Assembly (NCBI GenBank): GCA_003136935.1
Contig: PLEC01000130.1
Location: 41,050-99,387 of the forward strand
Source: Gammaproteobacteria bacterium
GTDB lineage: Bacteria > Pseudomonadota > Gammaproteobacteria > Steroidobacterales > Steroidobacteraceae
DNA: 58,338 nucleotides
Direction: 5' to 3'
Shown here: in pieces, positions 1 through 58,338 of the stretch
Layout of the letters: each line of letters starts with the position of its first letter
Numbering within the stretch: position 1 is the first letter of the stretch
Made by a program: the position numbers and the translations under genes
The notes under the pieces: generated by a model
Seen by the model: the letters and a program-made list of their open reading frames with translations, nothing else
Told to the model about the DNA's origin: nothing
The model's database searches: none

Positions 1-30
1 CTGAGCCGCTACATCCTCTGACCGCGTCGA

Positions 31-50
31 GGAGGGGCAATAGCCCCTCC
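31..50. terminator. GC-rich stem-loop downstream of the TonB-receptor gene stop. No U-run on either strand.
   Basis: GGAGGGGC-AATA-GCCCCTCC perfect 8-bp inverted repeat read directly. It lies 28 nt past the stop of the minus-strand CDS ending at 78. Confidence 0.3.
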
Positions 51-77
51 CCCGTCCAAAGCACGTTATGGCGACCT

Positions 78-2630
78 TCAGCGCCCGAATCTGTAACTCA
101 CGTCCAGACCGTAGGTGAGCGGCTGATTGACGATATAGCGAGTAAAGGCCGCACTCTGAAGATTGATCTGCGGCTGCGTGTCGAGCAGGGTCTCCTTGTT
201 GAACAGATTGTTCACAAACAGACTGGCGGTCCAATTGTCAGACTTGATTCCCACACGCAGATTCGCCAGGCCATACGAAGGCAGATGCACCAGCAGCTGG
301 TTCATGTTGTTGAGCGTGATGGTCTCCCCGTACGGAGCATTGGTGCGCCCGCCAATGTAGTTATAGGACAGCAAACTGATCAGCTCCAGCCCGGCTGACA
401 GCGGCTGCACATTGCGCAGCGTCAGGGAGCTGGTGACCTTCGGGAAATCGGGTATGGCCGTGCCCGACAGATAGCCGGTGATGGCGCTGTCAGCCAGGAA
501 CTTACTGTCCGCATAGCCGAGGTTCCCGGAGAACGAGAAACCCGCCGGCAGCTTGAGCCACGCTTCAACCTCCGATCCGATGATTCTGGCGTCCGCTCCG
601 TTGACGGTGTACCCGAAGCCGCCGATGTTGGTGGCAAGCTGTGGGCTGGTCCAACGTTCGTAGTACGCATCCACGTTGAGCGTGAGCTGGCGATCGAAGA
701 ACTCCCCCTTCTCGCCCACCTCGTAGTTCCATACCGAATCGGCGTTGAACGCCGGCACACCCTGCGCGTTGGCATTGGGGAACTGCACGTTGGGAGCGTA
801 GTAACCTCCGGGGTTGGTGGACGTCGCCGACAGCTTGGTCTGCAAGCCGCACTGCAGGAGGATTGCCAGAGTCGGGATCGTCAGACCCGCGCAGTTAGCC
901 GGCGTCACGTTGGTCAGATAGCCAGTGAATGGCTGATCGGTGCCGCCCAAACGAAAGCCTTTGGCCGCCGTGCCATACAGGAGCAGATTCGAATTAACCT
1001 GCCACGACAGATCGAACTTCGGGTTGACGCCGTTCGCGCTGTCGGAGGCCGACGTGTTAAACGGAGCGGTGTTGCCCGCCAGTGTCGAAGGGCTCGCGAA
1101 AAGATTATTGAAGCCGAACGGCGTGAAATCACCGTATTCCATGTTGGTCTGGTCGTACTTGTACTTGTAGCCGCGCAGTCCCAACGTCGCCTTCCAGCCT
1201 TCGGCGAACTCCATCGAGGCGTCGCCAAACAGAGCGTTCTGCGTGATGGTCTGGGGCATGTCGTCAACGTAGACGTTGCCGATGCCCGCCGACATAAGCT
1301 GCGGGTTGATAGACCACATTGACCACTCGGACTTGAGGCGCTGGTAGTAATAGCCCACCAGCCACTGGAAGGGTCCCTTGTCGGTGGAGGTCAGGCGCAA
1401 CTCTTCACTCAGCTGTGAGGTGCCATCGCGCTCCTGAACCCCCGGTCCGGTGGGTCCGGGGCCGGTCGGGCCGTAGGCGGAGTAGGGATCGGCCCTGCCG
1501 AGAGACCCGAGCCCCGAGGGCCCGGCGTTTTCCTCGGTACCGTCCTGCGAGACCACAGTGATGCGGTTCCAGTTCGCCGTGGCCGAAGTGACGAGGAAGT
1601 GTTCGGTCTGCCATTCAATTTTGAGGCTGCCCAGGGCGAACACGTCATCCTGCGGCTCGGGCGTGTCGTAGATCTCAAAGTGCCCCATTGCCGAAGGCAA
1701 GGACGGGTGGCTGGGGGTGCCGTCGACGTCCACGGCACTCGGTCCAGCCTGGTGCGTATGCTGCCACATGAATGCCGGGGTAATGGAAAGTCCGTCAGCG
1801 GCACGCCAGAGGAGTGAGGCGCGGAACGAGTCGAGCGTCGAGGCATTGGCCTGGCTCACGGTCTCCGCCAGCGGCGCGGTGTAAAAGTTGGCCGGCCGGG
1901 CGCCGGTCGCCCCGTCGGTCAGCACCGCACCATCGGCGAACACGTAGCGATTGAGCCAGCCGCTCTGCGAGTCCGACGAGCCCACAATGCGCAGCGCCGC
2001 ATCCGTTCCCAGCGGCAGGTTCAACATGCCGTTCTGCGTGAAGTTAGTGCCGCCGCCCGAGTTGGTTTCGGACACCACGGTTTGGCCGCTCATGGCGAAC
2101 TCACCCAGCTGCGGGGCATTCGGCACGACCTTCACCGTGCCCCCCATGGAGCTGGAACCGTACAACGTTCCCTGCGGGCCGCGCAGGATTTCCACGCGGT
2201 TCAGGTCGTAGAGGTTGGGATCGATGACGATCTTGCCCAGCTGGGCGGAGGCCGGCGACGACAGCGCAGTCTCGTCTAGGTAGAAACCCACCACGGAAGT
2301 GTTGCCACCCGCGGAGCTCAGGCCCCTCATCTCAAATTCCGTCTGGCCGGGACCGGCGGTGCGCATGGCGATGCCGGGCACGGTTTGCGCGAGACTGTTG
2401 AAATCGGTCAATCCCTTGTTGGCGATATCGCTCGCCGAGATCGCCGTGACGCTGATTGGGGTGTTCTGCACAGTCGACTCGCGCTTAGTGGCGGTGATCA
2501 CCACTTCTTGAAGCTCATCCCCGGAATCGCCGCTCGCCTGGGCCTGCGTGTGTGCGCTGTCGGCGAGGGCCAGTCCCATTGCGATCGCGACCGCCTGTGC
2601 GATGCGGCTGCCAGTTGTGGTCGAAACCAT
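78..2630 (-). CDS. TonB-dependent outer-membrane receptor
   Basis: 850 aa. N-terminal signal peptide (…AMGLALADSAHTQAQA). Plug-domain TonB-box region (ELQEVVITATKRESTVQNTPISVTAIS). Long Gly/Tyr/Asn-rich beta-barrel ending in an aromatic-rich C-terminal strand (LTYGLDVSYRF). GGGGAG Shine-Dalgarno upstream of the ATG. Confidence 0.9.
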   Translation of the reverse strand: MVSTTTGSRIAQAVAIAMGLALADSAHTQAQASGDSGDELQEVVITATKRESTVQNTPISVTAISASDIANKGLTDFNSLAQTVPGIAMRTAGPGQTEFEMRGLSSAGGNTSVVGFYLDETALSSPASAQLGKIVIDPNLYDLNRVEILRGPQGTLYGSSSMGGTVKVVPNAPQLGEFAMSGQTVVSETNSGGGTNFTQNGMLNLPLGTDAALRIVGSSDSQSGWLNRYVFADGAVLTDGATGARPANFYTAPLAETVSQANASTLDSFRASLLWRAADGLSITPAFMWQHTHQAGPSAVDVDGTPSHPSLPSAMGHFEIYDTPEPQDDVFALGSLKIEWQTEHFLVTSATANWNRITVVSQDGTEENAGPSGLGSLGRADPYSAYGPTGPGPTGPGVQERDGTSQLSEELRLTSTDKGPFQWLVGYYYQRLKSEWSMWSINPQLMSAGIGNVYVDDMPQTITQNALFGDASMEFAEGWKATLGLRGYKYKYDQTNMEYGDFTPFGFNNLFASPSTLAGNTAPFNTSASDSANGVNPKFDLSWQVNSNLLLYGTAAKGFRLGGTDQPFTGYLTNVTPANCAGLTIPTLAILLQCGLQTKLSATSTNPGGYYAPNVQFPNANAQGVPAFNADSVWNYEVGEKGEFFDRQLTLNVDAYYERWTSPQLATNIGGFGYTVNGADARIIGSEVEAWLKLPAGFSFSGNLGYADSKFLADSAITGYLSGTAIPDFPKVTSSLTLRNVQPLSAGLELISLLSYNYIGGRTNAPYGETITLNNMNQLLVHLPSYGLANLRVGIKSDNWTASLFVNNLFNKETLLDTQPQINLQSAAFTRYIVNQPLTYGLDVSYRFGR

Positions 2631-2920
2631 GTGCTTGCTCCCCTTCCAGTGTTTGTCGGCGGAAAGACTACCGCTCCCGGGACGCCGACGTTATTACGTT
2701 ATTATATGCGCACATACGAGCTGCCGACGACCGTTGCGGATTTACCACGCCCGGCTTGAATCCTTGCGTCATCCCGCTAGCATCGAACTGACTCGCCTCG
2801 ACGCCTCCAGAGGCTCACCAACAATGAAATCCGAACATTCGGCTCGTGATCTGCGCGCGCGGGGTGCCACGGTGGTCATCAACGACACGGCTTGCTGCCG
2901 GATCGGCGCTGAAGCGGCTT

Positions 2921-3664
2921 TCAGATCCTGAACCGCTCCTTGAGCTCTCCTGCCATGCGCCGGCTGACTTCCAGCGGCGCCGCGCAGCCGCGCAGGTGCA
3001 CGAAGTACTGACCGTCGGCGTCGCGCTCGATGCGCTCGAGGTACTTCACGTTCACCAGGGCGTTCCTGTGGATGCGCGCGAATGCCGCGCTGAACTCCTG
3101 CTCGAGGAGCCGCAGCGAGTCCTCGATCAGATCCTCACCCTGCAGGTGACGCACGGTGGTGTATTTCTGGTCGGCGAGAAAGTACTGCACGTCCTCGATG
3201 GGGATGAGCTTTAAGCCCTCGCGGTGGCGGGCCGCGATGTGGGTGCGGCGCGCCTCGGCGCCGGCGGCGAGTTTCTGCAGCTGGGCGCGCGTCAGGCGCC
3301 CGGCGCGCACCAGCGAGGCCGCCAGTTGCTCCTTGCGGACCGGCTTCAGCAGGTAACCCACGGCGTGCGCTTCGAACGCCTGCACCGCGTACTGGTCGTA
3401 GGCGGTGGTGAAAATGACCGCCGGTGGCTCTTCCAGGACGTTCAGATGGCGCGCCGCCTCGAGTCCATCCATTCCGGGCATACGCACATCGAGCAGCACC
3501 ACGTCGGGGTTGAGAGCGCTCGTCGCCGTGAGCGCCTCGTGGCCGTTCGCCGCTTCACCAATCACCTCAATGTCGGCGATTTCGGCGAGCAGGCTGCGCA
3601 GCCGTTCGCGCGCCGGCGGTTCGTCGTCGACGATGAGCACTTTCAACGCCGCAGGTGCGCTCAT
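2921..3664 (-). CDS. algR: LytTR-family response regulator (AlgR-like)
   Basis: 247 aa. Receiver domain (KVLIVDDEPPARERL…DVVLLDVRMPGMDG) plus a C-terminal LytTR DNA-binding domain (…FARIHRNALVNVKYLERIE). Its start overlaps the stop of the upstream kinase gene by 4 nt. Confidence 0.8.
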   Translation of the reverse strand: MSAPAALKVLIVDDEPPARERLRSLLAEIADIEVIGEAANGHEALTATSALNPDVVLLDVRMPGMDGLEAARHLNVLEEPPAVIFTTAYDQYAVQAFEAHAVGYLLKPVRKEQLAASLVRAGRLTRAQLQKLAAGAEARRTHIAARHREGLKLIPIEDVQYFLADQKYTTVRHLQGEDLIEDSLRLLEQEFSAAFARIHRNALVNVKYLERIERDADGQYFVHLRGCAAPLEVSRRMAGELKERFRI

Positions 3665-4755
3665 GTCGCCAGCACCGCTCCGGGGGCGAGTGGCTCGGCC
3701 GCCTTCTCGAGCAGCGGGAAGCGCAGGGTCACGATGTACTCGGCATCGTATTGGCCTGACTTCATGAGCCCGCGCTCGCCGTACATGAGGCTCAGGCGCT
3801 CACGGATGTTGGCGAGTGCCAGGCGGTTGCCGTCGCGCATGCTCACCGCGTTGCCTAAGGGGTTGCGCACCACGATGGTGATCAACCCGCCGTTGACCTC
3901 GCCGCTGATGGTCACGGTGCCGCCTTGCGGGCGCGGCTCGACGCCATGGTAGATCGCATTCTCCAGCAGCGGCTGGATCATCAGGTGCGGCACCAGCGCC
4001 TGCGCCGGCAGTGAGTCGGTGTGCCACTCCACTTTCAGCCGCTCGCCGAGACGCAGCTGCTCCATGCGCTGATAGGTGCGCGCCACTTCGAGCTCTTCGG
4101 CGAGCGTGATGGTGTCGTGCTTGTCAGTCAACGTGGCGCGAAACAGGTCGGCGAGATCCTGCACCGCGCTCTCGGCACGCGCCGGGTTGCTGCGCGTGAG
4201 GGCCGCGATGGTATTCATGCTGTTGAAGAGAAAGTGCGGCCGGATGCGGGCCTGCAGCGCGTGCACGCGCGCGGCGGCGCGCAGCTCGACGCTGCGGCGC
4301 CACTGCTGCGCCACGTAGAAGTAGCGCAACGTAAGGCCGCTCACCACCAGCCCGATCCACACGTTGCGCGAGCCAAAACTGCGCGCGTCGGTGGGGAAGA
4401 GCCCAGCGGCGCCGGAGTCGACCACCAGGTGTGAGCGCCCCAACAGGCAGGCGCACACCGACACCGCCGCGACGACCGCGGCGACCAGGAACAACACCGC
4501 GGCCGAGCCGGCCGGTACCGTGAGGCGCAGCAGCCGGTCGCGCAGTGCGCACAAGAGCGCCGCCACCGTGAGCCCGGTCCACAGGAGCAACATCGAGGTG
4601 CGCGCCAGGTCGGTCCAGAAATCGAGCGCGCTCTGGCGGGCGAGCGTCAGCACGATCGCCGTGAGCTCCACGATCAGCACGATCGCCAGCGCGGTGCGTT
4701 GCGCGCAGAAATCAGGCAGGTAGAAGGCGTTGTCGCTGCCTGGATCGGTCTTCAT
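3661..4755 (-). CDS. algZ: LytS-type sensor histidine kinase (AlgZ/FimS-like)
   Basis: 364 aa. N-terminal FYLPDFC motif and multiple TM helices. His_kinase motif RIRPHFLFNSMNTIAAL. C-terminal HATPase region (LMIQPLLENAIYHG). Paired with a LytTR regulator. Confidence 0.75.
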   Translation of the reverse strand: MKTDPGSDNAFYLPDFCAQRTALAIVLIVELTAIVLTLARQSALDFWTDLARTSMLLLWTGLTVAALLCALRDRLLRLTVPAGSAAVLFLVAAVVAAVSVCACLLGRSHLVVDSGAAGLFPTDARSFGSRNVWIGLVVSGLTLRYFYVAQQWRRSVELRAAARVHALQARIRPHFLFNSMNTIAALTRSNPARAESAVQDLADLFRATLTDKHDTITLAEELEVARTYQRMEQLRLGERLKVEWHTDSLPAQALVPHLMIQPLLENAIYHGVEPRPQGGTVTISGEVNGGLITIVVRNPLGNAVSMRDGNRLALANIRERLSLMYGERGLMKSGQYDAEYIVTLRFPLLEKAAEPLAPGAVLAT

Positions 4756-5681
4756 GCGTCGCGGCGCGGGGTGCCCGGGGGCGCGCTCATGATGTTGGTG
4801 CGCTCAAAGAGCTCGGCTTTCAGGCGGAAGGTGGCCGACACATCCTCATCCCCGTAGCCGCGCGCGGTGAGCTCGGCGTACTCCGCCAGCATACGTTCCA
4901 CCACCGGCAGGGCGACGCCGAAGCGGGCCGCCATGTCGTGGCAGATCTTTAAGTCCTTGGCATGCAGCCGCACGCGAAACCCGGCCGGGAAAGCACCGCG
5001 CGCCATGTTGGGCGCGCGGTGCACGAAGTACCACGACGACCCTGCGCCCTTGCCCAGCGTGTCGATGAGCTTGTCGAGCGGCAGGCCCTGCGCGCGGGCG
5101 AAGGCCATGGCCTCGGATATCGCCTCGACGATGCCGGCGCACATGATCTGGTTAGTGGCCTTGGCGGCCTGGCCGCTGCCGACCGGGCCAAAGTGCGTGA
5201 TGGTGCGCCCGAGCGCGCTCAGGATCGGCATGGCGCGGGTGAACGCCGCGTCCGAGCCGCCCGCCATGATGGCGAGCGTGCCGTCGCGTGCCCCCTCGAC
5301 CCCGCCGCTGACCGGGCAATCAAGGAAGTCCACGCCCCGTGGCTCGAGAAGCTCCGCCGCCTGGCGCGCGGTCTCGGTGCTGACGGTGGAACAGTCGATC
5401 ATGAGTGAGCCGGACTTAAGCTCCGCGGCGACGCCGCGCGTCACCTCGAGAAGATCCTGGTCGGCGGAAACGCACGACACCACCGCATCGACGCTGGCGG
5501 CGAGTTGCGCGGGGCTTGCGCAGGCGGTGATTGCCAACTCCGCTGCGAGGGCCTGGGCCTTGGGTGCGCTGCGGTTCCAGACCGCGGTGAGCAGCCCCGC
5601 ACGATGCAGATTGCGCGCCATGTTCGATCCCATGGCGCCGAGCCCGACGAAACCTGCGCGCATTTTTTTCGTCCCGCTCAT
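4752..5681 (-). CDS. NAD(P)-dependent beta-hydroxyacid dehydrogenase (3-hydroxyisobutyrate/2-hydroxy-3-oxopropionate reductase family)
   Basis: Rossmann motif FVGLGAMGSNMARNL near the N-terminus. 6PGDH-type NAD-binding and C-terminal helical domain. The ORF track extends to 5858, but that extension is Arg/Pro-rich, so the start was chosen at MSGTKKMRAGF (5681). The stop overlaps the algZ start by 4 nt. Confidence 0.75.
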   Translation of the reverse strand: MSGTKKMRAGFVGLGAMGSNMARNLHRAGLLTAVWNRSAPKAQALAAELAITACASPAQLAASVDAVVSCVSADQDLLEVTRGVAAELKSGSLMIDCSTVSTETARQAAELLEPRGVDFLDCPVSGGVEGARDGTLAIMAGGSDAAFTRAMPILSALGRTITHFGPVGSGQAAKATNQIMCAGIVEAISEAMAFARAQGLPLDKLIDTLGKGAGSSWYFVHRAPNMARGAFPAGFRVRLHAKDLKICHDMAARFGVALPVVERMLAEYAELTARGYGDEDVSATFRLKAELFERTNIMSAPPGTPRRDA

Positions 5682-5802
5682 GCGGCCCTGGCGGCCGCGG
5701 GCGTCACTATAGAGGGTTGGCCTGGCACGCGGAATCTTCGCGGCGCACTGCGGTGGGTGGGTTCGAAGGGCAGGCGCCCAGGCGGCCTGCGGGCCGCCGC
5801 GG

Positions 5803-6327
5803 TTACTTGTCCAGGTCTTCGGACTGGGCAACCGGAACTGGCGGCGGGGCCGGGGCATCGAAATTCACTTCCGGCACGCTGCCGCAGGCGTCCTGCACGT
5901 CCTTGCGGGCCTGCGCGCGGTACGCGTCGGCGTCCGGATCCGCGAGGAACTCGCGAGTGCCGTCGGCGCTGGTCTTGTAAATATGCCGTGACTGCACCGC
6001 CGACAGGTAGCGGGCCGTCATGGCCTTGCATTGCTTATCGCGCGTCTTGGCCACGTCCTGCTGAGTGGCCTTGGCATTGGCCTCTTCGCTGAGCTGCGCG
6101 TCGACGCGCTGGTTCGAGGCGCTGAGACTCTTCTGATCGAAGCTGCGTGGCGCGTTCTCGGCCCCGGGCGGACGACCCTTTCCCGTCTTGATGACCTCGG
6201 ACCCAGGAACCCACTGGTCGCTGTAGTGCGGCTGGCCGTGTTCATCGACCCAGCGGTAGACGTCGGCCTGGGCGGTCGCTATCGCGCCGGCGACGATCAG
6301 GGCAGCAATGGATACGAATCGCAGCAT
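5803..6327 (-). CDS. DUF4124 domain-containing secreted protein
   Basis: Signal peptide MLRFVSIAALIVAGAIATAQA followed by the DUF4124 signature DVYRWVDEHGQPHYSD. GGGAGG Shine-Dalgarno lies 5 nt upstream of the ATG at 6327. Confidence 0.7.
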   Translation of the reverse strand: MLRFVSIAALIVAGAIATAQADVYRWVDEHGQPHYSDQWVPGSEVIKTGKGRPPGAENAPRSFDQKSLSASNQRVDAQLSEEANAKATQQDVAKTRDKQCKAMTARYLSAVQSRHIYKTSADGTREFLADPDADAYRAQARKDVQDACGSVPEVNFDAPAPPPVPVAQSEDLDK

Positions 6328-6465
6328 AGGAACCTCCCGCGCCCGCACATTATGACGGCCTGGGCGCCGGGTGGCCTTTGAACTCCGTCACACCCTTTGG
6401 GGCAAGCGCCGCCGCCGCCCGGGCTCGGGTCACGAATATAGGCCCAAAACGACAGGTGCCCAAAA

Positions 6466-7887
6466 CTACAGGTCGTACGCCCGTTCGCCGTGCGAGGTGA
6501 TATCGAGCCCTTCGCGTTCCTCCTCTTCCGGCACGCGCAGCCCCACCACCAGATCGACCACATAGAACGCGATGAACGCCACGACGGCGGTCCACGCGAA
6601 CACCAGGCACACCGCCTTTAACTGGATGAGGAATTGGGTCCACACGCCGGGGTAGCCCGTGGCGCCCGTGACCCAGTCCACGGTCGAACCGGGCCCACCC
6701 AGAAACGGCGCGTTGAATATACCGGTCATGAGCGCGCCGAAAATTCCGCCCACGGCGTGCACGCCGAAGACATCGAGCGAGTCGTCGGCCTTGATGAGCT
6801 TCTTGAGTCCCGTGACGCCCCACAGGCATGCGAGTCCGACGCCGATGCCGATCGCAAATGCGCCCGGGATGCCGACGTTGCCGGCCGCCGGGGTAATCGC
6901 GACCAGTCCCGCCACGGCTCCGGAGGCAGCGCCGAGCATGGACGGCTTGCCCTTGATGAGCCACTCCCCGCCCATCCACGACAGCACCGCGCAGGCGGTG
7001 GCGAGGTAGGTGTTCATGAACGCCATGGCCGCCGAGCCATTGGCCTCGAGCGCGGAGCCGGCGTTGAAACCGAACCAGCCGAACCACAGGAGTGACGCAC
7101 CGACCATGGTCATGGTGAGGCTGTGTGGCGCCATGGGCTCGCGGCCGAAACCGATGCGCTTGCCGAGCACGAATGCCCCCACCAGTCCCGCGACGCCGGC
7201 GTTGATGTGCACCACCGTGCCGCCGGCGAAATCCAGCGCGCCCCATTGCCAGATAAGGCCGCCGGTCGCATTGACCGCCGCGACCTTATCCGCCGCGGTG
7301 TAGGCGTCCGGTCCCGCCCAGTACCACACCATGTGTGCGATCGGGCAGTAGCTGAAAGTGAACCAGATGGCGAGAAACAACAGCAGCGCCGAGAACCTGA
7401 TGCGCTCCACCAGCGCCCCGAGGATCAGGCAGCAGGTGATGGCCGCGAAGGTCGCCTGGAACGCGACATACACCAGTTCGTAGAGCGGGGTGTGCTTGCT
7501 GAACGTGGACGCGAGCGAGTACGTGCCGGTCTTCGGATCGAAGGTGCCGTTGAGGAACAGGCGGCTCAAGCCGCCGATCACCGAGTTGCCTTCGGTGAAA
7601 GCGAGCGAGTAGCCGTAGATGCACCACAGCACGGTGATCAGCGAGAAGCCCACGAACACCTGCATGAGTACCGACAGCATGTTCTTGGTGCGCACCAGTC
7701 CACCGTAGAACAGCGCCAGCCCCGGGACCGACATCAGCAACACCAGCGCGGTCGCGGTCAGCATCCACGCCGTGTCACCCTTGTCTGGCAGCGGCGCGGC
7801 GGCCGCATGAGAAAGTGCGGGCGCGAGCACGGCGAGCGCCGCGCTCAGGCGGCTCAGGGTGCGGGCAGTCTTCGCAGCAGCGGGCAT
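6466..7887 (-). CDS. amtB: Ammonium transporter AmtB
   Basis: Amt family signatures (DFAGGTVVHINAGVAGLV, FGWFGFNAGSA, DDSLDVFGVHAVGGIFGA). About 11 TM helices. N-terminal signal-like segment. Start chosen at MPAAAKT (7887), because the longer ORF-track N-terminus has no Amt similarity. Confidence 0.9.
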   Translation of the reverse strand: MPAAAKTARTLSRLSAALAVLAPALSHAAAAPLPDKGDTAWMLTATALVLLMSVPGLALFYGGLVRTKNMLSVLMQVFVGFSLITVLWCIYGYSLAFTEGNSVIGGLSRLFLNGTFDPKTGTYSLASTFSKHTPLYELVYVAFQATFAAITCCLILGALVERIRFSALLLFLAIWFTFSYCPIAHMVWYWAGPDAYTAADKVAAVNATGGLIWQWGALDFAGGTVVHINAGVAGLVGAFVLGKRIGFGREPMAPHSLTMTMVGASLLWFGWFGFNAGSALEANGSAAMAFMNTYLATACAVLSWMGGEWLIKGKPSMLGAASGAVAGLVAITPAAGNVGIPGAFAIGIGVGLACLWGVTGLKKLIKADDSLDVFGVHAVGGIFGALMTGIFNAPFLGGPGSTVDWVTGATGYPGVWTQFLIQLKAVCLVFAWTAVVAFIAFYVVDLVVGLRVPEEEEREGLDITSHGERAYDL

Positions 7888-7972
7888 CGTGTGCCTTTCT
7901 GTGTCTTCGCGTTGCAAACGCCCACTGCACACGCGGTGGGCCGCGCGTAAGCTAGTAGCGCGCCAGACAGGG

Positions 7973-7988
7973 TGCAGATTCCGTGCCA
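7973..7988 (-). promoter_or_regulatory. Sigma-54 (-24/-12) promoter upstream of amtB
   Basis: The minus strand reads TGGCAC-GGAAT-CTGCA (GG-N10-GC spacing correct). It lies about 85-100 nt upstream of the amtB start. Confidence 0.6.
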
Positions 7989-8037
7989 CGCAAACCGGCC
8001 GTGAATCCAGCAACCACGCCCTGCGATGGCGCAGGGC

Positions 8038-8054
8038 TGCACCGTCATGGAGCA
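8038..8054. promoter_or_regulatory. Candidate NtrC upstream activator site for amtB
   Basis: TGCACCG-TCA-TGGAGCA compared with the remembered enterobacterial consensus TGCACCA-N3-TGGTGCA (2 mismatches). It lies about 50-65 bp upstream of the sigma-54 element. Confidence 0.45.
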
Positions 8055-8106
8055 TTGAGTGGGTGTGCTGCCTCAATTCGGGGCAAGACGGAAGGTGGGT
8101 AAGGCG

Positions 8107-8382
8107 ATGGATTCATTTCGTATCGATGAGATCGCGCGGCGCCTTTTCGAGAGCGTGCCGCCGGCGCTGCGCACCATGCAGAAGGACCTCGAGACGAACT
8201 TCCGTGCGGTGCTGCGCGAGCGCCTGAGCAAGCTCGACCTGGTGAGCCGGGACGAGTTCGACGCGCAGGCGAAGGTCCTGGAGCGCACCCGCTCGCGGCT
8301 CGAAGCACTCGAGGCACGGCTCGCAACGCTCGAAGGCAGCGCCGCCCCGTCCTCTGGCGGCAAGACGCCGGGCACGGGCTAG
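8107..8382 (+). CDS. ubiK: Ubiquinone biosynthesis accessory factor UbiK (YqiC/BMFP family)
   Basis: MDSFRIDEIARRLFESVP…LSKLDLVSRDEFDAQAKVLERTRSRLEALEARL closely parallels E. coli YqiC (…[26 protein letters not shown]…). Coiled-coil C-terminus. Confidence 0.8.
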   Translation: MDSFRIDEIARRLFESVPPALRTMQKDLETNFRAVLRERLSKLDLVSRDEFDAQAKVLERTRSRLEALEARLATLEGSAAPSSGGKTPGTG

Positions 8383-8391
8383 CGCCCGCTC

Positions 8392-9996
8392 GTGGCGGTC
8401 GCGCGGGTGGCCTGCCGGGCGCAGGTTGGACTGTCAGCGCCGCAGGTACAAGTCGAGGTGAGTCTCGCCAGTGGGCTGCCCGGACTCTGCATCGTCGGAC
8501 TTGCGGCGACGGTGGTAAGGGAAAGCAAGGAGCGCGTGCGCGCCGCGCTGATCCATTCCGGTTTCGAATTCCCGGCGGGGCGCATCACCGTGAGTCTTTC
8601 GCCCGCGGACCTGCCGAAGGAGGGCGGCCGTTTTGACCTGCCCATCGCGCTGGGAATTCTGCTGGCATCCGGGCAGCTCCGAGCACCGGCGGCCAGCGCG
8701 CCCGCGGCGTGGACGCGCTGCGAGTACTACGGGGAACTCGGCCTTACGGGTGAATTGAATCCCGTGCCGGGTATCCTGCCCGCGGCGGCGCAGGCGCAGC
8801 GCCAGGGAGTGGAACTCATCGTGCCGCACGCCAACGCGGCGGAGGCCTGTGCTGCCGCCCCTGCGCTGGCGCGCGCGGCCGCGCATCTGCTCGAGGTGTG
8901 CGCGCATCTGCGGGGTATCGCGCCACTGCCGTTATGCGCGCACGCGCGTGCCGGCGCACATGACCCCAGTGCGCCGCCACGGGCAAACGCCCGCCTGGAT
9001 CTCACCGATGTGCGCGGCCAGTCGCTCGCGAAGCGTGCGCTCATCATCGCCGCCGCGGGTGCTCACAGTCTCCTCATGATCGGTCCGCCCGGTTCGGGCA
9101 AGAGCATGCTCGCGCAGCGTCTGCCGGATCTGCTGCCGGCGTTGTCGCACGACGAAGCGCTCGAGGTTGCAGCCATCGCCGCGGTAAGCACGGCGGGCTT
9201 CGACCCGGCGCGGCTCGGTGAGCGTCCGTTCCGCACTCCGCATCACACCGCTTCTGCTGCGGCACTCGTGGGTGGTGGCGCCCGCGCGCGGCCCGGGGAG
9301 GTGAGTCTTGCGCATCACGGCGTGCTGTTTCTTGACGAGCTGCCGGAATTTGCGCGCGCCGTGCTCGAGGCGCTGCGCGAACCACTCGAGGCCGGCGTCG
9401 TGTCGGTGGCGCGCTCGGCTCTGCAGGTGCAGTACCCGGCCGCGTTTCAGCTCATCGCCGCCATGAACCCCTGTCCCTGCGGACGCCTGGGTGACGATGC
9501 GGGCAGCTGCAACTGCTCGAGCCCCGTGGTGCAGCGCTATCGCGGACGCGTTTCCGGACCGCTGCTTGATCGGCTGGACCTGCAGGTGGAAATGCCGCGG
9601 GTGCCGGCCGCGCAGTTCGACGCGCCGGGGCTCGAAGAGACCTCGAGCCGCACTGCGGCGGCTGCGGTGACCGAGGCGCGCGGCATCCAGCGCGCTCGTC
9701 AGGGCACCTGCAATGCGCGGCTCGCGGATGCTGACGTGCCGCGCTGGTGCACCCCCGATGCCGCCGGACGGCGGCTGCTCGATACGGCGGTGGAGCGCTT
9801 CGGGCTTTCCGCGCGGTCACGAACCCGGGTGCTGAAAGTTGCCCGCACGATTGCGGACCTTGAGCGCGTGCCGCACGTTGGCGCCGCGCAGGTGGGCGAG
9901 GCGATGATGTTGCGATGTCTGGATCGCGCCGGGCGTGAACCGGCGCTGCGCGCGGTTACTGCGCCATCTGCAGCATGTGATCGACGGCCTCTTTGA
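8392..9996 (+). CDS. comM: YifB/ComM family Mg-chelatase-like ATPase
   Basis: 534 aa. N-terminal Lon-protease-like ChlI domain (VEVSLASGLPGLCIVGL). Walker A GPPGSGKSMLA. GVLFLDELPEF Walker B. C-terminal Mg_chelatase_C region. Confidence 0.85.
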   Translation: MAVARVACRAQVGLSAPQVQVEVSLASGLPGLCIVGLAATVVRESKERVRAALIHSGFEFPAGRITVSLSPADLPKEGGRFDLPIALGILLASGQLRAPAASAPAAWTRCEYYGELGLTGELNPVPGILPAAAQAQRQGVELIVPHANAAEACAAAPALARAAAHLLEVCAHLRGIAPLPLCAHARAGAHDPSAPPRANARLDLTDVRGQSLAKRALIIAAAGAHSLLMIGPPGSGKSMLAQRLPDLLPALSHDEALEVAAIAAVSTAGFDPARLGERPFRTPHHTASAAALVGGGARARPGEVSLAHHGVLFLDELPEFARAVLEALREPLEAGVVSVARSALQVQYPAAFQLIAAMNPCPCGRLGDDAGSCNCSSPVVQRYRGRVSGPLLDRLDLQVEMPRVPAAQFDAPGLEETSSRTAAAAVTEARGIQRARQGTCNARLADADVPRWCTPDAAGRRLLDTAVERFGLSARSRTRVLKVARTIADLERVPHVGAAQVGEAMMLRCLDRAGREPALRAVTAPSAACDRRPL

Positions 9997-10480
9997 TCAC
10001 CGCGTCCGGCACGTCCATGCGGCCGCCCTTGGGTGGCATGACGCCTGACTTGCCCTGGAAGCCCTTGAGGGCGTGCTCATAAAGTACGGCCTTGCCTTCG
10101 GCAATGCGCGGCGCCCAGGCCGCCTTGTCTCCGGCCTTGGGGGCGCCGGCGATTCCCTGTGCGTGGCAGACGCTGCAGGTCTGTTCGAACATTTCGGTGC
10201 CGTTCTTCGGCATGGCGGCGACTGCGGCGGAACCGGCCGCGGCGGGCCCTTCGGTCTTGATCGCGAGCGCCGAGTTGTCCTGGCCTGCGACGGCTTCGTG
10301 TGAGAGCGGCTCCAGGCGCGCGTCGACGTTCTTGCTGTAGTCGGGCTCACTGAGCACTTGCAGGTCCTGCGTGTGGCTCGCGACGATGCGCGCGAGCGCA
10401 AAAATCCCCACGGCGATCGCCAGCAACAGCGCGATCACCATGCTGAAAACGTTGAAAAAATGGGTATCCTGCTTGCTCAC
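9956..10480 (-). CDS. Membrane-anchored cytochrome c5-family protein
   Basis: N-terminal TM anchor (FFNVFSMVIALLLAIAVGIFALA). Single heme motif CSVCHAQG. Cytochrome c5-like tail (GIAGAPKAGDKAAWAPRI…MPPKGG). Its 3' end overlaps the comM 3' end convergently by 41 nt. Confidence 0.8.
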   Translation of the reverse strand: MSKQDTHFFNVFSMVIALLLAIAVGIFALARIVASHTQDLQVLSEPDYSKNVDARLEPLSHEAVAGQDNSALAIKTEGPAAAGSAAVAAMPKNGTEMFEQTCSVCHAQGIAGAPKAGDKAAWAPRIAEGKAVLYEHALKGFQGKSGVMPPKGGRMDVPDAVIKEAVDHMLQMAQ

Positions 10481-10606
10481 GTTGTTATCTGTCGCCGCGC
10501 GGCCGATTTAGCCGCGGAGTATAGCCGCTCCGCTCCCGGCTTCGTAGATCGAGCCGGCGCGTGTTGGACGGCTTTTGGGGCCGCGCGTATCATCGCCGGC
10601 CCCAAC

Positions 10607-10683
10607 GCGCCCGTAGCTCAGCTGGATAGAGTACTGCCCTCCGAAGGCAGGGGTCACTGGTTCGAATCCAGTCGGGCGCGCCA
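10607..10683 (+). tRNA. tRNA-Arg (anticodon CCG)
   Basis: Cloverleaf folded by hand. Acceptor GCGCCCG/CGGGCGC. D-arm GCTC…GAGT. Anticodon stem CTGCC/GGCAG with loop CTCCGAA. T-arm ACTGG-TTCGAAT-CCAGT. Encoded CCA end. Confidence 0.9.
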
Positions 10684-10687
10684 ATCC

Positions 10688-11590
10688 CTATCTCGCGCCA
10701 TAGCGGCGCAGCGCCGCGACGATTGTCTGGTGATCACCCGCCGTGGCGGCCTGCAGAGGCGTGGTGCCATCCGCATCGGCAGCGTTTGGATCGGCGCCAT
10801 GGGTCAACAGCGCAGTCACCGCGTCCGCCTGACCATGCAGCGTCGCCAGCATCAGGGCGGTGCGGCCCGCGCCATCACGTGAATCAACGTCCGTCTGCTT
10901 CTCAAGCAGTGCCTCCAGTGCCGCCAGGTTGCCGACCTCGGCTGCGCGTCGCAATGCGGCCGAGGGGTTCGTGCCAATGCGCGCTGCCGCAGCGATCGAG
11001 GTTACCGCGGAGGGGCTGCCGGGCACGCGCAGCTCTCTTGCAGGGGCGCCCGCAACAAAAGCGCCAGTGCCCGCTGCCTCTGACCCGGCAGGCGGGGCGA
11101 CCGACGTGGGTTGCGCCGGAAGCGCTGCCGTCGCCCCATTCGCCTTCGGCCGCGCGTGAGTGGCGCGCGTCGGCAGGTTCGCGCTCCGCACGGGCACCGG
11201 GGGCCTGGCTGTGACTTCCGGGGTCTGCGCAGATTGGGGCGGGGCCGATTCACTGGCCGTGCTGTCAACGGCCTGCGCGGTCGGGGCCGGCTCGGCCACT
11301 GGCGGGGCTCGCGGCGCAAGAAACTGCGGCGCGATCAGGAGACCCGCAAGACCGGCTGCGGCGAGCGTTCCCAAAATCGCGGGCCGCCACCAGGCGTGAC
11401 TCGCCGTTCGCCGCGACTTGAGCTTGTTGCCTGCGTATGCAGCCGCGCGCTCCGCCGCCAGCTGGGCAGCATAAGCGAGCACCGTGCGACTCACTGCCTC
11501 GCCTGGCCGGCTGGGGTCCAGAGCTGATGCCCGCCGATATTGATCATCGACATCGTCGGGTTGCTCCGGGGTCGGCGGCATCCTGCTCAT
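10688..11590 (-). CDS. Single-pass anti-sigma factor-like protein with periplasmic ankyrin repeats
   Basis: 300 aa. Its start overlaps the ECF sigma stop (ATGA). About 75-aa cytoplasmic N-terminus. One TM helix (WWRPAILGTLAAAGLAGLLIA). Long Ala/Pro-rich linker. C-terminal ANK repeats (GRTALMLATLHGQADAVTALLTHGADPNAADADGTTPLQAA). Confidence 0.7.
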   Translation of the reverse strand: MSRMPPTPEQPDDVDDQYRRASALDPSRPGEAVSRTVLAYAAQLAAERAAAYAGNKLKSRRTASHAWWRPAILGTLAAAGLAGLLIAPQFLAPRAPPVAEPAPTAQAVDSTASESAPPQSAQTPEVTARPPVPVRSANLPTRATHARPKANGATAALPAQPTSVAPPAGSEAAGTGAFVAGAPARELRVPGSPSAVTSIAAAARIGTNPSAALRRAAEVGNLAALEALLEKQTDVDSRDGAGRTALMLATLHGQADAVTALLTHGADPNAADADGTTPLQAATAGDHQTIVAALRRYGAR

Positions 11591-12159
11591 GCGTACTCGC
11601 TGAGTAGCTCGCGCAGCCTGTTGCGCGCATACCGTAGACGGCTCTTGGTCGTCTCGAAGCTGCTGCGCGTGATCGTCGCGACCTCTTCGATGCTGAGGTC
11701 ACCCTCGATCTGTAGCAGGAACGCATCGCGTTGTTCGCGCGCGAGCTGCCCGATCGCTCGCGTAAGCGCCGTTGCCTGGTCCCGCGCCACCACCGCTGCG
11801 AGCGGACCGACACCCGGCTCAGTGGTCAGCTGAGCCACAACCGATTCGGCTTCGTAGCCGACGGCTTCGAGGCTCACTTGCCGCCGACTCATTCGATTGG
11901 AGTCGATCATCCGATTGCGTGCGATGGTAAAGAGCCAGGTCGTGAACCGCGCCGTGGGCTCGTAGCGCACGGCATCGCGCGCGACTGCGAACCACACCTC
12001 CTGCATCAATTCGTCCGCCGTCGCGCGGTTGCCGACGTTGCGTTCGAGGTAACGCCAGATACGCATTTCGTGTCGCCGATAAAGCAGCTCGAACGCCGCA
12101 GCGTCGCCGCGTGCATAACGCCCGATCAGGGCCTCGTCACTCTCGCCCCCGTCCGTCAT
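11587..12159 (-). CDS. ECF-type RNA polymerase sigma-70 family factor
   Basis: 190 aa. Region 2 (AFELLYRRHEMRIWRYL…DELMQEVWFAV…FTTWLFTIARNRMID). Region 4 HTH (REQRDAFLLQIEGDLSIEEVATITRSSFETTKSRLRYARNRL). Confidence 0.9.
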   Translation of the reverse strand: MTDGGESDEALIGRYARGDAAAFELLYRRHEMRIWRYLERNVGNRATADELMQEVWFAVARDAVRYEPTARFTTWLFTIARNRMIDSNRMSRRQVSLEAVGYEAESVVAQLTTEPGVGPLAAVVARDQATALTRAIGQLAREQRDAFLLQIEGDLSIEEVATITRSSFETTKSRLRYARNRLRELLSEYA

Positions 12160-12188
12160 TCATTGCATCGTGGCAGGTATACGGTGCT

Positions 12189-13001
12189 TCATCCGGGAGG
12201 GTCAGGCACGTAATTCCGCTCCTGTGAGCCGGGAAACGGGTTGGGTGCCGGCGGAGTTGGGCGAGGTCGTCCGACGATGCCCATCGCCACCAGGTTATCC
12301 AGACTATCGTAGCGAATGCGTATGACCTCGTCTGGTTCGGGCTGCATCCTGCGGAACTGCGTGTATTCGACCCGGGAGTATTCGCGCTCGCCGTGGCCGG
12401 TGCCGAGTTTGGGGCCCGGCATGAGTGCCCGCGAGGCAAGTGCTGCCGCTGATGGCGCGCTCGCCGCCGCCAATGCCCGGTTGGATTCGGCCACCGGCGG
12501 CGTTGGCGGCTCGCGCGCCGATCCGGCGATCCGTGGTGGCGCGTAGACCACCGGCAGCGGGCGCTCGCGGAAGACCGCGACGCCGATAACGCCGACGTTC
12601 GCGGGCCGGCCGGTGCGTTCGGCGTAGGAATTCGGTGAATCGGTGAACGTAAAGGTGGCCACCTCCGCGTCGGACTTGCGCCACCCGGTGACCTGGTAAC
12701 GCTCGCCAGGGTTGAACACGTAGCCGTTCTGATTCCAACCCGCAGTTGCACCCGAGAGCACGTTGACGCCATCGACCGACGTCACGGCCAGTAAACGTCC
12801 GCCGATGCAATTGCGGATTTCGATCGCGTACCTTCCCCCGGGCGTGCCCGCTACCCAGTACTCGCCATGGAAATAGTGCGCGTCCAGTGTGACGCCGCTG
12901 TCGCGGTCCATAATCGTCACGTTGGCGACGGTGCCCACGGCCAGCGCATCGCAACTCGTCGCCAGGGCGGCAAGCGCCGCGAAGTGCACCATGCGTTTCA
13001 T
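12189..13001 (-). CDS. Secreted protein of unknown function, first gene of the ECF sigma operon
   Basis: 270 aa. Signal peptide MKRMVHFAALAALATSCDALA. Beta-rich N-terminal domain (…LAVTSVDGVNVLSG…GWRKSDAEVATFTFT…NVGVIGVAVFRE). Pro-rich linker. Second small domain (…IRIRYDSLDNLVAMGIV). I recognise no family. Coding is supported by codon bias and operon position 29 nt upstream of the sigma gene. Confidence 0.6.
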   Translation of the reverse strand: MKRMVHFAALAALATSCDALAVGTVANVTIMDRDSGVTLDAHYFHGEYWVAGTPGGRYAIEIRNCIGGRLLAVTSVDGVNVLSGATAGWNQNGYVFNPGERYQVTGWRKSDAEVATFTFTDSPNSYAERTGRPANVGVIGVAVFRERPLPVVYAPPRIAGSAREPPTPPVAESNRALAAASAPSAAALASRALMPGPKLGTGHGEREYSRVEYTQFRRMQPEPDEVIRIRYDSLDNLVAMGIVGRPRPTPPAPNPFPGSQERNYVPDPPG

Positions 13002-13152
13002 GTCGGCTCCAGTTACTTGATGGACTCAGCAACTAAAGCGGCGCAGGTACCGAAACGGGGTTAAGTCGTCCGCAGGTACCCCAGTGCCGTGAGGGGTTTG
13101 AGGTTGAGCGTCGCGGCCAAGGGTCGCCTCGACCTTAAAGCGCCGCAGAGAA

Positions 13153-14013
13153 CTACTGGTGGTGCTCGGACGCAGCCAGATCGCTGATGAGCGCCATCAG
13201 CTGCTCCTCGCCCCCGGCCTCGTTGACATCGGTAGTGTATTTGCCGTTGATGACGACGAACGGCACGTGCTCTACGTGATAGCGCTGGGTGATCTCCGCA
13301 GCGCGCGCGAGGTTTGAGTTCACCGAAAACGAGTTGTAGGCTTTGGCGAAATCATCCGCGCTCACGCCATTTTGCACCGCGAACGCCTGCTGCATGCGCA
13401 ATGTCTGGTCGTCACTGCTGCCAACCAGGGGTGAGCCCTGCTGCTGCACCGTGGCGAAGGCCTTCTCGAACAGATCGTCGCGACCGAGCGCTTCGAGCGT
13501 GTAGTAGAGCTTGGCGTGCGCCTGCTTGACGCGGTCCCAGATGACCGGAACGCGCACGAACTCCACGTAGGCGGGCTTTTTCTTCAGCCAGTCGAGCAGG
13601 TGCGGCTCGAGGTCGAAGCAATGCGAGCAGCCGAGCCAGAAAACTTCCATCACCTCGACCTTGCCGGGGGACGCCATGGTCGATTGCGCGGGCACCACCG
13701 GCCGGTAATTCGTCCCCGCTTTCCAGCGCCCGTCGGGAAGCTGCGCGCCGGCGGGCAGCGTCGCCATGTGCTCCAGCGACACGTCACTGCCAGCCGGATG
13801 ATCGTTGTCAGCGCCCGTTTCCTGGGAAGCGCGTGCCTGTTCGATCTCGGTCTGGCTGGAGGCGCTGGGCGCGGGCGCCGCGCTGGCCTGCGGCGCAGCC
13901 GCGGGAGGGGGCGCGACAGCCGCAGGGGTCGGTGCGCCAGAGTGCTGGCCGCAGGCATACAGAATGAGAACCACCGCGATGAGAAGCGGGCGCAGCAGCC
14001 GTGTTCCCCGCAT
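13153..14013 (-). CDS. dsbA: Thiol:disulfide interchange protein DsbA with extended N-terminal linker
   Basis: Thioredoxin-fold CxxC motif FWLGCSHCFDLEP. DsbA helical insert. C-terminal VPFVVINGKY. About 75 extra Ala/Pro/Ser-rich residues after a signal peptide ending in LILYAC. Confidence 0.85.
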   Translation of the reverse strand: MRGTRLLRPLLIAVVLILYACGQHSGAPTPAAVAPPPAAAPQASAAPAPSASSQTEIEQARASQETGADNDHPAGSDVSLEHMATLPAGAQLPDGRWKAGTNYRPVVPAQSTMASPGKVEVMEVFWLGCSHCFDLEPHLLDWLKKKPAYVEFVRVPVIWDRVKQAHAKLYYTLEALGRDDLFEKAFATVQQQGSPLVGSSDDQTLRMQQAFAVQNGVSADDFAKAYNSFSVNSNLARAAEITQRYHVEHVPFVVINGKYTTDVNEAGGEEQLMALISDLAASEHHQ

Positions 14014-14015
14014 AT

Positions 14016-14768
14016 TCAGCGCATGCCCTGCACGTAGGACGCCACGTCGCGGATCTGTTCGGATGTCAGTTGCTTGGCGATGGTCAGCATCATGACGCCG
14101 TTGCGACTGGCCTGCGCCGGGTTCGGTCCCGTATAACGCGCGCCACTCGCGTAGTCGTTCAGCTGCTTCACCACGTATACGGACTGCTGGGCGCGCAGCG
14201 CCGGGTAGCCCGCGGCGAGATTACCCCGCCCGACCGGCCCGTGACACGCGACGCAGGCCGGGACTTCGTGCGTGCGATCGCCGCTCAGGTACAGCGCTTC
14301 GCCGGCCTGCCAGTAAGAGGGATCCGCCTCCAGACCCGTCGGGGTCTGCGCCTCGTAGTACACCGCCAGATCACTGATGTCCTGGTCGCTTAAGGTTGCG
14401 GCCAGCGGCTTCATGATCGGGTTGTTGCGCACCCCGGAGCGGAACAACCGCAGCTGCTCGGCGATGTAGACGGCGCTCTGGCCGGCGAGTCGCGGCCAGT
14501 CAGGGTTGACGCTGTTGCCATTCGGGCCGTGGCAGGACGAGCAGACCGCCGACTTGGTGGCGCCATCGGCCGCCTTGCCGCTGGTGAAAGGGAACGTGGA
14601 CACGGCCGTCGGTGCGGCAGCCGCCGCTGGTGCCGCCGCTGCAGGGGTTTGCGGGGCCGCGGTGCCGGCGGCGGGCGACTGTGCGCGAGCGAAAGCCGGC
14701 GCCATACCGAGCGCGAACATCGCGGTGACGGTGAGTCCCATCCAACCGACTCTCAGGGTCCGCGGCAT
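14016..14768 (-). CDS. Dihaem cytochrome c4
   Basis: Signal peptide. Two CxxCH motifs (CSSCHGPNGNS and CVACHGPVGRG), each followed by the c4-type MxxxA context. Conserved position between dsbA and engB, as in Pseudomonas. Confidence 0.85.
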   Translation of the reverse strand: MPRTLRVGWMGLTVTAMFALGMAPAFARAQSPAAGTAAPQTPAAAAPAAAAAPTAVSTFPFTSGKAADGATKSAVCSSCHGPNGNSVNPDWPRLAGQSAVYIAEQLRLFRSGVRNNPIMKPLAATLSDQDISDLAVYYEAQTPTGLEADPSYWQAGEALYLSGDRTHEVPACVACHGPVGRGNLAAGYPALRAQQSVYVVKQLNDYASGARYTGPNPAQASRNGVMMLTIAKQLTSEQIRDVASYVQGMR

Positions 14769-14853
14769 TGTTTTCTTTCCCGTTTGTGCCCGTGACAGGA
14801 GGCCGCGAATTGTACACTACCGACGTGCTCAAGCTTTTTGTCCACCCGTCCCC

Positions 14854-15429
14854 ATGAGTCGTTTTTCCGCCGCGCGGTTTCTGATCAGCGCGGCCGCGCC
14901 AGCCCAGTTTCCGCCCGACATCGGCGCCGAGGTTGCGTTCGTCGGGCGCTCCAACGCGGGTAAGTCGAGCGCCATCAACGCCATCACGCACCGCCAGGGA
15001 CTTGCGCGCACCAGCAAGACCCCGGGGCGCACGCGCCTCCTGAACTTTTTCGAACTGGCGCCGGACAAGCGCCTCGTCGATCTGCCCGGCTATGGCTATG
15101 CGAGCGGACCTGCAACAGAGCGCCGCACCTGGAAGCCGCTCATCGACGCGCTGCATACGCGCGCGAGCCTGCATGGGCTATTCGTGATCGTGGATGCACG
15201 GCGTGGGCTGACTTCCGGAGACGAGGGGCTGCTGGAATGGGCCGCGCCCCAGCAGCAGGTGCATGTGCTGCTGTCCAAGGCCGACAAGCTCAATCGCAGC
15301 GAGGCGAGCCAGGCACTGCGGCACGCGACGGGTCTGCTGGGAGCGCGAGGCAGCGTGCAACTGTTCTCGGCGCTGAAAGGTACGGGCGTCCCGGAGGCTG
15401 AGGACACCCTTGCCGGCTGGCTCGGCTAG
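14854..15429 (+). CDS. engB: Ribosome-biogenesis GTPase YihA/EngB
   Basis: G1 GRSNAGKSSAIN. G3 DLPGYGY. G4 LSKADKL. Start chosen at MSRFSAARF (14854), because the ORF-track extension from 14506 is antisense to cytochrome c4. Confidence 0.9.
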   Translation: MSRFSAARFLISAAAPAQFPPDIGAEVAFVGRSNAGKSSAINAITHRQGLARTSKTPGRTRLLNFFELAPDKRLVDLPGYGYASGPATERRTWKPLIDALHTRASLHGLFVIVDARRGLTSGDEGLLEWAAPQQQVHVLLSKADKLNRSEASQALRHATGLLGARGSVQLFSALKGTGVPEAEDTLAGWLG

Positions 15430-15483
15430 TCCATTGGCCGAAATCCCAGGAAGCGATTTCGGCGGACAGTAGTTGCGTTTCCG

Positions 15484-15509
15484 CCGGCCAAAGGCGTGAC
15501 TTTGGCCGG
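15484..15509 (+). terminator. Stem-loop downstream of engB (no U-run)
   Basis: CCGGCCAAA-GGCGTGAC-TTTGGCCGG, a 9-bp perfect stem 55 nt after the engB stop. Confidence 0.35.
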
Positions 15510-15530
15510 CTGCTGCGGTGCCCAGCGCAT

Positions 15531-15566
15531 AAAAAACCCCGGCGGTTTCCTTCGAAGCCGCCGGGG
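15531..15566 (-). terminator. Rho-independent terminator (minus strand)
   Basis: The minus strand reads CCCCGGCGG-CTTCGAAGGAAA-CCGCCGGGG followed by TTTTTT. 9-bp GC stem plus U-tract. Confidence 0.85.
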
Positions 15567-15641
15567 TCAGACTAACCCGGCACAGGTCTCCTGAACCGGG
15601 TCTACCCGCTCAGGGAGGGAAGCGGGGAGTGCTACGCACTC
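15531..15641 (-). ncRNA. Candidate about 110-nt sRNA in the polA-engB spacer (Spot 42/ErsA syntenic position)
   Basis: Bounded by a sigmaE-like promoter (15648-15675) and the strong terminator. Predicted hairpins are GAGUGC-GUA-GCACUC, CCCGCU-UCCCUCCCUG-AGCGGG (C-rich loop) and ACCCGG-N15-CCGGGU, then the terminator. No plausible ORF. Confidence 0.45.
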
Positions 15642-15647
15642 GTTAGG

Positions 15648-15675
15648 TTCGACGCGGCCGAGTCCCGTGAGTTCC
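15648..15675 (-). promoter_or_regulatory. SigmaE/AlgU-type promoter candidate
   Basis: The minus strand reads GGAACTC-N16-TCGAA, compared with the remembered consensus GGAACTT-N16-TCnAA. Confidence 0.45.
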
Positions 15676-15755
15676 GATTTTGCTGAGAAAAATATCGTTA
15701 CAGATCATGAATTTGGGATGGACGATGTCGTGCAGACGCAACAAACCGCCGCTGC

Positions 15756-16053
15756 TTAGAGCAGGTTCAGAATGAACGCGAGCGTAAACACCTTGGCTCC
15801 GTTGGTGTTCGGGATATTGAAGTCCTCGTACTCGAGCCGCCCGCCGATGTTGCCGATATGCGCCTGGGCCCCAAGACCCCAGGCAAATTCGGTGCCCTGA
15901 TTCGAAAAAGCGAAGAAGTTCCCGGGCGGCACGGTGGAACCGGAGGTGCCGTCGAGCTAGGAACGGGAGCGGGATCGGCAGGAACCCGACGGCGTAGCCG
16001 GCGAAGGCCACAGACTCACCGATCCCGTCGCAAAGTCGCTCACCGGCGTTGGA
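15756..16053 (-). pseudogene. Frame-disrupted C-terminal remnant of a small beta-barrel-like (outer-membrane-type) protein
   Basis: There is no start codon. One frame opens right after the polA stop (…DGIGESVAFAGYAVGFLPIPLP). It then shifts into a second frame ending at the TAA at 15756-15758 (LDGTSGSTVPPGNFFAFSNQGTEFAWGLGAQAHIGNIGGRLEYEDFNIPNTNGAKVFTLAFILNLL). Alternating Gly/aromatic pattern. Confidence 0.3.
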
Positions 16054-18831
16054 TCAGTGCGCTTCGTCCCAGTTGGCCCCGGAACCCACGTCAACCCGCA
16101 GCGGAACGCGCAAGGAGGCGGCATTGGCCATGTGGGTGCGAACGGCCGCGGTGACCGCGGCGAGCCCGTCGGTGGGCACTTCGAACACCAGCTCATCGTG
16201 CACCTGCATGATGAGTCGCGCAGGCGCCTGCTCGCGCCGACACCAGGCATCCACCGTGATCATCGCGCGTTTGATGATGTCCGCCGCCGTGCCCTGCATG
16301 GGCGCGTTGATGGCACTGCGCTCCGCGTACTGACGCAGCTGCGCGTTGCCCGAGCGGATGTCGGGCAGGTAGAGGCGTCGTCCGAAGACTGTCTCGACGT
16401 AACCCATCTCGCGCGCCTGGGCGCGCGTGTTGTCCATGAAACGCTTCACGCCCGGGTAGCGCTGGAAGTAGCGCTCGACATAGGCCTGCGCCGCGCCGCG
16501 ATCGATGCCGAGGTTTCTGGCGAGTCCGAACGGCGACATGCCGTATATCAGTCCGAAGTTGATGACCTTGGCGGTGCGGCGCTGATCCGGCGTGACCGCA
16601 GTGAGTTCGACGCCAAAAACCTCCGCGGCGGTTGCCTGGTGCACGTCGCGGTCGGCGGCGAACGCCGCGCACAGGCTCTCGTCCCCGGACAGATGCGCCA
16701 TGATCCGCAGCTCGATCTGTGAGTAGTCCGCCGCCAGCAGCACGTGTCCGGGCGGGGCGATGAACGCCTGGCGGATGCGGCGCCCCTCCGGGCGGCGAAC
16801 CGGGATGTTCTGCAGGTTGGGCTCCACGGAGGACAGCCTGCCGGTGGCCGCGACCGCCTGCGCGTAATTGGTATGGATGCGCCCGCTGTGCTCGTTGACC
16901 AGCTCCGGGAGCTTGTCGGTGTAGGTGGACTTGAGCTTGGCGAGCGCGCGGTACTCCAGAACGATGCGCGGCAGCGCATAGTCTTCGGCCAGCTCCTCCA
17001 ACACATCCTCGGCCGTCGAAGGCTGACCGGTCGGGGTCTTGCGCCGCGCCGGCAGCTGCAGCCGCTCGAACAGGATCTGTTGCAGCTGCTTCGGGGACTC
17101 AATGTTGAATTCGTGGCCGGCTTCGCGGTGCGCCTGCGCCAAGAGGTCCTGCAGCTGGCGCGCGAATTCGCGGCTCTGGGCCCGCAGCCGCTCGCGGTCC
17201 ACGAGCACGCCGTGATGCTCCATGGCGAGCAGCACCGGCACCAGTGGCTGCTCACACTCCTCATAGAGCTGGCGCAGCGCCGGCACCGCGGTGAGTTGCG
17301 GCCACAGCGCCTGATGCAGACGCAGCGTGACGTCCGCTTCTTCGGCGGCGTACTCCGCGGCCTTTTCCACCGGCACCTGGTCGAATGAGATCTGCTTGGC
17401 GCCCTTGCCGGCGACCTCCTCGTAAGTGATGGTGCGTACACCGAGGTAACGCTGCGCGTCCGAGTCCATATCGTGGTTGGTCGCGACGCTGTTCCACACG
17501 TAGGACTCGAGCATGGTGTCGAAACGCATCCCGGCAAGGGCGATGCCCGCATTCAGGAGCACGTGGGCGTCGTACTTGAGGTTGTGACCCACCTTGGCGC
17601 GGCCCGCATCTTCGAGAATCGGCTGCAGCGCCGCCAGCACGCGTGCGCGGTCGAGCTGCTCCGGCGCGCCGGCATACACGTGGCGCAGCGGCACGTAGGC
17701 CGCCGTGCCCGGCACGATGCAGAACGACACGCCGACGATCTCGGCGCGCATGTACTCCAGGCTCGTGGTCTCGGTGTTGAAGGCGAAGAGCTGCGCCTCG
17801 CGCAGTGCCGTGAGCCAGCGCTCGAGGTCCTCCCAGTGGCTGATGGTTTCGTAGTGGCGCTCGATGTGCGCCGCGACGGGCAGCGCGCCCCCGGCGCCAG
17901 TGCCTGCAACGCTTGCTTCGGTGGCTGACGCGCCCGCAGGATGATTGCCGCCGGAGGCTTGGGCGGCGGAACCCGCTTCCGCGCCATCCAGCTGCCGCAG
18001 CAGACCGCGCAGCTCATAGCGCGTGTACAGCTCGCGCAAGGTCGCCGTGTCCGGCGCGCCCGGGATCAGTTGCTCCATGGACAGGGGCAACTCCAGATCG
18101 GTGCGGATGGTCGCGAGTTTGCGTGACAGCTCGAGCGTCGTGAGTCCGGCGCGCAGGTTCTCGCCCACCTTGCCCGGGACTTCCGCCACGTGGGCGATGA
18201 GGTTGTCGACGCTGGTGTATTGCTGCAGCAGCTTCGCCCCGGTCTTCGGTCCTACTTTGTCGATGCCCGGAATGTTGTCGGAGCTGTCACCGACGAGGGC
18301 CAGGTAGTCGATGATCTGCTCCGGGTAGACATCGAACTTGGCCTTCACCCCGTCGCGATCCAACATCGCGTTGTTCATGGTGTTGATGAGGGTGACCGAG
18401 CCATCGACGAGCTGCGCCATGTCCTTGTCGCCGGTGGAAATGAGCACCGTCTCACCGGCCTGTGCGGCGCGGCGCGCGAGGGTGCCGATGACATCATCCG
18501 CCTCCACGCCCGGGATACGCAGCAGCGGCAGACCCTGTGCGCTGATGATCTTCAGCAGCGGATCGATCTGCGCCCGCAGGTCATCGGGCATCGCGGGCCG
18601 GTGCGCCTTGTACTCGGTGAACAACTCATCGCGGAAGGTCTTGCCGGGTGCATCGAAGACCACGGCGATGCGGCGCGGCTGAAAATCCTTCACGAACTTC
18701 AGCAGCATGTTGAGCACGCCGAGCACCGCCCCGGTCGGCTCGCCGCGCGAGTTGGACAGGGGCGGCAGGGCATGGAACGCCCGGTAGACATAAGAAGAGC
18801 CGTCGACGAGGACCAGATCGGGCGAAGGCAT
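16054..18831 (-). CDS. polA: DNA polymerase I
   Basis: 925 aa. 5'-3' exonuclease N-terminus (LVDGSSYVYRAFHA). 3'-5' exonuclease domain. Polymerase motifs (DYSQIELRIMAH, RRTAKVINFGLIYGMS, QVHDELVFE). Confidence 0.97.
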   Translation of the reverse strand: MPSPDLVLVDGSSYVYRAFHALPPLSNSRGEPTGAVLGVLNMLLKFVKDFQPRRIAVVFDAPGKTFRDELFTEYKAHRPAMPDDLRAQIDPLLKIISAQGLPLLRIPGVEADDVIGTLARRAAQAGETVLISTGDKDMAQLVDGSVTLINTMNNAMLDRDGVKAKFDVYPEQIIDYLALVGDSSDNIPGIDKVGPKTGAKLLQQYTSVDNLIAHVAEVPGKVGENLRAGLTTLELSRKLATIRTDLELPLSMEQLIPGAPDTATLRELYTRYELRGLLRQLDGAEAGSAAQASGGNHPAGASATEASVAGTGAGGALPVAAHIERHYETISHWEDLERWLTALREAQLFAFNTETTSLEYMRAEIVGVSFCIVPGTAAYVPLRHVYAGAPEQLDRARVLAALQPILEDAGRAKVGHNLKYDAHVLLNAGIALAGMRFDTMLESYVWNSVATNHDMDSDAQRYLGVRTITYEEVAGKGAKQISFDQVPVEKAAEYAAEEADVTLRLHQALWPQLTAVPALRQLYEECEQPLVPVLLAMEHHGVLVDRERLRAQSREFARQLQDLLAQAHREAGHEFNIESPKQLQQILFERLQLPARRKTPTGQPSTAEDVLEELAEDYALPRIVLEYRALAKLKSTYTDKLPELVNEHSGRIHTNYAQAVAATGRLSSVEPNLQNIPVRRPEGRRIRQAFIAPPGHVLLAADYSQIELRIMAHLSGDESLCAAFAADRDVHQATAAEVFGVELTAVTPDQRRTAKVINFGLIYGMSPFGLARNLGIDRGAAQAYVERYFQRYPGVKRFMDNTRAQAREMGYVETVFGRRLYLPDIRSGNAQLRQYAERSAINAPMQGTAADIIKRAMITVDAWCRREQAPARLIMQVHDELVFEVPTDGLAAVTAAVRTHMANAASLRVPLRVDVGSGANWDEAH

Positions 18832-18921
18832 CGTTAGCTTGGCCGGTGAGCGGGCGGGGCGCGAGTATAGCGGACGGGTAGCCCGTCACAGTCCAACCCC
18901 GCAGGTCAACCGCAGGTCCCC

Positions 18922-20379
18922 GTGCCGCGCTATACATGCATCGCGCCAGCAAAGGCACTTGGGATGCTGCAACCGCTTAACCCCGCCATCGCCGCCAACC
19001 GTTTCGGGCTGGGTGCGCGGCCGCGCGAGCTGGCCGTCATCGGCGGTGATGGCCGCGACTGGCTGCGTGCGCAACTCACCACGGCACCCCTGCTGGCCGA
19101 CGCCGCGCTGCGTTCATCCGCGGACATCCTCGCGCAGGGTCTCGTGCTGCAGCGTCAGATCCAGGCGGCGCGGCGCAACGGCGCCCTGGCCAATGTAACC
19201 GCGAGCGACGCGGCGACCGCGGCGGAACTGCAGAAACTGCCGCAGTATCTGCGGCCTATCTACGTGAGTGAAGTGACGGCGCGCTTTGCCGAAGCGGTAT
19301 CCAGCGAGCGTCCGTTAGCGGAGCGCCTGGTGCAGTTCTGGAGCAATCACTTCGCGGTGTCGGTGGACAAGCAGTACCTCGCCGGCCTCGCCGGCAGTCT
19401 CGAGCGCGAAGCGATCCGCCCGCACGTGTTCGGCAGCTTCAACGACATGCTGCTGAGCGTAGAGACGCATCCGGCGATGCTGTTGTATCTGGATAACCAG
19501 CAGTCGGTGGGGCCGCACTCGGAAGTGGCGTTGCGGGGGCAGCGCCGCGGCGGGCTGCGCAGGATCGGCATCAACGAGAATCTCGCCCGCGAGATTCTCG
19601 AGCTGCATACCCTCGGAGTGGGCGGCGGCTATACCCAGGCCGACGTCACCACCTTCGCGCAGGTGATCACCGGCTGGTCGATCGGCGGTGCCGGCGGGCG
19701 CCCCGCGGGCGCTGAGGACGGGAAATTTGAATTCCGCGCCGACGTGCACGAGCCGGGCGCCAAGGTCGTTCTGGGTACGCGTTATCCGGACGCCGGCTTT
19801 GGACAGGGTGTCACGGTGCTGCGCGATCTCGCCCACCACCGCTCCACCGCGCACTTCATCGCCACCAAGCTCACGCGGCATTTCATTGCCGATGAGCCGC
19901 CGGCCCCGGTCGTCGAGCGACTCGCCCGTGTTTTCATGCAGACCGGCGGCGATTTACCGAGCGTGTATCGCGCGCTCATTGATTCGCGCGAGGCATGGCA
20001 GCAGCCGCTCGCGAAGTACAAGACCCCGGTCGACTACATCATCTCCGGATATCGCGGGCTCGGGCTGCCGGTGGATGCGGGCCGTGCGCCGCTCGCGCCG
20101 TTTGAGCTCCTGGGGCAAAGAACCTGGCAACCCGGGTCTCCGGCGGGCTGGCCGGACCGCAGCGCCGACTGGGACGGCGCGTCTGCGCTCATGAAGCGCA
20201 TCGAATGGGCGGACGCCGTCGGCCAGCGCCTCGGCAACCGCCGGGACGCGCAGCAACTGGCGCCGGATCTGCTCGGCGCGAACCTCACCGACACGACCAG
20301 GAGTGCCATCGCGCACGCAGCCACGGCCTCACAGGCGGTGACGCTGTTGTTGTCGGCGCCCGAGTTCATGCGCCGCTGA
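18922..20379 (+). CDS. DUF1800 family protein
   Basis: 485 aa. Motifs as remembered for DUF1800 (ANRFGLGARP…, FWSNHFAVS, NENLAREILELHTLGVGGGYTQADV). Immediately followed by its usual DUF1501 partner. An alternative start at MLQPLN (18964) is possible. Confidence 0.75.
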   Translation: MPRYTCIAPAKALGMLQPLNPAIAANRFGLGARPRELAVIGGDGRDWLRAQLTTAPLLADAALRSSADILAQGLVLQRQIQAARRNGALANVTASDAATAAELQKLPQYLRPIYVSEVTARFAEAVSSERPLAERLVQFWSNHFAVSVDKQYLAGLAGSLEREAIRPHVFGSFNDMLLSVETHPAMLLYLDNQQSVGPHSEVALRGQRRGGLRRIGINENLAREILELHTLGVGGGYTQADVTTFAQVITGWSIGGAGGRPAGAEDGKFEFRADVHEPGAKVVLGTRYPDAGFGQGVTVLRDLAHHRSTAHFIATKLTRHFIADEPPAPVVERLARVFMQTGGDLPSVYRALIDSREAWQQPLAKYKTPVDYIISGYRGLGLPVDAGRAPLAPFELLGQRTWQPGSPAGWPDRSADWDGASALMKRIEWADAVGQRLGNRRDAQQLAPDLLGANLTDTTRSAIAHAATASQAVTLLLSAPEFMRR

Positions 20380-20397
20380 AGTCTTCAGGAGAACCCC

Positions 20398-21651
20398 ATG
20401 TCACGCATGCGCCGACGCGAGTTCCTCAATCTGAGCGCCCTGGCCGCCGGCGGCGCCCTCCTGACTCCGAGACTGACTTTCGCGAATGCGACACCGGGCA
20501 AGTCACGCCTGGTCGTCGTGATTCTGCGCGGCGCACTGGATGGACTCGCCGCGGTGCCGCCGTACGCGGATCCGGACTATCCACGCCTGCGTGGCGATCT
20601 GGCGTTGCGCGCGGGCGGGGGAGCTGGCGGGGCACTGCCGCTCGACGGGTATTTCGGCCTGCACCCCGCACTTAACTTCCTGCACGATTCCTTCACGGCG
20701 CGCGAGCTGATCGTGTTTCACGCAATCGCGAGCCCTTACCGCGAGCGCTCACATTTTGACGGCCAGGACCTGCTGGAGAACGGCACGCCACGGGCCCACG
20801 CCGTGCAGACCGGCTGGCTCAATCGCGCTCTGCAGGAGATGCCGGGCAACGCTGAACGCGAGGCAGGTGTCGCGCTCGGGCAGAATGTGCCGCTGGTCAT
20901 GCGCGGATCCGCCGCGGTGACCTCGTGGTCGCCGTCGAAGCTGACCGCACTGGATGAGGACACACTGGCGCGCATTACCGACCTCTATGCCTCCGACAAG
21001 CTGCTGTCGGTACGGCTTGCGGACGCGCTGGCGGCTGATGCCATCGCCGCGGAGGATAAAAGCGCTACGGCGATGATGGGCAACGCATCGATGCAGTCGC
21101 CGGCTCAGCCGGTGCAGGCCGTCCAGGGTGGCGCGGCGCGTTATGCGGAAGTGGTACACGCGGCCGCTGGGTTCCTGCGCCAGGAGAATGGACCACAAGT
21201 GGCGGTGTTCGATACCACGGGCTGGGACACGCATGCCAACGAGGGCGCTGCGCAGGGACAGCTCGCCGGCCGCCTCGGGCAACTCGATGCCGGACTTGCG
21301 GCACTCAAGCAGCAACTCGGGCCGGTGTGGAACGACACCGCGGTGCTCCTGATCACCGAATTTGGCCGCACCGCCGCCATCAACGGTACGCGTGGCACCG
21401 ATCACGGCACGGCCACGGTCGCGTTTCTCGTCGGTGGTGCGGTCGCGGGCGGGCGCGTAATCACCCGCTGGCCGGGCCTCTCGCAGCAGGCGCTGTACCA
21501 GGGCCGGGATCTCGCCCCCACGCTCGATCTGCGCTGCGTGCTGAAGGGCCTGCTCGCGGATCAGCTGCGGGTGCCGTCACGCGCCCTCGAGAAGACGGTG
21601 TTCCCGGACAGCCAAAGCGCGCGGCCACTCGAGGGTCTGCTGCGCGGCTGA
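20398..21651 (+). CDS. DUF1501 domain protein (sulfatase-like fold), Tat-exported
   Basis: Twin-arginine signal MSRMRRREFLNLSALAAGGALL. GWDTH and EFGRT…GTDHG motifs typical of DUF1501. Confidence 0.8.
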   Translation: MSRMRRREFLNLSALAAGGALLTPRLTFANATPGKSRLVVVILRGALDGLAAVPPYADPDYPRLRGDLALRAGGGAGGALPLDGYFGLHPALNFLHDSFTARELIVFHAIASPYRERSHFDGQDLLENGTPRAHAVQTGWLNRALQEMPGNAEREAGVALGQNVPLVMRGSAAVTSWSPSKLTALDEDTLARITDLYASDKLLSVRLADALAADAIAAEDKSATAMMGNASMQSPAQPVQAVQGGAARYAEVVHAAAGFLRQENGPQVAVFDTTGWDTHANEGAAQGQLAGRLGQLDAGLAALKQQLGPVWNDTAVLLITEFGRTAAINGTRGTDHGTATVAFLVGGAVAGGRVITRWPGLSQQALYQGRDLAPTLDLRCVLKGLLADQLRVPSRALEKTVFPDSQSARPLEGLLRG

Positions 21652-21695
21652 GGGTGCGCGGCACGCGACGCGATGCAGCACCGCCGCTACTATTG

Positions 21696-21932
21696 CTACT
21701 GCGGCGGTTGGGAATTGCCGCTTTTTTCTTTGGACTTATCGGTCGGCGCGGGCGCCGGTGTTGGCGCGGGCGTCGCTGTTGGCGCAGGTGGCGTTGAAGT
21801 CGTTGACGCTGCCGGCGTGGCCACCACCGTGGCACTCTTATCGGGCAGTGTGAGCGGGCCCTTCTGCCCGCACGCCGTCAGCGCGACGGCGGTGCAGGCG
21901 GCAAGCAGGGCGGTTGAGGCAGCTCGGCGCAC
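21696..21932 (-). CDS. lptM: Small lipoprotein LptM (YifL family)
   Basis: 78 aa. Lipobox LTAC followed by the family signature CGQKGPLTLP. Pro/Thr/Ala-rich tail. Confidence 0.75.
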   Translation of the reverse strand: MRRAASTALLAACTAVALTACGQKGPLTLPDKSATVVATPAASTTSTPPAPTATPAPTPAPAPTDKSKEKSGNSQPPQ

Positions 21933-21935
21933 AGA

Positions 21936-22361
21936 TCACACGTACATGGGACGGCCGTCACGCAGCGCGAGCCAACCGCGCGCCACTCGATAGACTATCC
22001 AGATGGCGAGCGCGTAGTGGCTCACGATGAACAGCGGGAAGCCGATGAGTACCAGCATGAGCGGCAGGGACACCGCCCAGATGATGATGCTCCACAGCAC
22101 CGCGAACCAGAAGGTGCGGATCTGCCAGCGGAAGTGCGACGCGAGGAACGTGCCCCGCGTAGCCGAGCGGCGCACGTAGTTCATGATCACCGCGACGATC
22201 GACGGCAGACCCCACACGAAGCTGCCGATGATTGTGGCGAAGGTCGTGAGGCCGATGAAGACCGAGAGCGCATGCAGTGCGTAGATGATGTTGGTATAGG
22301 TGATGAGGGACGCATCAACCGGGTGTGTGTCAACCGTTATCGGCGGGTTTGGGCTGTTCAT
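21936..22361 (-). CDS. Integral membrane protein of unknown function
   Basis: 141 aa starting at MNSPNPP. Three to four TM helices (IIYALHALSVFIGL…, IVAVIMNYV, FWFAVLWSIIIWAVSLPLMLVLIGFPLFIV). The ORF-track N-terminal extension to 22595 overlaps the thioesterase gene in another frame. Confidence 0.65.
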   Translation of the reverse strand: MNSPNPPITVDTHPVDASLITYTNIIYALHALSVFIGLTTFATIIGSFVWGLPSIVAVIMNYVRRSATRGTFLASHFRWQIRTFWFAVLWSIIIWAVSLPLMLVLIGFPLFIVSHYALAIWIVYRVARGWLALRDGRPMYV

Positions 22362-22372
22362 AAACTTATCCC

Positions 22373-22813
22373 TTAAGTTGTTTTCTGGTCGCGGCGCTCG
22401 ACCACCGCAATCGTCAGGCGCGATACGCACACCAGCTTCGCGTCTTCGTCGCGCAGCTCGATGTGCCAGACATGACTGGTGCGGCCGAGGTGCCAGGGGC
22501 GCGCGGTGGCGGTGACGAGTCCCGAGGCCATGCCGCGGATATGGTTGGCATTGATTTCCTGCCCCACGGCCATGAACCGCTCGCTGTCGATGCACAGCAC
22601 CGAGCCCATGCTGCCGAGCGTCTCGGCGAGCGCCACCGAAGCACCGCCGTGCAGAAGACCAAAGGGCTGGTGGGTATGTGCATTCACCGGCATGGTGGCG
22701 CGCACGAAATCCTCGCCCACCTCGGTAATAATGATACCGAGGTAGCCGGGCATGGATTTGCTGCCGATCGCGGTCAGCTCCGCGGGCGTGGCCGCACGCT
22801 TCCAGATGCTCAT
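22373..22813 (-). CDS. PaaI-family hotdog-fold thioesterase
   Basis: 146 aa starting at MSIWK. Motif HQPFGLLHGGASVALAETLGS. C-terminal hotdog strands. Confidence 0.8.
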   Translation of the reverse strand: MSIWKRAATPAELTAIGSKSMPGYLGIIITEVGEDFVRATMPVNAHTHQPFGLLHGGASVALAETLGSMGSVLCIDSERFMAVGQEINANHIRGMASGLVTATARPWHLGRTSHVWHIELRDEDAKLVCVSRLTIAVVERRDQKTT

Positions 22814-22881
22814 CGGCGCTAGTCTAGCGGTTTGCGCAGTGGCAATCTGCCTCGCATACGACAGGAAGTGGAGTTCAGGCC

Positions 22882-23583
22882 ATGAGCCGATTCGTCTTTT
22901 CACCGCCGGCCTCGCCGGGGGTTGCCATTGCCGGCAGCAGCGAGCGCTTTCCGGTGCATCGCATCTACTGCGTCGGCCTCAACTACGCCGATCACATCCG
23001 CGAGATGGGTTCCGCACCCACCCCGCCGGTATTCTTCATGAAGCCGGCGGATGCGGTGGTCGCCAATGGCGCGGCGGTTCCCTATCCGCCGGCAACCGCC
23101 AACTTCCACTATGAAATCGAGCTGGTGGTGGCGATTGCGCGCGCCGGGCGCGACATTGCGCCGGCGCGCGCGCTCGAGCACGTGTTTGGTTACGCAGTGG
23201 GCAATGATCTCACGCGCCGCGATCTGCAGGCCGCCGCCAAGGAGCGCGGCCAGCCGTGGGATGTTGCCAAGGGATTTGATTTTTCCGCGCCGGTCGCCGC
23301 GCTGCGGCCCGCCAGCGCGGGCCATGTATCGCGCGGCCGCATCTGGCTGAAGGTGAACGGCGAGCTGCGCCAGGACTCTGACGTGAGCCATATGTTGTGG
23401 GACGTGCCGCACATCATCGCGGCGCTCTCGGGGTTTTACGAGCTCGTGCCCGGCGATCTTATTTTTTCCGGCACGCCTTCCGGTGTGGGTGCGGTGAAGC
23501 CGGGCGATGCGCTCGAGGGCGGGATCGATGGACTCGAGGTGCTGCGCAATACCATCGCGCCGCGCGCGGCTGCCGCTGTTTGA
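22882..23583 (+). CDS. Fumarylacetoacetate hydrolase family protein (fumarylpyruvate/acylpyruvate hydrolase-like)
   Basis: 233 aa. FAH-domain motifs (IYCVGLNYADHIREMG, FHYEIELVVAI, GDLIFSGTPSGVG). Confidence 0.85.
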   Translation: MSRFVFSPPASPGVAIAGSSERFPVHRIYCVGLNYADHIREMGSAPTPPVFFMKPADAVVANGAAVPYPPATANFHYEIELVVAIARAGRDIAPARALEHVFGYAVGNDLTRRDLQAAAKERGQPWDVAKGFDFSAPVAALRPASAGHVSRGRIWLKVNGELRQDSDVSHMLWDVPHIIAALSGFYELVPGDLIFSGTPSGVGAVKPGDALEGGIDGLEVLRNTIAPRAAAAV

Positions 23584-23590
23584 GGGGCCC

Positions 23591-24244
23591 ATGAGGCTTT
23601 ACGATTACTTTCGCAGCTCGGCCGCCTACCGCGTGCGCATTGCGCTGAACGTGAAGGGGATCTCCTACGAGTCGCTCGGCGTGGACCTGCGCGCGCCGGC
23701 GAGCGTGCAGCGTTCCGCGGATTTTCTGGCCGTCAACCCGGAAGGCCTCGTGCCGGTGCTGGTGGACGGCGAGCGTACTTTTACTCAGTCGCTCGCCATC
23801 ATCGAATACCTCGAGGAAACCCGCCCGCAGCCGCCGCTGCTGCCGCGTGTGCCCCGCGAACGCGCGCAGGTGCGCGCGCTGGCGCTCGCGGTGGCCTGCG
23901 ACATTCATCCGCTCAATAACCTGCGCGTGCTCAATTACCTGCGCGAGTCACTGCACGCGGACGAGGCGGCCGTAAACAGCTGGTACGCCCACTGGATCGC
24001 GCAGGGGTTCACGGCGCTGGAGGCGCAGGTGCAGAACACCAGCGGCGACGGCCGTTGCATGTTCGGCAAAGCGGTGACGCTTGCGGATGTGTGCCTCGTG
24101 CCGCAGATGGCCAACGCGCACCGCATGAAGTGCGATGTCGCGCCGTACCCGACACTGCGTGGGATCTGCACGCACCTGGAGGCGTTGCCGGCGTTTGCGA
24201 AGGCGGCGCCGCAGGCGCAGCGGAACCCGAATCAGGGCGCCTGA
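23591..24244 (+). CDS. maiA: Maleylacetoacetate/maleylpyruvate isomerase (GST zeta class)
   Basis: MRLYDYFRSSAAYRVRIALNVKGI… with the zeta-class SSxxxRVRIAL motif. GST N- and C-terminal domains. Adjacent to the FAH gene. Confidence 0.85.
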   Translation: MRLYDYFRSSAAYRVRIALNVKGISYESLGVDLRAPASVQRSADFLAVNPEGLVPVLVDGERTFTQSLAIIEYLEETRPQPPLLPRVPRERAQVRALALAVACDIHPLNNLRVLNYLRESLHADEAAVNSWYAHWIAQGFTALEAQVQNTSGDGRCMFGKAVTLADVCLVPQMANAHRMKCDVAPYPTLRGICTHLEALPAFAKAAPQAQRNPNQGA

Positions 24245-24798
24245 CGCGCGGCCCGCTGCACGAAGCTGACGTAGCCGGCGAGGAACTGCTTCAGCTGTTC
24301 TTCGATCGTGGCATCTTTCAGCGCACCGGCTTCATCGAACACGCCACCGGCGCGCGCCACCAGCAGGCGCCCGCCGAACCAGGCATGCGTGCCGAGCGTG
24401 CGCAGCACCGGCAGCCACGCGACCTGGCTCAATGTCGTGCCGAAGGCCCCCGGGGATGCGCCGATGAGGGCGAATGGCCTGCCCGCGAACACGCGCCGCG
24501 CATCCGCGGGTGGCCGAGACAGCCAGTCGATGGCGTTCTTGAATACCCCCGGAATGCCGTTGTTGTATTCAGGGGTGACCAGCAGCACCCCGTCCGCCGC
24601 GACGATCGCCTCCTTGAGCTGCGATACCGTGGCGGGAATGCCCTGCGCCTCGACGTCACCGTCATAGAGCGGAATGCCGCGGATGCTGCCGACCTCGAGT
24701 GTTGTGTCCGGCGGCATGAGTTTCGTCGCGGCACGCAGCAGCGCGGTGTTGTACGAGGCGCGGCGCAGGCTGCCGGAAATCCCGAGGATCTTTGTCAT
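24232..24798 (-). CDS. NAD(P)H-dependent FMN reductase family protein
   Basis: 188 aa. ILGISGSLRRASYN flavodoxin-like P-loop and VTPEYNNGIPGVFKNAIDWLS motif. Confidence 0.85.
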   Translation of the reverse strand: MTKILGISGSLRRASYNTALLRAATKLMPPDTTLEVGSIRGIPLYDGDVEAQGIPATVSQLKEAIVAADGVLLVTPEYNNGIPGVFKNAIDWLSRPPADARRVFAGRPFALIGASPGAFGTTLSQVAWLPVLRTLGTHAWFGGRLLVARAGGVFDEAGALKDATIEEQLKQFLAGYVSFVQRAARQAP

Positions 24799-24853
24799 GC
24801 AGTGACCTTAGGCTGGCGCGGCGCTGCCTGCAACGCCACGCACCGGACTGACA

Positions 24854-26038
24854 TCAGCGTTTGAGCTTCGCCGCCACCCGCCGGTAGGCCTCGCGGAAAG
24901 GGATGCCCTCGGTGACCACCAGGCGGTTGGCTTCTTCCGCGGCGTGAATCGCGGGATCCAGTCGCACCGCCGCGGGCCGCAACTGCAGTGAGCCGATGGC
25001 GGCCGGGAGAATGGCGAGCGTCTCGAGCGCCAGATCAATGCCGCGGAACAGCGGGAACTTCAAGAGCTGCAGGTCGCGGTGGTAGCCGGAAGGCAGCTTC
25101 GCGCAGATGGCGAGCGCTTCCAGGAGGCAGGCCTGCGCGGTGGCCGAACGGCCGCGCACCAGCTCGAACAGATCCGGGTTGCGCTTCTGCGGCATGATGG
25201 ACGAGCCGGTGGTGAACGCTTCGCCCACTGCCAGGAAACCAAACTCATAAGTTCCGTACAGCACCACGTCAGCGGCGAAGCGGCCGAGGTCCTGTATGAG
25301 CAGCGTGATTTCAAACAACAGCTGGGCCTCGGCCTTGCCGCGCGAGAGTTGCACCGCGGTGACCGGCTCCTGCACGCCCGCGAAGCCCAGCTTCTCGCGT
25401 GTCGTCTCGCGATCGATGGGCAGCCCTGGCGTGCCATAGCCGGCTGCCGAACCTAAGGGGTTCTTGTCCACACGGCGCAGCACCTGTTCGAGGCCCTGGG
25501 CATCGTCGCGGATTTCCGCGGCAAAGCCGCCGGCCCACAGGGCCACCGAACTGGGCATGGCCTGCTGCAGGTGGGTGTAGCCGGGCAGCACCGTGCTGGC
25601 CTCACGCGCACCGAGCGTATCGAGCGCGGTCGCCACGGCGAGCGCGCCACGGCTCAGACTTGCGATCACCTCGCGCAGGTACAGGCGCACGGCGGCGAGC
25701 ACCTGGTCGTTGCGTGAGCGGCCAAGATGTATGCGCGCACCAGCCGCGCCGAGGCGCGCGGTCAGGCGCCGCTCGAGCGCTGTCTGGCCGTCCTCATCCG
25801 CAAGCTCAATGCGCCACTCGCCACGCGCGTGCTCGGCGGCAAGTGCCGTGAGCCCCTCGCGGATGGCGGCAAGATCCACCGGCGACAACAGTTGCCGCGC
25901 GTGCAGCATTTCCGCGTGCGCGATGGAGGCGCGCACGTCATGGGCGACCAGGCGCTCATCGAGCGCGTAGTCCTCGCCGGCGGTGTACTCGAGCACACGC
26001 GCATCCAGCGGCACGCCCTTGTCCCACAGTCGTGTCAT
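24854..26038 (-). CDS. argH: Argininosuccinate lyase (short form)
   Basis: Fumarase/lyase family. HLGRSRNDQ and GSSIMPQKRNPD signatures. 394 aa, which is shorter than the typical ArgH. Last gene of the arg operon, and its start overlaps the argB stop. Confidence 0.85.
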   Translation of the reverse strand: MTRLWDKGVPLDARVLEYTAGEDYALDERLVAHDVRASIAHAEMLHARQLLSPVDLAAIREGLTALAAEHARGEWRIELADEDGQTALERRLTARLGAAGARIHLGRSRNDQVLAAVRLYLREVIASLSRGALAVATALDTLGAREASTVLPGYTHLQQAMPSSVALWAGGFAAEIRDDAQGLEQVLRRVDKNPLGSAAGYGTPGLPIDRETTREKLGFAGVQEPVTAVQLSRGKAEAQLLFEITLLIQDLGRFAADVVLYGTYEFGFLAVGEAFTTGSSIMPQKRNPDLFELVRGRSATAQACLLEALAICAKLPSGYHRDLQLLKFPLFRGIDLALETLAILPAAIGSLQLRPAAVRLDPAIHAAEEANRLVVTEGIPFREAYRRVAAKLKR

Positions 26039-26970
26039 GGCGGGGCCTGCTGCTCCGCCGGCGTAAGCGCGTTGATATCCGCAACGATGAGCGTACCGGT
26101 GCCTTCGTTGGTGAACACCTCACCGAGGATCCCTTCCGGGGCCTGGTACGAAACCACGTGCACACGCCGGACACCGCCGCGGATCGCATCCTCAATCGCC
26201 TTGGCCTTCGGCAGCATGCCGTCGGCGATGTGGCCCTCGTCGCGCAGCTTCTTCAGCCCGCGCAGGTCGGTGTAGGAAACCAGTGAGCCGGGATCGGCAA
26301 GGTCGCCGAGGATGCCGGGGGCCCCGGTGCACAGGATGAGCTTCTCCGCCGCGAGCGCTGCACCGATGGCCGCGGCGACGGTGTCGGCGTTGATGTTGAG
26401 CAGCGTCCCGGACTCATCCGCCGACAGCGGGCTCACCACCGGCATGAGGCCGTTGTCGAGCAGCTTTTTCAGGACCGTGGGGTCCACCGCGTCGATGTCG
26501 CCGACGAAGCCGTAATCGATCATCTCACCATTGGAGGCGAGTCTTACGGGCGGGCGCTTGTGGGCCCGCACCAGGCCGGCGTCCACGCCGCTGATGCCCA
26601 CCGCGTCAATGTTGAGGTCGCGGCAGATGCCGAGCACGCGCGTGTTGATGAGCCCATTCAACACCATCGCCGTGGCATCGATGGACTTCTGATCGGTGAC
26701 CCGCCGGCCCTCCACCATGCGGACGGGCACGCCGAGCGCGGCGGAGAGCTCGGTAAGCTGCGGCCCGCCGCCGTGCACCAGCACCACGCGCACACCGAAG
26801 AAATGCAGGATCGCGATCTGCTCGACCAGCACCCGCGTGGCGTTCTCGTCGGCGAACACCCCGCCGCCGACCTTCACGACGAAAGTCTTGCCCTTGAACA
26901 TGCGAATGTAGGGCGCGGCGCTTTTCAGCGCGTGGATGGCGAGGGCCTGGTCGCTGCGATGCATGATCAT
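26035..26970 (-). CDS. argB: Acetylglutamate kinase
   Basis: 311 aa starting at MIMHRSDQ. AAK family motifs (KTFVVKVGGG, VLVHGGGPQ, NINADTVAAAIG). The ORF-track extension to 27456 runs antisense-frame through argF'. Confidence 0.9.
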   Translation of the reverse strand: MIMHRSDQALAIHALKSAAPYIRMFKGKTFVVKVGGGVFADENATRVLVEQIAILHFFGVRVVLVHGGGPQLTELSAALGVPVRMVEGRRVTDQKSIDATAMVLNGLINTRVLGICRDLNIDAVGISGVDAGLVRAHKRPPVRLASNGEMIDYGFVGDIDAVDPTVLKKLLDNGLMPVVSPLSADESGTLLNINADTVAAAIGAALAAEKLILCTGAPGILGDLADPGSLVSYTDLRGLKKLRDEGHIADGMLPKAKAIEDAIRGGVRRVHVVSYQAPEGILGEVFTNEGTGTLIVADINALTPAEQQAPP

Positions 26971-27971
26971 GGGGGAGTCCTGAGTAATTGATGGAGTACG
27001 GCCATCTGCGTCGGCAGGCGGTTGCGGGCCTCGAGCTGCACGGCGCTGCGCGGCCCGTCGAGCACCGCATCGCTGATGGCGGTGTTGCGCCGTACCGGCA
27101 GGCAATGCATGACGCGGCAGCCGGCTGCGGCGGCGGCGAACCAGTCCTCGCGCACGCACCAGTCGGTCAGTGGCGCGCGCAGCCGCGCATCCGCGGCGTT
27201 GTCGCCGTAGCAGGCGGTCGCGCCCCACTCCTTTACATAGAGAACGTCCGCGCCCTTCAGGGCTGAAGCGCGCTCGCTCGTCTCGCGGATCGAGCCGCCG
27301 GCGGCGGCCGCGGCCTGGCGCGCGCGCTCCATGATGGCGGGCGGCAGTGCGAAGCCCTCCGGGCGCAGCACGATCACCTCCATGCCGCGCAGCGCCGCCA
27401 TGTGCAGCGCGGCGGCCGGCACCGCCAGTGGCAGGGCGCGTGGGTGCCACGCCCACGAGAGCACGAAGCGAGCGGTGCGCGGTACCGCGAGATCATCGAG
27501 CGTCTTCCAGTCCGCGAGTGCCTGGCACGGATGATTGGCGGCGGATTCGAGATTGATGAGTGGCTTGTCGATGAGTGCCGCCATCGTGCCGAAAGTGGTT
27601 TCGGCGAGATCGTGAGCGAGATCACGCCCCGCGGCGAACGCGCGGATTCCAAGTGCGTCGCAATAGGACGCCAGCACCGGCAGGGCCTCGCGCACGTGCT
27701 CCGCCGCCGCGCCATCCATGACCACCCCGTCGCGCGTCTCGAGCTGCCAGCTGCCCTGGCCCGGGTTGATGACGAAGGAGCCACCGCCCAGGCGCAGCAT
27801 CGCCGTCTGGCACGACGCGAGCGTGCGCAGCGACGGGTTGAAGAACACCAGTCCCAGGATCTTGCCGGCGAGTGCCTGCGGCTCCGGGTGCGACTCCAGG
27901 CGCCGCGCGAGCTCGAGCAGCGCCAGCACTTCATCGCGCGGCAGCTGCGCCAGATCGACAAAGCGCTTCAC
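26967..27971 (-). CDS. argF': N-acetylornithine (or N-succinylornithine) carbamoyltransferase, ArgF' type
   Basis: 334 aa from a GTG inside a GTGA overlap with the argD stop. It has FFNPSLRT (not the OTCase STRTR), plus NHPCQALAD and HCLPVRRN motifs, resembling the Xanthomonas/Bacteroides acyl-ornithine transcarbamylases. Confidence 0.75.
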   Translation of the reverse strand: MKRFVDLAQLPRDEVLALLELARRLESHPEPQALAGKILGLVFFNPSLRTLASCQTAMLRLGGGSFVINPGQGSWQLETRDGVVMDGAAAEHVREALPVLASYCDALGIRAFAAGRDLAHDLAETTFGTMAALIDKPLINLESAANHPCQALADWKTLDDLAVPRTARFVLSWAWHPRALPLAVPAAALHMAALRGMEVIVLRPEGFALPPAIMERARQAAAAAGGSIRETSERASALKGADVLYVKEWGATACYGDNAADARLRAPLTDWCVREDWFAAAAAGCRVMHCLPVRRNTAISDAVLDGPRSAVQLEARNRLPTQMAVLHQLLRTPP

Positions 27972-29107
27972 GCCGCCAGATCCCTGAGCGCCCCGCTCAG
28001 CATATCCACGTGTTCCTCCTCGAGAATGAAGGGCGGCAGCAGCCGCAGGATGTTGGGATCGCTGGCGGTGCCGGCGAGGATGCCGCACTCCAGAAGATCC
28101 GCCTGCAGTGCTTTTGCCGGCCGCGTGGTGCGCAGCCCGATGAGTAGCCCCGCCCCCTGGTGTCCGGTCACCGGACCCACGACGCAGGTCTTGCGGATGT
28201 AGTCGCCGATGCGTTGCACGCGCTCGAGCAGTTGTTCGCCCTCGATCGCATTCAGCACCGCCTCGATCGCGGCGCACGCCAGCGGGCCGCCGCCGAAGGT
28301 GGTGCCGAGGGAGTCCGCCTTGAGCGACGCCGACACCACCGCCGACATCATCAGCGCCGCGCACGGGAAGCCGTTGCCGAGCGCCTTGGCGGTGGTGAGC
28401 ATGTCGGGGCGCACGCCGTAGAGGTTGGCCGCGAAGGGCTCGCCGGTGCGGCCGACGCCGCACTGCACTTCGTCGAATATCAGCAGCGCACCCACTTCAT
28501 CACACCGCTTGCGCAGCGCCGCGAGAAACGCCGCGCCCAGATCCACCGCCCCGGCAAGCCCCTGCACCGGCTCGACGATCAGCGCCGCGGTCCGCGCGGT
28601 GATCTGCGAGGTGATGGCGCTCGTGTCGCCGCGCGGGATAAAGCTCACGTCAAAGGGCGTACGCGGAAATCCGTAGCCCTTGGCCTGGGCGCCCCAGGTC
28701 ACGGCCCCGGCCGCGGCGGTGCGTCCATGGAATGCGCCCTCGATGGCGGCGACGTGCGGCCGGCCGGTCATGCGCAGCGCAACCTTGAGCGCGTTCTCGT
28801 TGGCCTCGGCGCCGCTGTTGACGAAGAACACGCTCGCAAATGGTAATCGCGAGAAGCGCACCAGGTGCGCGGCCGCGCGCGCACGCACCTGCATCGCGAC
28901 CGCGTTGCTCTGAAACTGACAGGCCTCGGCCTGGCGGGCCAGCGCCGCCGTCCACCCGGGATGCGCGTAGCCGAGTCCCGCGACCGCGTGCCCGCCGTAC
29001 AGATCGAGCACGCGCTCGCCGCGGCTGTTGGTGAGCCACACGCCCTGCGCCGACACGACTTCCAGCGGGTACTGCGAGAACACCGGTGCGAGGAAGCTGT
29101 GGTCCAT
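27968..29107 (-). CDS. argD: Acetylornithine aminotransferase (class III PLP aminotransferase)
   Basis: 379 aa. FFVNSGAEANE and LIFDEVQCGVGRTG motifs. PLP-lysine context TTAKALGNGFP. Confidence 0.85.
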   Translation of the reverse strand: MDHSFLAPVFSQYPLEVVSAQGVWLTNSRGERVLDLYGGHAVAGLGYAHPGWTAALARQAEACQFQSNAVAMQVRARAAAHLVRFSRLPFASVFFVNSGAEANENALKVALRMTGRPHVAAIEGAFHGRTAAAGAVTWGAQAKGYGFPRTPFDVSFIPRGDTSAITSQITARTAALIVEPVQGLAGAVDLGAAFLAALRKRCDEVGALLIFDEVQCGVGRTGEPFAANLYGVRPDMLTTAKALGNGFPCAALMMSAVVSASLKADSLGTTFGGGPLACAAIEAVLNAIEGEQLLERVQRIGDYIRKTCVVGPVTGHQGAGLLIGLRTTRPAKALQADLLECGILAGTASDPNILRLLPPFILEEEHVDMLSGALRDLAA

Positions 29108-29117
29108 GGGCGCTCCT

Positions 29118-30179
29118 TCAGGTCCAGCCCGGCGCGGGCGCCGTGAGGCCGGTGGTTTCCGGCAGTGCGAACAGGCGGTTCATCCACTGCACGGCGCCGC
29201 CGGCCGCGCCCTTGGTGAGATTGTCGATGGCACACAGGACCGCCACGGTGCCGTCCTTTGCGGCCGCCGACAGGTGCGCGTAGTTGCTGGCCACCACGTC
29301 CTTGATCCGTGGCGCCTCTGCCGTGACGCGCACGAACGGAGCATGTGCATAAAAGTCCCTCAAGGCCGCCAGCACGTCCGCCGTATCCACAGCGCGGCTC
29401 GCCGCCGCCTGCACCGCGACGTGGATACCCCGCGCAAAGGGACCGGAGTGGGGCACGAAGGCGAACTGCGCCGCAACGCCGGATGCGGCGCGCGCGCATG
29501 CCGCGACCTCCGGCACATGACGGTGGCTGAGCGCGCCGTAGCTGTAGAGATCACTGTGGCGCAGCGGATGATGCGTGCCCTCCACCGGCTTGCGCCCGGA
29601 GCCGGTACTGCCCGTGACCCCGCTGACGAACAGGGGTTGCCTCACGAGTCCCGCCGCCAGCAGCGGCACGCTCGCGAGCAGGATCGCGGTGGCAAAACAT
29701 CCCGGGTGCGCGATGTGCGGGGTGGTCGCCTCGTTGAGATGCTCCGGCAGCGCGCAGGTGAATTCGCGCATCCGCCCGGGCGCACCATGCGCGTGCGCAT
29801 AAACCTGCGCATATGTTTCCGGCGAGGCGTAGCGGAAATCCGCTGAAATATCGACCACCCGCGGCCGTGTGCCGGCGCGCTGCGCGCCACTGAGCAGAGT
29901 GTCGATCAGGGAAGCGGAGACACCATGTGGGGCTGCGGAGAATACCGCCGACTCGGGCGCTGCGGCGATGAGCGGTGCAACCTCGGCCTGGGACCTGAAG
30001 CGCTCCCCGGGGTATGAGGATGCGAGGTGCGGGAAGGCGCGGGCGATGCTCTCGCCCGGCTGGCTGTCCGACATAACCGCCGCAAGCCTGAAGTTCGGGT
30101 GCGCGGCGATGAGGCGCAGCAGTTCGCCGGCGACGTAGCCGGTGCCGCCGAGGACCACTGTTGGAATCCGCGGGCTCAT
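29118..30179 (-). CDS. argC: N-acetyl-gamma-glutamyl-phosphate reductase
   Basis: 353 aa. GGTGYVAGELLRL NAD-binding motif and active-site HPGCFATA. Confidence 0.9.
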   Translation of the reverse strand: MSPRIPTVVLGGTGYVAGELLRLIAAHPNFRLAAVMSDSQPGESIARAFPHLASSYPGERFRSQAEVAPLIAAAPESAVFSAAPHGVSASLIDTLLSGAQRAGTRPRVVDISADFRYASPETYAQVYAHAHGAPGRMREFTCALPEHLNEATTPHIAHPGCFATAILLASVPLLAAGLVRQPLFVSGVTGSTGSGRKPVEGTHHPLRHSDLYSYGALSHRHVPEVAACARAASGVAAQFAFVPHSGPFARGIHVAVQAAASRAVDTADVLAALRDFYAHAPFVRVTAEAPRIKDVVASNYAHLSAAAKDGTVAVLCAIDNLTKGAAGGAVQWMNRLFALPETTGLTAPAPGWT

Positions 30180-31252
30180 TGCACGGCCGCGGCTTTCAGC
30201 CCCAGCGCTTCAATCACGCAATCTCCGAGCGCCGCGCCGTTGCTCAGGGCGTTGAACGCCGGCACGTTCATCTGCGTGGTGATGATCTCCACGCCCACCT
30301 GGTTGTCGGTCGCCGGCCCGGTCACGACGCACGGCTCAATCGCGAAGCGCTCGCGCAGCAGCTTCACGCCGCCCCAGGCGGCCACCGGATCGTTGGCGGA
30401 CAGGATCACGCCACTTAAGGCGGCGCGGATATCGGGACATTCGAGGATGGCATCGACGCCGTAGGTGCCGAGAATGCCGTCGCCGAGTTCGAACACCACC
30501 ACGTCGGGCTTGCCCGCCGCGAGTGCGCTCAACATGGTGCGCGTGAGCGCCGGACCATTGACGCGCGTGGTCGTGACGACGCCCAGATCGGTGAATATGG
30601 CGCAGCGGCGTGCGCCCGCGTCCTCCATGGCGAGGACGTCGCGGCGCAGGGAAACGCCGGTCGCCTTGAAGGCATCGACGGTGAGTCCGCGGTGGCGCAT
30701 GCGGGCGATGACCGCACAGGCGGCCGCCGTCTTGCCGGCTTCCATGCAGGTGCCGGCGAGCGCCACCACCGGCACGCCACGGGTGTCGAGAGCCGCGTTG
30801 AGGTCGAGCGCTTTCGCACCCACGCGCGCGGGTACGCCGATGCGCTCCCCGAGGTAAGGGAAATTCAGCGCCACGCCCAGCACGCGGCAATCAAAAGGCC
30901 GGCCCTTGTCGGGATTGATGGAATCGCAGATGCCGAGCACGCCGCCGATGTTGAGCATCTGGATGATGTCGCCCGGCTGAATGGTCGCCGGCACGTGGCC
31001 GGAGTAACCAAAGAGCGCGCGGCGGTGACCCAGGGCACCCGCGACCACGTCGCCCTTGCCCACCTTGGCCATGCGGCCGCTGGTGAGCTCGAGGGTGTTG
31101 TAGGTCGACTTGTTGGTGAGCACTTCGACCACCACCACGACGCCTTCTTCCGCGGGAATATCCGTGGCGATGCGTACCTCGTGCGACAGGCCGCAGGCCT
31201 GGGTCACGGAGGCGAGCTTGTCGACGACAACGCTGCGCATGTTGCCGACCAT
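30176..31252 (-). CDS. Uncharacterised two-domain protein with P-loop-like motif, embedded in the arg operon
   Basis: 358 aa starting at MVGNMRSV. Beta-rich N-terminal domain (GVVVVVEVLTNKSTYNTLELTSGRMAKVGKGDVV…). C-terminal alpha/beta domain with VVALAGTCMEAGKTAA (GxxxxGKT-like). It starts 2 nt after the argG stop, and its stop overlaps the argC start by 4 nt. Not an M20 deacetylase, GNAT or ArgJ by eye. Confidence 0.7.
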   Translation of the reverse strand: MVGNMRSVVVDKLASVTQACGLSHEVRIATDIPAEEGVVVVVEVLTNKSTYNTLELTSGRMAKVGKGDVVAGALGHRRALFGYSGHVPATIQPGDIIQMLNIGGVLGICDSINPDKGRPFDCRVLGVALNFPYLGERIGVPARVGAKALDLNAALDTRGVPVVALAGTCMEAGKTAAACAVIARMRHRGLTVDAFKATGVSLRRDVLAMEDAGARRCAIFTDLGVVTTTRVNGPALTRTMLSALAAGKPDVVVFELGDGILGTYGVDAILECPDIRAALSGVILSANDPVAAWGGVKLLRERFAIEPCVVTGPATDNQVGVEIITTQMNVPAFNALSNGAALGDCVIEALGLKAAAVQ

Positions 31253-31254
31253 CG

Positions 31255-32496
31255 TTATGGTTGCTTCGCGCCCGCGCGCTCGCCGGCGCGGGTGTAGAAG
31301 ACGCCCGGCAGCGAGACGATGCGCGAGAACCCCAGCGAGTCGCTCGCCGACCACTCGCCCGCCGCCTCGCCGTACACGCCCCTGGAGGCGGCCATGAGCG
31401 AGTAGGGTGAATCCACGCCCTCGATGAACAGGCCCCCGGTCCGCAGCAGCAGGTGCACGTCGCCTGTGACGCGCGCCTGGGACGACACGAACAGCGCCTC
31501 GATGTCCCGGCACACCGGATCCAGGAGTTGCCCCTCGTGCACGAGATCCCCGTAGGTCTGGGCCACCAGTTCCTTGACGCGCTGCTGGCGGCCGGTGAGC
31601 ACCAGCTTCTCGAGCTCGCGGTGCGCGGTCAGCAGCACATCCGCCGCCGGTGCCTCGAAGGCCACGCGGCCCTTGGTGCCGATGATGGTGTCGCCGAGAT
31701 GAATGCCGCGGCCGATACCGAAGGGTGCGGCGAGCGTCTCGAGCGCCTCGATGATGGCCACGGGCGAAAGCGCCTTGCCGTCGAGTGCGACCGGGCGTCC
31801 CTGGTGGAAGGCCAGCACGTGACGCTGCGCAGCGCGCGGCTGCGCGAAGGCGTCGCGCGTCAGGAGCCAGGCGTCCTCGGGAATGCTGCCGGTGGAAGTG
31901 AGTGTTTCCTTGCCGCCGATGGTCACGCCCCACAGGCCGCGGTTGACCGAGTATTTCGCGCCCGTGGCGGGTACCGGCAGGCCGCGCTGCTGCAGATAGT
32001 CGAGTTCGTCCTGGCGTTTGAAAGCCTGATCCCGCACCGGCGCCAGCACCTTCAGGTCAGGCGCCAGCGTGCGCAACGCCACCTCGAAGCGCACCTGGTC
32101 GTTGCCGGCCGCGGTACAGCCGTGCGCGATCATGTCCGACCCGAGCCGGTGTGCCATGCGGGCGATGGTCTGCGCCTGCATGACGCGCTCGGCGCCGACA
32201 CACAGCGGGTAGAGTCCCCCGCGCCGCACGTTCCCCATGATGAGAAACCGCAGCACCTGCTCGAAGTAGTCGGCGCGCGCATCGACCTGGTGATGCGCGA
32301 TGGCGCCGAGCGCGTGCGCGCGTTGCGCGAGCGCATCCGCCGCGGCCGCATCGATTCCGCCGGTGTCGACCGTGACGGTGATCACCGGGCGCTGCTGCGT
32401 CTCCTTGATCCACGGCACCAGAAACGAAGTGTCGAGACCGCCGGAGTAGGCAAGAACGATGGGCGTGGCGCCGGTGCGCGGCAGCGTGCTGGACAT
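31255..32496 (-). CDS. argG: Argininosuccinate synthase
   Basis: 413 aa starting at MSSTLPRT. AYSGGLDTS ATP-binding motif and downstream ArgG motifs (GCTAAGNDQVRFE). Confidence 0.9.
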   Translation of the reverse strand: MSSTLPRTGATPIVLAYSGGLDTSFLVPWIKETQQRPVITVTVDTGGIDAAAADALAQRAHALGAIAHHQVDARADYFEQVLRFLIMGNVRRGGLYPLCVGAERVMQAQTIARMAHRLGSDMIAHGCTAAGNDQVRFEVALRTLAPDLKVLAPVRDQAFKRQDELDYLQQRGLPVPATGAKYSVNRGLWGVTIGGKETLTSTGSIPEDAWLLTRDAFAQPRAAQRHVLAFHQGRPVALDGKALSPVAIIEALETLAAPFGIGRGIHLGDTIIGTKGRVAFEAPAADVLLTAHRELEKLVLTGRQQRVKELVAQTYGDLVHEGQLLDPVCRDIEALFVSSQARVTGDVHLLLRTGGLFIEGVDSPYSLMAASRGVYGEAAGEWSASDSLGFSRIVSLPGVFYTRAGERAGAKQP

Positions 32497-32501
32497 GATG
32501 G

Positions 32502-32954
32502 TCAGACCCGGAACAGCGTGCGCAGGCGGCTGACGAGCTCTTCCTGGGCGCGCGCGTTGGCGGTGGCAATGAATATGGTGTCGTCGCCGGAGATGGTGCC
32601 GGCGACTTCCGGCCATTCGGCCTTGTCGATGGCGACGGCGACGCTTTGCGCGGCGCCAATCGTGGTGCGCAGCACGGCGATCGAGGGTCCGGCACGATGC
32701 AGCGCCCGTACGAACTGCGCCAGAGTGCCGAAGTCGCCATTGGCGCGCGTCACCTCGTCGGCGGGCAGCACGTAGCGGCCGCGCGCCTTGAGCACTCCCA
32801 GGTCGCGCAGGTCGCGGCTGACGGAGGACTGGTTGACGTCGTGACCTTCCTTCTTAAGGAGGCGCACGAGGTCCTGCTGCTTGCCGACCCGTCCCTCGCG
32901 CAGGATGCGCACGATGGCGCCGCGGCGCTCGAACTGTTGCGCGTCATTCAGCAT
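32502..32954 (-). CDS. argR: Arginine repressor
   Basis: 150 aa. N-terminal winged-helix (QQDLVRLLKKEGHDVNQSSVSRDLRDLG). C-terminal oligomerisation/arginine-binding domain (GTISGDDTIFIA). Confidence 0.9.
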   Translation of the reverse strand: MLNDAQQFERRGAIVRILREGRVGKQQDLVRLLKKEGHDVNQSSVSRDLRDLGVLKARGRYVLPADEVTRANGDFGTLAQFVRALHRAGPSIAVLRTTIGAAQSVAVAIDKAEWPEVAGTISGDDTIFIATANARAQEELVSRLRTLFRV

Positions 32955-32969
32955 GGCTTGTGGGCTTTA

Positions 32970-33004
32970 GGCATAAACATGCACATATTGTGCATTTAAA
33001 TGCG
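32970..33004. promoter_or_regulatory. Tandem ARG boxes (ArgR operator) upstream of argR
   Basis: GGCATAAACATGCA (32970-32983) and TGCATTTAAATGCG (32991-33004) both fit TGnAT-W4-ATnCA. Their starts are 21 bp apart (two helical turns). The perfect palindrome ATGCACA-TAT-TGTGCAT lies between them. They sit 16-50 nt upstream of the argR start. Confidence 0.65.
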
Positions 33005-33024
33005 CAACAGTCAAGGGCGGGTAA

Positions 33025-36000
33025 CTACCTCTCGATCGAGTAGACGAGGTCGGCGCCGCGCGCCTGGCCGGCCTCGATCCTCACCGCCCAGTGATCTCCC
33101 AGGCTGTAGCGCAGCTTGATGACGTTGAGCTGCTCGGTGAGGCTGATGCCGTAGCTCACGTACAGCCTGGGGGACAGGTAGCGGCCGAGCACCAGCGAGG
33201 TCTCGTTGGTGATGTCGGATTCGAGGCTCACGTCCTCGATACCCACGCGCGAACCGTACTGCTGCCCCAGCATCGCGGCGGCCTGCCCGGCGGCGTAGTT
33301 GCCGGTGCCGACGCCAGCGCCGACGGTGGTACCGGGGGCGCGGCTTTGCGCCGACTCGAGTGAGCCGCCGGCGAGAATCAGCGACTGGATCTGCGACTGC
33401 GGCAGTGGCGGATCGGAGAAGAACGACAGGTGCGGGGCGAGCAGCGTGCCGCGGACGTCAACTCCCGCGGTCACATCCGGGAATTCCTTTTGGGCGCGCA
33501 GGTTGATTCCCGGGTTGTCGACCGGTCCGCCGGTGAAGATCAGCCGGCCGTACTTGATGTCGAGCTTGCGGCCGTAGGCGCTGTACTTGCCGTCCGCCAC
33601 GGACAACTCGCCGGTGCCTCGCGTGGTGGGGTCGTACCCGCTGCGGATGGTAATGGCGCCAACAATACGCGCCGTCAGCCCCGAGGCATCGACGTTGACG
33701 CGATCGCCGAGGCTGAGCGTGATGGTGCTCACCACCTCGAAGCGCTTGGTGGGATCGTCCACCTCGCTTCCCACGATCACCTCGTCGGGCGAGGTCCGCA
33801 CCGCATTGGTGATGTCGCGGGGGGCGATTTTTGCGAACGGCACCGTGACCTGGCCGGTGACTTCGATTTTGCGCCCGGTGATATTGAAGTCGAGATTTGG
33901 AGAGGCATCGATCTGCGCTTCCGGAACATCGGCGACCCGCAGGTTGGTGCCCTGCAGGTGGAACTTCCCGTAAGGCAGCAGGTTTTTCCACTCGAGGTGT
34001 CCGCTGGTCGTGACGGTGCCGGTGCCGGTGCCGGCGCCGACGTGTGCGCTGCCGTCGAAATCGAGCCCGGCATTGCTCAGGCGTGCGTCAAAGGCAACCT
34101 GGTGCAGGCTGAGGTTGACCTGGTAGTTGTTGATCTCGCCGTCGGTCAGCTTCAGCTCCCCGGTGAGCAACGGTGTGCCAAGCGTGCCGGCCGCGGTCAC
34201 GTTTGCATCCAGGTGTCCCGCGGCGCGGTCCACGTCCGGAAAATACAGCGAAATGAGGCCGAGTTCGGCGGTGTGCGCGTGCAGCTCACCCCTGAGCGGC
34301 ATGTCCTGCCACCGCGCTGTGGTGCGCCGCGCCTCGAACGCGCCCGCGAGTGTCCCGACCTGGCTCTCGATGAGTGCGACCTCGGCGGTGATCGTGGCCG
34401 GCGTGGCGGCTACTGTTACGGTGCCTGAACCGATGTTCGTATGCTCGAGCTTGCGGCTGGCGAGCTTGTGGATGAGTTCGGCGTTGGCGAGGTCCGCGCG
34501 CACGGTTCCGGTCACGGGGATCTGCGCGCCACCGGCGACGTGGGCCAGGGCGTTGACCATGCCCCGGTACTCGACCGCGGGCGTCATGCCGGCGGTGAGG
34601 GTGTTGAGCGGCAGCTGGTTGGCCATGATGGTGCTCGACCAGTGCGCCGGGGTCCAGTCGCCGTCGGCGCAGACGCTGCCGGGCGCGCCCGTGAGACACA
34701 GCCGTTCCACACTCACATGGTCCAGGGAAGCGGTGAGTTCCACCGGACGTTCGAGCGTGAGGTGTAGCGACTCGTTGCCCTGGATGGCGAGTGCGTCGAG
34801 CTGACCATGAAAAAGTCCGTGGGCATAGGAACCGGTCGCGGCGGCGTGCGCCGCAAGTCCGGTGGCGGTCGCCGCGAGCTGCACGTGGTAGTTGACGGGG
34901 AGACCGCTGAGTGTGAATGCCACGGTGTCGGCGGTGCGGCCGCCGAATGTCAGCTTGCGCAGCCGCGCGTCGATCTTCGATTCCTGCAGCGTCGCGGCCG
35001 GATCGAAGTTGATGTCGGCGTCGAAGCCTTCGATCTTGATTCCCTGATAGTCGATACCCCCGCCGTGTGCGGTGGCCACGATCACCGGGTCCGCGAGCGT
35101 TCCGCGCATGCTGCCCGAGGACTTGAGTACCCCGCGGCTGCCCGGGGCGAGCAGGCTCAGGTCCTGGGTGGACACCGCGAAGCGCAGATCCACCTGGTCG
35201 TTGACGCGTCCGTCGAGCGCCAGGCTGGCGCTCCCCAGGCCCACGCGCACATTATCGAAGCCCCAGGTGACACCCGCATGCGTCACCGTGCCAGCGCCGC
35301 TCGCCGCAACGCCGCGCACCTTGCCGGTGAGGCTGCTGAAGCTCGTGGTCAGCGTGCCTGAGGGTTCGAAGCCGCGGCCGCTGGCGGTGAATGTGAAGTT
35401 GACGCTGCCAGGCAGATCCGGTCGCACCCGGCCAGGGTTGATGCCGGTCGCGCGTCCAGTCACCGACCAGGTTTCCGCGGGCGACCACCGCAGCTCGCCG
35501 TTGACGCTCGCATGGCCGTCGAACAGATCCACTTCAGCAGGCTCAAAGGCGAAGCTGTCCTTGCCGAGCGTCCCCGTAAGTTCCACGGGCATCTCCGCCA
35601 GGTCCGCGGCCCGTCCGCGGCCGGTCAGGTGGACCTTGTATGGAAGAATTCCCTGCAGGGTGAAGTCGCCCGCCGCACTGCGTATTGCCACGTCACGGCC
35701 GACCAGTGGCCAGCGGAAGTTGTCCCAGCTGCCGGTGAGATTCAGCCGCGGCCCGTTGTCGACGATGCCGAAAGTGCCGGCAGCAATGGCGTGCGCGCCG
35801 GAGGCGTTGTGACGGACTTCCATGCGGGTGGCGGTCAGCACCTTATCGGCGTAATGACCGGCAAACTGCGCGGCGAACTCGCCCGCGCGCAGCCCGGCTG
35901 GATTCACCGGACCGTGCCCTTCGAAGCCGTTGGCGTCGCCCGACACGGCGAGGTGTCCGGTGATGTTGCCCAGCAGCGGGGCGGCAATTCCCCAGGGGGT

Positions 36001-36786
36001 CAGATCGAACTCGCGCACGACGGCATCGCCCACCCAGTGCCAGCGGTTGGTCAGATCGAGCATCTGGCCGGTGAAGTCGGCGCTGAAGGGGCTGACGCTG
36101 TGGCCGACAATGTTGAGCACGTTCAGATCGCCGCGGCCGCTGCCGGACAGCGTGTAGGCAGGCTGGCCCGGTGGTTGCCAGTCAACGCGCCCCTTGACGT
36201 CCATCCCCAGCGGATCCTCCGCCCGCAACTCGCCGATGCCGCTGATGTGCGCATCCTCGAGCCACCCGTCGGCCTGGAAGAAGCGGATGACACTGTGACG
36301 GATGACCGCGGCGCCGCTGAGATTGCTCGCCTGCAGGCGCACGCCGTTGAAGACCGTGAGCAGCGCATGGTCGACTTGCGCCTGCTCGATGCTGATCAGG
36401 AGCCAGCGCGGCAGGAACAGCGGCGGCGAGGGTGTCGCTGGATGGACGCGGCGCTTCACCTCGATGAGGGCGTTGCCCACGTGACCGTCGTGGACGCGAA
36501 TGGTCTGCAGCAGCAGGGGCGCGAGCGCGACGTGCCCCTCGATGTCCGTGAACGTCAGGTGCACCAGCTCGTGATCGATCTCGACCCGCTCGACGTGTAC
36601 GCCGGAGGCGAGCGTGCCGGTGACGCCGCTGATGTCGAGCTGCACACCGCCGATGTGGTGCGGAACGTGCCGCGCGACGAACTGCAGGCCGCTCTCGGTG
36701 TGCACCGCCGACCAGATGATCACCGCCGGCACGGCAATGACCAGGAAGACCAGCACGCAGGCGAGGATGAGGAGCAGGCGGCGCAT
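33025..36786 (-). CDS. tamB: Translocation and assembly module subunit TamB
   Basis: 1253 aa. N-terminal signal-anchor (LLLILACVLVFLVIAVPAVIIW). Very long beta-rich body. C-terminal DUF490 region (…LNVIKLRYSLGDHWAVRIEAG…). Follows tamA. Confidence 0.85.
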   Translation of the reverse strand: MRRLLLILACVLVFLVIAVPAVIIWSAVHTESGLQFVARHVPHHIGGVQLDISGVTGTLASGVHVERVEIDHELVHLTFTDIEGHVALAPLLLQTIRVHDGHVGNALIEVKRRVHPATPSPPLFLPRWLLISIEQAQVDHALLTVFNGVRLQASNLSGAAVIRHSVIRFFQADGWLEDAHISGIGELRAEDPLGMDVKGRVDWQPPGQPAYTLSGSGRGDLNVLNIVGHSVSPFSADFTGQMLDLTNRWHWVGDAVVREFDLTPWGIAAPLLGNITGHLAVSGDANGFEGHGPVNPAGLRAGEFAAQFAGHYADKVLTATRMEVRHNASGAHAIAAGTFGIVDNGPRLNLTGSWDNFRWPLVGRDVAIRSAAGDFTLQGILPYKVHLTGRGRAADLAEMPVELTGTLGKDSFAFEPAEVDLFDGHASVNGELRWSPAETWSVTGRATGINPGRVRPDLPGSVNFTFTASGRGFEPSGTLTTSFSSLTGKVRGVAASGAGTVTHAGVTWGFDNVRVGLGSASLALDGRVNDQVDLRFAVSTQDLSLLAPGSRGVLKSSGSMRGTLADPVIVATAHGGGIDYQGIKIEGFDADINFDPAATLQESKIDARLRKLTFGGRTADTVAFTLSGLPVNYHVQLAATATGLAAHAAATGSYAHGLFHGQLDALAIQGNESLHLTLERPVELTASLDHVSVERLCLTGAPGSVCADGDWTPAHWSSTIMANQLPLNTLTAGMTPAVEYRGMVNALAHVAGGAQIPVTGTVRADLANAELIHKLASRKLEHTNIGSGTVTVAATPATITAEVALIESQVGTLAGAFEARRTTARWQDMPLRGELHAHTAELGLISLYFPDVDRAAGHLDANVTAAGTLGTPLLTGELKLTDGEINNYQVNLSLHQVAFDARLSNAGLDFDGSAHVGAGTGTGTVTTSGHLEWKNLLPYGKFHLQGTNLRVADVPEAQIDASPNLDFNITGRKIEVTGQVTVPFAKIAPRDITNAVRTSPDEVIVGSEVDDPTKRFEVVSTITLSLGDRVNVDASGLTARIVGAITIRSGYDPTTRGTGELSVADGKYSAYGRKLDIKYGRLIFTGGPVDNPGINLRAQKEFPDVTAGVDVRGTLLAPHLSFFSDPPLPQSQIQSLILAGGSLESAQSRAPGTTVGAGVGTGNYAAGQAAAMLGQQYGSRVGIEDVSLESDITNETSLVLGRYLSPRLYVSYGISLTEQLNVIKLRYSLGDHWAVRIEAGQARGADLVYSIER

Positions 36787-36798
36787 GGCTTGGAGCGC

Positions 36799-38640
36799 TT
36801 ACAACTTCGGCGAGAAGTTGATGTGCAGGCGCGGTCCCGCGCCTGGCATGTTGAGCGGCTGCGCCACGTCGATGCCGACGGTCATTACCGGCAGGCGCAC
36901 CCGCAGGCCCACGCCGAATGAGTAGTACAGCTGCGTGCCGAAGTGATCGAAGGCGTTGCCGTAATCGACGAAGGTCGCAATGCCCAAGTTCTTCGGCAGG
37001 TCACGCACCACCTCCACGGTGCCAGTGATCAGGTCCTTGCCGCCGACCTTGATGAAGTCATTTGGGACTGGCTGACAGGTGCCGTTCGCGGTGAGGATGA
37101 GCGCGCCGCTGGTTGGGTTACGCGCACACACCGCCTCGAGGGGCGACAACTCGTTGTAGTAAAAACCGCGCACACTGTTGTCACCGCCGGCGAAAAAGCG
37201 ATAAATCGCCGGCAGGCTGCTGAAGCCCGACACGAGACTCGCGCCGAGCTCGTCACGCAGTAGGAGGTGCCATTTGGGGGCGATCTGGAATACGTGTTCG
37301 GCCTGGGCGTGCAGCTGGATGAAGTTGGAGCTCGACCCCAGGGCGGAATTCGAGCCGCGCAACTCGGCAAAGAATGGGTGTTCGAACAGCGCTTCGCCGT
37401 AATAGCCCTTGGGCACCGAACCGATGTCGATCTCCGGCACCAGCAGGCTGTCGGACTGCGTGCTGTTGATGGTTTCGCTGGTGGTGTGCACGGCATTGAG
37501 CGCCCCCACGTACTGCCAGCCGTCCCTGACCGTCGTGATCTGCGGCCCCAAGGCCTGGGTGTAGGCGGTGACGTCGGCGAGGGTCTGCTGCTCGATCTGG
37601 GCGCGCATGGCGAAACTCGCCACCGCCGGATCGCCGATCGGTATGGCGTAGCGGGCCTGCACGTTGTAGCGGGTGACCTGCGCGAACTGCAGCTCGAGGC
37701 TGAAGCTATGACCGCTGGTGTTGAGCAGCGGGTCCGTGAACCCGAGGGTGACACGCGCCCCGGTATCGGTGGCATAGCCGGGCGCGAACGAGTAGTTGTT
37801 CTTGCGGCGCCGGTCACCATGAATGTCCACGGGCACGGTGTGCGCCTTGCGGTCCGGATCGCCGGGCTGCACCTCGAGGTTGATGAAGAAACGCGCGTCG
37901 TCGAGCGCGAACTGGGTGTGCAGCACCTGCGTCAGATCGAACAGGTCGCCCTCGCGGTAGCGCAGGTAGCGGCGCACCAGCGAGTCCTTGATGGCGTCCT
38001 GCTTGATGGTGGTCTTGCCGAACCGATAGCGCTCGCCGGTGTCAAGCTCCAGCGCGATGTTCGCGTTGTGGTTCGGCGGGTCGACCACCAGCTCGTTGCG
38101 CACCATCTTGGCGTCGAAGTAGCCGTAGGTCGCCGCGGTGCGCTGCAGGTCGGTCTTGATGGCCTCGTAATCCGCATGGTTCAGCCGATCGCCGGCGTGC
38201 GGCAGATGGCCCAGGATCCGCGTGAACAACGGGTCGGTTTCACCCGGACCATCGACGCGCACGTCGATGTGCTCGATGAGCACCGGTGGTCCCAGGGTGA
38301 TGTTGACCACCACCCGCCAGTCATCGTGGCCCAGGTCGGTGACCGTCGAGTCCACCTTGGGCTCGTAGTAGCCGAAGGGCTTCAAGGCCGCCTGCACCTC
38401 GCGTTCGACGCGCTCGTGCAGCCGCTCGACCGTGTCGGCGTTGAGCTCCGCGCCGCCCTTGCGGTAGCGCTCGAAGCTCAGGTAGGCAAGAACGTTGGTG
38501 CGCACCAGCTCGTCGACGCCGCGCACCTCGACGTTGACTCCGGCCGCGTACGCCAGCTGGCACACGATGAGACACAGCGCCACCGCCGGGGCCCGTCGGT
38601 GCCATCGACAAGCCCGGGGTAAGGGGTTGTGCTGCGCCAT
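36799..38640 (-). CDS. tamA: Omp85-family outer-membrane protein TamA
   Basis: 613 aa. Signal peptide. POTRA repeats (VEVRGVDELVRTNVLAYLS…). C-terminal bacterial surface antigen barrel (FFAGGDNSVRGF…). Confidence 0.85.
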   Translation of the reverse strand: MAQHNPLPRACRWHRRAPAVALCLIVCQLAYAAGVNVEVRGVDELVRTNVLAYLSFERYRKGGAELNADTVERLHERVEREVQAALKPFGYYEPKVDSTVTDLGHDDWRVVVNITLGPPVLIEHIDVRVDGPGETDPLFTRILGHLPHAGDRLNHADYEAIKTDLQRTAATYGYFDAKMVRNELVVDPPNHNANIALELDTGERYRFGKTTIKQDAIKDSLVRRYLRYREGDLFDLTQVLHTQFALDDARFFINLEVQPGDPDRKAHTVPVDIHGDRRRKNNYSFAPGYATDTGARVTLGFTDPLLNTSGHSFSLELQFAQVTRYNVQARYAIPIGDPAVASFAMRAQIEQQTLADVTAYTQALGPQITTVRDGWQYVGALNAVHTTSETINSTQSDSLLVPEIDIGSVPKGYYGEALFEHPFFAELRGSNSALGSSSNFIQLHAQAEHVFQIAPKWHLLLRDELGASLVSGFSSLPAIYRFFAGGDNSVRGFYYNELSPLEAVCARNPTSGALILTANGTCQPVPNDFIKVGGKDLITGTVEVVRDLPKNLGIATFVDYGNAFDHFGTQLYYSFGVGLRVRLPVMTVGIDVAQPLNMPGAGPRLHINFSPKL

Positions 38641-38795
38641 CTCGAGGTGTGGATGAAAAACTAGGGGATTCTAGAGCCTGACCGGCGCCCCTGCTCGCCG
38701 CGTTGTTATTTGAGAGTCGCGTATGGTTGCCGGGGTTCCGCGCCGCCTGCCTTGGCGTGCACCGCCAGGGCACCAGGCCTGCGGTCACCGATGGA

Positions 38796-39578
38796 CTATG
38801 GCCACTCGCCCGCATTCAGCCTGAATTCAGTTTCGCCGGCCGGCTCGCCGCGCGCATCGAAGCGCCGCTCCCCGATATAGACCCCGCCGTCATTGTGCAT
38901 CAGCAGGACGCTTGAACAACGCGTCCCGTAGGTCGGGTGCATGACGAACGGCGCGGACAGGACCTGTTCCAGCTCGCGTGGCAGCCCGGACTCATGCAGC
39001 CCCACGTCCCCGGCAGACTGGGTCCGGTCGCTGAGCAGTTCGAACAGCGGCGCGGCGGATTGCGCGGCGGGGTCTGCCAGCCACGTCTCGAACCCGCGGC
39101 GTACCCGCAGCAGTTTCGGCCACGGCGTGTCGAGCAATTCGTTCGAGAGCCCATAAACGCCCGCGTCCAGGGCCCGGGCGAACGGCGCGGCGCGGTTCGA
39201 GCCGTACCAGAGCGATTCGTCATCGGCAAGCAGCAGGTTGAAGCCGGAGTAACCGGGGGCCTCATGCTCGAGCCCGGCAAAGAACTCCCCGGCGCCGTGC
39301 GTGCCGGTGAGAAAACGGGGGATCAGGCTGCCGCGCGAGGGAGCGCCGGCCTGCGGGCGCTGCAGCTCGCGAAAGTTCGTCACCACGCCGAAACGCCGCG
39401 CCCGGTCGAGTCCGAGCCAGGCGCCGCCGGCGCGCAGATCGCGCCCCGCGAGCACCCCGCCGTCCGGCGGCCAGGGCGCGAGCGGCGCCGCCGGTCGCTC
39501 GTGAAACTCATCGCGATTGGCGGCGACCACCAGGCGGTAATGCGGATGGGTTCGCCACGCGAGCACCAGCAGGCACAT
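38796..39578 (-). CDS. NRDE family protein (DUF833/TANGO2-like)
   Basis: MCLLVLAWRTHPHYRLVVAANRDEFHERP contains the N-terminal Cys and the NRDE signature. Confidence 0.8.
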   Translation of the reverse strand: MCLLVLAWRTHPHYRLVVAANRDEFHERPAAPLAPWPPDGGVLAGRDLRAGGAWLGLDRARRFGVVTNFRELQRPQAGAPSRGSLIPRFLTGTHGAGEFFAGLEHEAPGYSGFNLLLADDESLWYGSNRAAPFARALDAGVYGLSNELLDTPWPKLLRVRRGFETWLADPAAQSAAPLFELLSDRTQSAGDVGLHESGLPRELEQVLSAPFVMHPTYGTRCSSVLLMHNDGGVYIGERRFDARGEPAGETEFRLNAGEWP

Positions 39579-39584
39579 GCGCCG

Positions 39585-40487
39585 TTACGCCTTAGTGCCG
39601 TCCAGCCAACCGCAGATCAGCCGCCAGGAAATTGACTGTGTGGGCGGCGCCAGCACCTCTCCTGAGCGCACCTGTTCGCGGGTAACCCAGCGAACCTCCT
39701 CCAACTCAGCACCGACGCGCACCGCGGCCCCGGCGGGGGCGCTGGCGTAAAAGCCCAGCATGATGGAGGAGGGGAACGGCCAGGGCTGCGAGGAGTCGTA
39801 GCGCATGCTGGTGACGATGACGCCGGTTTCTTCAAGTACCTCGCGCGCCAGCGCGTCTTCGAGGCTCTCGCCGGGCTCGACGAAGCCGGCGATGGTCGAG
39901 TAGCGCCGCGCGGGCCAGCTTGCCTGCCGGCCGAGCAGCGCCCGCTCGCCATCACTCACCAGCACAATAATGGCCGGGTCCAGTCGCGGGAAGTAATCCT
40001 GCGCACAGGCTTCGTTCGTGCAGCGCAGGCAATGGCCGGCGCTCACGGGGAGCGTGGCGGACGCGCATACACCACAGTAGAGGTGGCGTGCGTGCCAGAT
40101 CGACAGGGCGCGTGCGTAAGCGAGGAGTCCCGCTTCGTCGGGCGGCAGCTGCGCTGTCAGCGGTCGCAGTTCCTGGAAACCTGAGTCCGGCGGCGCGCTC
40201 GCCACCGCCGTCGCCGGCAGCTCGATGAGCACGCAACGCGCGCCGTGAAACCAGCCCAGGAGCGTCGTGCAGGATGCGGCTGCGGATTTCACCAGTGGCG
40301 CATCACCGCTGAGGAACGCGATTCGCGGCGCCGCGCCCGCCCTGATCAGCTGCGCGGTGCCGTGTGCGATGAGGTACAGAGTCGCCGCGTCGGCGTGGGC
40401 TGCGGCCAGCCACTGCGGATCCTCGCGGGCTTCCGCGCGCCGCTCGAGGTAGGGACCGGCGAAGAAGTTAGGTCGGGCGTGATCCAT
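39585..40487 (-). CDS. nudC: NADH pyrophosphatase NudC
   Basis: Zn-ribbon CGVC…CLRC. Nudix box GFVEPGESLEDALAREVLEETGV. SQPWPFPSS NudC motif. Start chosen at MDHARPNFF (40487). Confidence 0.85.
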   Translation of the reverse strand: MDHARPNFFAGPYLERRAEAREDPQWLAAAHADAATLYLIAHGTAQLIRAGAAPRIAFLSGDAPLVKSAAASCTTLLGWFHGARCVLIELPATAVASAPPDSGFQELRPLTAQLPPDEAGLLAYARALSIWHARHLYCGVCASATLPVSAGHCLRCTNEACAQDYFPRLDPAIIVLVSDGERALLGRQASWPARRYSTIAGFVEPGESLEDALAREVLEETGVIVTSMRYDSSQPWPFPSSIMLGFYASAPAGAAVRVGAELEEVRWVTREQVRSGEVLAPPTQSISWRLICGWLDGTKA

Positions 40488-40587
40488 ACAGCGCCGTTTC
40501 ACGAGAACGAGACGGCGCATTCTAGCAGCGCCGCTGCCGGCGCCCCGACCGCAGCCGGCCAAAGTCCCTGCGATTTTCGCCAATGGG

Positions 40588-41133
40588 CTAATGCGCCTGC
40601 AGCGGGCTCGCACAATGGTGGCAGCGCTGGGCGCGCAGCGTGAAGCGCTCGGTCACCATGAGACTGCCGCAGCCGCCGCAGTCCCCCAGACGCAGCTGAT
40701 CCCCGCGCGCCAGCGCGGTGGCGAGAAACACCGCGTGCTCGAAGGTGATCTGCGAGGAGGGCAGGAGCATGCGGTAAGCCTCGAAGGCCTGGCACAGCTG
40801 CTCACCGCGCGCGAGCGCCGGCGCCCCCGCCGCCGCGTCCGGAGCCGCCGGCACCGCGCCGAGCAGCGACAGCACGCTGGCGAGCACGGCGGTCTCGTGT
40901 TGCGAGCGTTGCGAGCGCGTGAAGTAACCGACCTGGTGCGGTGACTTGCCGCGATGCCGCGGCAGAAAGCGGCTCGCCTGGCTCATGTAGGTACGGTAGA
41001 GCTTGCGGATGCGGTCATCCGACAGGCCGGTCCAGGTGCGAATGGTCTGGGTGCGCGCTTCGTGGCGCAGAAAGCGCAGGGCGAGCTCCATCCGCAGCCG
41101 CTCGCCGTTGTAACGGTCGTCCGAGATGCGCAT
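40588..41133 (-). CDS. FlhC-like zinc-ribbon transcriptional activator subunit
   Basis: 181 aa from the ATG at 41133, preceded by AAGGAG. N-terminal helical region (LRMELALRFL…LSDDRIRKLYRTY) and C-terminal C-x2-C-x17-C-x2-C (DCGGCGSLMV…RCHHCASP) parallel E. coli FlhC (…LSRGRLIKLYKEL…, C-x2-C-x16-C-x2-C). Confidence 0.7.
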   Translation of the reverse strand: MRISDDRYNGERLRMELALRFLRHEARTQTIRTWTGLSDDRIRKLYRTYMSQASRFLPRHRGKSPHQVGYFTRSQRSQHETAVLASVLSLLGAVPAAPDAAAGAPALARGEQLCQAFEAYRMLLPSSQITFEHAVFLATALARGDQLRLGDCGGCGSLMVTERFTLRAQRCHHCASPLQAH

Positions 41134-41163
41134 ATGTGCTCCTTCCGGTTGGCTAACCGACAT

Positions 41164-41218
41164 TTTGGTAAAAAATTCCCAAAACACAAGCAGAGAAATT
41201 TGGTAAAAAATCACCAAA
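41164..41218. promoter_or_regulatory. Two 20-bp palindromic sites TTTGG-N10-CCAAA in the AT-rich divergent intergenic region
   Basis: Site 1 at 41164-41183 is TTTGGTAAAAAATTCCCAAA. Site 2 at 41199-41218 is TTTGGTAAAAAATCACCAAA. Their starts are 35 bp apart, and they share the TTTGGTAAAAAAT core. Confidence 0.6.
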
Positions 41219-41277
41219 CTAAAAAATAGCACTGCTGGTCGGATTTGCCTGGATTGAAGGTCGCGGGAGGAGATGCC

Positions 41278-41961
41278 ATGTTGCTGCGCTGCGGTATCGA
41301 TGGGGCGGAGTTAAGCGAAAGCGCGCTGTTGGCGCCCGGGTGGTTGCGGCCGGAGACGCTGGAATCGCTGTTGGAACTGAACGAGATGGCCTTCGCGCTG
41401 CTGGCCGCGCAGGCCGCCGAGCGCTGCACGCCGGCCACCGCGCTGGTCACGGCGGTAACGAGCGTGTGGCGCCGGCTGGACGCGGTGGCACGGCGTCGCG
41501 CCGCCGCCTGCCCGTACCTGCTGCTGGATGCCGGCTTCGCCGACACCCAGCGCTGGGGCATGCCGGCAGCGCATGTCAGTGATGTGCGCGAGAGTGCGCC
41601 GCCATTCTTCACCGTGCCGGCGGCGCTCGAGGCCTCGCGTCTGGTGTTCACCTACGCCTGGCACCTTGCCCGCACCCAGCCTGCCGCTGCGCGGCTGCTG
41701 CTCGGCATGCGCGCGCCGTGCACCGCGGCAATCAGCCAGTGCAGCCTGCGCCAGGTATTCGCGCTCGGCGAGAGTCACGCCGGGTGGCTGCGTCCGCGCT
41801 GGAGTGCGCGCCCGGAGGTGTGGCAGGAACTGCTGGTCGCCGCAGCTTCCGGCGAGGACACGGCGCTGGAGCGCGCCCGGCTGCATGGTCTGACGCTGTT
41901 GGCGGCCGAATCTCGCGTAACCGCGTCGCAGCACACGCACCGGCTTGCAAGTCCTGTGTGA
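41278..41961 (+). CDS. Hypothetical helical protein, possibly two tandem FlhD-like modules
   Basis: 227 aa from the ATG at 41278, preceded by GGGAGGAG. Segments LLELNEMAFALLAAQA…LLLDAGF and YAWHLARTQPAAARLLLGMRAPCTAAISQCSLRQVFALGESHAGWLRPRW resemble E. coli FlhD (YDINLSYLLLAQRL…[36 protein letters not shown]). That similarity is judged from memory. Confidence 0.55.
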   Translation: MLLRCGIDGAELSESALLAPGWLRPETLESLLELNEMAFALLAAQAAERCTPATALVTAVTSVWRRLDAVARRRAAACPYLLLDAGFADTQRWGMPAAHVSDVRESAPPFFTVPAALEASRLVFTYAWHLARTQPAAARLLLGMRAPCTAAISQCSLRQVFALGESHAGWLRPRWSARPEVWQELLVAAASGEDTALERARLHGLTLLAAESRVTASQHTHRLASPV

Positions 41962-42163
41962 CAGACCTGCTGCGGTAACAGCTGCGTTCGTGCTCACGCT
42001 CGTGGTAGCCGTGCAGCTGATCTCCCGCAGGCTGGCAGGGCCCTTCGGGCCACCGCCCATGCAGTGTCCGAATTTGATCGATACGCGTCTCGTATAGCGC
42101 TGGCACAAGCGTGCGGAGTGCCGCAGCATATGGCGAATTTCTAGGAGATAAGGATTTTCGATC

Positions 42164-42724
42164 ATGCAGCAGGCGCTCATCGTCATCGACGTGCAGGAGT
42201 CATTCCGCCAGCGGCCGTATTTCCGCGCCGAGGAGCTGCCGGGGTTCCTGCGCAACGTGCAATCCCTCGTAGACGGGTGCCAGGCGCGTGGCATCCCGAT
42301 CGTGCAGGTGTTCCACCGCGAGCGCACGGATGTGGCCAGCGATCCCTTCGCGGCCTCCTCGGGTTACGTGCGTGCGATGCCGGAACTGAAGCTCCACACC
42401 GACGCCGTGTTCCACAAGCACGTGCACTCGGCCATGTTCGGCACCGCCGCCGACGGCACCACGCTCGAGTCATGGCTGCGCGCCCACGGCATCGGCGAAT
42501 TGCTGATCACCGGAATCCGCACCGAGCAATGCTGCGAGACTACGACCCGTCACGCCTCGGACTTAGGCTTCGGGGTGCGCTACGTGACCGATGCGACCCT
42601 CACTTTCCCGATGCGCACGCGTAGCGGACGTGAAGTGTCCGCGGCGGAAATCCGTGAGCGCACCGAGATGGTGCTCGAGGGACGCTTCGCGCGCGTGGTG
42701 TCGGCTGCGGACGCCCTGACGTGA
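42164..42724 (+). CDS. Isochorismatase-family cysteine hydrolase
   Basis: 186 aa. ALIVIDVQ (catalytic Asp), K in FHKHVHSAMF, and Cys in GIRTEQCCETT. Confidence 0.85.
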   Translation: MQQALIVIDVQESFRQRPYFRAEELPGFLRNVQSLVDGCQARGIPIVQVFHRERTDVASDPFAASSGYVRAMPELKLHTDAVFHKHVHSAMFGTAADGTTLESWLRAHGIGELLITGIRTEQCCETTTRHASDLGFGVRYVTDATLTFPMRTRSGREVSAAEIRERTEMVLEGRFARVVSAADALT

Positions 42725-42788
42725 ACCTGCCTGCCGGCGGCCGGTGACCGCGCACCGCCGGCGGCCCGTGCTACGCGCCGTGATTCCC

Positions 42789-43751
42789 ATGCGTGAAGTT
42801 GTTTTCGTGCTGTTGCCGAACGTGGTGCTGCTGGATGTCGCCGGTCCTGCAGATGCGTTCCGCAACGCGGCGGCGAAGGTTCCGGGAAGCTACCGGCTGC
42901 GTTTTGTGGCGCCAGTCCCGAGCCTGCCGGCAGCGATCGGACTAACCCTGAGCGCGCTCGAGCCGCTGCCGGCGCGTCTGCCGCCGGACGCGATCGTGGT
43001 GCTGACCGGCGTCAGTGGCGCGCGCATCGATCCCGACGAGCCCGCCACCCGCAGTGTCATCGAGTGGCTGCGCGCCGGCGGCACCCAGGGAGCCCTGCTC
43101 CTGTGTGTGTGCGCCGGGAGCGTGCTGGCGGGACACGCGGGTCTGCTCGCGGGGCGCGAATGTACGACTCATCACGCGCACGTCAGTGAACTCGCTGCGG
43201 TGGAGCCGCACGCCCGCGTGTTGGATAACCGGATTTTTGTGGAGGACGGCCCGGTGTTCACCAGCGCCGGAGTGACCGCGGGCCTGGACCTCACCCTGCA
43301 CATCATCGGCGCGCAGCTGGGTGCGCGCGTCGCCGCGGAGGTGGCGCGCGATCTGGTGGTGTACCTGCGTCGCGCCGGCACGGACGCCGCGCTTTCGCCC
43401 TGGGTGATGCACCGTAACCATCTGCACCCGGCGGTGCATCGGGTGCAGGATGCGGTGGCGCGCGATCCGGCCGCGGCCTGGAGCTCGGGCGAGCTGTCGG
43501 CGGTCGCCGGCACCAGCGCGCGCAATCTCGCGCGCCTGTTTGCGGAGCATGCGCACTGCTCACCGCTCGACTACGTGCAACTCATTCGCTGCGCGCTGGC
43601 GCGGCAGCTCGTGACCGGCAGCCGCCTCGACCTGGAACGGGTGGCCGCGCGCGCGGGTTTTCGCTCCGCGGCGCATCTGCGGCGGGTGTGGTCACGCTGG
43701 GAAGCGCGCCCGCCGAGTGCCGTGCGGCTGGCGCAGCAGCGCCACAATTGA
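42789..43751 (+). CDS. GlxA-family transcriptional regulator (DJ-1/PfpI domain plus AraC HTH)
   Basis: N-terminal DJ-1/PfpI-like domain (VVFVLLPNVVLLDVAGP…LLCVCAGSVLAGHAGLL). C-terminal AraC-type HTH (ARNLARLFAEHAHCSPLDYVQLIR…GFRSAAHLRRVW). Confidence 0.85.
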   Translation: MREVVFVLLPNVVLLDVAGPADAFRNAAAKVPGSYRLRFVAPVPSLPAAIGLTLSALEPLPARLPPDAIVVLTGVSGARIDPDEPATRSVIEWLRAGGTQGALLLCVCAGSVLAGHAGLLAGRECTTHHAHVSELAAVEPHARVLDNRIFVEDGPVFTSAGVTAGLDLTLHIIGAQLGARVAAEVARDLVVYLRRAGTDAALSPWVMHRNHLHPAVHRVQDAVARDPAAAWSSGELSAVAGTSARNLARLFAEHAHCSPLDYVQLIRCALARQLVTGSRLDLERVAARAGFRSAAHLRRVWSRWEARPPSAVRLAQQRHN

Positions 43752-43764
43752 TGGCGCCGCCGAC

Positions 43765-44697
43765 TCAGTAGATGGCGATTTCGCGCCGCCCGCCCGAGTC
43801 GCGGGCCCCGCGAAACATGCCTTCGCTGCTGAAATCCATCACCACCTGCCCGTCCTGGCCCACGGCGATGAGGCCGCCGTCGCCGCCCATACCGGCCAGA
43901 ATCTCGTGCAGCATTTCGCGCACCGCCTGCTGCAGCGTCAAGCCGCGGTACTGCACGGCGGCGCAGACGTGGTGGGCCGCCACGGCGCGAATGAAGTACT
44001 CGCCGTGCCCGGTGGCGGACACCGCGCATACACCGTTCTTTGCATAAGTGCCGGCGCCGATGATGGGTGAATCCCCGACCCGCCCGGGGCGCTTGTTGGT
44101 CATGCCGCCGGTGGAGGTGGCGGCGGCGAGGTTGCCGGCACCATCGAGGGCGACCGCACCCACCGTACCTTTGGAGGTGGGCAGAAGCTCCGACATGCGC
44201 TCGCCGCGCTGCTCGGACTCGAGCTGCGCCAACCGCTCGGCGGTGCGGAAGTAGTGGTTGGGAACGAGCGTGAACTGCTCTTCCAGCGCGAATTCCTCGG
44301 CGCCCGCGCCGACCAGCAGCACGTGGCGCGACTTCTCCATCACGCGCCGCGCGAGGTCTATGGGATTTTTCACGTGACGCACGGAGGCGACCGCGCCGGC
44401 GCGCAGCTGCCGACCGTCCATGATGGCGGCATCGAGTTCGGCCGCGCCGTCGCGTGTGAGCGCGGCTCCATGGCCGGCGTTGAACAAGGGATCGTCTTCG
44501 AGGACGCGCACCGCGGCCGCCACGGCATCCAGACTGCTGTCCCCGCCCGCCAGCACCGCATAGCCGCGGTCGAGCGCCGCCGCCAGGCCGGCGCGATAGA
44601 GCTGCTCACGCTCGGCGGACAGCGCGGCGCGCGGCATCGCCCCGGCGCCGCCGTGAATGGCGATGGCGTACATGGGTCTGGTTCCTGCGCTGCTCAT
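43765..44697 (-). CDS. Isoaspartyl peptidase/L-asparaginase (Ntn hydrolase), cytoplasmic paralogue
   Basis: 310 aa. No signal peptide. Autocleavage/nucleophile context GTVGAVALD and STGGMTNKRPGRVGDSPIIGAG. Confidence 0.85.
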   Translation of the reverse strand: MSSAGTRPMYAIAIHGGAGAMPRAALSAEREQLYRAGLAAALDRGYAVLAGGDSSLDAVAAAVRVLEDDPLFNAGHGAALTRDGAAELDAAIMDGRQLRAGAVASVRHVKNPIDLARRVMEKSRHVLLVGAGAEEFALEEQFTLVPNHYFRTAERLAQLESEQRGERMSELLPTSKGTVGAVALDGAGNLAAATSTGGMTNKRPGRVGDSPIIGAGTYAKNGVCAVSATGHGEYFIRAVAAHHVCAAVQYRGLTLQQAVREMLHEILAGMGGDGGLIAVGQDGQVVMDFSSEGMFRGARDSGGRREIAIY

Positions 44698-45701
44698 GGC
44701 GCGTCGCGGAATAGGGCGACTTCCTGCCGGCCGTGGATATCGCGCGAGGCGCGGAACATACCGGAGGTGTTGAAATCCATGACGATGTCGCCGTGTGGAT
44801 CGATCGCGATCACCCCACCCGTGTCGGGCGCCGCGTGCGCCAGCTTCTCATCGATGACCTCGTGCACGGCCTGCGCAAGCGTCAGGTGCCGGTAGTGCAC
44901 CAGCGCGCAGATGTCATAGGCCACCAGCTCGCGCATGAAGTACTCGCCCCAGCCGGTGCCCGAGACGGCGCACGACTCGTTGTTGGCGTAGGTGCCGGCA
45001 CCGATGATGGGCGAGTCCCCCACGCGCCCGACGTGCTTGTTGGTGAGTCCGCCGGTGGAGGTGGCGGCGGCGAGGTTGCCGGCGCGATCGAGTGCCACGG
45101 CGCCCACCGTGCCCTTGGGTAGCGCGTTCGGCGGCGCCGCGGCGCGTTCGCGTGCCGCGCGCTGCACCTCCTGCAGCTCGTGCTCACGCTGCGGGGTGCG
45201 GAAGTATTCCGGTGCCACCAGCACCACGCCCTGTTCCAGTGCGAACTCCTCGGCGCCTTCGGCTACCAGCAGCACGTGCGGGCTCTTATCCATCACCAGG
45301 CGCGCAAGATCGATCGGGTTCTTGACGTGGCGCACGGCGGCCACCGCCCCCGCACGCGGTCCGTTGCCATCCATGATGGCGGCATCGAGTTCCGCATCGC
45401 CGTGCGCGTCGAGCACCGCGCCGCGGCCAGCATTGAATTGCGGATCATCCTCCATGGTGCGCACCGCGGCCGCCACGGCATCCAGGCTGGTGCCGCCGCG
45501 CTCGAGGATCGCGTAGCCGGCGTTGAGCGCCGCCGCAAGTCCCGCGCGGTAGGAGGCTTCACGTTCGGGGGTCATTTTCGCGCGGTCCATGGTGCCGGCG
45601 CCGCCGTGGATGGCGATGGCCAGCGGGTGCGGCTCGGCGGCCAGGGCCGGCATGGCGAGCGATGACCAACACAAAAGCGCGATGATTTTCAGGCGCGACA
45701 T
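44694..45701 (-). CDS. Isoaspartyl peptidase/L-asparaginase (Ntn hydrolase), secreted paralogue
   Basis: Start at MSRLKIIALLCWSSLAMPALAAEP (signal peptide). GTVGAVALD and STGGLTNKHVGRVGDSPIIGAG motifs. Its stop overlaps the start of the downstream paralogue by 4 nt. Confidence 0.85.
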   Translation of the reverse strand: MSRLKIIALLCWSSLAMPALAAEPHPLAIAIHGGAGTMDRAKMTPEREASYRAGLAAALNAGYAILERGGTSLDAVAAAVRTMEDDPQFNAGRGAVLDAHGDAELDAAIMDGNGPRAGAVAAVRHVKNPIDLARLVMDKSPHVLLVAEGAEEFALEQGVVLVAPEYFRTPQREHELQEVQRAARERAAAPPNALPKGTVGAVALDRAGNLAAATSTGGLTNKHVGRVGDSPIIGAGTYANNESCAVSGTGWGEYFMRELVAYDICALVHYRHLTLAQAVHEVIDEKLAHAAPDTGGVIAIDPHGDIVMDFNTSGMFRASRDIHGRQEVALFRDAP

Positions 45702-45798
45702 ACTTTCCCCCCAGCGGCTATGATCGAAGCCAACCCGCACGGGCGCTCAAAAAGCGCCTCGCGGGGCTCTCCAGACAAACCGTGCGGTAAATACTAAG

Positions 45799-48700
45799 GT
45801 GAAACCCGCCAGCTCGCAGCGGATCCGCAGCGTCCTCGTCGCCAACCGCGGCGAAATCTCCATTCGTGTCATGCGGGCGGCGGCCGAGCTGGGCCTGCGC
45901 ACGGTGGCGATCTATTCGCAGGAGGACCGTTTCTCGCTGCACCGGACCAAGGCCGACGAAGCCTACCTCGTGGGCGCCGGCCGTGCGCCCGTCGAGGCCT
46001 ACCTCGACATCGCGGACATCGTGCGCATCGCGCGCGAGGCGCAGGTGGACGCAATCCATCCGGGCTACGGCTTCCTGGCGGAAAACCCCGATTTCGCGCG
46101 CGCCTGCGCCGCGGCCGGCATCCTGTTCGTGGGACCGGAACCCGAGACCATGGGTCTGCTCGGCAACAAGGTCGCGGCGCGCAATCTCGCAGTCAGGGCT
46201 GGCGTTGCGGTCATGCCCGCAACCCCGCCGCTGCCGCGCGAATTTGCGGCCTGTGCCCGGATGGCGGGCGGCATCGGCTACCCGCTGATGCTGAAGGCGA
46301 GCTGGGGCGGGGGCGGGCGCGGCATGCGCGTGATCGAGAGCGAGGCACAGCTCGCGGAGCTGCTGCCGGTAGCGCGCCGCGAAGCACAGGCCGCCTTCGG
46401 CAACGACGAGGTGTACCTGGAGAAGCTGGTGCGCCGCGCGCGCCACGTCGAAGTACAGATTCTCGGCGACCACCACGGCACGCTCGTGCATCTGTACGAA
46501 CGTGACTGCACGGTGCAGCGGCGCAACCAGAAGGTGGTGGAGCGCGCGCCGGCGGTCTTTCTCACGGACGCACAGCGTCAGGACCTGTGCGCGGCGGCGC
46601 TGGCGGTCGGCCGCGCCGCAAACTACCGCAATGCCGGCACGGTGGAGTTTCTGCAGGACGCCGACAGCGGCCATTGCTATTTCATCGAGGTGAACCCGCG
46701 CATCCAGGTCGAGCACACGGTCACCGAAGCGGTCACCGGCATCGACCTGGTGAAGGCGCAGATCCGCATCGCCCAGGGTGAGCGCATCGGCACCGCGGAC
46801 AGCGGCGTGCCGGCGCAGGGCGACATCCGCATCAGCGCCCACGCCCTGCAGTGCCGCATCACCAGCGAGGATCCGGAAAACAACTTCATCCCCGACTACG
46901 GCAAGATCGCCGCCTACAGGAGTCCGGCAGGCTTCGGCATCCGCCTCGACGCCGGCACCGCCTACACCGGCGCCATAATCACGCGCTCCTACGATTCGTT
47001 GCTCGTCAAGGTGACCGCCTGGGCGCCGACGCCGCAGGAGACGATCGCGCGCATGCACCGGGCGCTGTGGGAGTTCCGCATCCGCGGCGTGGTCACCAAC
47101 CTGCGTTTTCTCGATCAGCTCATCACCCATCCGCGCTTTGCGGCCGGCGACTACACCACCCGCTTCATCGACGACACGCCGGAGCTTTTCCGCTGGCCGC
47201 GCAAACGCGATCGCGCCACGCGCATCCTGCAGTTTCTTGGCAACACCATCGTCAACGGCAACTCTGAAACCCGCGGCCGCGCGCGCCCGGCGCATTTCAC
47301 GGCCGCGAAACTGCCGCCGGGTACTTTGCCCGCCGCCGCGCCCGGGACCAGACAGAAACTGGATGAGCTGGGACCCGAGCGCTTCGCAAAATGGATGCTG
47401 GCGCAAGAGCGCGTGCTCATCACCGACACCGCGATGCGCGATGCGCACCAGTCGCTGCTGGCGACGCGGGTGCGCACCATCGACATGGCGGCCATTGCCC
47501 CGTACTACGCGAGCCTCCTGCCGCAACTGTTCTCGGTCGAGTGCTGGGGTGGGGCGACTTTCGATGTGGCCATGCGGTTTCTGCGCGAGGATCCGTGGCA
47601 GCGCCTGGCGCTGCTGCGCGAGCGGATGCCGAACCTGCTGCTGCAGATGCTGCTGCGCTCGGCCAACGCCGTCGGCTACGCCAACTACCCGGACAACGTG
47701 GTGCGTTTCTTCGTGACGCGCGCCGCGGCGGGCGGCGTCGACGTGTTCCGCATTTTCGACTCGCTCAACTGGGTCGAGAACATGCGCGTCGCCATCGACG
47801 CGGTGCTGGCCACCGGCAAGCTGTGCGAGGCGTCGCTGTGTTACACGGGAAACTTAAGTAACCCGCACGAGAAAAAATACACGCTGGACTATTACCTGAA
47901 GCTGGCGCGCGAGTTGAAATCCGCGGGCACACACGTGCTGGGCGTCAAGGACATGGGCGGGCTGTGCCGGCCGCGCGCCGCCTACACGCTGGTGAAGGCC
48001 CTTAAAGAGGAGATCGGCCTGCCGGTGCACTTCCACACCCACGACACCAGCGGCATCGCGGGCGCGAGCGTGCTGGCCGCGGTGGATGCGGGTGCCGATG
48101 CAATCGATGGCGCGATCGATGCGCTGAGCGGGCTCACCTCCCAGCCTAATCTCGGTTCCATCGTCGAGGCTCTGCGTTACGGGCCACGGGATCCGGGCAT
48201 CGATCCGGACCAGCTGCGGAACATCTCTGCATACTGGGAGCAGGTGCGCCGGCACTACGCCGCATTCGAAAGCGACCTGCGCGCCGGGGCCTCCGAGGTG
48301 TACGTGCACGGGATGCCGGGCGGCCAGTACACGAATCTGCGCGGCCAGGCCCGCGCGCTTGGCATCGACGATGCACGCTGGCCCGAAGTGGCGCGCGCCT
48401 ACGCCGAGGTCAACGACATGTTCGGCGACATCATCAAGGTCACGCCTACCTCCAAAGTGGTCGGTGACCTGGCGCTTCTCATGGTCACCGCGGGGTTGAG
48501 CCGTCAGCAGGTGGAGGACCCCAACACCGAAGTCGCGTTTCCGGAGTCGGTGGTGCAGTTCTTTCGTGGCGAGCTCGGCCAGCCCCACGGCGGCTTCCCG
48601 GCGGCGCTGCAGAACAAGGTGCTCAAGGGCGCGCCGCCGCTCACCGTGCGCCCCGGGGCGGCGCTGCCGGCGGTGGACCTGGATGCCGAGCGCCAGCGGA

Positions 48701-49257
48701 TCCAGCAGCAGCTGCCGCGTCCGGTGACCGACGAGGATCTGGCGTCGCATCTGATGTACCCGCGCGTGTGGCAGGACTATGCGCGCGAGCGGGCGCAGTA
48801 CGGCGATCCTGAGATCCTGCCGACGCCGGTGTTTTTCTATGGCATGGAGCCGGGGCAGGAAATCAGCGTCGACCTCGAGCGCGGCAAGACCCTCATTGTT
48901 CGCTATGTTGCAAGCAGCGAGCCGCACGAGGATGGCACGCGCACGGTGTTCTTCGAGTTGAACGGACAGCCGCGCTCGGTGCGGGTACCTGACAGGGCCC
49001 AGGTTGCGCAGCGCCCGCCGGCGCGCAAGGCCGAGGCGGGCAACCCGCGCCATGTGGGCGCACCCATGCCGGGGACCGTGGCCACCGTCACGACGGTCGC
49101 GGGCGCGAAAGTGGCGCGCGGCGATGTTCTGCTGACACTCGAGGCGATGAAAATGCAGACCGCCGTGCGCGCCGAGAGTGAGGGCGAAGTCGCGGAGGTG
49201 CTGGCGAAGCCCGGCCAGACGGTGGACGTGAAGGATCTGCTGGTGGTGCTGCGTTGA
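45799..49257 (+). CDS. pyc: Pyruvate carboxylase (single-chain, biotin-dependent)
   Basis: 1152 aa. Biotin carboxylase N-terminus (VLVANRGEISIRVMRAA). Carboxyltransferase TIM-barrel (FSVECWGGATFDV…HFHTHDTSG). C-terminal biotinyl domain with EAMKMQT. Confidence 0.93.
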   Translation: MKPASSQRIRSVLVANRGEISIRVMRAAAELGLRTVAIYSQEDRFSLHRTKADEAYLVGAGRAPVEAYLDIADIVRIAREAQVDAIHPGYGFLAENPDFARACAAAGILFVGPEPETMGLLGNKVAARNLAVRAGVAVMPATPPLPREFAACARMAGGIGYPLMLKASWGGGGRGMRVIESEAQLAELLPVARREAQAAFGNDEVYLEKLVRRARHVEVQILGDHHGTLVHLYERDCTVQRRNQKVVERAPAVFLTDAQRQDLCAAALAVGRAANYRNAGTVEFLQDADSGHCYFIEVNPRIQVEHTVTEAVTGIDLVKAQIRIAQGERIGTADSGVPAQGDIRISAHALQCRITSEDPENNFIPDYGKIAAYRSPAGFGIRLDAGTAYTGAIITRSYDSLLVKVTAWAPTPQETIARMHRALWEFRIRGVVTNLRFLDQLITHPRFAAGDYTTRFIDDTPELFRWPRKRDRATRILQFLGNTIVNGNSETRGRARPAHFTAAKLPPGTLPAAAPGTRQKLDELGPERFAKWMLAQERVLITDTAMRDAHQSLLATRVRTIDMAAIAPYYASLLPQLFSVECWGGATFDVAMRFLREDPWQRLALLRERMPNLLLQMLLRSANAVGYANYPDNVVRFFVTRAAAGGVDVFRIFDSLNWVENMRVAIDAVLATGKLCEASLCYTGNLSNPHEKKYTLDYYLKLARELKSAGTHVLGVKDMGGLCRPRAAYTLVKALKEEIGLPVHFHTHDTSGIAGASVLAAVDAGADAIDGAIDALSGLTSQPNLGSIVEALRYGPRDPGIDPDQLRNISAYWEQVRRHYAAFESDLRAGASEVYVHGMPGGQYTNLRGQARALGIDDARWPEVARAYAEVNDMFGDIIKVTPTSKVVGDLALLMVTAGLSRQQVEDPNTEVAFPESVVQFFRGELGQPHGGFPAALQNKVLKGAPPLTVRPGAALPAVDLDAERQRIQQQLPRPVTDEDLASHLMYPRVWQDYARERAQYGDPEILPTPVFFYGMEPGQEISVDLERGKTLIVRYVASSEPHEDGTRTVFFELNGQPRSVRVPDRAQVAQRPPARKAEAGNPRHVGAPMPGTVATVTTVAGAKVARGDVLLTLEAMKMQTAVRAESEGEVAEVLAKPGQTVDVKDLLVVLR

Positions 49258-49273
49258 AGGCGTCCGGAGCGAC

Positions 49274-51070
49274 ATGAACACCCACGCAGCCGGTCCCGTC
49301 GTCGCGCTCTTCCTGGTACTCACCGGGCTCCCCGCCTGTCCCGCCTTTGCTGACGGGCCTGCGATCCAGGGTGACTACCTGGGCACCCTCGGACCGCTGC
49401 ATCTTAAGCTGCACCTCACCGCCGCGGCGGACGGGACGCTCGGCGGCACCCTCGACAGTCCCGACCAGGGGGCGGCCGGAATTCCCTGCGCGGATTTTCA
49501 CCTGCAGGGCAACACGCTCAGCTTCGCCGTGCCGGCAGTCCACGGCACCTGGGCTGGCACGGTGGGAGAGGGCGGCGCCACGTTGTCGGGAAGCTGGAAC
49601 CAGGGCACGCCGATGCCCCTCACGTTCACGCGTGATATGTTCGTGGCGGCGAGCAAGCCCTCGCCGGTGGATGGTTTCTGGCTGGGAACGCTGCAGGCTC
49701 CGCGCCAGGCGCTGCGGATTCAGCTCACAGTAAAGCGCGATCGTGCCGGACAGGAATTCTGCACGCTCGATAGTCTGGACCAGGGATCGTACGGCCTCTC
49801 CTGCGCCAACGTTGCCTGGTCCGATAACGACTTGTCGTTCGATATCCCGCAGGTTGAGGGCCACTGGCGCGGCAAACTGTCCCGTGATGGCCTGACACTG
49901 TCCGGCACGTGGACGCAAGGCGCGTCGCTGCCGCTGACATTCCAACGGCAGCCGAAGCCACAGCTGCAACCGCCGCCGCCGAAGATCTCTTTCCAGCCGG
50001 CGATCGCGCCGGTGGATGCGACCGCAATGCAGGCGGTACTCACCCAGGATTTCGCGCAGGCGCTCAAGAGCGGCCCCCTGTCTCCTGCAACCTCCGTGAG
50101 CGTTGTCGTGGGTGTCGTGCGCAACGGCGTGCCCCGCGTCTTTGCGTGGGGCAGCGCCACCGCGGACTCCATATTCGAGATCGGGTCGATCACCAAGACC
50201 TTCACCGGTCTGGTGCTGGCGCAGATGGTGGCGCAGGGCAAGGTGAAACTCGACCAGCCGGTGCGCGAGCTCCTGCCCCCCGGAACGGTTGCCAGGCCGC
50301 AGGGCACCGAGATCACGCTCCTGGATCTGGTGACACAACACTCGGGTCTGCCGCGGTTGCCCGCGAATCTTGAGCCTGTGGACGCGGATAATCCCTACAG
50401 CGACTATCGCCCCTTGAATCTCTACCAGTTCCTCGCGGCCCACGGCGTGGAAAAACCTGTTGACCCGCCATTTCTCTACAGCAATCTGGGAGTGGGGCTC
50501 CTCGGCCAGGCGCTGGCGGATCGCGCCGGCAATACCTATGCGAAGCTCGTGAGCGAGGAGGTCATCGTGCCGCTGCAACTGTCCGACACGGGGGTATCAC
50601 TGTCGGCCGCCCAGCAGGCGCGGTTCATCCAGGGCCATACCTTCGACAACCGGCCGGCACACGCCTGGGATGCAGATGCGCTCGCCGGCGCGGGAGCGCT
50701 GCGCTCGACGGCGGCCGACATGCTCACGTACCTGGAAGCTAACCTGCATCCGGAAGCCTTCGCGGCCCACGGCTCGGGCGCCACGCGCACCCTAGCGGCC
50801 GCCCTCACCCAATCCCATCAGCTGCGCGGGGACGCCGGGGCCAACAAGATTGCCTTTGCCTGGTTCTACAACCCGCAGACGAAGGACTACTGGCACAACG
50901 GCGCCACCGGTGGCTACAGCAGCTTCGCGTTCTTCAATCTCCAGGGTGACTACGCGGGCGTCGTGCTCATGAACCGCACAGTCGGCGCGCAGGAAAGCAT
51001 CGCGGATCTCCTCGGGCAGCACATCAGCCAGCGCTTCGCCGGGCAGCCCGCGATTGCATTCGCGGACTGA
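49274..51070 (+). CDS. Secreted serine hydrolase of the beta-lactamase/DD-peptidase fold with duplicated N-terminal module
   Basis: 598 aa. Signal peptide. Two homologous modules of about 90 aa (aa 33-121 and 133-226). Then a class-C-like domain with SxxK (FEIGSITKTF), YSN (LYSNLG) and a C-terminal HNGATGG motif. Confidence 0.8.
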   Translation: MNTHAAGPVVALFLVLTGLPACPAFADGPAIQGDYLGTLGPLHLKLHLTAAADGTLGGTLDSPDQGAAGIPCADFHLQGNTLSFAVPAVHGTWAGTVGEGGATLSGSWNQGTPMPLTFTRDMFVAASKPSPVDGFWLGTLQAPRQALRIQLTVKRDRAGQEFCTLDSLDQGSYGLSCANVAWSDNDLSFDIPQVEGHWRGKLSRDGLTLSGTWTQGASLPLTFQRQPKPQLQPPPPKISFQPAIAPVDATAMQAVLTQDFAQALKSGPLSPATSVSVVVGVVRNGVPRVFAWGSATADSIFEIGSITKTFTGLVLAQMVAQGKVKLDQPVRELLPPGTVARPQGTEITLLDLVTQHSGLPRLPANLEPVDADNPYSDYRPLNLYQFLAAHGVEKPVDPPFLYSNLGVGLLGQALADRAGNTYAKLVSEEVIVPLQLSDTGVSLSAAQQARFIQGHTFDNRPAHAWDADALAGAGALRSTAADMLTYLEANLHPEAFAAHGSGATRTLAAALTQSHQLRGDAGANKIAFAWFYNPQTKDYWHNGATGGYSSFAFFNLQGDYAGVVLMNRTVGAQESIADLLGQHISQRFAGQPAIAFAD

Positions 51071-51138
51071 GCGCGCGCCGCGGATTCGCTGGTTCTCGAG
51101 CGCGAGCAAACCTGAGTCCCGCTGGTACTGTTGAAGCT

Positions 51139-51587
51139 GTGAGCGAAACACTCAACCTGTCGAGTGATGATCCGGTGGCACCGTTCGAGTTGGCGGGAAG
51201 ACTTGCACGCCTGGCAGCGGTACTGATTGACGCCCTGATCGGCATCATCCCGGGAGTGGCGGCGCTGGCATATTCCGGTGGTCTGGCGCCGGTGCTTAAG
51301 GGTCAGCCACTGACTACCCAGCAAGCGCTGCTTGTAGCTGTGTGGAGCTGGGGCAGCTAACCATCGGCAAGTATTTGCTGCACGTTCGCATTGTCGATCT
51401 GCAAGGCCGGATTGCGCCCTTGTGGCGCGTCATACTCCTGCGCTACCTGCTGATTTCCGTTGTGGCGCAACTCGGAGTGTTGGGCAGTCTGCTGTCCACA
51501 GTGGATTGCCTGTTGATCTTTCAAAAGAGTCGCAGGTGTCTGCACGACATCATTGCTGGCACGCGAGTGATCAAAGCGCGTCCTTGA
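51139..51587 (+). pseudogene. RDD-family membrane protein gene split by a frameshift
   Basis: ORF 51139-51360 carries the N-terminal RDD-type helix (LAGRLARLAAVLIDALIGIIP). The +1-shifted ORF 51342-51587 carries the remainder (GQLTIGKYLLHVRIVD…RRCLHDIIAGTRVI). The two overlap by 19 nt. Confidence 0.6.
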
Positions 51588-52791
51588 GCGCGATCCCGGG
51601 GTCGGCGAGTTTGTCCGGGTCCGGCCGCGCGTGCGCCGCGATGAGCTTGCGGGCGCCCATCTGATCTTTGGGAGCGTTGACGCTGTCGATGGCGATGAGT
51701 TCCCCGTCGCGCAGATAACAGACGCTGAAGGCGCGCGCCGCCGGCGTACCGCGCAGGATCACGGTGTCGTAGCCGGCCGAGATGCCCACAATGATGAGCT
51801 TCAGGTCGTATTGATCCGACCAGAACCAGGGGAGCTTGTCGTGCACGGTCGGGGTGCCGTTCAAATTCAGTGCCGCGCTCGAGCCCTGTTCGAACGCGTT
51901 GTCCACGGACTCCAGGCGCAGACGGCGGCCGTAGCGGGGACTCGGATGATTGGCGCAGTCGCCGGCGGCGTAGATGGCCGGATCGGACGTGCGGCAGTGC
52001 TCATCGACGCGAATGCCGTTGTCGCACTCAAGTCCTGCGGCCACGGCCAGCTCATCCGTCGCCGCCACCCCTACTGCGATGATTACCACGTCGGCGGGAT
52101 ACTCGGCGCCATCCCCGGTAAGCACCGCGCGCACGCGGCCGCTGTCGTCACCGGCCAATGCGCGCACCCGTGCATTGCACAGCACGCGCACGCCGTGGCG
52201 GGCGTGCTCCGCCTCGTAGAACGCGGATAGCTCTGCACAGACCACGCGGTTCATGACCCGCTCGGCCATCTCGAGCACGGTCACGTCCATGCCGAGCTCG
52301 CGCACGGTTGCCGCAACCTCCAGTCCAATATAGCCGCCGCCGATCACCACGAGGCGCCCGCCGGCCGCACATTCCGCCCGGATGCGGTCGGCATCGGCGA
52401 TGCCGCGCAGGTAGTGAACGCCGCCCAGGTCCGCGCCCGGCGCGGACAGCCGGCGCGGGTGGCTGCCCGTCGCGAGCAGCAGCGCGTCATAGGGCAGAGC
52501 CCGGCCGTCATCGAGCCGCACGCGTTGCTCGCGCCGCTCGATCCCGGCAACCCGGCGCCCGAGGTGAGTCTGCACGCTGTGCTCGGTGAAGAACTTTTCG
52601 GGACGAAGGACGAGACGCTCGCGCTCGAGCGTGCCGGCCAGATACTTCTTGGACAGTGGCGGGCGCTGGTAGGGCAGCCAGGGTTCATCGCCCACGAGAG
52701 TCACGCGTCCCGTATAGCCTTTGCGCCGCAGGGTATCCGCCGCCTGGACGGCGGCCTGGCCACCCCCGGCAATGACGATTTGTTGATACAT
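51571..52791 (-). CDS. FAD/NAD(P)-dependent ferredoxin-reductase-type oxidoreductase
   Basis: 406 aa. IVIAGGGQAAVQAA FAD motif. LPYQRPPLSKKYL. Second dinucleotide fold VVIGGGYIGLEVAA. C-terminal reductase dimerisation domain. Confidence 0.8.
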   Translation of the reverse strand: MYQQIVIAGGGQAAVQAADTLRRKGYTGRVTLVGDEPWLPYQRPPLSKKYLAGTLERERLVLRPEKFFTEHSVQTHLGRRVAGIERREQRVRLDDGRALPYDALLLATGSHPRRLSAPGADLGGVHYLRGIADADRIRAECAAGGRLVVIGGGYIGLEVAATVRELGMDVTVLEMAERVMNRVVCAELSAFYEAEHARHGVRVLCNARVRALAGDDSGRVRAVLTGDGAEYPADVVIIAVGVAATDELAVAAGLECDNGIRVDEHCRTSDPAIYAAGDCANHPSPRYGRRLRLESVDNAFEQGSSAALNLNGTPTVHDKLPWFWSDQYDLKLIIVGISAGYDTVILRGTPAARAFSVCYLRDGELIAIDSVNAPKDQMGARKLIAAHARPDPDKLADPGIALKDAL

Positions 52792-52853
52792 TGGCCCTCG
52801 ATGCTACCTTACGCGCGCGCGTTCACCGCCGCACCAACCGGGGGCGTGTCGCC

Positions 52854-52875
52854 GCACCATGCGCCAGCTTGGTGC
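52854..52875. promoter_or_regulatory. Inverted repeat GCACCA-N10-TGGTGC upstream of the P-II gene (possible activator site)
   Basis: Read directly. The half-sites match NtrC half-sites, but the spacer is 10 rather than 3 nt. It lies about 65-85 bp upstream of the sigma-54 element. Confidence 0.3.
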
Positions 52876-52939
52876 ACGCGACCGCGCCAGCGCACCGCAA
52901 GCAGACTGACGGGCGCGACTTTTCCGCACTTTCAATGCA

Positions 52940-52955
52940 TGGCATGAAAACTGCA
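52940..52955 (+). promoter_or_regulatory. Sigma-54 (-24/-12) promoter upstream of the P-II gene
   Basis: TGGCAT-GAAAA-CTGCA with correct GG-N10-GC spacing. It ends 43 nt before the ATG and shares the unusual CTGCA -12 element with the amtB promoter. Confidence 0.55.
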
Positions 52956-52979
52956 AAATCCATCGCGCCCCAAGCCTAA

Positions 52980-53336
<357 letters not shown>

Positions 53337-53349
53337 GCGAATCCCCCTC

Positions 53350-53586
53350 ATGAGGGAAGCAGGAATTCGGGAGGCCCGGCAGAACCTGTCCGCCCTGATC
53401 GCGGAGGTGCGCAAGGGACACGAGGTCACAATTACGGATCGCGGCAAGGCGGTCGCGAGGCTGGTGGCGTCCCGTCCGGCGAACGCTCGGCCTTTCGGCG
53501 GCCGGGCGGCATTTCGGCGGCGGATGCCGCAGCTGACGACCACGCTCTCTTCCGCCGTCGTCGATGGCAGAGGAGCTTGCCCATGA
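53350..53586 (+). CDS. Phd/YefM-type (type II) antitoxin-like protein
   Basis: 78 aa. MREAGIREARQNLSALIAEVRKGHEVTITDRGKAVARLV is the typical Phd/VapB-type N-terminal fold, followed by a disordered C-terminal tail. Confidence 0.75.
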   Translation: MREAGIREARQNLSALIAEVRKGHEVTITDRGKAVARLVASRPANARPFGGRAAFRRRMPQLTTTLSSAVVDGRGACP

Positions 53587-54116
53587 CGCTCGAACAGATC
53601 TTCTACCTGAGTCAGTCGGTCGCCTCAGTCGCCGTGGTGGGCACCCTGATCTATCTCGGCCTGCAGGTTCGCAGCGCCGAACGCAGTCAGCGCGCCATCA
53701 TGCAGCAGGGCCGGGCTGATCGTGCTTCTCACGGTGCCCTCGGCCTGGCTGACCCCGAACTGGCGCGGGTATTCGGCAAAGCCACGGCGGGCCAGACGAG
53801 CCTGACGCGCGACGAATTTACGCAGTGGATGATGATGTGCCGTGCTCTGTTCCTGAGCGGCGAGGATTCGTACCTACAGCATAAAGCCGGGCAGCTCGAC
53901 CAACCGGCCTTCGACAGTTATGTAGCCGGGGTGCGTTACTACATGAGATCCCACGGGATGCGCGCCGCCTGGCAGGTGTCACGCGGCCAGTTCGGCAGCG
54001 ATTTTCGCAATTTCGTCGACGCGATCCTGCGTGAGCCGCCATTGGCACGCGTCGGCGATGCGTATGCCGAATGGCACAAGCTTGTTGAATCAGAGCGGGC
54101 TACGCCGGCGCCTTAA
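53577..54116 (+). CDS. Membrane-anchored protein of unknown function
   Basis: 179 aa. One N-terminal TM helix (LSQSVASVAVVGTLIYLGLQV), then a helical soluble region. It overlaps the antitoxin-like gene by 10 nt. No PIN, RelE, MazF, Doc or HipA features by eye. Confidence 0.6.
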   Translation: MPMTLEQIFYLSQSVASVAVVGTLIYLGLQVRSAERSQRAIMQQGRADRASHGALGLADPELARVFGKATAGQTSLTRDEFTQWMMMCRALFLSGEDSYLQHKAGQLDQPAFDSYVAGVRYYMRSHGMRAAWQVSRGQFGSDFRNFVDAILREPPLARVGDAYAEWHKLVESERATPAP

Positions 54117-54209
54117 ATGGTTGTGCGCGCCAGGAGCTGGCGCACCAACCAGCTACTGATTATCGAGCCGCTCCGAGTGCGGGTGAGCCGCGACTGCGGC
54201 CGCGCCGCC

Positions 54210-55934
54210 TCAGGCCTTCGCGAACCGCGCCTTCACTTCTTCCATCAACGTCTTGAAGCGGGGCTCGGCACGGATCGGATCGAAGTCCGGGTCGGCCTCC
54301 ATCCAGCTCATCATGCTCGGTGTCAGCCTCGGCGCGATACCGGCGAGAGTCTCCAGCGTCAGATCGACTTCTCCCAGCGAGGACATCGCGCAAGCGAGGT
54401 TGTAATGCAGATTAGTGTTGTCAGGATCGACGAGACGGGCCCGTGTCGCCCACTCTTTGGCGCGCTCCTTTTCCCCCAGCGTTACCAGCATGGCAACGCC
54501 CAAACCGATCGCGCGGCTATGGCCGGGCTCGGCCACGACGACCCTTTCGATGCGATCGAGAGCCCGGCGCGCAGCGCTGCGCATACGCTCCGCATCGCCC
54601 TTGGCCTTGTAGGACTGCGAGACGAAAGTCGCCGCCGTAAAATCCGTTTCCATCCCCGCGGCCGCCGCCTCGAAATGGCCGATCGCGTCGTCGTAGCGGC
54701 GCAGGCCGAGGCAGCACAGGCCGGCGATTTTATTGGCGATGTATGAACCGGGCTCCAGGCGCAGCGCGTTCTGGCAGGAGGCCAGCCCTTCCAGGTAGCG
54801 TCCCTTGCTGCGCTGCGCTGCGCCCATCGCGGCGTGCGCGTCGGCGAGATTGGGGTCGAGCCGCAGCGCCGTCGCCGCGGCGCGCTCGCCCGCGTCTGAG
54901 TCGCCTTGCCAGAACCTGTTCCACTGCGCCAGCGCCATGGTCGCCCACGCCTGCGCGTAGTTCGGATCGATCTCGATGACCCGATTGCAGATGCGATCGA
55001 CGATTACATCGTTTCTTTCATTGTCCAGAAGCCAGAATTGCCGCGCCATCAGGTACAGCTTGTACGCCTCAGGATGGGTCGTGCCGCGCTGCTCGAGCGC
55101 CTGCCGTTCTCCGGGGAGCAGCGTCAGTTTCAGTGCGGCGACGATCGCCTTGGAGATCTCGTCCTGCAGCGCGAATATGTCATTCAGGTCGCGGTCGTAA
55201 CGCTCGCCCCACAGCTGCGAGTCGTTGGCGGCGCCGATCAGTTGGGCGGTGATGCGCACCCGGGCGCCGGACTTGCGCACGCTGCCGACGAGCACGTAGG
55301 CCGCCTTCGTCTGCCGCGCGATCTGCGCCACGTCGGCGGCCGCGCTCTTGAAGGAAAAGGCGGTATTGCGCGACACGATCGAGAGTGCCGAGACCTTGCC
55401 GAGGTCGGTGATGATGTCCTCGGTGATGCCGTCGCTGAAATACTCCTGCTCCGGATCACCGCTCATGTTGGCGAACGGCAACACGCATACCGTGACGGCG
55501 GGGCGCTTGTCTTTCGCGGTCTGCGCGGCAGTTTTTCCCACCGCCCGTTTCAGTTTCGCTTCCAGAGCGATGCGCAGCGCTTTGAAAGGCGCACTGTCGC
55601 CGTTGCCCGCCCAGCCATCGAGTTCGATGGTGTGGATCGCGCGCACGTCGATCGGCAAGCGCGCATTCTCGATGCGTACCGGCACCAGCACGCCGCGATC
55701 GGCGGCGTCGCGCGCTTCGCCCTTCACCCATCGCGATTCCACCGAGGCCGGGCTCCAGACGACGACGACTGCGCCGGCGCTCTCGAGTTCGGCGCCGATC
55801 AGCCTGTCGAATTCATCGCCCGGGGTGATTTCCGGATCCCACCAGACCGACCAGCCCTGCGCCTCAAGCGCGGTCACCAGGGGTGCGACGGTAGCCTTGT
55901 CGGTCCGGGAATAGGAAACGAAGATATCGGCCAT
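54210..55934 (-). CDS. TIR domain / TolB_N-like module / TPR repeat protein
   Basis: 574 aa. N-terminal TIR (DIFVSYSRTDKATVAPLV…VVVWSPASVESRWVKGE). Central module typical of cyclase/BTAD-associated sensors (CVLPFANMSGDPEQEYFSDGITEDIITDL…AAYVLVGSVRKSGARVRITAQL). C-terminal TPR repeats. Confidence 0.8.
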   Translation of the reverse strand: MADIFVSYSRTDKATVAPLVTALEAQGWSVWWDPEITPGDEFDRLIGAELESAGAVVVVWSPASVESRWVKGEARDAADRGVLVPVRIENARLPIDVRAIHTIELDGWAGNGDSAPFKALRIALEAKLKRAVGKTAAQTAKDKRPAVTVCVLPFANMSGDPEQEYFSDGITEDIITDLGKVSALSIVSRNTAFSFKSAAADVAQIARQTKAAYVLVGSVRKSGARVRITAQLIGAANDSQLWGERYDRDLNDIFALQDEISKAIVAALKLTLLPGERQALEQRGTTHPEAYKLYLMARQFWLLDNERNDVIVDRICNRVIEIDPNYAQAWATMALAQWNRFWQGDSDAGERAAATALRLDPNLADAHAAMGAAQRSKGRYLEGLASCQNALRLEPGSYIANKIAGLCCLGLRRYDDAIGHFEAAAAGMETDFTAATFVSQSYKAKGDAERMRSAARRALDRIERVVVAEPGHSRAIGLGVAMLVTLGEKERAKEWATRARLVDPDNTNLHYNLACAMSSLGEVDLTLETLAGIAPRLTPSMMSWMEADPDFDPIRAEPRFKTLMEEVKARFAKA

Positions 55935-56125
55935 GGGCTGGTAGCACCCGCGCTCTTTAACCCATCAAACTATCACAGTTGCGTCGGGGATTTCTCTTGG
56001 GCCGCATTTGCGCCGCCGACTCAACATCCGGCTCGCTGCTGCGCCGCCTGAGGACAAATAGGCGCGCCGCGCTCCACGCATTCCGGGGCATCGCGCCCCC
56101 GCCGATCAGGCGCTATCCTCTCAAC

Positions 56126-57100
56126 ATGCCAGCCGCCATCCGCTTCCATAGCTTCGGGGGACCTGAGGTCCTGCGTAACGAGGAACTCGAGCCCGGCAAG
56201 CCGGCCACCCACGAAGTACAGATCCGCCACACCGCCATTGGTGTGAACTACATCGACGTCTACGAGCGCACCGGCCTGTACCCGGGAGAGTTGCCGCGGG
56301 GGCTGGGGCGCGAGGCGGCGGGGGTCATTACCGCTCTCGGACGCGGCGTGCGCGGATTTCGTATCGGTGAGCGGGTCGCTTACGTGTATTCCAAGTCGGG
56401 TGCCTACAGCGAGCTGCGCAACGTGCCGGCGGAGCGGCTGGTCAAGGTGCCGAAGGGAATATCGGACGAACAGGCGGCCGCCCTCATGCTCAAAGGGCTT
56501 ACCGCGCACTTCCTGATTCGCCGCACCTACAAGGTGGCGCGGGGCGACACCATCCTGGTGCACGCTGCCGCTGGCGGAGTCGGCCTCATCCTGTGCCAGT
56601 GGGCGCGTGCGCTCGGCGCCACGGTTATCGGCGTGGTGGGCAACGAGGCCAAGGCGCAGCTCGCGCGCAAGCACGGCTGCCGCCACGTGTTGATTTCCGG
56701 GCGCGACGCGCTGGTCGAGAGCGTCAAGGAGATCACCCGGGGTGTGGGTGTCGCCGTCGTGTACGACGCGGTGGGCAAGGACACCTTCATGGACTCGCTC
56801 GATTGCCTCAGGCGCTTGGGGATGATGGTGAGCTTCGGCAACGCCTCGGGCCCGGCGCCCGCGATCAGTCCGCTCGAACTCACCAAGCGCGGCTCGCTGT
56901 TTCTTACCCGCCCCACGCTCTTTGACTACATCGCCGCGCGCGAGGAACTCACCAAGGGGGCACGGGAGCTGTTCGCCGCGGTGCGTGCCCGCAAAGTGCG
57001 CATCGTGATCGGCCAGAGATACGCGCTCGCCCGCGCCGCCGATGCGCATCGGGATCTTGAAGGCCGGCGCACCACCGGCTCGACGGTGCTGGTGCCGTAA
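56126..57100 (+). CDS. qor: NADPH:quinone oxidoreductase (zeta-crystallin family MDR)
   Basis: 324 aa starting at MPAAIRF. GVNYIDVYERTGLYP. NAD(P)-binding HAAAGGVGL. C-terminal HRDLEGRRTTGSTVLVP. Confidence 0.85.
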   Translation: MPAAIRFHSFGGPEVLRNEELEPGKPATHEVQIRHTAIGVNYIDVYERTGLYPGELPRGLGREAAGVITALGRGVRGFRIGERVAYVYSKSGAYSELRNVPAERLVKVPKGISDEQAAALMLKGLTAHFLIRRTYKVARGDTILVHAAAGGVGLILCQWARALGATVIGVVGNEAKAQLARKHGCRHVLISGRDALVESVKEITRGVGVAVVYDAVGKDTFMDSLDCLRRLGMMVSFGNASGPAPAISPLELTKRGSLFLTRPTLFDYIAAREELTKGARELFAAVRARKVRIVIGQRYALARAADAHRDLEGRRTTGSTVLVP

Positions 57101-57124
57101 GGCTGCTGCAGCCAGTGCCGCGCG

Positions 57125-57640
57125 CTATGGCGCACGGACCCCCGGCTGCGCCCGCAGCGGCCGGGCACTGCGGCTGATGCCGAGCGCGCCGCTGCGCACC
57201 ACTTCCAGGAGCTGCGCGCGCTGGCCCAGGTCGGCCACGAAAGTATTGATCTCCGCTTCGCTGGCCGTCAGCTCGACGATGAAGCCCTCGGTCGCAGGAT
57301 CCAGCACGCGGCCGCCGCTGCGCACCACGTGCCCGCGGACCGCGTCCGTCTGGCCCCCTTCCACCTTGAGCTTCAGCAGCACCAGCTCCCGCTCCAGGTG
57401 CGTACCAAGCGTCATGTCGAGGACGTCCACGACATCGACCAGCTTGTTGAGCTGATTGACGATCTGCCGGATCACCGGGTCGGAGCCGGTCGTGACCAGG
57501 GTCAGGCGCGAGACCGTCGGGTCCTCCGTCGGCGCGACCGAGAGCGACTCGATGTTGTAGCCGCGCGTGGAGAAAAGGCCCGCCACCCGGGTGAGAGCAC
57601 CGGCCTCGTTCTGCAACAGGATGGCGATGATGTGGCGCAT
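57125..57640 (-). CDS. ilvH: Acetolactate synthase small (regulatory) subunit
   Basis: 171 aa starting at MRHIIAIL. ACT domain LLQNEAGALTRVAGLFSTRGYNIESLSVAPTEDPTVSRLT closely parallels E. coli IlvH. C-terminal ALS_ss_C domain. Confidence 0.9.
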   Translation of the reverse strand: MRHIIAILLQNEAGALTRVAGLFSTRGYNIESLSVAPTEDPTVSRLTLVTTGSDPVIRQIVNQLNKLVDVVDVLDMTLGTHLERELVLLKLKVEGGQTDAVRGHVVRSGGRVLDPATEGFIVELTASEAEINTFVADLGQRAQLLEVVRSGALGISRSARPLRAQPGVRAP

Positions 57641-57739
57641 GTTCGCAAGCGAGAATAAAGGATCGCCGCGAGTTTGCAGCACAAACCTAAGCTGCTAGGC
57701 TGATCGGCCGCTTCGCCTTTTTCCGCACATATCAGGCCC

Positions 57740-58338
57740 ATGAGTGACTTAGGTCTACAGCCGCGCCCGGTGGGACATCCGCTGGCCGGTCAGACAATGA
57801 GTGGCGCCCGCATGATCATGCAGGTGCTCGCGGACGAAGGCGTCAGCGCGATTTTCGGCTACAGCGGCGGGGCGATCCTGCCGACCTACGATGCGGTTTT
57901 TCTCTACAACGCGGAATGCGCCCGGACCGGGGCGCCGCAGATCCCCCTCATCGTGCCGGCGAACGAGCAGGGCGCCGGATTCATGGCGGCCGGATACGCC
58001 CGCGCGAGCGGCCGCGTGGGGGTCTGCCTGGTCACTTCGGGACCCGGCGCGACCAACACTGTCACACCGGTGCGCGACTGCATGGCAGATTCGGTACCGA
58101 TTGTCGTGATTTGTGGGCAAGTTGCGCGGGCATCCATCGGCACGGACGCGTTCCAGGAGGCCCCCGTGCCCGCCATGATGGGTGCGGTTGCCAAGCATAT
58201 TTTCCTGGTGACTGACCCCTTGCGCCTGGAGAGCACCATCCGCACCGCTTTCGAAATCGCCCGCACGGGACGGCCGGGTCCGGTGGTCGTGGATATCCCT
58301 AAGGACGTGCAGACCTGGGAAGGGGTGTTCCAGGGCGA
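57740..58338 (+). CDS. Acetolactate synthase large subunit-like ThDP enzyme (5' partial, continues beyond window)
   Basis: This open frame is not in the ORF track because it has no stop. Motifs are MIMQVLADEGVSAIFGYSGGAILPTYDA, NEQGAGFMAAGYARASGRVGVCLVTSGPGATN, GTDAFQEA and TGRPGPVVVDIPKDV. An alternative start is at 57797. Confidence 0.8.
   Translation, partial: MSDLGLQPRPVGHPLAGQTMSGARMIMQVLADEGVSAIFGYSGGAILPTYDAVFLYNAECARTGAPQIPLIVPANEQGAGFMAAGYARASGRVGVCLVTSGPGATNTVTPVRDCMADSVPIVVICGQVARASIGTDAFQEAPVPAMMGAVAKHIFLVTDPLRLESTIRTAFEIARTGRPGPVVVDIPKDVQTWEGVFQG

Follow-up and report, generated by a model that had tools for sequence, protein, structure and literature searches.

The stretch of DNA analysed here (the window, 58,338 nucleotides at its full length) comes from a gammaproteobacterium of the family Steroidobacteraceae and carries a compact arginine operon on its minus strand, from position 32954 to position 24854. 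The gene order is argR-argG-X-argC-argD-argF'-argB-argH, where X denotes the only gene without family assignment (Table 1). An earlier reading, made from the letters of this DNA (hereafter the sequence-only reading), had described this operon, with junctions consisting of 4-nt overlaps or gaps of 2-10 nt; all eight open reading frames are confirmed and the coordinates agree with such junctions. The identity of each arg gene is supported by both Pfam and NCBIfam. The best NCBIfam matches of argD are acetylornithine/succinylornithine transaminases. argB is a short form devoid of a GNAT domain, the ArgA models of NCBIfam matching it over its kinase part only, and argH is a short form without the ASL_C2 C-terminal domain, Lyase_1 being its only Pfam match. 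With an ArgB lacking GNAT and no M20 gene in the operon, it also holds that the operon encodes neither a conventional acyl-glutamate-forming enzyme nor a conventional deacylase. Moreover, a Pfam scan of 30 further window genes (37 predicted) finds no GNAT, ArgJ or M20 protein. A single promoter-like site occurs in the region 24600-33200, upstream of argR, and the palindrome TGCACAATATGTGCA that it overlaps is, from its sequence, a candidate ArgR operator. ArgR may control the whole operon through this one upstream promoter/operator.

Table 1. Features of the arginine operon and of the protein X (positions in the window; each junction is with the next gene downstream).
Feature	Position	Strand	Basis	Junction
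Candidate promoter, TTGACT, 16 nt, CACAAT	32980-33014	-	overlaps perfect palindrome TGCACAATATGTGCA (32980-32994)	
argR, arginine repressor, 150 aa	32502-32954	-	Pfam Arg_repressor and Arg_repressor_C; TIGR01529, E 2.5e-32	5-nt gap
argG, argininosuccinate synthase, 413 aa	31255-32496	-	TIGR00032, 290 bits (cutoff 268)	2-nt gap
X, 358 aa	30176-31252	-	no family assignment; between argG and argC	4-nt overlap (ATGA)
X, N-terminal all-beta domain, ~residues 1-135	30848-31252	-	strands in AlphaFold2 model	
X, Walker A GTCMEAGKT, residues 167-175	30728-30754	-	translation; G173, K174, T175 invariant in family	
X, C-terminal SIMIBI-class P-loop domain, ~residues 155-358	30179-30790	-	Foldseek and family profile	
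argC	29118-30179	-	TIGR01850, 275 bits (cutoff 233.6)	10-nt gap
argD, N-acylornithine aminotransferase, 379 aa	27968-29107	-	Pfam Aminotran_3, E 1.8e-83	4-nt overlap
argF', N-acylornithine carbamoyltransferase, 334 aa, GTG start	26967-27971	-	NF003384, 330 bits (cutoff 288)	4-nt overlap
argB, N-acylglutamate kinase, 311 aa	26035-26970	-	TIGR00761, 204 bits (cutoff 151)	4-nt overlap
argH, argininosuccinate lyase, 394 aa	24854-26038	-	TIGR00838, 284.7 bits, model positions 13-386 of 455	

From ArgF', the sequence-only reading had deduced an acylated-citrulline route. The family is confirmed (NF003384), but the specificity positions point to succinyl instead of acetyl. Indeed, A90, P181 and A298 of ArgF' align with E92, N185 and K302 of the Xanthomonas acetyl-specific enzyme, and its closest PDB entry is 3l02, the E92A mutant. 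Acetyl-specific enzymes carry E/N/K at these positions, whereas succinyl-specific ones carry A/S/P/V/Q, P and V/I/E, respectively (PMC4581275). According to the account given in a preprint, the E92A change alone turns the Xanthomonas enzyme succinyl-specific (Shi et al., 2007, cited in bioRxiv 10.1101/2024.10.14.618325). With Glu92 replaced by Ala, Asn185 by Pro and Lys302 absent, ArgF' bears the N-succinyl signature, so that the pathway probably uses succinyl as its acyl group. An acetylated route of the Xanthomonas type, in which X would make N-acetylglutamate, agrees with the NCBIfam name of ArgF' (N-acetylornithine carbamoyltransferase), with the use of acetyl-CoA by the nearest characterised P-loop relative of X, and with the Ala at position 302, outside the V/I/E of the succinyl signature. 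We nevertheless regard it as unlikely, since the acetyl-defining Glu92 and Asn185 are replaced, the E92A switch is reported in the account cited above, and Glu is found at position 92 in 0 of the 111 ArgF' proteins adjoining X homologues. In Acidobacteriota-type loci this position is mostly Thr, a residue not included in the A/S/P/V set that experiments have covered.

As had been read from its sequence, X has no M20, GNAT or ArgJ match in Pfam or NCBIfam. No Pfam family reaches its threshold and NCBIfam yields zero matches. The sole Pfam match, to DUF1611_C, is sub-threshold (E 0.009, 15.9 bits for a 25-bit cutoff) and covers residues 160-199 (39 residues, profile positions 12-50 of 201); the comparison with the AAA_26 and CbiA models gave sub-threshold matches only. 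The AlphaFold2 model (pLDDT 95.7) comprises a beta-rich N-terminal and an alpha/beta C-terminal domain, the organisation proposed in the sequence-only reading. The N-terminal domain, modelled alone with a pLDDT of 92.5, has G37, E55, R77, P88 and G104 as invariant residues. Searched against the PDB, its fold gives a best E of 0.66 with TM < 0.3, and DUF1611 structures are not matched.

For the C-terminal domain, the top Foldseek matches are dethiobiotin synthetase (1dbs/1dts, E 6e-6), SRP GTPases, HypB, DUF1611 (2obn, E 5.8e-5) and CTP synthase. For the dethiobiotin synthetase/CobQ-like enzymes, E values are ~1e-5, with TM of 0.5-0.6 on the target and ~15% identity. The family profile retrieves Mycobacterium tuberculosis BioD from the PDB (3fgn, E 5e-4), the X sequence only chance-level Hsp60 matches, and P0370, a family member with a precomputed DUF1611 match, no DUF1611 structure. 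Among 45 family members, CbiA is the Pfam family matched most often (17, sub-threshold), DUF1611_C is matched at E <= 0.01 in only 10, and MobB also appears below threshold. Profile searches, structure prediction and fold search give no confident match to a characterised family, and the C-terminal domain is about equally far from dethiobiotin synthetase, CbiA/MobB and DUF1611. The resemblance to DUF1611/DgcN put forward in the sequence-only reading is real but weak and restricted to the P-loop domain; dethiobiotin synthetase, CbiA and MobB resemble X at least as much.

The Walker A motif (G-x4-G-K-[ST]) and the conserved Lys after strand 2 are both present and both invariant. K196, the counterpart of dethiobiotin synthetase Lys37 (in the 'CKP' of BioD) when the family profile is aligned, D205, E255 (in 'FELGDG') and D288 are further invariant residues of this domain. 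In Escherichia coli BioD, the acidic Mg ligands are Asp54 and Glu115. The invariant D205 and E255, of which only D205 falls in the profile alignment with BioD, are plausible equivalents. No nucleotide-base-binding motif was identified in X, and the invariant columns of the family contain no Cys/His/Ser nucleophile or metal-binding set.

The linkage of X to arginine genes is conserved in at least three phyla. The order argG-X-argC-argD-argF'-argB is kept in 80 of 80 Steroidobacteraceae genome loci. The distant loci with argG-X-argC number ~90 (30-50% identity) and belong to Acidobacteriota, Chloroflexota or metagenome contigs without assignment, such as L093 (Acidobacteriota), L094 (Chloroflexota), L095 (Thermoanaerobaculia) and L086-L089, which brings the arg-linked loci to ~170. 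In 80 distant metagenome loci (~40% identity to X), retrieved with an alignment of closer X relatives, argG and/or argC adjoin X wherever the flanking DNA suffices. Smaller clusters also exist: X-argC-argB (L068, L079, L080), X-argC-argD-argB (L088) and L072, which stops after X-argC. Over 48 loci, X has the highest mean identity of the operon (85.6%, as compared with 72.5-82.3% for the seven known proteins), suggesting very strong purifying selection. The family comprises ~1,465 clusters at 50% identity. It is not tied to arginine everywhere, since its archaeal homologues lie outside arg clusters, beside RimK-type ligases.

Classical enzymes for the first step are ArgA, made up of an amino-acid-kinase domain and a GNAT domain, the bifunctional ArgA/B of Xanthomonadales, and ArgJ. 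X has no GNAT or ArgJ domain and its fold is unrelated to that of the classical synthases; it would thus be a non-orthologous replacement at the same predicted step. In four samples (L082-L085), a continuous 673-aa open reading frame joins full-length X to an acetylglutamate-kinase-like domain, an architecture that recalls the kinase-plus-synthase logic of ArgA. An apparent X-ArgC fusion (P0173, 687 aa) was discarded as evidence: argR with argG and argF' with argB are fused too on the same long-read contig, so that frameshift errors are likely. The L095 operon reads argG-X-argC-argD-argF'-argB-M20-argH, the M20 protein being a deacylase of the ArgE/DapE family. All steps but that of ArgA are then accounted for, and by elimination X would be the N-acylglutamate synthase.

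This function has a precedent in the literature. Although the sequence-only reading presented X as an unknown protein, the GapMind 2026 preprint already predicts an alternative N-succinylglutamate synthase, ACG33_RS14135 of Steroidobacter denitrificans (section 11, Appendix 2; bioRxiv 10.1101/2024.10.14.618325). The authors label the function 'predicted', with no experiment or mechanism. They report that S. denitrificans grows in minimal medium with no ArgA homologue and no ArgE, and that no genome has both an ACG33_RS14135 homologue and an ArgA homologue. From the taxon, the operon position and the fact that X is the only unassigned gene of the cluster, X is very probably the orthologue of ACG33_RS14135. 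Both are from the same bacterial family, ACG33_RS14135 being a hypothetical protein within an arginine cluster; both have a remote structural link to DUF1611, and both neighbour an ArgF' without Glu92 (Ala beside X). In contrast, the kinase-like fusion, the N-terminal domain without fold match and the equal or better likeness to dethiobiotin synthetase and CbiA are absent from the preprint.

We propose, with a probability of roughly two in three, that X supplies the absent first step of the arginine pathway in place of GNAT-type ArgA or ArgJ, as an N-acyl-L-glutamate synthase whose product is most probably N-succinyl-L-glutamate. The sequence-only reading had seen in X a non-orthologous replacement either for the N-acylglutamate-forming enzyme or for the deacylase. 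The idea of a replacement is supported by the multi-phylum synteny, the kinase-like fusion and the purifying selection; the first option is favoured, and the second is disfavoured by the co-occurrence with M20 genes and by the P-loop. Several observations are counted against the role assigned to X. The link to DgcN is weak (15.9 bits), the N-terminal domain differs from that of DUF1611 and matches no PDB fold, archaeal homologues lie outside arg clusters, and position 92 of ArgF' is mostly Thr in Acidobacteriota-type loci. Steroidobacteraceae are also without recognisable ArgE; with both ArgA and ArgE missing, X might conceivably supply the ArgE step instead.

Three other roles of X were considered and ranked low. 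As an N-succinylcitrulline desuccinylase replacing ArgE, X would occupy, after argG, the place that argE holds in Xanthomonas clusters according to the sequence-only reading, and no M20 gene exists in the operon or in the 30 other window genes scanned. However, X has no Peptidase_M20 match and, to our knowledge, amide hydrolysis by a P-loop fold is without precedent. An ArgE/DapE-family M20 gene shares the operon with X in L095 and L171, several loci cluster X with argC, argB and argD only, and one lineage joins X to an acetylglutamate-kinase-like domain. The family also has no invariant nucleophile or metal set. This role is the least probable of all, even if ArgE is reported lacking in S. 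denitrificans (bioRxiv 10.1101/2024.10.14.618325). An ArgJ-like transacylase, moving succinyl from N-succinylcitrulline (or N-succinylornithine) to glutamate, would close the ArgA and ArgE gaps reported for that organism with one protein, a parsimonious solution in Steroidobacteraceae. It is nonetheless highly improbable, given that an M20 deacylase is retained in several X-bearing operons and that the strictly conserved Walker A and Walker B-type residues suggest the use of a nucleotide or CoA. We know of no P-loop enzyme acting in this way. Finally, the HypB, SRP GTPase and MobB matches recall an accessory NTPase (a regulator, an assembly factor or a HypB/UreG/MobB-like metallochaperone) acting on an arginine enzyme. 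This role is very unlikely, as nothing would then perform the ArgA step in organisms that reportedly need no more than minimal medium. X has no G3E-type metal-binding signature because the Cys of GTCM varies across the family, and the kinase-like fusion and the anticorrelation with ArgA better suit an enzyme.

If X is the N-acylglutamate synthase, two enzyme groups provide models for its chemistry. DgcN is described as a D-glutamate N-acetyltransferase that acylates glutamate at its alpha-amino group (Yu et al., 2023, cited in bioRxiv 10.1101/2024.10.14.618325). In X as in DgcN (DUF1611, PF07755 and PF17396; PDB 7XRJ, related 2OBN), the C-terminal domain is a SIMIBI P-loop bearing a GT..(G)K motif. 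X differs by its sub-threshold Pfam score over 39 residues and by its all-beta N-terminal domain, devoid of a DUF1611-type Pfam match or a PDB match; 7XRJ is not among the best 50 Foldseek matches of X. Its predicted substrate is L-glutamate, its donor probably succinyl and its role biosynthetic, whereas DgcN is catabolic. With BioD and CobQ/CobB-type enzymes (PF13500 AAA_26, PF01656 CbiA), X shares the Walker A motif, the Lys after strand 2 and, plausibly, the acidic Mg-ligand positions, and their linking of a carboxylate to an amine through an amide bond would suit its predicted reaction. The identity is ~15%, however, with TM of 0.5-0.6 on the target and sub-threshold Pfam scores, and X, whose use of ATP is hypothetical, carries an additional beta domain at its N-terminus.

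By analogy with the acetyl-CoA-dependent DgcN, succinyl-CoA is the somewhat favoured donor; ATP plus free succinate via an acyl-phosphate, by analogy with dethiobiotin synthetase and CobQ-type ligases, is a possible but less likely one. Since X is linked to ATP-dependent ligases at least as strongly as to DgcN, the donor becomes a testable question. Nested within the same role assignment, X might thus be an ATP-dependent succinate-L-glutamate ligase using no CoA thioester. Succinate would be phosphorylated at a carboxylate by the P-loop, and the glutamate alpha-amino group would then attack the resulting acyl-phosphate, following the chemistry of dethiobiotin synthetase, CobQ/CobB and CTP synthase. 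The rank of dethiobiotin synthetases as best structural and profile matches, the frequency of CbiA matches and the presence of G-K-T, K196, D205 and E255, residues expected for Mg-ATP chemistry, argue for such a ligase. Against it, acetyl-CoA is the donor for DgcN, the sole characterised glutamate N-acylating enzyme of this fold class in the account cited above, the similarity scores are all weak, and X shows no base-binding motif. We consider the ligase a tentative option. Equally tentatively, X could found a new class of CoA-independent succinate-L-glutamate ligases, combining a dethiobiotin-synthetase-like P-loop with a new beta domain, with its kinase-fused and RimK-paired archaeal relatives as further glutamate-N-acylating ligases.

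With X as N-succinylglutamate synthase, the predicted pathway would proceed as follows. X would convert glutamate into N-succinylglutamate, catalysis taking place in the C-terminal P-loop domain (G173-K174-T175, K196, D205, E255, D288) while the dicarboxylate substrate(s) would probably be bound by the N-terminal beta domain, in which E55 and R77 are invariant. N-succinylglutamate would be phosphorylated by ArgB, reduced by ArgC and transaminated by ArgD to N-succinylornithine, which the succinyl-type ArgF' would carbamoylate to N-succinylcitrulline. Citrulline would then be released by a desuccinylase encoded elsewhere, and ArgG and ArgH would complete arginine synthesis.

N-acylglutamate synthase catalyzes the committed, usually feedback-regulated step of arginine synthesis, and this step is among those most often 'missing' in genome-based metabolic reconstructions. 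Credit for predicting the function goes to the GapMind 2026 preprint. The present analysis adds independent confirmation from a new genome and ~170 loci, the Rosetta-stone fusion of X to a kinase-like domain, and the findings that the link to DgcN is no stronger than that to ATP-dependent ligases and that the N-terminal domain is without a known fold. If confirmed, the assignment would close this gap for a widespread group of bacteria from soils and sediments (Steroidobacteraceae, many Acidobacteriota, some Chloroflexota). It would also extend the succinylated arginine route past Bacteroidota and provide a new catalytic scaffold, a P-loop associated with a novel beta domain, for the N-acylation of amino acids.

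The arginine genes of the window, which derives from a gammaproteobacterium of the Steroidobacteraceae, form a compact operon of eight ORFs on the minus strand (32954-24854), in the order argR-argG-X-argC-argD-argF'-argB-argH already proposed by the sequence-only reading. Its junctions are gaps of 2, 5 or 10 nt or 4-nt overlaps. X, the gene of a P-loop protein, starts after a 2-nt gap from the argG stop codon, and its own stop codon overlaps the argC start as ATGA. The identity of each arg gene is backed by Pfam and NCBIfam. ArgF', the N-acylornithine carbamoyltransferase, reaches 330 bits on its NCBIfam model (curated cutoff 288), and searches of ArgB with Pfam and NCBIfam showed no GNAT domain. 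The sole promoter-like site in 24600-33200 is sigma-70-like and lies just upstream of argR. A perfect 15-nt palindrome, TGCACAATATGTGCA, overlaps it and is a plausible binding site for ArgR; with such an operator, ArgR would regulate its own gene together with the rest of the operon.

The ArgH protein is unusually short. It matches Lyase_1 only in Pfam and positions 13-386 of 455 in TIGR00838, and hence the C-terminal ASL_C2 domain is missing. The same length recurs across Steroidobacteraceae loci, and ArgH proteins of X-bearing operons from other phyla (loci L094 and L095) have 464-497 aa, with ASL_C2. Elsewhere in the window, two tandem Asparaginase_2 genes (Ntn-hydrolases, isoaspartyl peptidase/asparaginase) are divergent from a pyruvate-carboxylase-like gene, and a protein with TPR repeats behind a TIR domain at its N-terminus is possibly involved in defence or signalling.

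Features of the window, in window coordinates
Feature	Position	Strand	Product or remark
argR	32502-32954	-	150 aa
argG	31255-32496	-	413 aa
X	30176-31252	-	358 aa
GTCMEAGKT motif of X	30728-30754		P-loop
argC	29118-30179	-	353 aa
argD	27968-29107	-	379 aa
argF'	26967-27971	-	334 aa; GTG start; N-acylornithine carbamoyltransferase model NF003384
argB	26035-26970	-	311 aa; short, kinase only
argH	24854-26038	-	394 aa; Pfam Lyase_1
Sigma-70-like promoter	33014-32987	-	
Palindrome (candidate ArgR operator)	32980-32994		15 nt
Asparaginase_2, two tandem genes	43765-45740	-	
Pyruvate-carboxylase-like gene	45799-49257		
TIR-TPR gene	54210-55934	-	574 aa

X has no match in NCBIfam, and its sole Pfam match is to DUF1611_C, over the first 39 positions (E 0.009, 15.9 bits, below the 25-bit cutoff). 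An AlphaFold2 model based on an alignment of 45 diverse homologues (pLDDT 95.7, pTM 0.92) contains the two domains expected by the sequence-only reading, a beta-rich N-terminal one and an alpha/beta one, the GTCMEAGKT P-loop motif also being present. The C-terminal domain (about residues 155-358) is modelled as a SIMIBI-class P-loop domain. In a Foldseek search of the PDB, dethiobiotin synthetase (BioD) ranks first (1dbs/1dts, E about 6e-6), followed by SRP GTPases, HypB, 2obn and CTP synthase; the DUF1611 structure 2obn stands at rank 16 (E 5.8e-5). All these matches are distant: sequence identity is near 15%, and TM-scores normalised to the target are 0.5-0.6. When the family profile is compared with PDB sequences, the best match is again a BioD, that of M. 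tuberculosis (E 5e-4), in an alignment spanning Walker A, K196 of X facing the Lys of the BioD "CKP" motif, and D205. The N-terminal domain (about residues 1-135) is predicted to be all-beta and, modelled alone, has a pLDDT of 92.5; a fold search of it against the PDB gave no match (best E 0.66, TM below 0.3).

The sequence-only reading had likened the P-loop motif of X to that of DUF1611 and of its member DgcN, D-glutamate N-acetyltransferase. The DUF1611 link is real but does not reach the N-terminal domain, and X resembles other P-loop families at least as much. Indeed, at E <= 0.01, the 45 family members match CbiA (17), MobB (16), DUF1611 (10) and AAA_26 (3). Across homologues 30-49% identical, the invariant positions are G37, R77, P88 and G104 in the N-terminal domain, where E55 is nearly invariant, and G173, K174, T175, K196, G199, D205, G213, A214, G224, E255, G257, D288 and G312 in the P-loop domain. 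These columns include no invariant nucleophile or metal-binding set.

An exhaustive search against cluster representatives found 1,465 clusters of the X family at E <= 1e-3, of which 869 pass a threshold of 1e-10. Named relatives, which include Acidobacteriota (Blastocatellia, Thermoanaerobaculia) and Chloroflexota, are all annotated "hypothetical protein". X adjoins arg genes in all 80 Steroidobacteraceae genome loci. The gene order of the window around X is kept in 76 of them, as far as each contig reaches, and the other four (L068, L072, L079, L080) have X-argC(-argB) alone. Across the 48 loci that encode the complete set of eight, X shows the strongest conservation of any operon protein (mean identity 85.6% vs. 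72.5-82.3% for the other seven). At lower identity, it is found in argR-X-argC-argD-argF'-argB (L086, 47%), argG-X-argC (L087, 40%), X-argC-argD-argB (L088, 34%) and argG-X-argF' (L089, 32%). Acidobacterial L093 has argR-argG-X-argC-argD-(PLP enzyme)-argF'-argB, Chloroflexota L094 argG-X-argF'-argH-carA-carB and Thermoanaerobaculia L095 argG-X-argC-argD-argF'-argB-M20-argH. In 80 further metagenome loci, argG and/or argC adjoins X on every contig with flanking DNA. The linkage on which the earlier proposal depended is therefore kept in about 170 loci from three phyla.

Archaeal homologues are the exception. The archaeal protein P0226 (about 31% identity to X) adjoins three RimK-family alpha-L-glutamate ligase paralogues and no arg cluster (regions L091 8001-11714 and L092 1234-4947), which suggests a different glutamate-modifying role for this branch. 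Some bacterial loci show peculiarities of their own. The PLP enzyme of L093 (13552-14883, 443 aa) resembles methionine-gamma-lyase/cystathionine synthase. In L053, a Steroidobacteraceae-type MAG, argD is absent and argC (9065-10123) is directly followed by argF' (10131-11120). L070 (CAMCBU010000002.1) is by title a Klebsiella pneumoniae MAG, yet it carries a Steroidobacteraceae-type operon with X 79% identical; this bin is probably mislabelled or contaminated.

The nature of the acyl group can be approached through ArgF'. Its best PDB match, 3l02, is the E92A mutant of Xanthomonas campestris N-acetylornithine carbamoyltransferase. In Xanthomonas numbering, acetyl-type enzymes have Glu92, Asn185 and Lys302, and succinyl-type enzymes have A/S/P/V/Q, Pro and V/I/E, respectively (PMC4581275). 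The window protein has A90, P181 and A298 at these positions, i.e., two of three succinyl residues exactly and a third that is not Lys, and the catalytic residues E144 and K252 (Xanthomonas numbering) are retained. Moreover, none of the 111 ArgF' proteins encoded beside X homologues has Glu at position 92: the residue is Ala in 67 Steroidobacteraceae proteins and Val or Ile in one each, and in distant loci it is mostly Thr (34), occasionally Val, Gln, Ala, Ser or Ile. Judging from these residues, the route is probably succinylated, contrary to the acetylated route assumed by the sequence-only reading, and an acetyl donor for X is the less likely option. Succinylated intermediates are also used by Bacteroides thetaiotaomicron, and the corresponding downstream enzymes of E. 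coli work on acetylated ones.

That reading had left two roles for X, N-acylglutamate synthesis or a later acyl-processing step. Four lines of evidence favour the former over terminal deacylation. Firstly, X and an M20 protein share one operon in L095 and L171, the L095 M20 protein having its best NCBIfam matches in the ArgE/DapE deacylase family; these operons cover every step but ArgA, which is thus left for X. Secondly, the minimal clusters X-argC-argB and X-argC-argD-argB correspond to the front half of the pathway. Thirdly, a continuous 673-aa ORF (L082 7860-9881; L083-L085), found in four independent metagenome samples, fuses full-length X, its invariants intact, to an acetylglutamate-kinase-like domain. 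Since classical ArgA likewise consists of a kinase-like domain fused to a synthase domain, this is a Rosetta-stone argument. The fused kinase-like domain keeps HGGG, but its K-x-G-G motif is degenerate (KIADE), and by analogy with ArgA it may be regulatory. Finally, we know of precedents for amide formation by the P-loop fold and of none for amide hydrolysis. A deacylase is less likely, as are an ArgJ-like transacylase and an accessory NTPase.

In the L082-type loci, the divergent neighbour of the fusion ORF is an arginase (TIGR01229, 230 bits), besides which no arg genes were found nearby. An X-ArgC "fusion" (P0173) was rejected as a frameshift artefact of long-read assembly. On the long-read contig L081 (6309-13676), single gene calls join argR with argG, X with argC and argF' with argB. 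Frameshifts almost certainly explain them, and "fusion" proteins of that assembly are unfit as Rosetta-stone evidence.

We propose, with a probability of roughly two in three, that X N-acylates L-glutamate, probably with a succinyl group, thereby feeding ArgB. The P-loop domain would be the catalytic module, and the N-terminal beta domain, which carries the conserved R77 and E55, would contribute to substrate binding. According to the GapMind preprint, DgcN acylates the same acceptor, glutamate, with acetyl-CoA (bioRxiv 10.1101/2024.10.14.618325). It shares its fold class with X, and this precedent argues for succinyl-CoA, by our estimate the likelier donor. Use of ATP and free succinate through an acyl-phosphate is about half as probable; it would agree with a likeness to dethiobiotin synthetase and CbiA equal to or better than that to the DgcN class, and with the strict conservation of the Walker A Lys/Thr, of the BioD-Lys37-like K196 and of two acidic residues. 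On structural grounds, DgcN has no advantage over ATP-dependent ligases as a model for X, and either chemistry may apply. No terminal desuccinylase was found among the scanned genes of the window; the simplest guess is a member of the ArgE/DapE family, perhaps DapE, with its gene at another place in the genome.

N-succinylglutamate synthase function has already been predicted, without experiment, for Steroidobacter denitrificans ACG33_RS14135 (GapMind 2026 preprint, section 11 and Appendix 2; bioRxiv 10.1101/2024.10.14.618325). The arguments were growth in minimal medium, absence of an ArgA homologue, a gene nearly always in arg operons, some also with argE candidates, and never co-occurring with ArgA homologues, a weak Foldseek match to DgcN (7XRJ, rmsd 5.6 A), and neighbouring ArgF' with non-Glu residues at position 92; S. 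denitrificans also has no recognisable ArgE (bioRxiv 10.1101/2024.10.14.618325). Our literature search found no other paper on an X-type protein. From its taxon, its operon position and its being the sole unassigned gene of the cluster, we infer that X is orthologous to A0A127FCT3. The functional prediction, already in the preprint and in GapMind, is not new, and the sequence-only reading independently reached the published hypothesis, DUF1611/DgcN lead included. What is added here is confirmation in another genome and in about 170 loci of three phyla, the kinase-like-domain fusion, X as the most conserved operon protein, an N-terminal domain without known fold, and the finding that structure does not single out DgcN. 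The assignment is unsurprising to a specialist; X, as a predicted enzyme, would bring a new scaffold to a reaction known from textbooks.

Follow-up and report, generated by a model that had tools for sequence, protein, structure and literature searches.

So far, FlhDC-type heteromeric activators have been described only as part of flagellar hierarchies or from elements that are conjugative or mobilisable. In the first setting, FlhD4C2 (FlhDC; PDB 2AVU, 8J56, 1G8E) is the master regulator of flagella in Enterobacterales and Burkholderiales, and its structure (2AVU) has an FlhD dimer bound by each FlhC. In the second, AcaD and SetD are single FlhD-like proteins that are encoded in an operon with their C partners. 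AcaCD binds an inverted repeat that is A/T-rich at its centre, GCCCTAAAAGGGC, and AcaC is unstable without AcaD (PMC4605294). A further two-component activator, BisDC of ICEclc (Pseudomonas), is considered an analogue of FlhDC. It requires both of its parts and shows positive autoregulation; its D part fuses a ParB-like CTP clamp to an activator domain that is all-helical and not clearly similar to FlhD, and BisC is without a zinc site (bioRxiv 10.1101/2024.09.16.613209).

The locus considered here lies in a window of 58,338 nucleotides, by which we denote the whole stretch of DNA analysed. It consists of two back-to-back open reading frames, encoding a 181-aa C-like protein on the minus strand and a 227-aa D-like protein on the plus strand, respectively, with 144 bp between them (Table 1). 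Both frames agree with the original prediction, and the motif LSDDRIRKLY as well as the two D-like segments quoted there are found in the translations. The C-like gene starts with an ATG (MRISDD...), and its homologues begin at the same residues. A longer 214-aa frame with a GTG start was rejected, because it would span the conserved operator and homologues begin at MRISDD. The D-like gene likewise starts with an ATG (MLLRCG...) that is shared by its homologues.

Table 1. Features of the locus, with positions in the window and the evidence or remarks for each.
Feature	Position	Strand	Evidence or remarks
tamB	33025-36786	-	Pfam; downstream of the C-like gene
tamA	36799-38640	-	Pfam; downstream of the C-like gene
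TANGO2/NRDE	38796-39578	-	Pfam; downstream of the C-like gene
nudC	39585-40487	-	Pfam NUDIX and Zn ribbon; downstream of the C-like gene
C-like gene (181 aa, distant FlhC homologue, as supported by profiles)	40588..41133	-	ORF, Pfam FlhC, PDB profile search, hhalign
Cys4 zinc ribbon of the C-like protein	40612..40680	-	C152, C155, C171, C174; C-x2-C-x15-C-x2-C
Divergent promoter region	41134..41277	.	144 bp, 44% GC; sequence, GC minima, conservation across 69 loci
Candidate operator site 1, TTTTGG-N10-CCAAAA	41163..41184	.	Lies about 30 bp upstream of the C-like ATG; PWM score 42.1
Candidate operator site 2, TTTGG-N10-CCAAA	41199..41218	.	Centre 35 bp from site 1; PWM score 38.0
D-like gene (227 aa, two FlhD-like domains)	41278..41961	+	ORF, homologues, profiles
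N-terminal FlhD-like domain, about residues 23-93	41344..41556	+	Without FRLG helix and FlhD C-terminal tail; Asn (N35) of the FlhD NLSYL motif kept
C-terminal FlhD-like domain, about residues 113-214	41614..41919	+	LG motif kept (G143); hhalign, family profile vs PDB

The C-like protein had been proposed to share the layout of FlhC, and profile comparisons bear this out. The Pfam profile FlhC (PF05280) matches it along profile positions 12-166 of 173 (E = 0.0017), a whole-profile match whose 18.6 bits nevertheless stay below the cut-off of 27; NCBIfam NF009365 gives 17.9 bits against a cut-off of 216. Pfam FlhC is the sole match in 36 of 46 C-like homologues. The best PDB match to the C-like profile are FlhC chains (8j56_C, E = 0.002), with collinear N- and C-terminal stretches, and hhalign pairs the C-like alignment with that of FlhC over 161 columns at 84% probability (P = 7e-6; score 41.2, compared to a maximum of 24.7 for column shuffles). 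By both methods the similarity to solved FlhC is collinear over the full length. The anticipated C-terminal zinc ribbon is present as well, although the two cysteine pairs are separated by 15 residues rather than the 17 stated originally, close to the C-x2-C-x~16-C-x2-C of FlhC. All four cysteines are invariant across the 46 homologues and align with the four cysteines of FlhC sequences. A PHROGs search with the C-like protein gave only a weak match to a family of unknown function. These sequence comparisons support the C-like protein as a distant homologue of FlhC with an intact Cys4 zinc site.

For the D-like protein two FlhD-like segments had been suggested, and the profiles of both halves recover them in the proposed register. 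In hhalign, the N-half aligns with the whole FlhD core (90%) and the C-half does so over 96 columns (94.5%, P = 8.3e-8); HMMER, using a PDB-sized search space, yields E = 2e-4 and E = 1e-8 for the two halves, respectively. Searched against the PDB, the D-like family profile finds FlhD only (8j56_A, E = 1.2e-6; 1g8e_A, E = 0.0015). As controls, columns were shuffled, profiles were reversed, families were compared crosswise and 10,846 decoys were taken from the same genome. An HMM of the N-half only scores 23-25 bits for FlhDs versus at most 10 bits for these 10,846 decoys; decoys of the same composition reach at most 10 and 15.5 bits; reversed profiles, which keep the helical periodicity, score 8.8 and 10.6 versus 35.5 and 44.0 for the real ones; and cross-comparisons with FlhC are negative. 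The protein is longer than single-domain FlhD, and its N domain is without one helix and the tail of the latter.

The Pfam FlhD profile (PF05247), which had been named as a means of recognising the 227-aa protein, does not match it, and neither does any other Pfam domain, ParB included. Among its homologues Pfam FlhD matches weakly (12-15 bits, cut-off 27), always at about residues 129-170. Weak matches of a few homologues to DUF2857 and DDE_Tnp_1_assoc were judged to be noise. Compared with each other by hhalign, the two halves give a probability below 1%, with close as well as with diverse alignments, so that there is no detectable internal repeat and the tandem claim rests on the separate match of each half to FlhD. 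An AF2 model of the protein (pLDDT 81.8, pTM 0.79) was compared with the PDB by Foldseek, in which the library consists of single chains and FlhD is an intertwined dimer: the best E-value was 0.37 (TetR and GPCR noise), and FlhD was absent among the 50 matches listed. The model of the N-half (pLDDT 70) gave 7 matches, all with E of 6 or more and none to FlhD. Since Foldseek retrieved no FlhD, that the D-like chain mimics the FlhD dimer, as originally suggested, is something we infer.

The absent Pfam and Foldseek matches, the undetectable internal repeat and the loss of the FRLG helix from the N-half all favour a different reading, according to which the 227-aa protein is not a functional equivalent of FlhD. 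Its resemblance would then reflect remote ancestry or helical convergence, it might have another role, such as that of a chaperone or anti-activator for the C-like protein, and the promoter palindromes described below would be bound by the C-like protein alone or by another factor. We consider this improbable. Both halves match FlhD significantly, along the full core and collinearly, by two independent methods; reversed profiles and same-composition decoys fall well short of the real scores, and the comparisons with FlhC are negative. In addition, strict co-inheritance with a homologue of FlhC is what would be predicted for an FlhD-type partner. The comparisons instead support a D-like protein that appears to combine two diverged FlhD-like domains in one chain.

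The expected co-occurrence of the two genes across genomes is indeed found. In 69 of 72 species-level MAG loci the two genes are neighbours in divergent orientation, and the pairing extends to every remote member with enough DNA. Complete or near-complete MAGs with the pair include OY968773.1, CAWILY010000009.1 and CAVRAE010000002.1. The D-like family comprises 829 close homologues and, when clustered at 50% identity, at least 1,193 groups, nearly all of them full length; the two-domain length is kept in the best 150 of these at least 1,193 clusters, and the protein is only about 58% identical across the orthologous loci. No homologue was detected in 72,556 sequenced plasmids (tblastn with the C-like protein and one T4SS-linked D-like protein). 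The 72 loci, retrieved with narrow scan patterns, include no cultured Steroidobacter genome. The module is an old, widespread and unannotated family, fixed at one chromosomal position in uncultured Steroidobacteraceae-like Gammaproteobacteria.

The neighbours named originally, nudC, an NRDE protein and an isochorismatase-family hydrolase, are all identified by Pfam. Other genes of the window encode a DJ-1/PfpI-AraC regulator, two Asparaginase_2 proteins and a pyruvate carboxylase. Two lineage-specific insertions were seen in other loci, namely, in L008, a gene for a CsgG-like lipoprotein that follows the D-like gene and, in L014, a GGDEF-EAL gene that separates the C-like gene from nudC. The commonest arrangement within the family is tamB-tamA-nudC-C<>D. 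The gene order nudC-TANGO2/NRDE-tamA-tamB is kept in most of the 72 loci, and in the remote subfamilies L207, L215 and L217 the same order occurs without NRDE. While the opposite flank varies, tamB-tamA-nudC-C-like persists down to about 30% identity of the D-like protein. The median distance from the C-like stop to the start of nudC is 120 nt, and no terminator-like site was found between these two genes. The genes nudC-TANGO2/NRDE-tamA-tamB (33025..40487, minus strand) are a possible output of the promoter. In 15 of 61 loci insertions lie between the C-like gene and nudC, hence co-transcription is not universal.

The pair had also been described as lacking any flagellar or ICE context. This holds within the window: a scan of 29 of its large ORFs revealed no flagellar, chemotaxis or ICE gene, and no integrase, T4SS or repeat boundary was found near the pair. 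Among the neighbour families of the window that recur in the 72 orthologous 20-kb loci, none is flagellar; the neighbourhood in the window and in these loci is a housekeeping one, not that of a conjugative element of the AcaCD/SetCD type. It does not hold for some remote members, in which the pair adjoins TrbC-VirB3-VirB4 (L214) or TrbC (L211), lies near an integrase plus CsrA (L213), or is located among TA modules (L216).

Homology to both FlhC and FlhD, together with motility by a polar flagellum in some cultured Steroidobacteraceae (PMC7966939), would be compatible with a very divergent flagellar FlhDC of this lineage that is encoded apart from the flagellar genes. We judge this to be very improbable. 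The 29 large ORFs scanned in the window contain no flagellar or chemotaxis gene, none of the window's neighbour families that recur in the 72 loci is flagellar, the similarity to FlhDC is far under the family thresholds, the palindrome TTTGG-N10-CCAAA is seen at the pair's own promoter only (window and 1.15 Mb of loci), remote relatives adjoin T4SS genes or lie near an integrase, and no cultured Steroidobacter genome is found among the 72 matches, within the narrow scan patterns used. Polar flagella in Gammaproteobacteria are, moreover, normally under FleQ/FlrA-type regulators.

A domesticated AcaCD/SetCD-like activator of a mobile element, now with an unlinked chromosomal regulon, is a further alternative, for which tamBA-nudC would be inherited gene order and not output. 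The remote members next to T4SS genes, near an integrase plus CsrA or among TA modules fit such an origin, as do the insertions between the C-like gene and nudC, and the non-flagellar FlhDC-like activators on record are all located on mobile elements. We nevertheless regard it as unlikely, given that the order tamB-tamA-nudC-C-like outlasts the opposite flank at about 30% D-like identity, that no integrase, T4SS or repeat boundary was found near the pair in the window, and that the plasmids searched contain no homologue.

The intergenic region had been noted as the most AT-rich spot of the window. Its GC content is indeed the lowest at each segment length tested on the scale of 60-200 bp (25% in 41169-41228, versus 67% for the whole window), but not at 500 bp. 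The region contains two candidate operators (Table 1). Site 1 is found in most orthologous loci and is weaker or absent in those that are most divergent; site 2 hardly varies across 68 of 69 loci (consensus aAATTTGGT.aAAAAt..CCAAATtc), although the D-like proteins share only about 58% identity. Where the pair is split, by an inversion in L031 and by an insertion in L215, one site stays with each gene, and similar palindromes occur in remote and T4SS-linked members. Pattern and PWM searches revealed no copy outside the pair's own promoters, neither in the window nor in 1.15 Mb of orthologous loci, and none was found near the T4SS genes of L214. A metagenome scan with TTTGGTAAAAAATNNCCAAA returned 80 loci, 73 of which were of low GC and of chance type; three of the seven high-GC loci are the same C/D promoter, and another (L136) looked unrelated. 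No second copy that would mark a regulon was found in the window, the 1.15 Mb of loci, the metagenome scan or L214. A sigma-70 promoter scan of the intergenic region found nothing, and the palindromes could belong to another transcription factor.

Our preferred reading, which we hold with somewhat more confidence than doubt, is a self-contained, autoregulated module of the FlhDC class, a heteromer with a single-chain D subunit. One D-like chain would replace the FlhD homodimer that is bound by each FlhC in FlhD4C2, and the active factor would be a D-C heteromer, probably (DD)2C2. This complex would bind the divergent promoter of its own genes at both TTTGG-N10-CCAAA palindromes, which lie at a distance of 35 bp, and in this way control the C-like as well as the D-like gene; read-through from the C-like gene may also bring nudC-(TANGO2)-tamA-tamB under its control. 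As to descent, divergent copies adjoin conjugative T4SS genes or lie close to an integrase, and for this reason we see the family as a probable relative of the FlhDC-type activators of mobile elements, and not of those that control flagella. A bolder version is offered tentatively, as possible if rather doubtful: a new FlhDC architecture, made of a fused FlhD pseudo-dimer and an FlhC-like zinc protein, that was captured from conjugative elements, became fixed in the core genome of a large lineage of uncultured soil bacteria, regulates itself through a palindromic operator of its own and drives an envelope and NAD-turnover operon, nudC-TANGO2-tamA-tamB. If true, it would be the first FlhDC-type regulator of neither flagella nor DNA transfer.

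We note several consequences. The family adds a third setting for FlhDC-type activators, namely a housekeeping locus that is fixed in soil Gammaproteobacteria which are abundant and uncultured. With two FlhD-like domains fused, the D:C stoichiometry would be set and the two domains would be free to diverge. Given the size of the family (1,193 or more clusters at 50% identity) and its complete lack of annotation, a profile would give a name to thousands of 'hypothetical proteins'. The near-invariant candidate operator provides a direct handle for a regulon search in complete genomes, and the linkage to nudC and TAM suggests a testable tie between FlhDC-type regulators and envelope biogenesis.

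Compared with FlhDC, the locus is likewise a two-protein module. The C-like protein shares with FlhC an N-terminal helical part with L-S-x-x-R-[IL]-x-K-L-Y and a C-terminal Cys4 zinc ribbon, and the D-type domains align across the whole FlhD core. Different from FlhDC, the D subunit is a 227-aa chain with two diverged domains instead of a homodimerising protein of about 105-116 aa, the genes are divergent instead of forming a flhD-flhC operon, flagellar genes were not found nearby, and the similarity remains under the Pfam and NCBIfam thresholds. The FlhD4C2 box also differs from the present pair of 20-bp palindromes. By description, the module resembles AcaCD, SetCD and FlhDC(SGI1), of IncA/C plasmids, SXT/R391 ICEs and SGI1, respectively, as FlhDC-type heteromeric activators outside flagellar control; like that of AcaCD, its candidate operator is an inverted repeat whose centre is rich in A/T, and some remote family members adjoin conjugative T4SS genes. 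It is set apart from AcaCD and SetCD, again by description, through its fixed chromosomal housekeeping locus and the lack of homologues in the 72,556 plasmids. Unlike in BisDC, the zinc site is intact and the fusion joins FlhD-like to FlhD-like, with no ParB domain. The fused double-FlhD, the fixed housekeeping locus and the conserved operator of its own together point to an undescribed branch of the FlhDC regulator class.

The window has a GC content of 67%, and the ORF calls return the two divergent genes of 181 aa (FlhC-like) and 227 aa (D-like) that had been described; both start codons are backed by homologue alignments (MRISDD and MLL.C, respectively). At all scales from 60 to 200 bp, no other part of the window is as AT-rich as the 144-bp spacer between them, which includes a segment of 25% GC. 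The description of the spacer as the most AT-rich spot is correct at these scales but scale-dependent. Pfam matches each of the neighbours named in the original prediction (NudC, TANGO2/NRDE and isochorismatase) and further assigns TamA, TamB, a DJ-1/PfpI-AraC regulator, two isoaspartyl peptidase/asparaginase genes and pyruvate carboxylase. The remaining large ORFs scanned are housekeeping genes (TonB receptor, LytTR two-component system, AmtB, ComM, PolA, arginine genes). In agreement with the claimed lack of a flagellar or ICE context, no flagellar or conjugation gene occurs among the 29 large window ORFs scanned with Pfam. The two Asparaginase_2 paralogues are adjacent, a tandem kept in most orthologous loci, and the second has a signal-peptide-like N-terminus, as far as its sequence indicates. 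An exception in this housekeeping region is a 574-aa protein whose N-terminal TIR_2 domain precedes TPR repeats; it may be of the NADase/defence type or act in signalling. Adjacent DUF1800 and DUF1501 genes lie beside polA, and two putative ORFs have no Pfam match at E<=1e-5.

Coordinates of features in the window and in loci from other genomes
Feature	Sequence	Position	Strand	Remark
FlhC-like gene	window	40588-41133	-	181 aa
C/D spacer	window	41134-41277		144 bp
Hairpin	window	41146-41159		short, GC-rich
Site 1	window	41163-41184		TTTTGG-N10-CCAAAA
AT-rich segment	window	41169-41228		25% GC
Site 2	window	41199-41218		TTTGG-N10-CCAAA
D-like gene	window	41278-41961	+	227 aa
D-like residues 1-6	window	41278-41295		conserved peptide
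Asparaginase_2 paralogues	window	43765-45740	-	tandem
TIR_2-TPR protein	window	54210-55934	-	574 aa
DUF1800 and DUF1501 genes	window	18922-21651	+	beside polA
Putative ORF	window	30176-31933	-	585 aa
Putative ORF	window	12189-13001	-	270 aa
Separated pair	L031	775-870 and 9839-10001		inversion
Duplicated operator block	L057	3371-3815		445-bp spacer
Lanthipeptide synthetase gene	L009	31-2559		replaces FlhC-like gene
SagB-type gene	L041	2071-3162		replaces FlhC-like gene
Insertion	L014	6948-9304		between nudC and FlhC-like gene
Two FlhD-annotated genes	L081	754-1419		75 and 77 aa

The sole Pfam match of the 181-aa protein is FlhC (E = 0.0017), covering positions 12-166 of 173 in the profile, though its 18.6 bits remain below the 27-bit cut-off; NCBIfam likewise gives an FlhC match below threshold. 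Among 46 homologues, 36 match Pfam FlhC (best E = 9e-6), and these 36 match no further family. A PDB search with the 46-sequence profile places FlhC chains on top (8j56_C, E = 0.002, then 2avu_E), aligned in two collinear stretches, the N-terminal helices (LSDDRIRKLY versus LSRDRLIRLY) and the zinc ribbon. Compared by hhalign with five FlhC sequences (E. coli, Proteus, Cupriavidus, Ralstonia and a Caballeronia plasmid), the family matches over 161 columns with a probability of 84% (P = 7e-6). The score of 41.2 compares with a maximum of 24.7 in 40 column-shuffled controls, and there is no match to FlhD (0.18%). The C-terminal motif is C-x2-C-x15-C-x2-C, with four Cys invariant in the 46 homologues, so that the claimed zinc ribbon stands with a spacing of x15, not x17. 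These profile comparisons identify the 181-aa protein as a remote homologue of FlhC, as first proposed.

Neither Pfam nor NCBIfam matches the D-like protein of the window, and a few homologues match Pfam FlhD weakly (E 0.03-0.2), always with about residues 129-170 against profile positions 21-62. From an all-against-library HMM search, 122 diverse members of full length were aligned. Searched against the PDB, the profile of this alignment has significant matches to FlhD chains only, all on the C-terminal portion (8j56_A, E = 1.2e-6, 31 bits, FlhD residues 18-101; 1g8e_A, E = 0.0015; 5hxg_B, E = 0.002). The alignment was split into an N-half (residues 20-105) and a C-half (106-215), each of which was compared with an 11-sequence FlhD alignment.

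Comparison of the two halves of the D-like family with FlhD by hhalign, and controls
Measure	N-half	C-half
Probability versus FlhD	90%	94.5%
P-value versus FlhD	1.6e-6	8.3e-8
Columns	82 (FlhD 2-88)	96 (FlhD 7-102)
Observed score	35.5	44.0
Best of 60 column-shuffled FlhD alignments	16.7	14.8
Reversed FlhD alignment	8.8	10.6
Probability versus FlhC	0.26%	1.5%
Best non-family score, 10,846 high-GC ORF segments, same genomes	10.0 bits	15.5 bits

In the reverse search, the FlhD HMM detects the C-half in all 122 members and the N-half, at i-E<0.01, in three (e.g. P0356, 1.6e-5, FlhD 7-85). ELNE...LLA.QA and CPYLLLDAGF of the N-half align with D-I-N-L-S-Y-L-L-L-A-Q-R and QLVCHFRF of FlhD, and YAWHLAR...LLLGM...WLRPRW of the C-half with the same elements; N35 falls on the Asn in NLSYL, and G143 on the Gly in FRLG. 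Neither the helix that carries FRLG nor the tail of FlhD has a counterpart in the N-half. Both segments thus match FlhD in the register originally proposed, and the alignments support a protein composed of two FlhD-like domains in one chain. The first six residues of the protein (M-L-L-x-C-E/G) hardly vary among close homologues (M1, L2, L3, C5) despite being disordered in the AF2 model; this peptide could be a degron or regulatory tag.

No similarity is detectable between the halves themselves (hhalign probability <1%). Structure prediction for the full protein gives a confident AF2 fold (pLDDT 81.8, pTM 0.79), in which the modelled secondary structure is collinear between the halves (long helix, short helices, short strand, helix). 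Foldseek does not recover FlhD from this model: nothing in the PDB is significant, and FlhD is absent among the 50 matches listed. With an N-half-only model (pLDDT 70) Foldseek finds nothing. Because the search treats each library chain separately, while FlhD forms an intertwined dimer, this result is weak negative evidence. Homology and stoichiometry suggest that the 227-aa protein may mimic the FlhD dimer within a single chain.

A scan of species-representative genomes yields 72 loci, all in uncultured MAGs labelled Steroidobacteraceae or Gammaproteobacteria, save one Burkholderiales, one Pseudomonadota and two proteobacterium. The FlhC-like gene is adjacent and divergent to the D-like gene in 69 of them; a contig end cuts one locus, and two have a different upstream gene. 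Median identity is 73% for the FlhC-like protein, among the better conserved of the neighbourhood, and 58% for the D-like protein, the least conserved. An exhaustive HMM search finds at least 1,193 representatives of 50%-identity D-like clusters (773 at E<=1e-10). Among the best 150 of the 1,193, 121 are 190-270 aa long and match nearly the whole profile, which makes two domains the ancestral state of the family; these 121 form 43 groups at ~38% identity. Every remote member with enough DNA has a divergent FlhC-like partner (L207, 8.6e-78; L213, 4e-46; L214, 1e-39), and partner fragments are present in L205 and L211. The survey across genomes therefore shows the two genes to be inherited as a unit, in close and remote members. 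Two related MAG contigs have another gene in place of the FlhC-like gene upstream of the D-like gene: one for a kinase/LanC-like lanthipeptide synthetase in L009, and a SagB-type nitroreductase-like one in L041. An operator-like site is retained, and the replacements may be rearrangements or chimeric assemblies.

Most of the 72 loci share the order tamB-tamA-(TANGO2)-nudC-FlhC-like<>D-like, as do, without TANGO2, the remote L207, L215 and L217, whose D-like proteins are ~30-39% identical to that of the window. The flank past the D-like gene varies (isochorismatase, ABC transporter, glyoxalase or peptidase M13). Other contexts are mobile-element-like: the pair adjoins TrbC-VirB3-VirB4 in L214, the D-like gene is followed by TrbC in L211, L213 has genes for a phage-type integrase and for CsrA 5 kb away, and L216 is found among toxin-antitoxin genes and small ORFs. 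No homologue occurs in 72,556 sequenced plasmids. In one MAG (L014), inserted genes for a GGDEF-EAL protein and a membrane protein separate nudC from the FlhC-like gene, and L008 has a CsgG-like lipoprotein gene between the D-like and isochorismatase genes.

The spacer contains two palindromes, site 1 and site 2, with centres 35 bp apart. The site 2 consensus aAATTTGGT.aAAAAt..CCAAATtc is nearly invariant (68 of 69 orthologous spacers); the match is weaker at site 1, which the most divergent loci lack. The pattern has no other occurrence in the window or elsewhere in the 72 loci. A symmetrised PWM gives 42.1 and 38.0 for the window sites and -4.1 for the next best window position, and over 1.15 Mb of loci every match >=18 is at a promoter of the pair. 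Where the genes are separated, by inversion in L031 or gene insertion in L215, the site is retained before each gene; in L031 the FlhC-like-nudC-NRDE-tamAB block is inverted and ~9 kb away, with one operator copy per gene. Remote members carry related palindromes, including the T4SS-linked L214 (TTTGATATTTTTATAGCAAA). Since the operator moves with the module into different genomic contexts, the palindromes are best explained as the module's own predicted binding site, which would imply autoregulation of the pair. In general form the palindromes resemble the AcaCD box (GCCCTAAAAGGGC; PMC4605294), which is likewise an inverted repeat around an A/T-rich middle. In L057 the whole operator block is duplicated, giving four TTTGG-N10-CCAAA sites, not two. 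A short hairpin (CGGTTGGCTAACCG) lies between site 1 and the ribosome-binding site in the presumed FlhC-like leader, and a similar sequence is found in the closest loci L002-L004.

Past the FlhC-like gene, nudC, TANGO2/NRDE, tamA and tamB follow on the same strand. The median distance between the FlhC-like stop codon and the start of nudC is 120 nt (<=150 nt in 39 of 61 loci, >500 nt in 15), and the window has no terminator-like site between the two genes. With co-directional genes and mostly short gaps, read-through control of nudC-tamAB from the FlhC-like promoter is plausible. The operator pattern and PWM (window, 72 loci, 1.15 Mb), the metagenome scan and L214 revealed no other regulon members.

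The original prediction is thus supported as far as homology and the pairing of the genes are concerned; a pseudo-dimer mechanism, autoregulation and an output through tamAB/nudC are inferred. Both proteins stay below the curated FlhC and FlhD thresholds of Pfam and NCBIfam and have neither the operon nor the flagellar context of these families, and are therefore not filed as FlhC/FlhD proper. The pair is classed instead as a new branch of the FlhDC class that has no annotation and whose D subunit is of a new architecture; its D-like family is large. A literature search found FlhDC-like regulators only as flagellar master regulators or mobile-element activators (AcaCD, SetCD, the SGI1 pair, BisDC), and found no fused FlhD-FlhD protein. 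No regulator of this type has been described from a setting like that of the pair. An unfused counterpart of the double-FlhD arrangement is seen on a Burkholderia multivorans plasmid (L081, NZ_CP143553.1), where two separate small genes that each carry the FlhD annotation are neighbours directly upstream of bcsD/bcsP, which are cellulose genes, and no flhC accompanies them. BisD is also a fusion protein, but it joins a ParB-like clamp to an activator domain of unclear origin (bioRxiv 10.1101/2024.09.16.613209), whereas the D-like protein joins two FlhD-like portions; BisC lacks a zinc site (same source), whereas the FlhC-like protein has four invariant Cys.

Follow-up and report, generated by a model that had tools for sequence, protein, structure and literature searches.

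To our knowledge, almost all bacterial TIR domains studied to date act in anti-phage immunity or as secreted virulence factors. The AbTIR, PdTIR and BtTIR-type proteins (PDB 7UWG/8G83, 3H16 and 7UXR) are short TIR or coiled-coil-TIR proteins that lack a dedicated sensor domain. Sensor and output are combined within a single polypeptide in the CadC/ToxR-like receptors, of which E. coli CadC (PDB 3LY7-3LYA) carries a winged-helix head, a transmembrane helix and a periplasmic sensor in which a TolB-N-type alpha/beta subdomain precedes a TPR-like helical bundle. Rhizobial class III adenylate/guanylate cyclase-TolB-N-like-TPR proteins deliver cAMP or cGMP synthesis as their output, and we know of no ligand for the module in cyclase-headed proteins. 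Cyclase, kinase and winged-helix heads are outputs activated by dimerisation or proximity. Finally, E. coli TIR-II is an experimentally demonstrated single-protein TIR+TPR anti-phage system that depends on its TIR active-site residues, carries an ATPase in ~30% of its members and has been reported in Caudoviricetes (PMC11350192).

Here we describe a 574-residue protein, encoded within an analysed window of 58,338 nucleotides, that possesses a sensor module of its own, unlike the short TIR proteins above. The open reading frame runs from an ATG start to a TGA stop (ORF listing, Table 1), and full-length homologues share the start MAD[IV]FVSY. A Pfam TIR_2 domain (residues 4-119) is followed by a TolB-N-fold domain and TPR repeats, and ORF, Pfam, NCBIfam and AF2 analyses together confirm the fusion put forward in the original prediction. 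The strings quoted there lie at residues 3-12 (DIFVSYSRTD) and around the Glu at residue 73 (SRWVKGE), and the neighbouring genes (glnK, a Phd-type antitoxin, a 179-aa ORF and qor) are as described. No transmembrane helix, signal peptide or NTPase domain was found in the 574-aa protein; its 19-residue hydropathy peaks at 1.27 and nowhere reaches 1.6, and transmembrane helices are absent from all 44 family members examined. The linker between the TIR and TolB-N-fold domains, with a mean identity of 21%, is predicted by AF2 to be helical without a transmembrane segment, residues 135-145 being of low confidence, and the inter-domain arrangement of the full model is uncertain (pTM 0.54). As read from its sequence, the protein is probably soluble and cytoplasmic, and couples a TIR domain that probably cleaves NAD with a sensor module.

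Table 1. Coordinates of the gene, its encoded domains and its neighbours in the window
Feature	Position	Strand	Evidence
TIR / TolB-N-like / TPR protein, complete gene (574 aa)	54210..55934	-	ORF listing, homologue starts, dN/dS
TIR domain, residues 1-120	55575..55934	-	Pfam TIR_2 E=3e-24; family profile vs solved TIRs
Glu73 codon (WVKGE), candidate catalytic Glu	55716..55718	-	alignment to W-x-x-x-E motif Glu
Linker, residues 121-146, variable	55497..55574	-	AF2, identity, hydropathy
TolB-N-fold alpha/beta domain, residues 147-270	55125..55496	-	AF2, Foldseek, identity, dN/dS
TPR solenoid, residues 288-574	54213..55073	-	Pfam TPR families, NCBIfam NF047558, AF2
P-II/glnK	52998-53336		neighbour annotation
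Variable 846-bp cassette (phd + orf179), adjoining the TIR gene but separate	53336..54181	+	presence/absence pattern
Phd-type antitoxin	53350-53586	+ (cassette)	neighbour annotation
179-aa ORF (orf179), without family	53577-54116	+ (cassette)	neighbour annotation
qor	56126-57100		neighbour annotation

The Pfam TIR_2 match scores 86 bits (cut-off, 28). A profile of the family's TIR domains matches 7uxr, PdTIR (3h16), AbTIR (7uwg/8g83), SARM1 and RUN1 with E-values of 1e-10 to 2e-7, the AbTIR, PdTIR and BtTIR-type proteins being the best sequence matches (E=1e-10 to 3e-9). AF2 models residues 4-114 as the alternating beta/alpha pattern of a TIR fold with a pLDDT of ~90. The positions held in common with AbTIR, PdTIR and BtTIR-type domains comprise F-x-S-[YH], W-x-D, G and W-x-x-x-E, and the Glu of the last motif in 7uxr, 3h16 and AbTIR aligns with E73. 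This residue is kept in 50 of 51 homologues and, in a set of 44, is invariant along with F5, S7, W31 and S67, at TIR identities that fall as low as 26%. All the sequence hallmarks of the NADase-type domain proposed earlier, including an invariant candidate catalytic Glu, are present, and the domain appears catalytically competent.

The TolB-N-fold domain is the best-conserved part of the protein, with a mean identity of 72% and dN/dS of 0.04-0.06. Residues 151-178 form the LPFxNxSGDPEQEYFxDGxTEDIIxxL block (VLPFANMSGDPEQEYFSDGITEDIITDL), encoded at 55401-55484 and near-invariant as VLPFxNMSGDPEQEYFSDGITEDIITDL. Searching PDB sequences with a profile of the central domain gave no significant match, and the NCBIfam matches to TolB (residues 143-269) and CadC (161-340; 1.3e-7) are sub-threshold. 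Modelled separately, residues 140-272 reach a pLDDT of 90.6 in AF2 and align by Foldseek with the N-terminal domain of TolB (TM 0.70-0.74); further structural matches include PelC, GNA1162, LpoB, FlgT and the CadC periplasmic N-subdomain. The TPR solenoid, modelled at pLDDT >90 over most of its length and closed by a TPR_END_plus cap at residues 509-565, close to the C-terminus, is presumed to offer a ligand- or protein-binding surface. It is the fastest-diverging folded domain, with a mean identity of 45%. Foldseek aligns the TolB-N-fold domain and TPR together with the CadC periplasmic domain (3ly7-3lya) over ~295 columns at E ~1e-7, and the predicted model thus shows the C-terminal unit to have the CadC sensor-domain fold. 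As in CadC, a TolB-N-type subdomain precedes the helical repeats, and sensor and output share one polypeptide. In contrast to CadC, to which its sequence similarity is remote, the protein has a TIR head in place of the winged helix, lacks the transmembrane helix and is predicted to be wholly cytoplasmic.

The superfamily of this sensor module is very large, with 27,351 clusters at E<=1e-30, and its output domains are diverse. Among 60 representatives with heads other than TIR we found Guanylate_cyc (19), Trans_reg_C (13), BTAD (9) and at least one Pkinase, which bears out the earlier remark that the module occurs on cyclases and BTAD regulators. Cyclase, kinase or wHTH DNA-binding heads sit on modules that are 49-54% identical to that of the TIR protein. 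The rhizobial cyclase proteins share the module at 38-49% identity over residues ~100-565, with the TIR domain here occupying the slot of the cyclase, and metagenomic cyclase-headed representatives reach 50-53%. In P0138, P0139 and P0144, the cyclase-headed representatives that were checked, no transmembrane helix adjoins the module. JGI labels proteins of the TIR family 'adenylate cyclase'. Within the same genome the module also stands behind TIR-TM and wHTH-TM heads; the combination of winged helix and single transmembrane helix typical of the CadC/ToxR class is found in ToxR-like Trans_reg_C-TM-module paralogues on contigs C87 and C90. The second TIR-bearing copy in this genome is only 31% identical, and module numbers per genome range from 0 to more than 20 within the genus.

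The gene is accessory at its site, as originally suggested: in the interval comparison, glnK lies directly beside qor, with nothing between them, in ~20 of 26 same-genus genomes. In the closest relatives the TIR gene sits at this same position: one locus (L036) lacks phd and orf179, whereas two others (L034 and L035) also keep orf176 and have lost 166 bp (53380-53545) inside phd. Orthologues 85-87% identical lie at another locus where tblastn finds neither phd nor orf179. Since the pair comes and goes while the TIR gene stays, the three genes are not one unit, and the convergent orientation precludes an operon. With orf179 convergent and qor divergent, the TIR gene appears to be monocistronic. 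Conserved synteny of the orthologues was rejected, four genomes (G013, G023, G001 and G019) carrying the TIR orthologue elsewhere. Overall, the gene reached the glnK-qor site in its own species-level lineage, independently of the phd/orf179 cassette. A search for mobile-element signatures around the insertion gave only short imperfect repeats, which are within chance for DNA of 65% GC; among them is a 19-nt pair of 84% identity that flanks the gene at 54196-54214 and 56035-56053. Relative to orthologues the gene has a dN/dS of 0.09-0.18 overall and 0.11-0.21 in the TPR, and every domain is under purifying selection; at domain level the TPR shows no diversifying selection, although domain-wide values may mask a few positive sites.

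To look for partner genes, 471 ORFs lying within 5 kb in 47 family loci were clustered all against all. Apart from tandem copies of the family itself, which form arrays of up to five paralogues in a row (L050), each neighbour family is found in at most five of the 47 loci. PADLOC and Pfam analysis of the 140 nearest neighbours gave scattered single-member PADLOC hits and no defence-island enrichment, and the family loci are flanked by ordinary metabolic and transport genes. Among 50,697 phage records we found no relative of the protein. Literature searches for the TolB + TIR + TPR architecture, COG5616 and TolB-like cyclases returned no paper describing this architecture, and the family appears to be undescribed. 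Cultured carriers include Thioalkalivibrio sp. XN8, Rhodanobacter sp. C03 and Sphingomonas segetis YJ09.

We favour, at a probability of roughly 55%, a soluble cytoplasmic one-component sensor-enzyme with TIR NAD+ chemistry as its output, switched by ligand-driven self-association. The TolB-N-fold and TPR unit would bind a small molecule or protein, and binding would alter sensor self-association such that the N-terminal TIR domains are brought together. Their assembly may form a composite active site around Glu73 and so activate the cleavage or cyclisation of NAD+. As output, the enzyme could yield an NAD-derived signalling nucleotide of the cADPR-isomer type or deplete NAD+ locally, and it would serve regulation in normal physiology or a stress response, outside multi-gene anti-phage systems. 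The signalling branch has no known downstream component, as the analysis turned up no receptor for a nucleotide made by TIR. We count in favour of a sensor-enzyme the TIR hallmarks, the sensor fold, the lack of transmembrane helices, head swapping, the absence of partners and phage relatives, purifying selection and independence from phd/orf179. The accessory site, copy-number range, tandem arrays and fast-diverging TPR also fit an immune-receptor repertoire.

A stand-alone anti-phage receptor acting by abortive infection, in which the TPR/TolB-N unit senses a phage protein directly, the receptor oligomerises, the TIR domain depletes NAD+ and growth of the infected cell stops, is the strongest alternative and one that we consider unlikely. 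Such a receptor would count as an NTPase-free counterpart to TIR-Avs/NLR proteins and E. coli TIR-II. It would draw on a TIR domain that looks competent for catalysis, on lineage-specific insertion at glnK-qor, on highly variable copy number with tandem arrays at some loci, and on a TPR that is the least conserved folded domain. Precedent comes from single-protein TIR+TPR defence (PMC11350192): TIR-II, compared by description only, likewise joins an N-terminal TIR and TPR repeats in a single chain. The structure of an 824-aa TIR-TPR protein has also been solved (9m0n), but at sequence level this protein has only the TIR domain in common with ours and lacks the central module. Against an immune role stand the housekeeping flanks and lack of defence-island context, the absence of relatives from phage genomes, whereas TIR-II is reported in Caudoviricetes, the regulatory rather than toxic heads (cyclase, kinase, wHTH) on near-identical sibling modules, and uniformly purifying selection.

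Matches to defence models point the same way. PADLOC matches to the protein involve the TIR domain only and are weak (SAVED_TIR, 2.7e-11; ThsB, 1.3e-5); together with an NCBIfam ThcB4 match to that domain (5.8e-10), they cover only ~80 TIR residues and fall far under the curated cut-offs. No ThsA (SIR2/TM-SLOG/Macro) accompanies the gene among its neighbours glnK, phd, orf179 and qor, and ThsB models match at 1e-5 or weaker. With respect to CBASS and Pycsar, Pfam identifies TIR_2 and TPR only, no SAVED, STING or cNMP-binding domain is present, and no CD-NTase or cyclase is a neighbour; similarity to Thoeris ThsB and CBASS TIR-SAVED effectors is that of the TIR domain, unaccompanied by ThsA, CD-NTase or SAVED. 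The central domain has a TolB-N fold and not the P-loop of Avs/STAND NLR-like proteins, and neither Pfam nor NCBIfam detects an NTPase family. A Phd type II toxin-antitoxin system is contradicted by persistence of the TIR gene without intact phd and by the convergent orientation. The original prediction therefore stood in part: the NADase hallmarks, the lack of fit to any named system, now backed by PADLOC, and the accessory nature of the gene held, whereas the link to the antitoxin/membrane-protein pair fell with the patterns at L034-L036. Its 'defence islet' failed at family level, where no partner recurs, PADLOC hits are scattered and relatives are not phage-borne, and is further opposed by the regulatory heads of sibling modules and by uniform purifying selection.

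TIR domains of the animal TLR/MyD88 pathway are scaffolds, an established example for a non-enzymatic role in which the TIR domain would recruit another TIR protein by homotypic contact. At least four other TIR_2 proteins are encoded in the same genome (contigs C77, C88, C135 and C153) and could supply such a partner. We regard this role as highly improbable: the catalytic Glu and the NADase motif positions are invariant in 44 homologues, which is unexpected for a pure scaffold, and the gene has no linked TIR partner. A toxin-antitoxin-like or defence unit of three genes, encoding the TIR protein, the Phd antitoxin and the 179-aa membrane protein, suggested by their adjacency and by the absence of the entire 53336-55934 block from most same-genus genomes, is refuted by the presence/absence pattern, in which the TIR gene occurs with neither gene (L036), with phd internally deleted (L034/L035) or as an orthologue at another locus where neither is found.

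Under the sensor-enzyme reading, a TIR domain with an apparently intact catalytic motif occupies the slot that in sibling proteins holds cyclases, kinases or DNA-binding domains, with no partner genes or defence-island context. We tentatively suggest, as possible rather than probable, that enzymatic TIRs are ordinary signal-transduction outputs in these bacteria, able to swap places with cyclase, kinase and DNA-binding heads on a sensor of the CadC type, and that a housekeeping second-messenger pathway, parallel to cAMP and outside immunity, may run on regulated cleavage of NAD+ or on a nucleotide derived from NAD. If the family were instead an NTPase-free immune receptor, it would add a new class of defence, and a very abundant one, in soil Proteobacteria. 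If TIR chemistry is indeed a regulated physiological output of the sensor-enzyme, NAD-derived signalling in bacteria would have a wider range of known roles, and a sensor and TIR united in one protein would offer a simple system for studying how ligands control TIR assembly.

The 574-residue TIR protein (start codon ATG, stop codon TGA) joins an N-terminal TIR domain to a module composed of a TolB-N-fold domain and TPR repeats, and the reading frame, domains and motif strings described in the original prediction were all found in the sequence. Its topology is soluble, with no transmembrane helix in a hydropathy scan (maximum 19-residue Kyte-Doolittle value of 1.27) and nothing resembling a signal peptide at the N-terminus, because strand A of the TIR domain begins the protein directly.

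Locations of the TIR gene, its domains, surrounding features in the window and module proteins of the same genome
Feature	Location	Strand	Source or remark
TIR gene	54210-55934	-	
TIR_2	residues 4-119	-	Pfam, E=3e-24
TPR families, several	residues roughly 355-425	-	Pfam
TPR_END_plus cap	residues 509-565	-	NCBIfam
TolB match, sub-threshold	residues 143-269	-	NCBIfam
CadC activator match, sub-threshold	residues 161-340	-	NCBIfam
Candidate catalytic Glu of SRWVKGE (residue 73)	codon 55716-55718	-	sequence
phd, Phd/YefM-type antitoxin	53350-53586	+	
orf179	53577-54116		179-aa ORF
Gap, L034/L035 versus window	53380-53545		166 bp, blastn
Segment missing from L036	53336-54181		846 bp, blastn
Direct repeat	54196-54214 / 56035-56053		19 nt, imperfect
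RDD-family gene	51139-51587	+	40-bp deletion near 51359
Soluble TIR forms	contigs C17, C77		window's genome
TIR_2 - TM - TolB-N-like - TPR form	C153:29598-30374 region (L003)		window's genome
TM form truncated by contig end	contig C65 (L006)		window's genome
ToxR-like Trans_reg_C-TM forms	contigs C87, C90		window's genome

A full-length AF2 model built on 44 homologues (mean pLDDT 86) contains a TIR fold (residues 4-114), a long helix (115-141) that continues as a linker modelled with low confidence, an alpha/beta domain (147-267) and ~13 TPR-type helices spanning residues 288-573. Foldseek comparison with the PDB returned generic TPR proteins and, within the top fifteen (E ~1e-7), the periplasmic sensor domain of E. 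coli CadC (3ly7, 3ly8, 3ly9, 3lya), with ~295 aligned columns out of ~320. By sequence, nothing among the solved structures matches the central domain significantly. Folded separately (residues 140-272; pLDDT 90.6, pTM 0.86), it is related in fold to the TolB N-terminal domain (TM 0.70-0.74), with further structural matches to GNA1162, PelC, FlgT, LpoB, the N-subdomain of the CadC sensor and CsgG. All of these, TolB included, we take to be cell-envelope proteins, none of them cytoplasmic.

Single-sequence and profile searches of PDB sequences identified bacterial NADase TIRs as the best matches of the TIR domain (7uxr, E=1e-10; PdTIR 3h16, 1.6e-10; AbTIR 7uwg/8g83, ~1e-9), followed by TIR-STING, plant RPV1 and RUN1, and SARM1. 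E73 aligns with the glutamate of the W-x-x-x-E motif in 7uxr, 3h16, AbTIR and TIR-STING, the established catalytic residue (AbTIR E208, SARM1 E642). This glutamate is kept in 50 of 51 homologues and, in a curated set of 44, is invariant together with F5, S7, G27, W31, V58, S67 and V70, although TIR identity to the query drops to 26% in the remotest members. The catalytic hallmarks and architecture are in place, and sequence comparison provides good evidence that the domain would be catalytically competent. Nei-Gojobori comparison with six orthologues afforded dN/dS values of 0.09-0.18 for the whole gene, 0.04-0.06 for TolB-N, 0.06-0.21 for TIR and 0.11-0.21 for TPR, with no diversifying selection visible at the level of any domain; the gene is clearly functional. 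Mean identities across 43 homologues were 72% (TolB-N), 56% (TIR), 45% (TPR) and 21% (linker). The central domain seems to serve as a conserved transducer core, with specificity apparently carried by the TPR region.

A word-indexed search gave at least 8000 candidates, the best 120 of which were full-length, 71-96% identical and uniformly TIR_2 plus TPR; JGI mostly labels these 'adenylate cyclase', and NCBI 'TIR domain-containing protein'. Exhaustive search of 1.84 billion representatives yielded 27,351 clusters at E<=1e-30, with approximately one-fifth of the top 150 representatives aligning from residue 1 as TIR carriers. Among 60 representatives matching only from ~residue 140, Pfam assigned Guanylate_cyc to 19, Trans_reg_C to 13 and BTAD to 9, in addition to Pkinase, in agreement with the fusions to adenylate cyclases and BTAD domains named in the original prediction; TolB_N or FlgO matches fell on the module itself. 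Modules 49-54% identical to that of the query bear cyclase (P0138, P0139, P0144), soluble winged-helix (P0136, P0143, P0149) or kinase (P0131) heads, whereas the genome's own second TIR-bearing copy (C77) is only 31% identical, and repeated swaps of the head have therefore taken place among sensors that are close relatives. Transmembrane helices occur in 0/44 members of the query subfamily, and directly upstream of the module in 13 of the 60 non-TIR representatives.

Six module proteins are encoded in the window's genome, where the membrane-anchored TIR versions (C153, C65) have a ToxR-like topology with a predicted cytoplasmic TIR head and periplasmic sensor. Within the genus, the number of module matches runs from 0, seen even in genomes as much as 98% complete, to 26. 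Named genomes with full-length members span Steroidobacterales, Rhodanobacteraceae, Woeseiaceae, Nevskiaceae, Thioalkalivibrio, Sphingomonas, Sphingomicrobium, Caulobacteraceae, Parvularculaceae, Acidobacteriaceae and Verrucomicrobiota. Predicted proteins of 1843-2837 aa with 5-9 separate module matches each in the representative library (P0121, P0122, P0123, P0124, P0128) are either tandem paralogues that gene prediction joined head-to-tail or true multi-module proteins. Some orthologues are split into two ORFs or carry 5-12 in-frame stops (G019:C1:2637724-2639440 (L014/L033), L063, L087, L099, L114); several derive from long-read MFD MAGs, in which sequencing indels are indistinguishable from pseudogenisation.

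In the closest relatives, L034/L035 (including GCA_003161235.1) and L036, the TIR gene (93-94% protein identity) occupies the identical slot from qor to the P-II gene. The L034/L035 alignment has a gap within phd, and L036 keeps the TIR gene without phd and orf179. Because this antitoxin/membrane-protein pair varies while the TIR gene stays, it is an independent variable cassette, and the proposed tie between the two did not hold. In a qor-anchored survey of 26 same-genus genomes, ~20 had the order FdR-glnK-qor-ilvN-ilvB, with glnK adjoining qor and the TIR gene missing. Its presence at this site therefore reflects a lineage-specific insertion, and the comparison of this interval suggested in the original prediction establishes the gene as accessory. 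Orthologues at 85-87% identity lie at other loci; in L037-L039 the orthologue and a 595-aa TIR-TPR paralogue form a tandem pair flanked by DUF2252 and Band_7/NfeD genes. Overall, a site empty in most of the genus received the TIR gene, and the phd/orf179 cassette was separately gained, then decayed, alongside.

The Pfam match of the antitoxin covers its first 40 residues only, the C-terminal half consists of Arg/Ala-rich sequence of low complexity, and no toxin is recognisable; phd looks like a decaying toxin-antitoxin remnant within the cassette. The two copies of the direct repeat (84% identity) flank the TIR gene, one at each edge of the insertion, and their similarity is probably due to chance in GC-rich DNA; no other mobility signature was found around the insertion. 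Relative to L034, where the RDD-family gene is intact at 162 aa, the 40-bp deletion breaks the window's copy into ORFs of 73 and 81 aa, through either pseudogenisation or misassembly.

Clustering of all ORFs within 5 kb of 47 full-length family genes revealed no neighbour family recurring in more than five loci, except the family's own tandem copies. The longest such array, in a Gammaproteobacteria MAG (L050:1662-10819), has five consecutive paralogues on the same strand; L078 has four, and L056, L057 and L064 two or three. In a PADLOC scan of the 140 nearest neighbours, 22 models had matches at E<=1e-8, 21 of them in one protein each and one in two; they comprised mad2/3/8, a homing endonuclease, models of helicase type and a small number of others. 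The highest Pfam count was 3/140, with oxidoreductases, peptidases, permeases and similar. By tblastn, 50,697 phage records contained no relatives, and plasmid matches were solely rhizobial megaplasmid cyclase proteins having the module in common. PADLOC and NCBIfam defence models matched only ~80 TIR residues of the protein itself, far under cut-offs. The suggestion of a small defence islet therefore stands as to accessory status but not as to defence context or linked partners, which were absent from these loci, neighbours and phage records. On contig C135 of the window's genome, ORF o8663 (minus strand, 525 aa stop-to-stop) encodes a SIR2_2 - TIR_2 fusion, a single chain with two kinds of NAD-consuming domain, which resembles a defence protein far more closely than the product of the TIR gene does.

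We favour a one-component signalling protein, with a probability of roughly 55%, because the heads of sibling proteins are regulatory rather than toxic and genomic context and selection look ordinary. The module would sense a ligand or protein and govern self-association, and induced assembly of TIR heads may switch on NAD+ chemistry at E73, given that class III cyclase, winged-helix, Ser/Thr kinase and TIR heads are all proximity-activated. The same regulatory heads, context and selection make a stand-alone anti-phage receptor less likely, but it is a serious rival in view of the accessory distribution, tandem arrays, faster TPR divergence and a precedent from experiments on E. coli TIR-II, which likewise joins TIR to TPR (PMC11350192). 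TIR-II and the reported two-gene system BcTir/BcTpr (bioRxiv 10.1101/2023.05.26.542521) are, as far as testable, without the TolB-N module, and the solved TIR-TPR protein 9m0n has the TIR domain alone in common with the TIR protein. Searches of full-text literature yielded no paper on a TIR / TolB-N / TPR protein. The individual domains are already known, as is the logic of a sensor with swappable outputs; the window adds a clear sequence of events at one locus, for the TIR gene and the phd/orf179 cassette alike.
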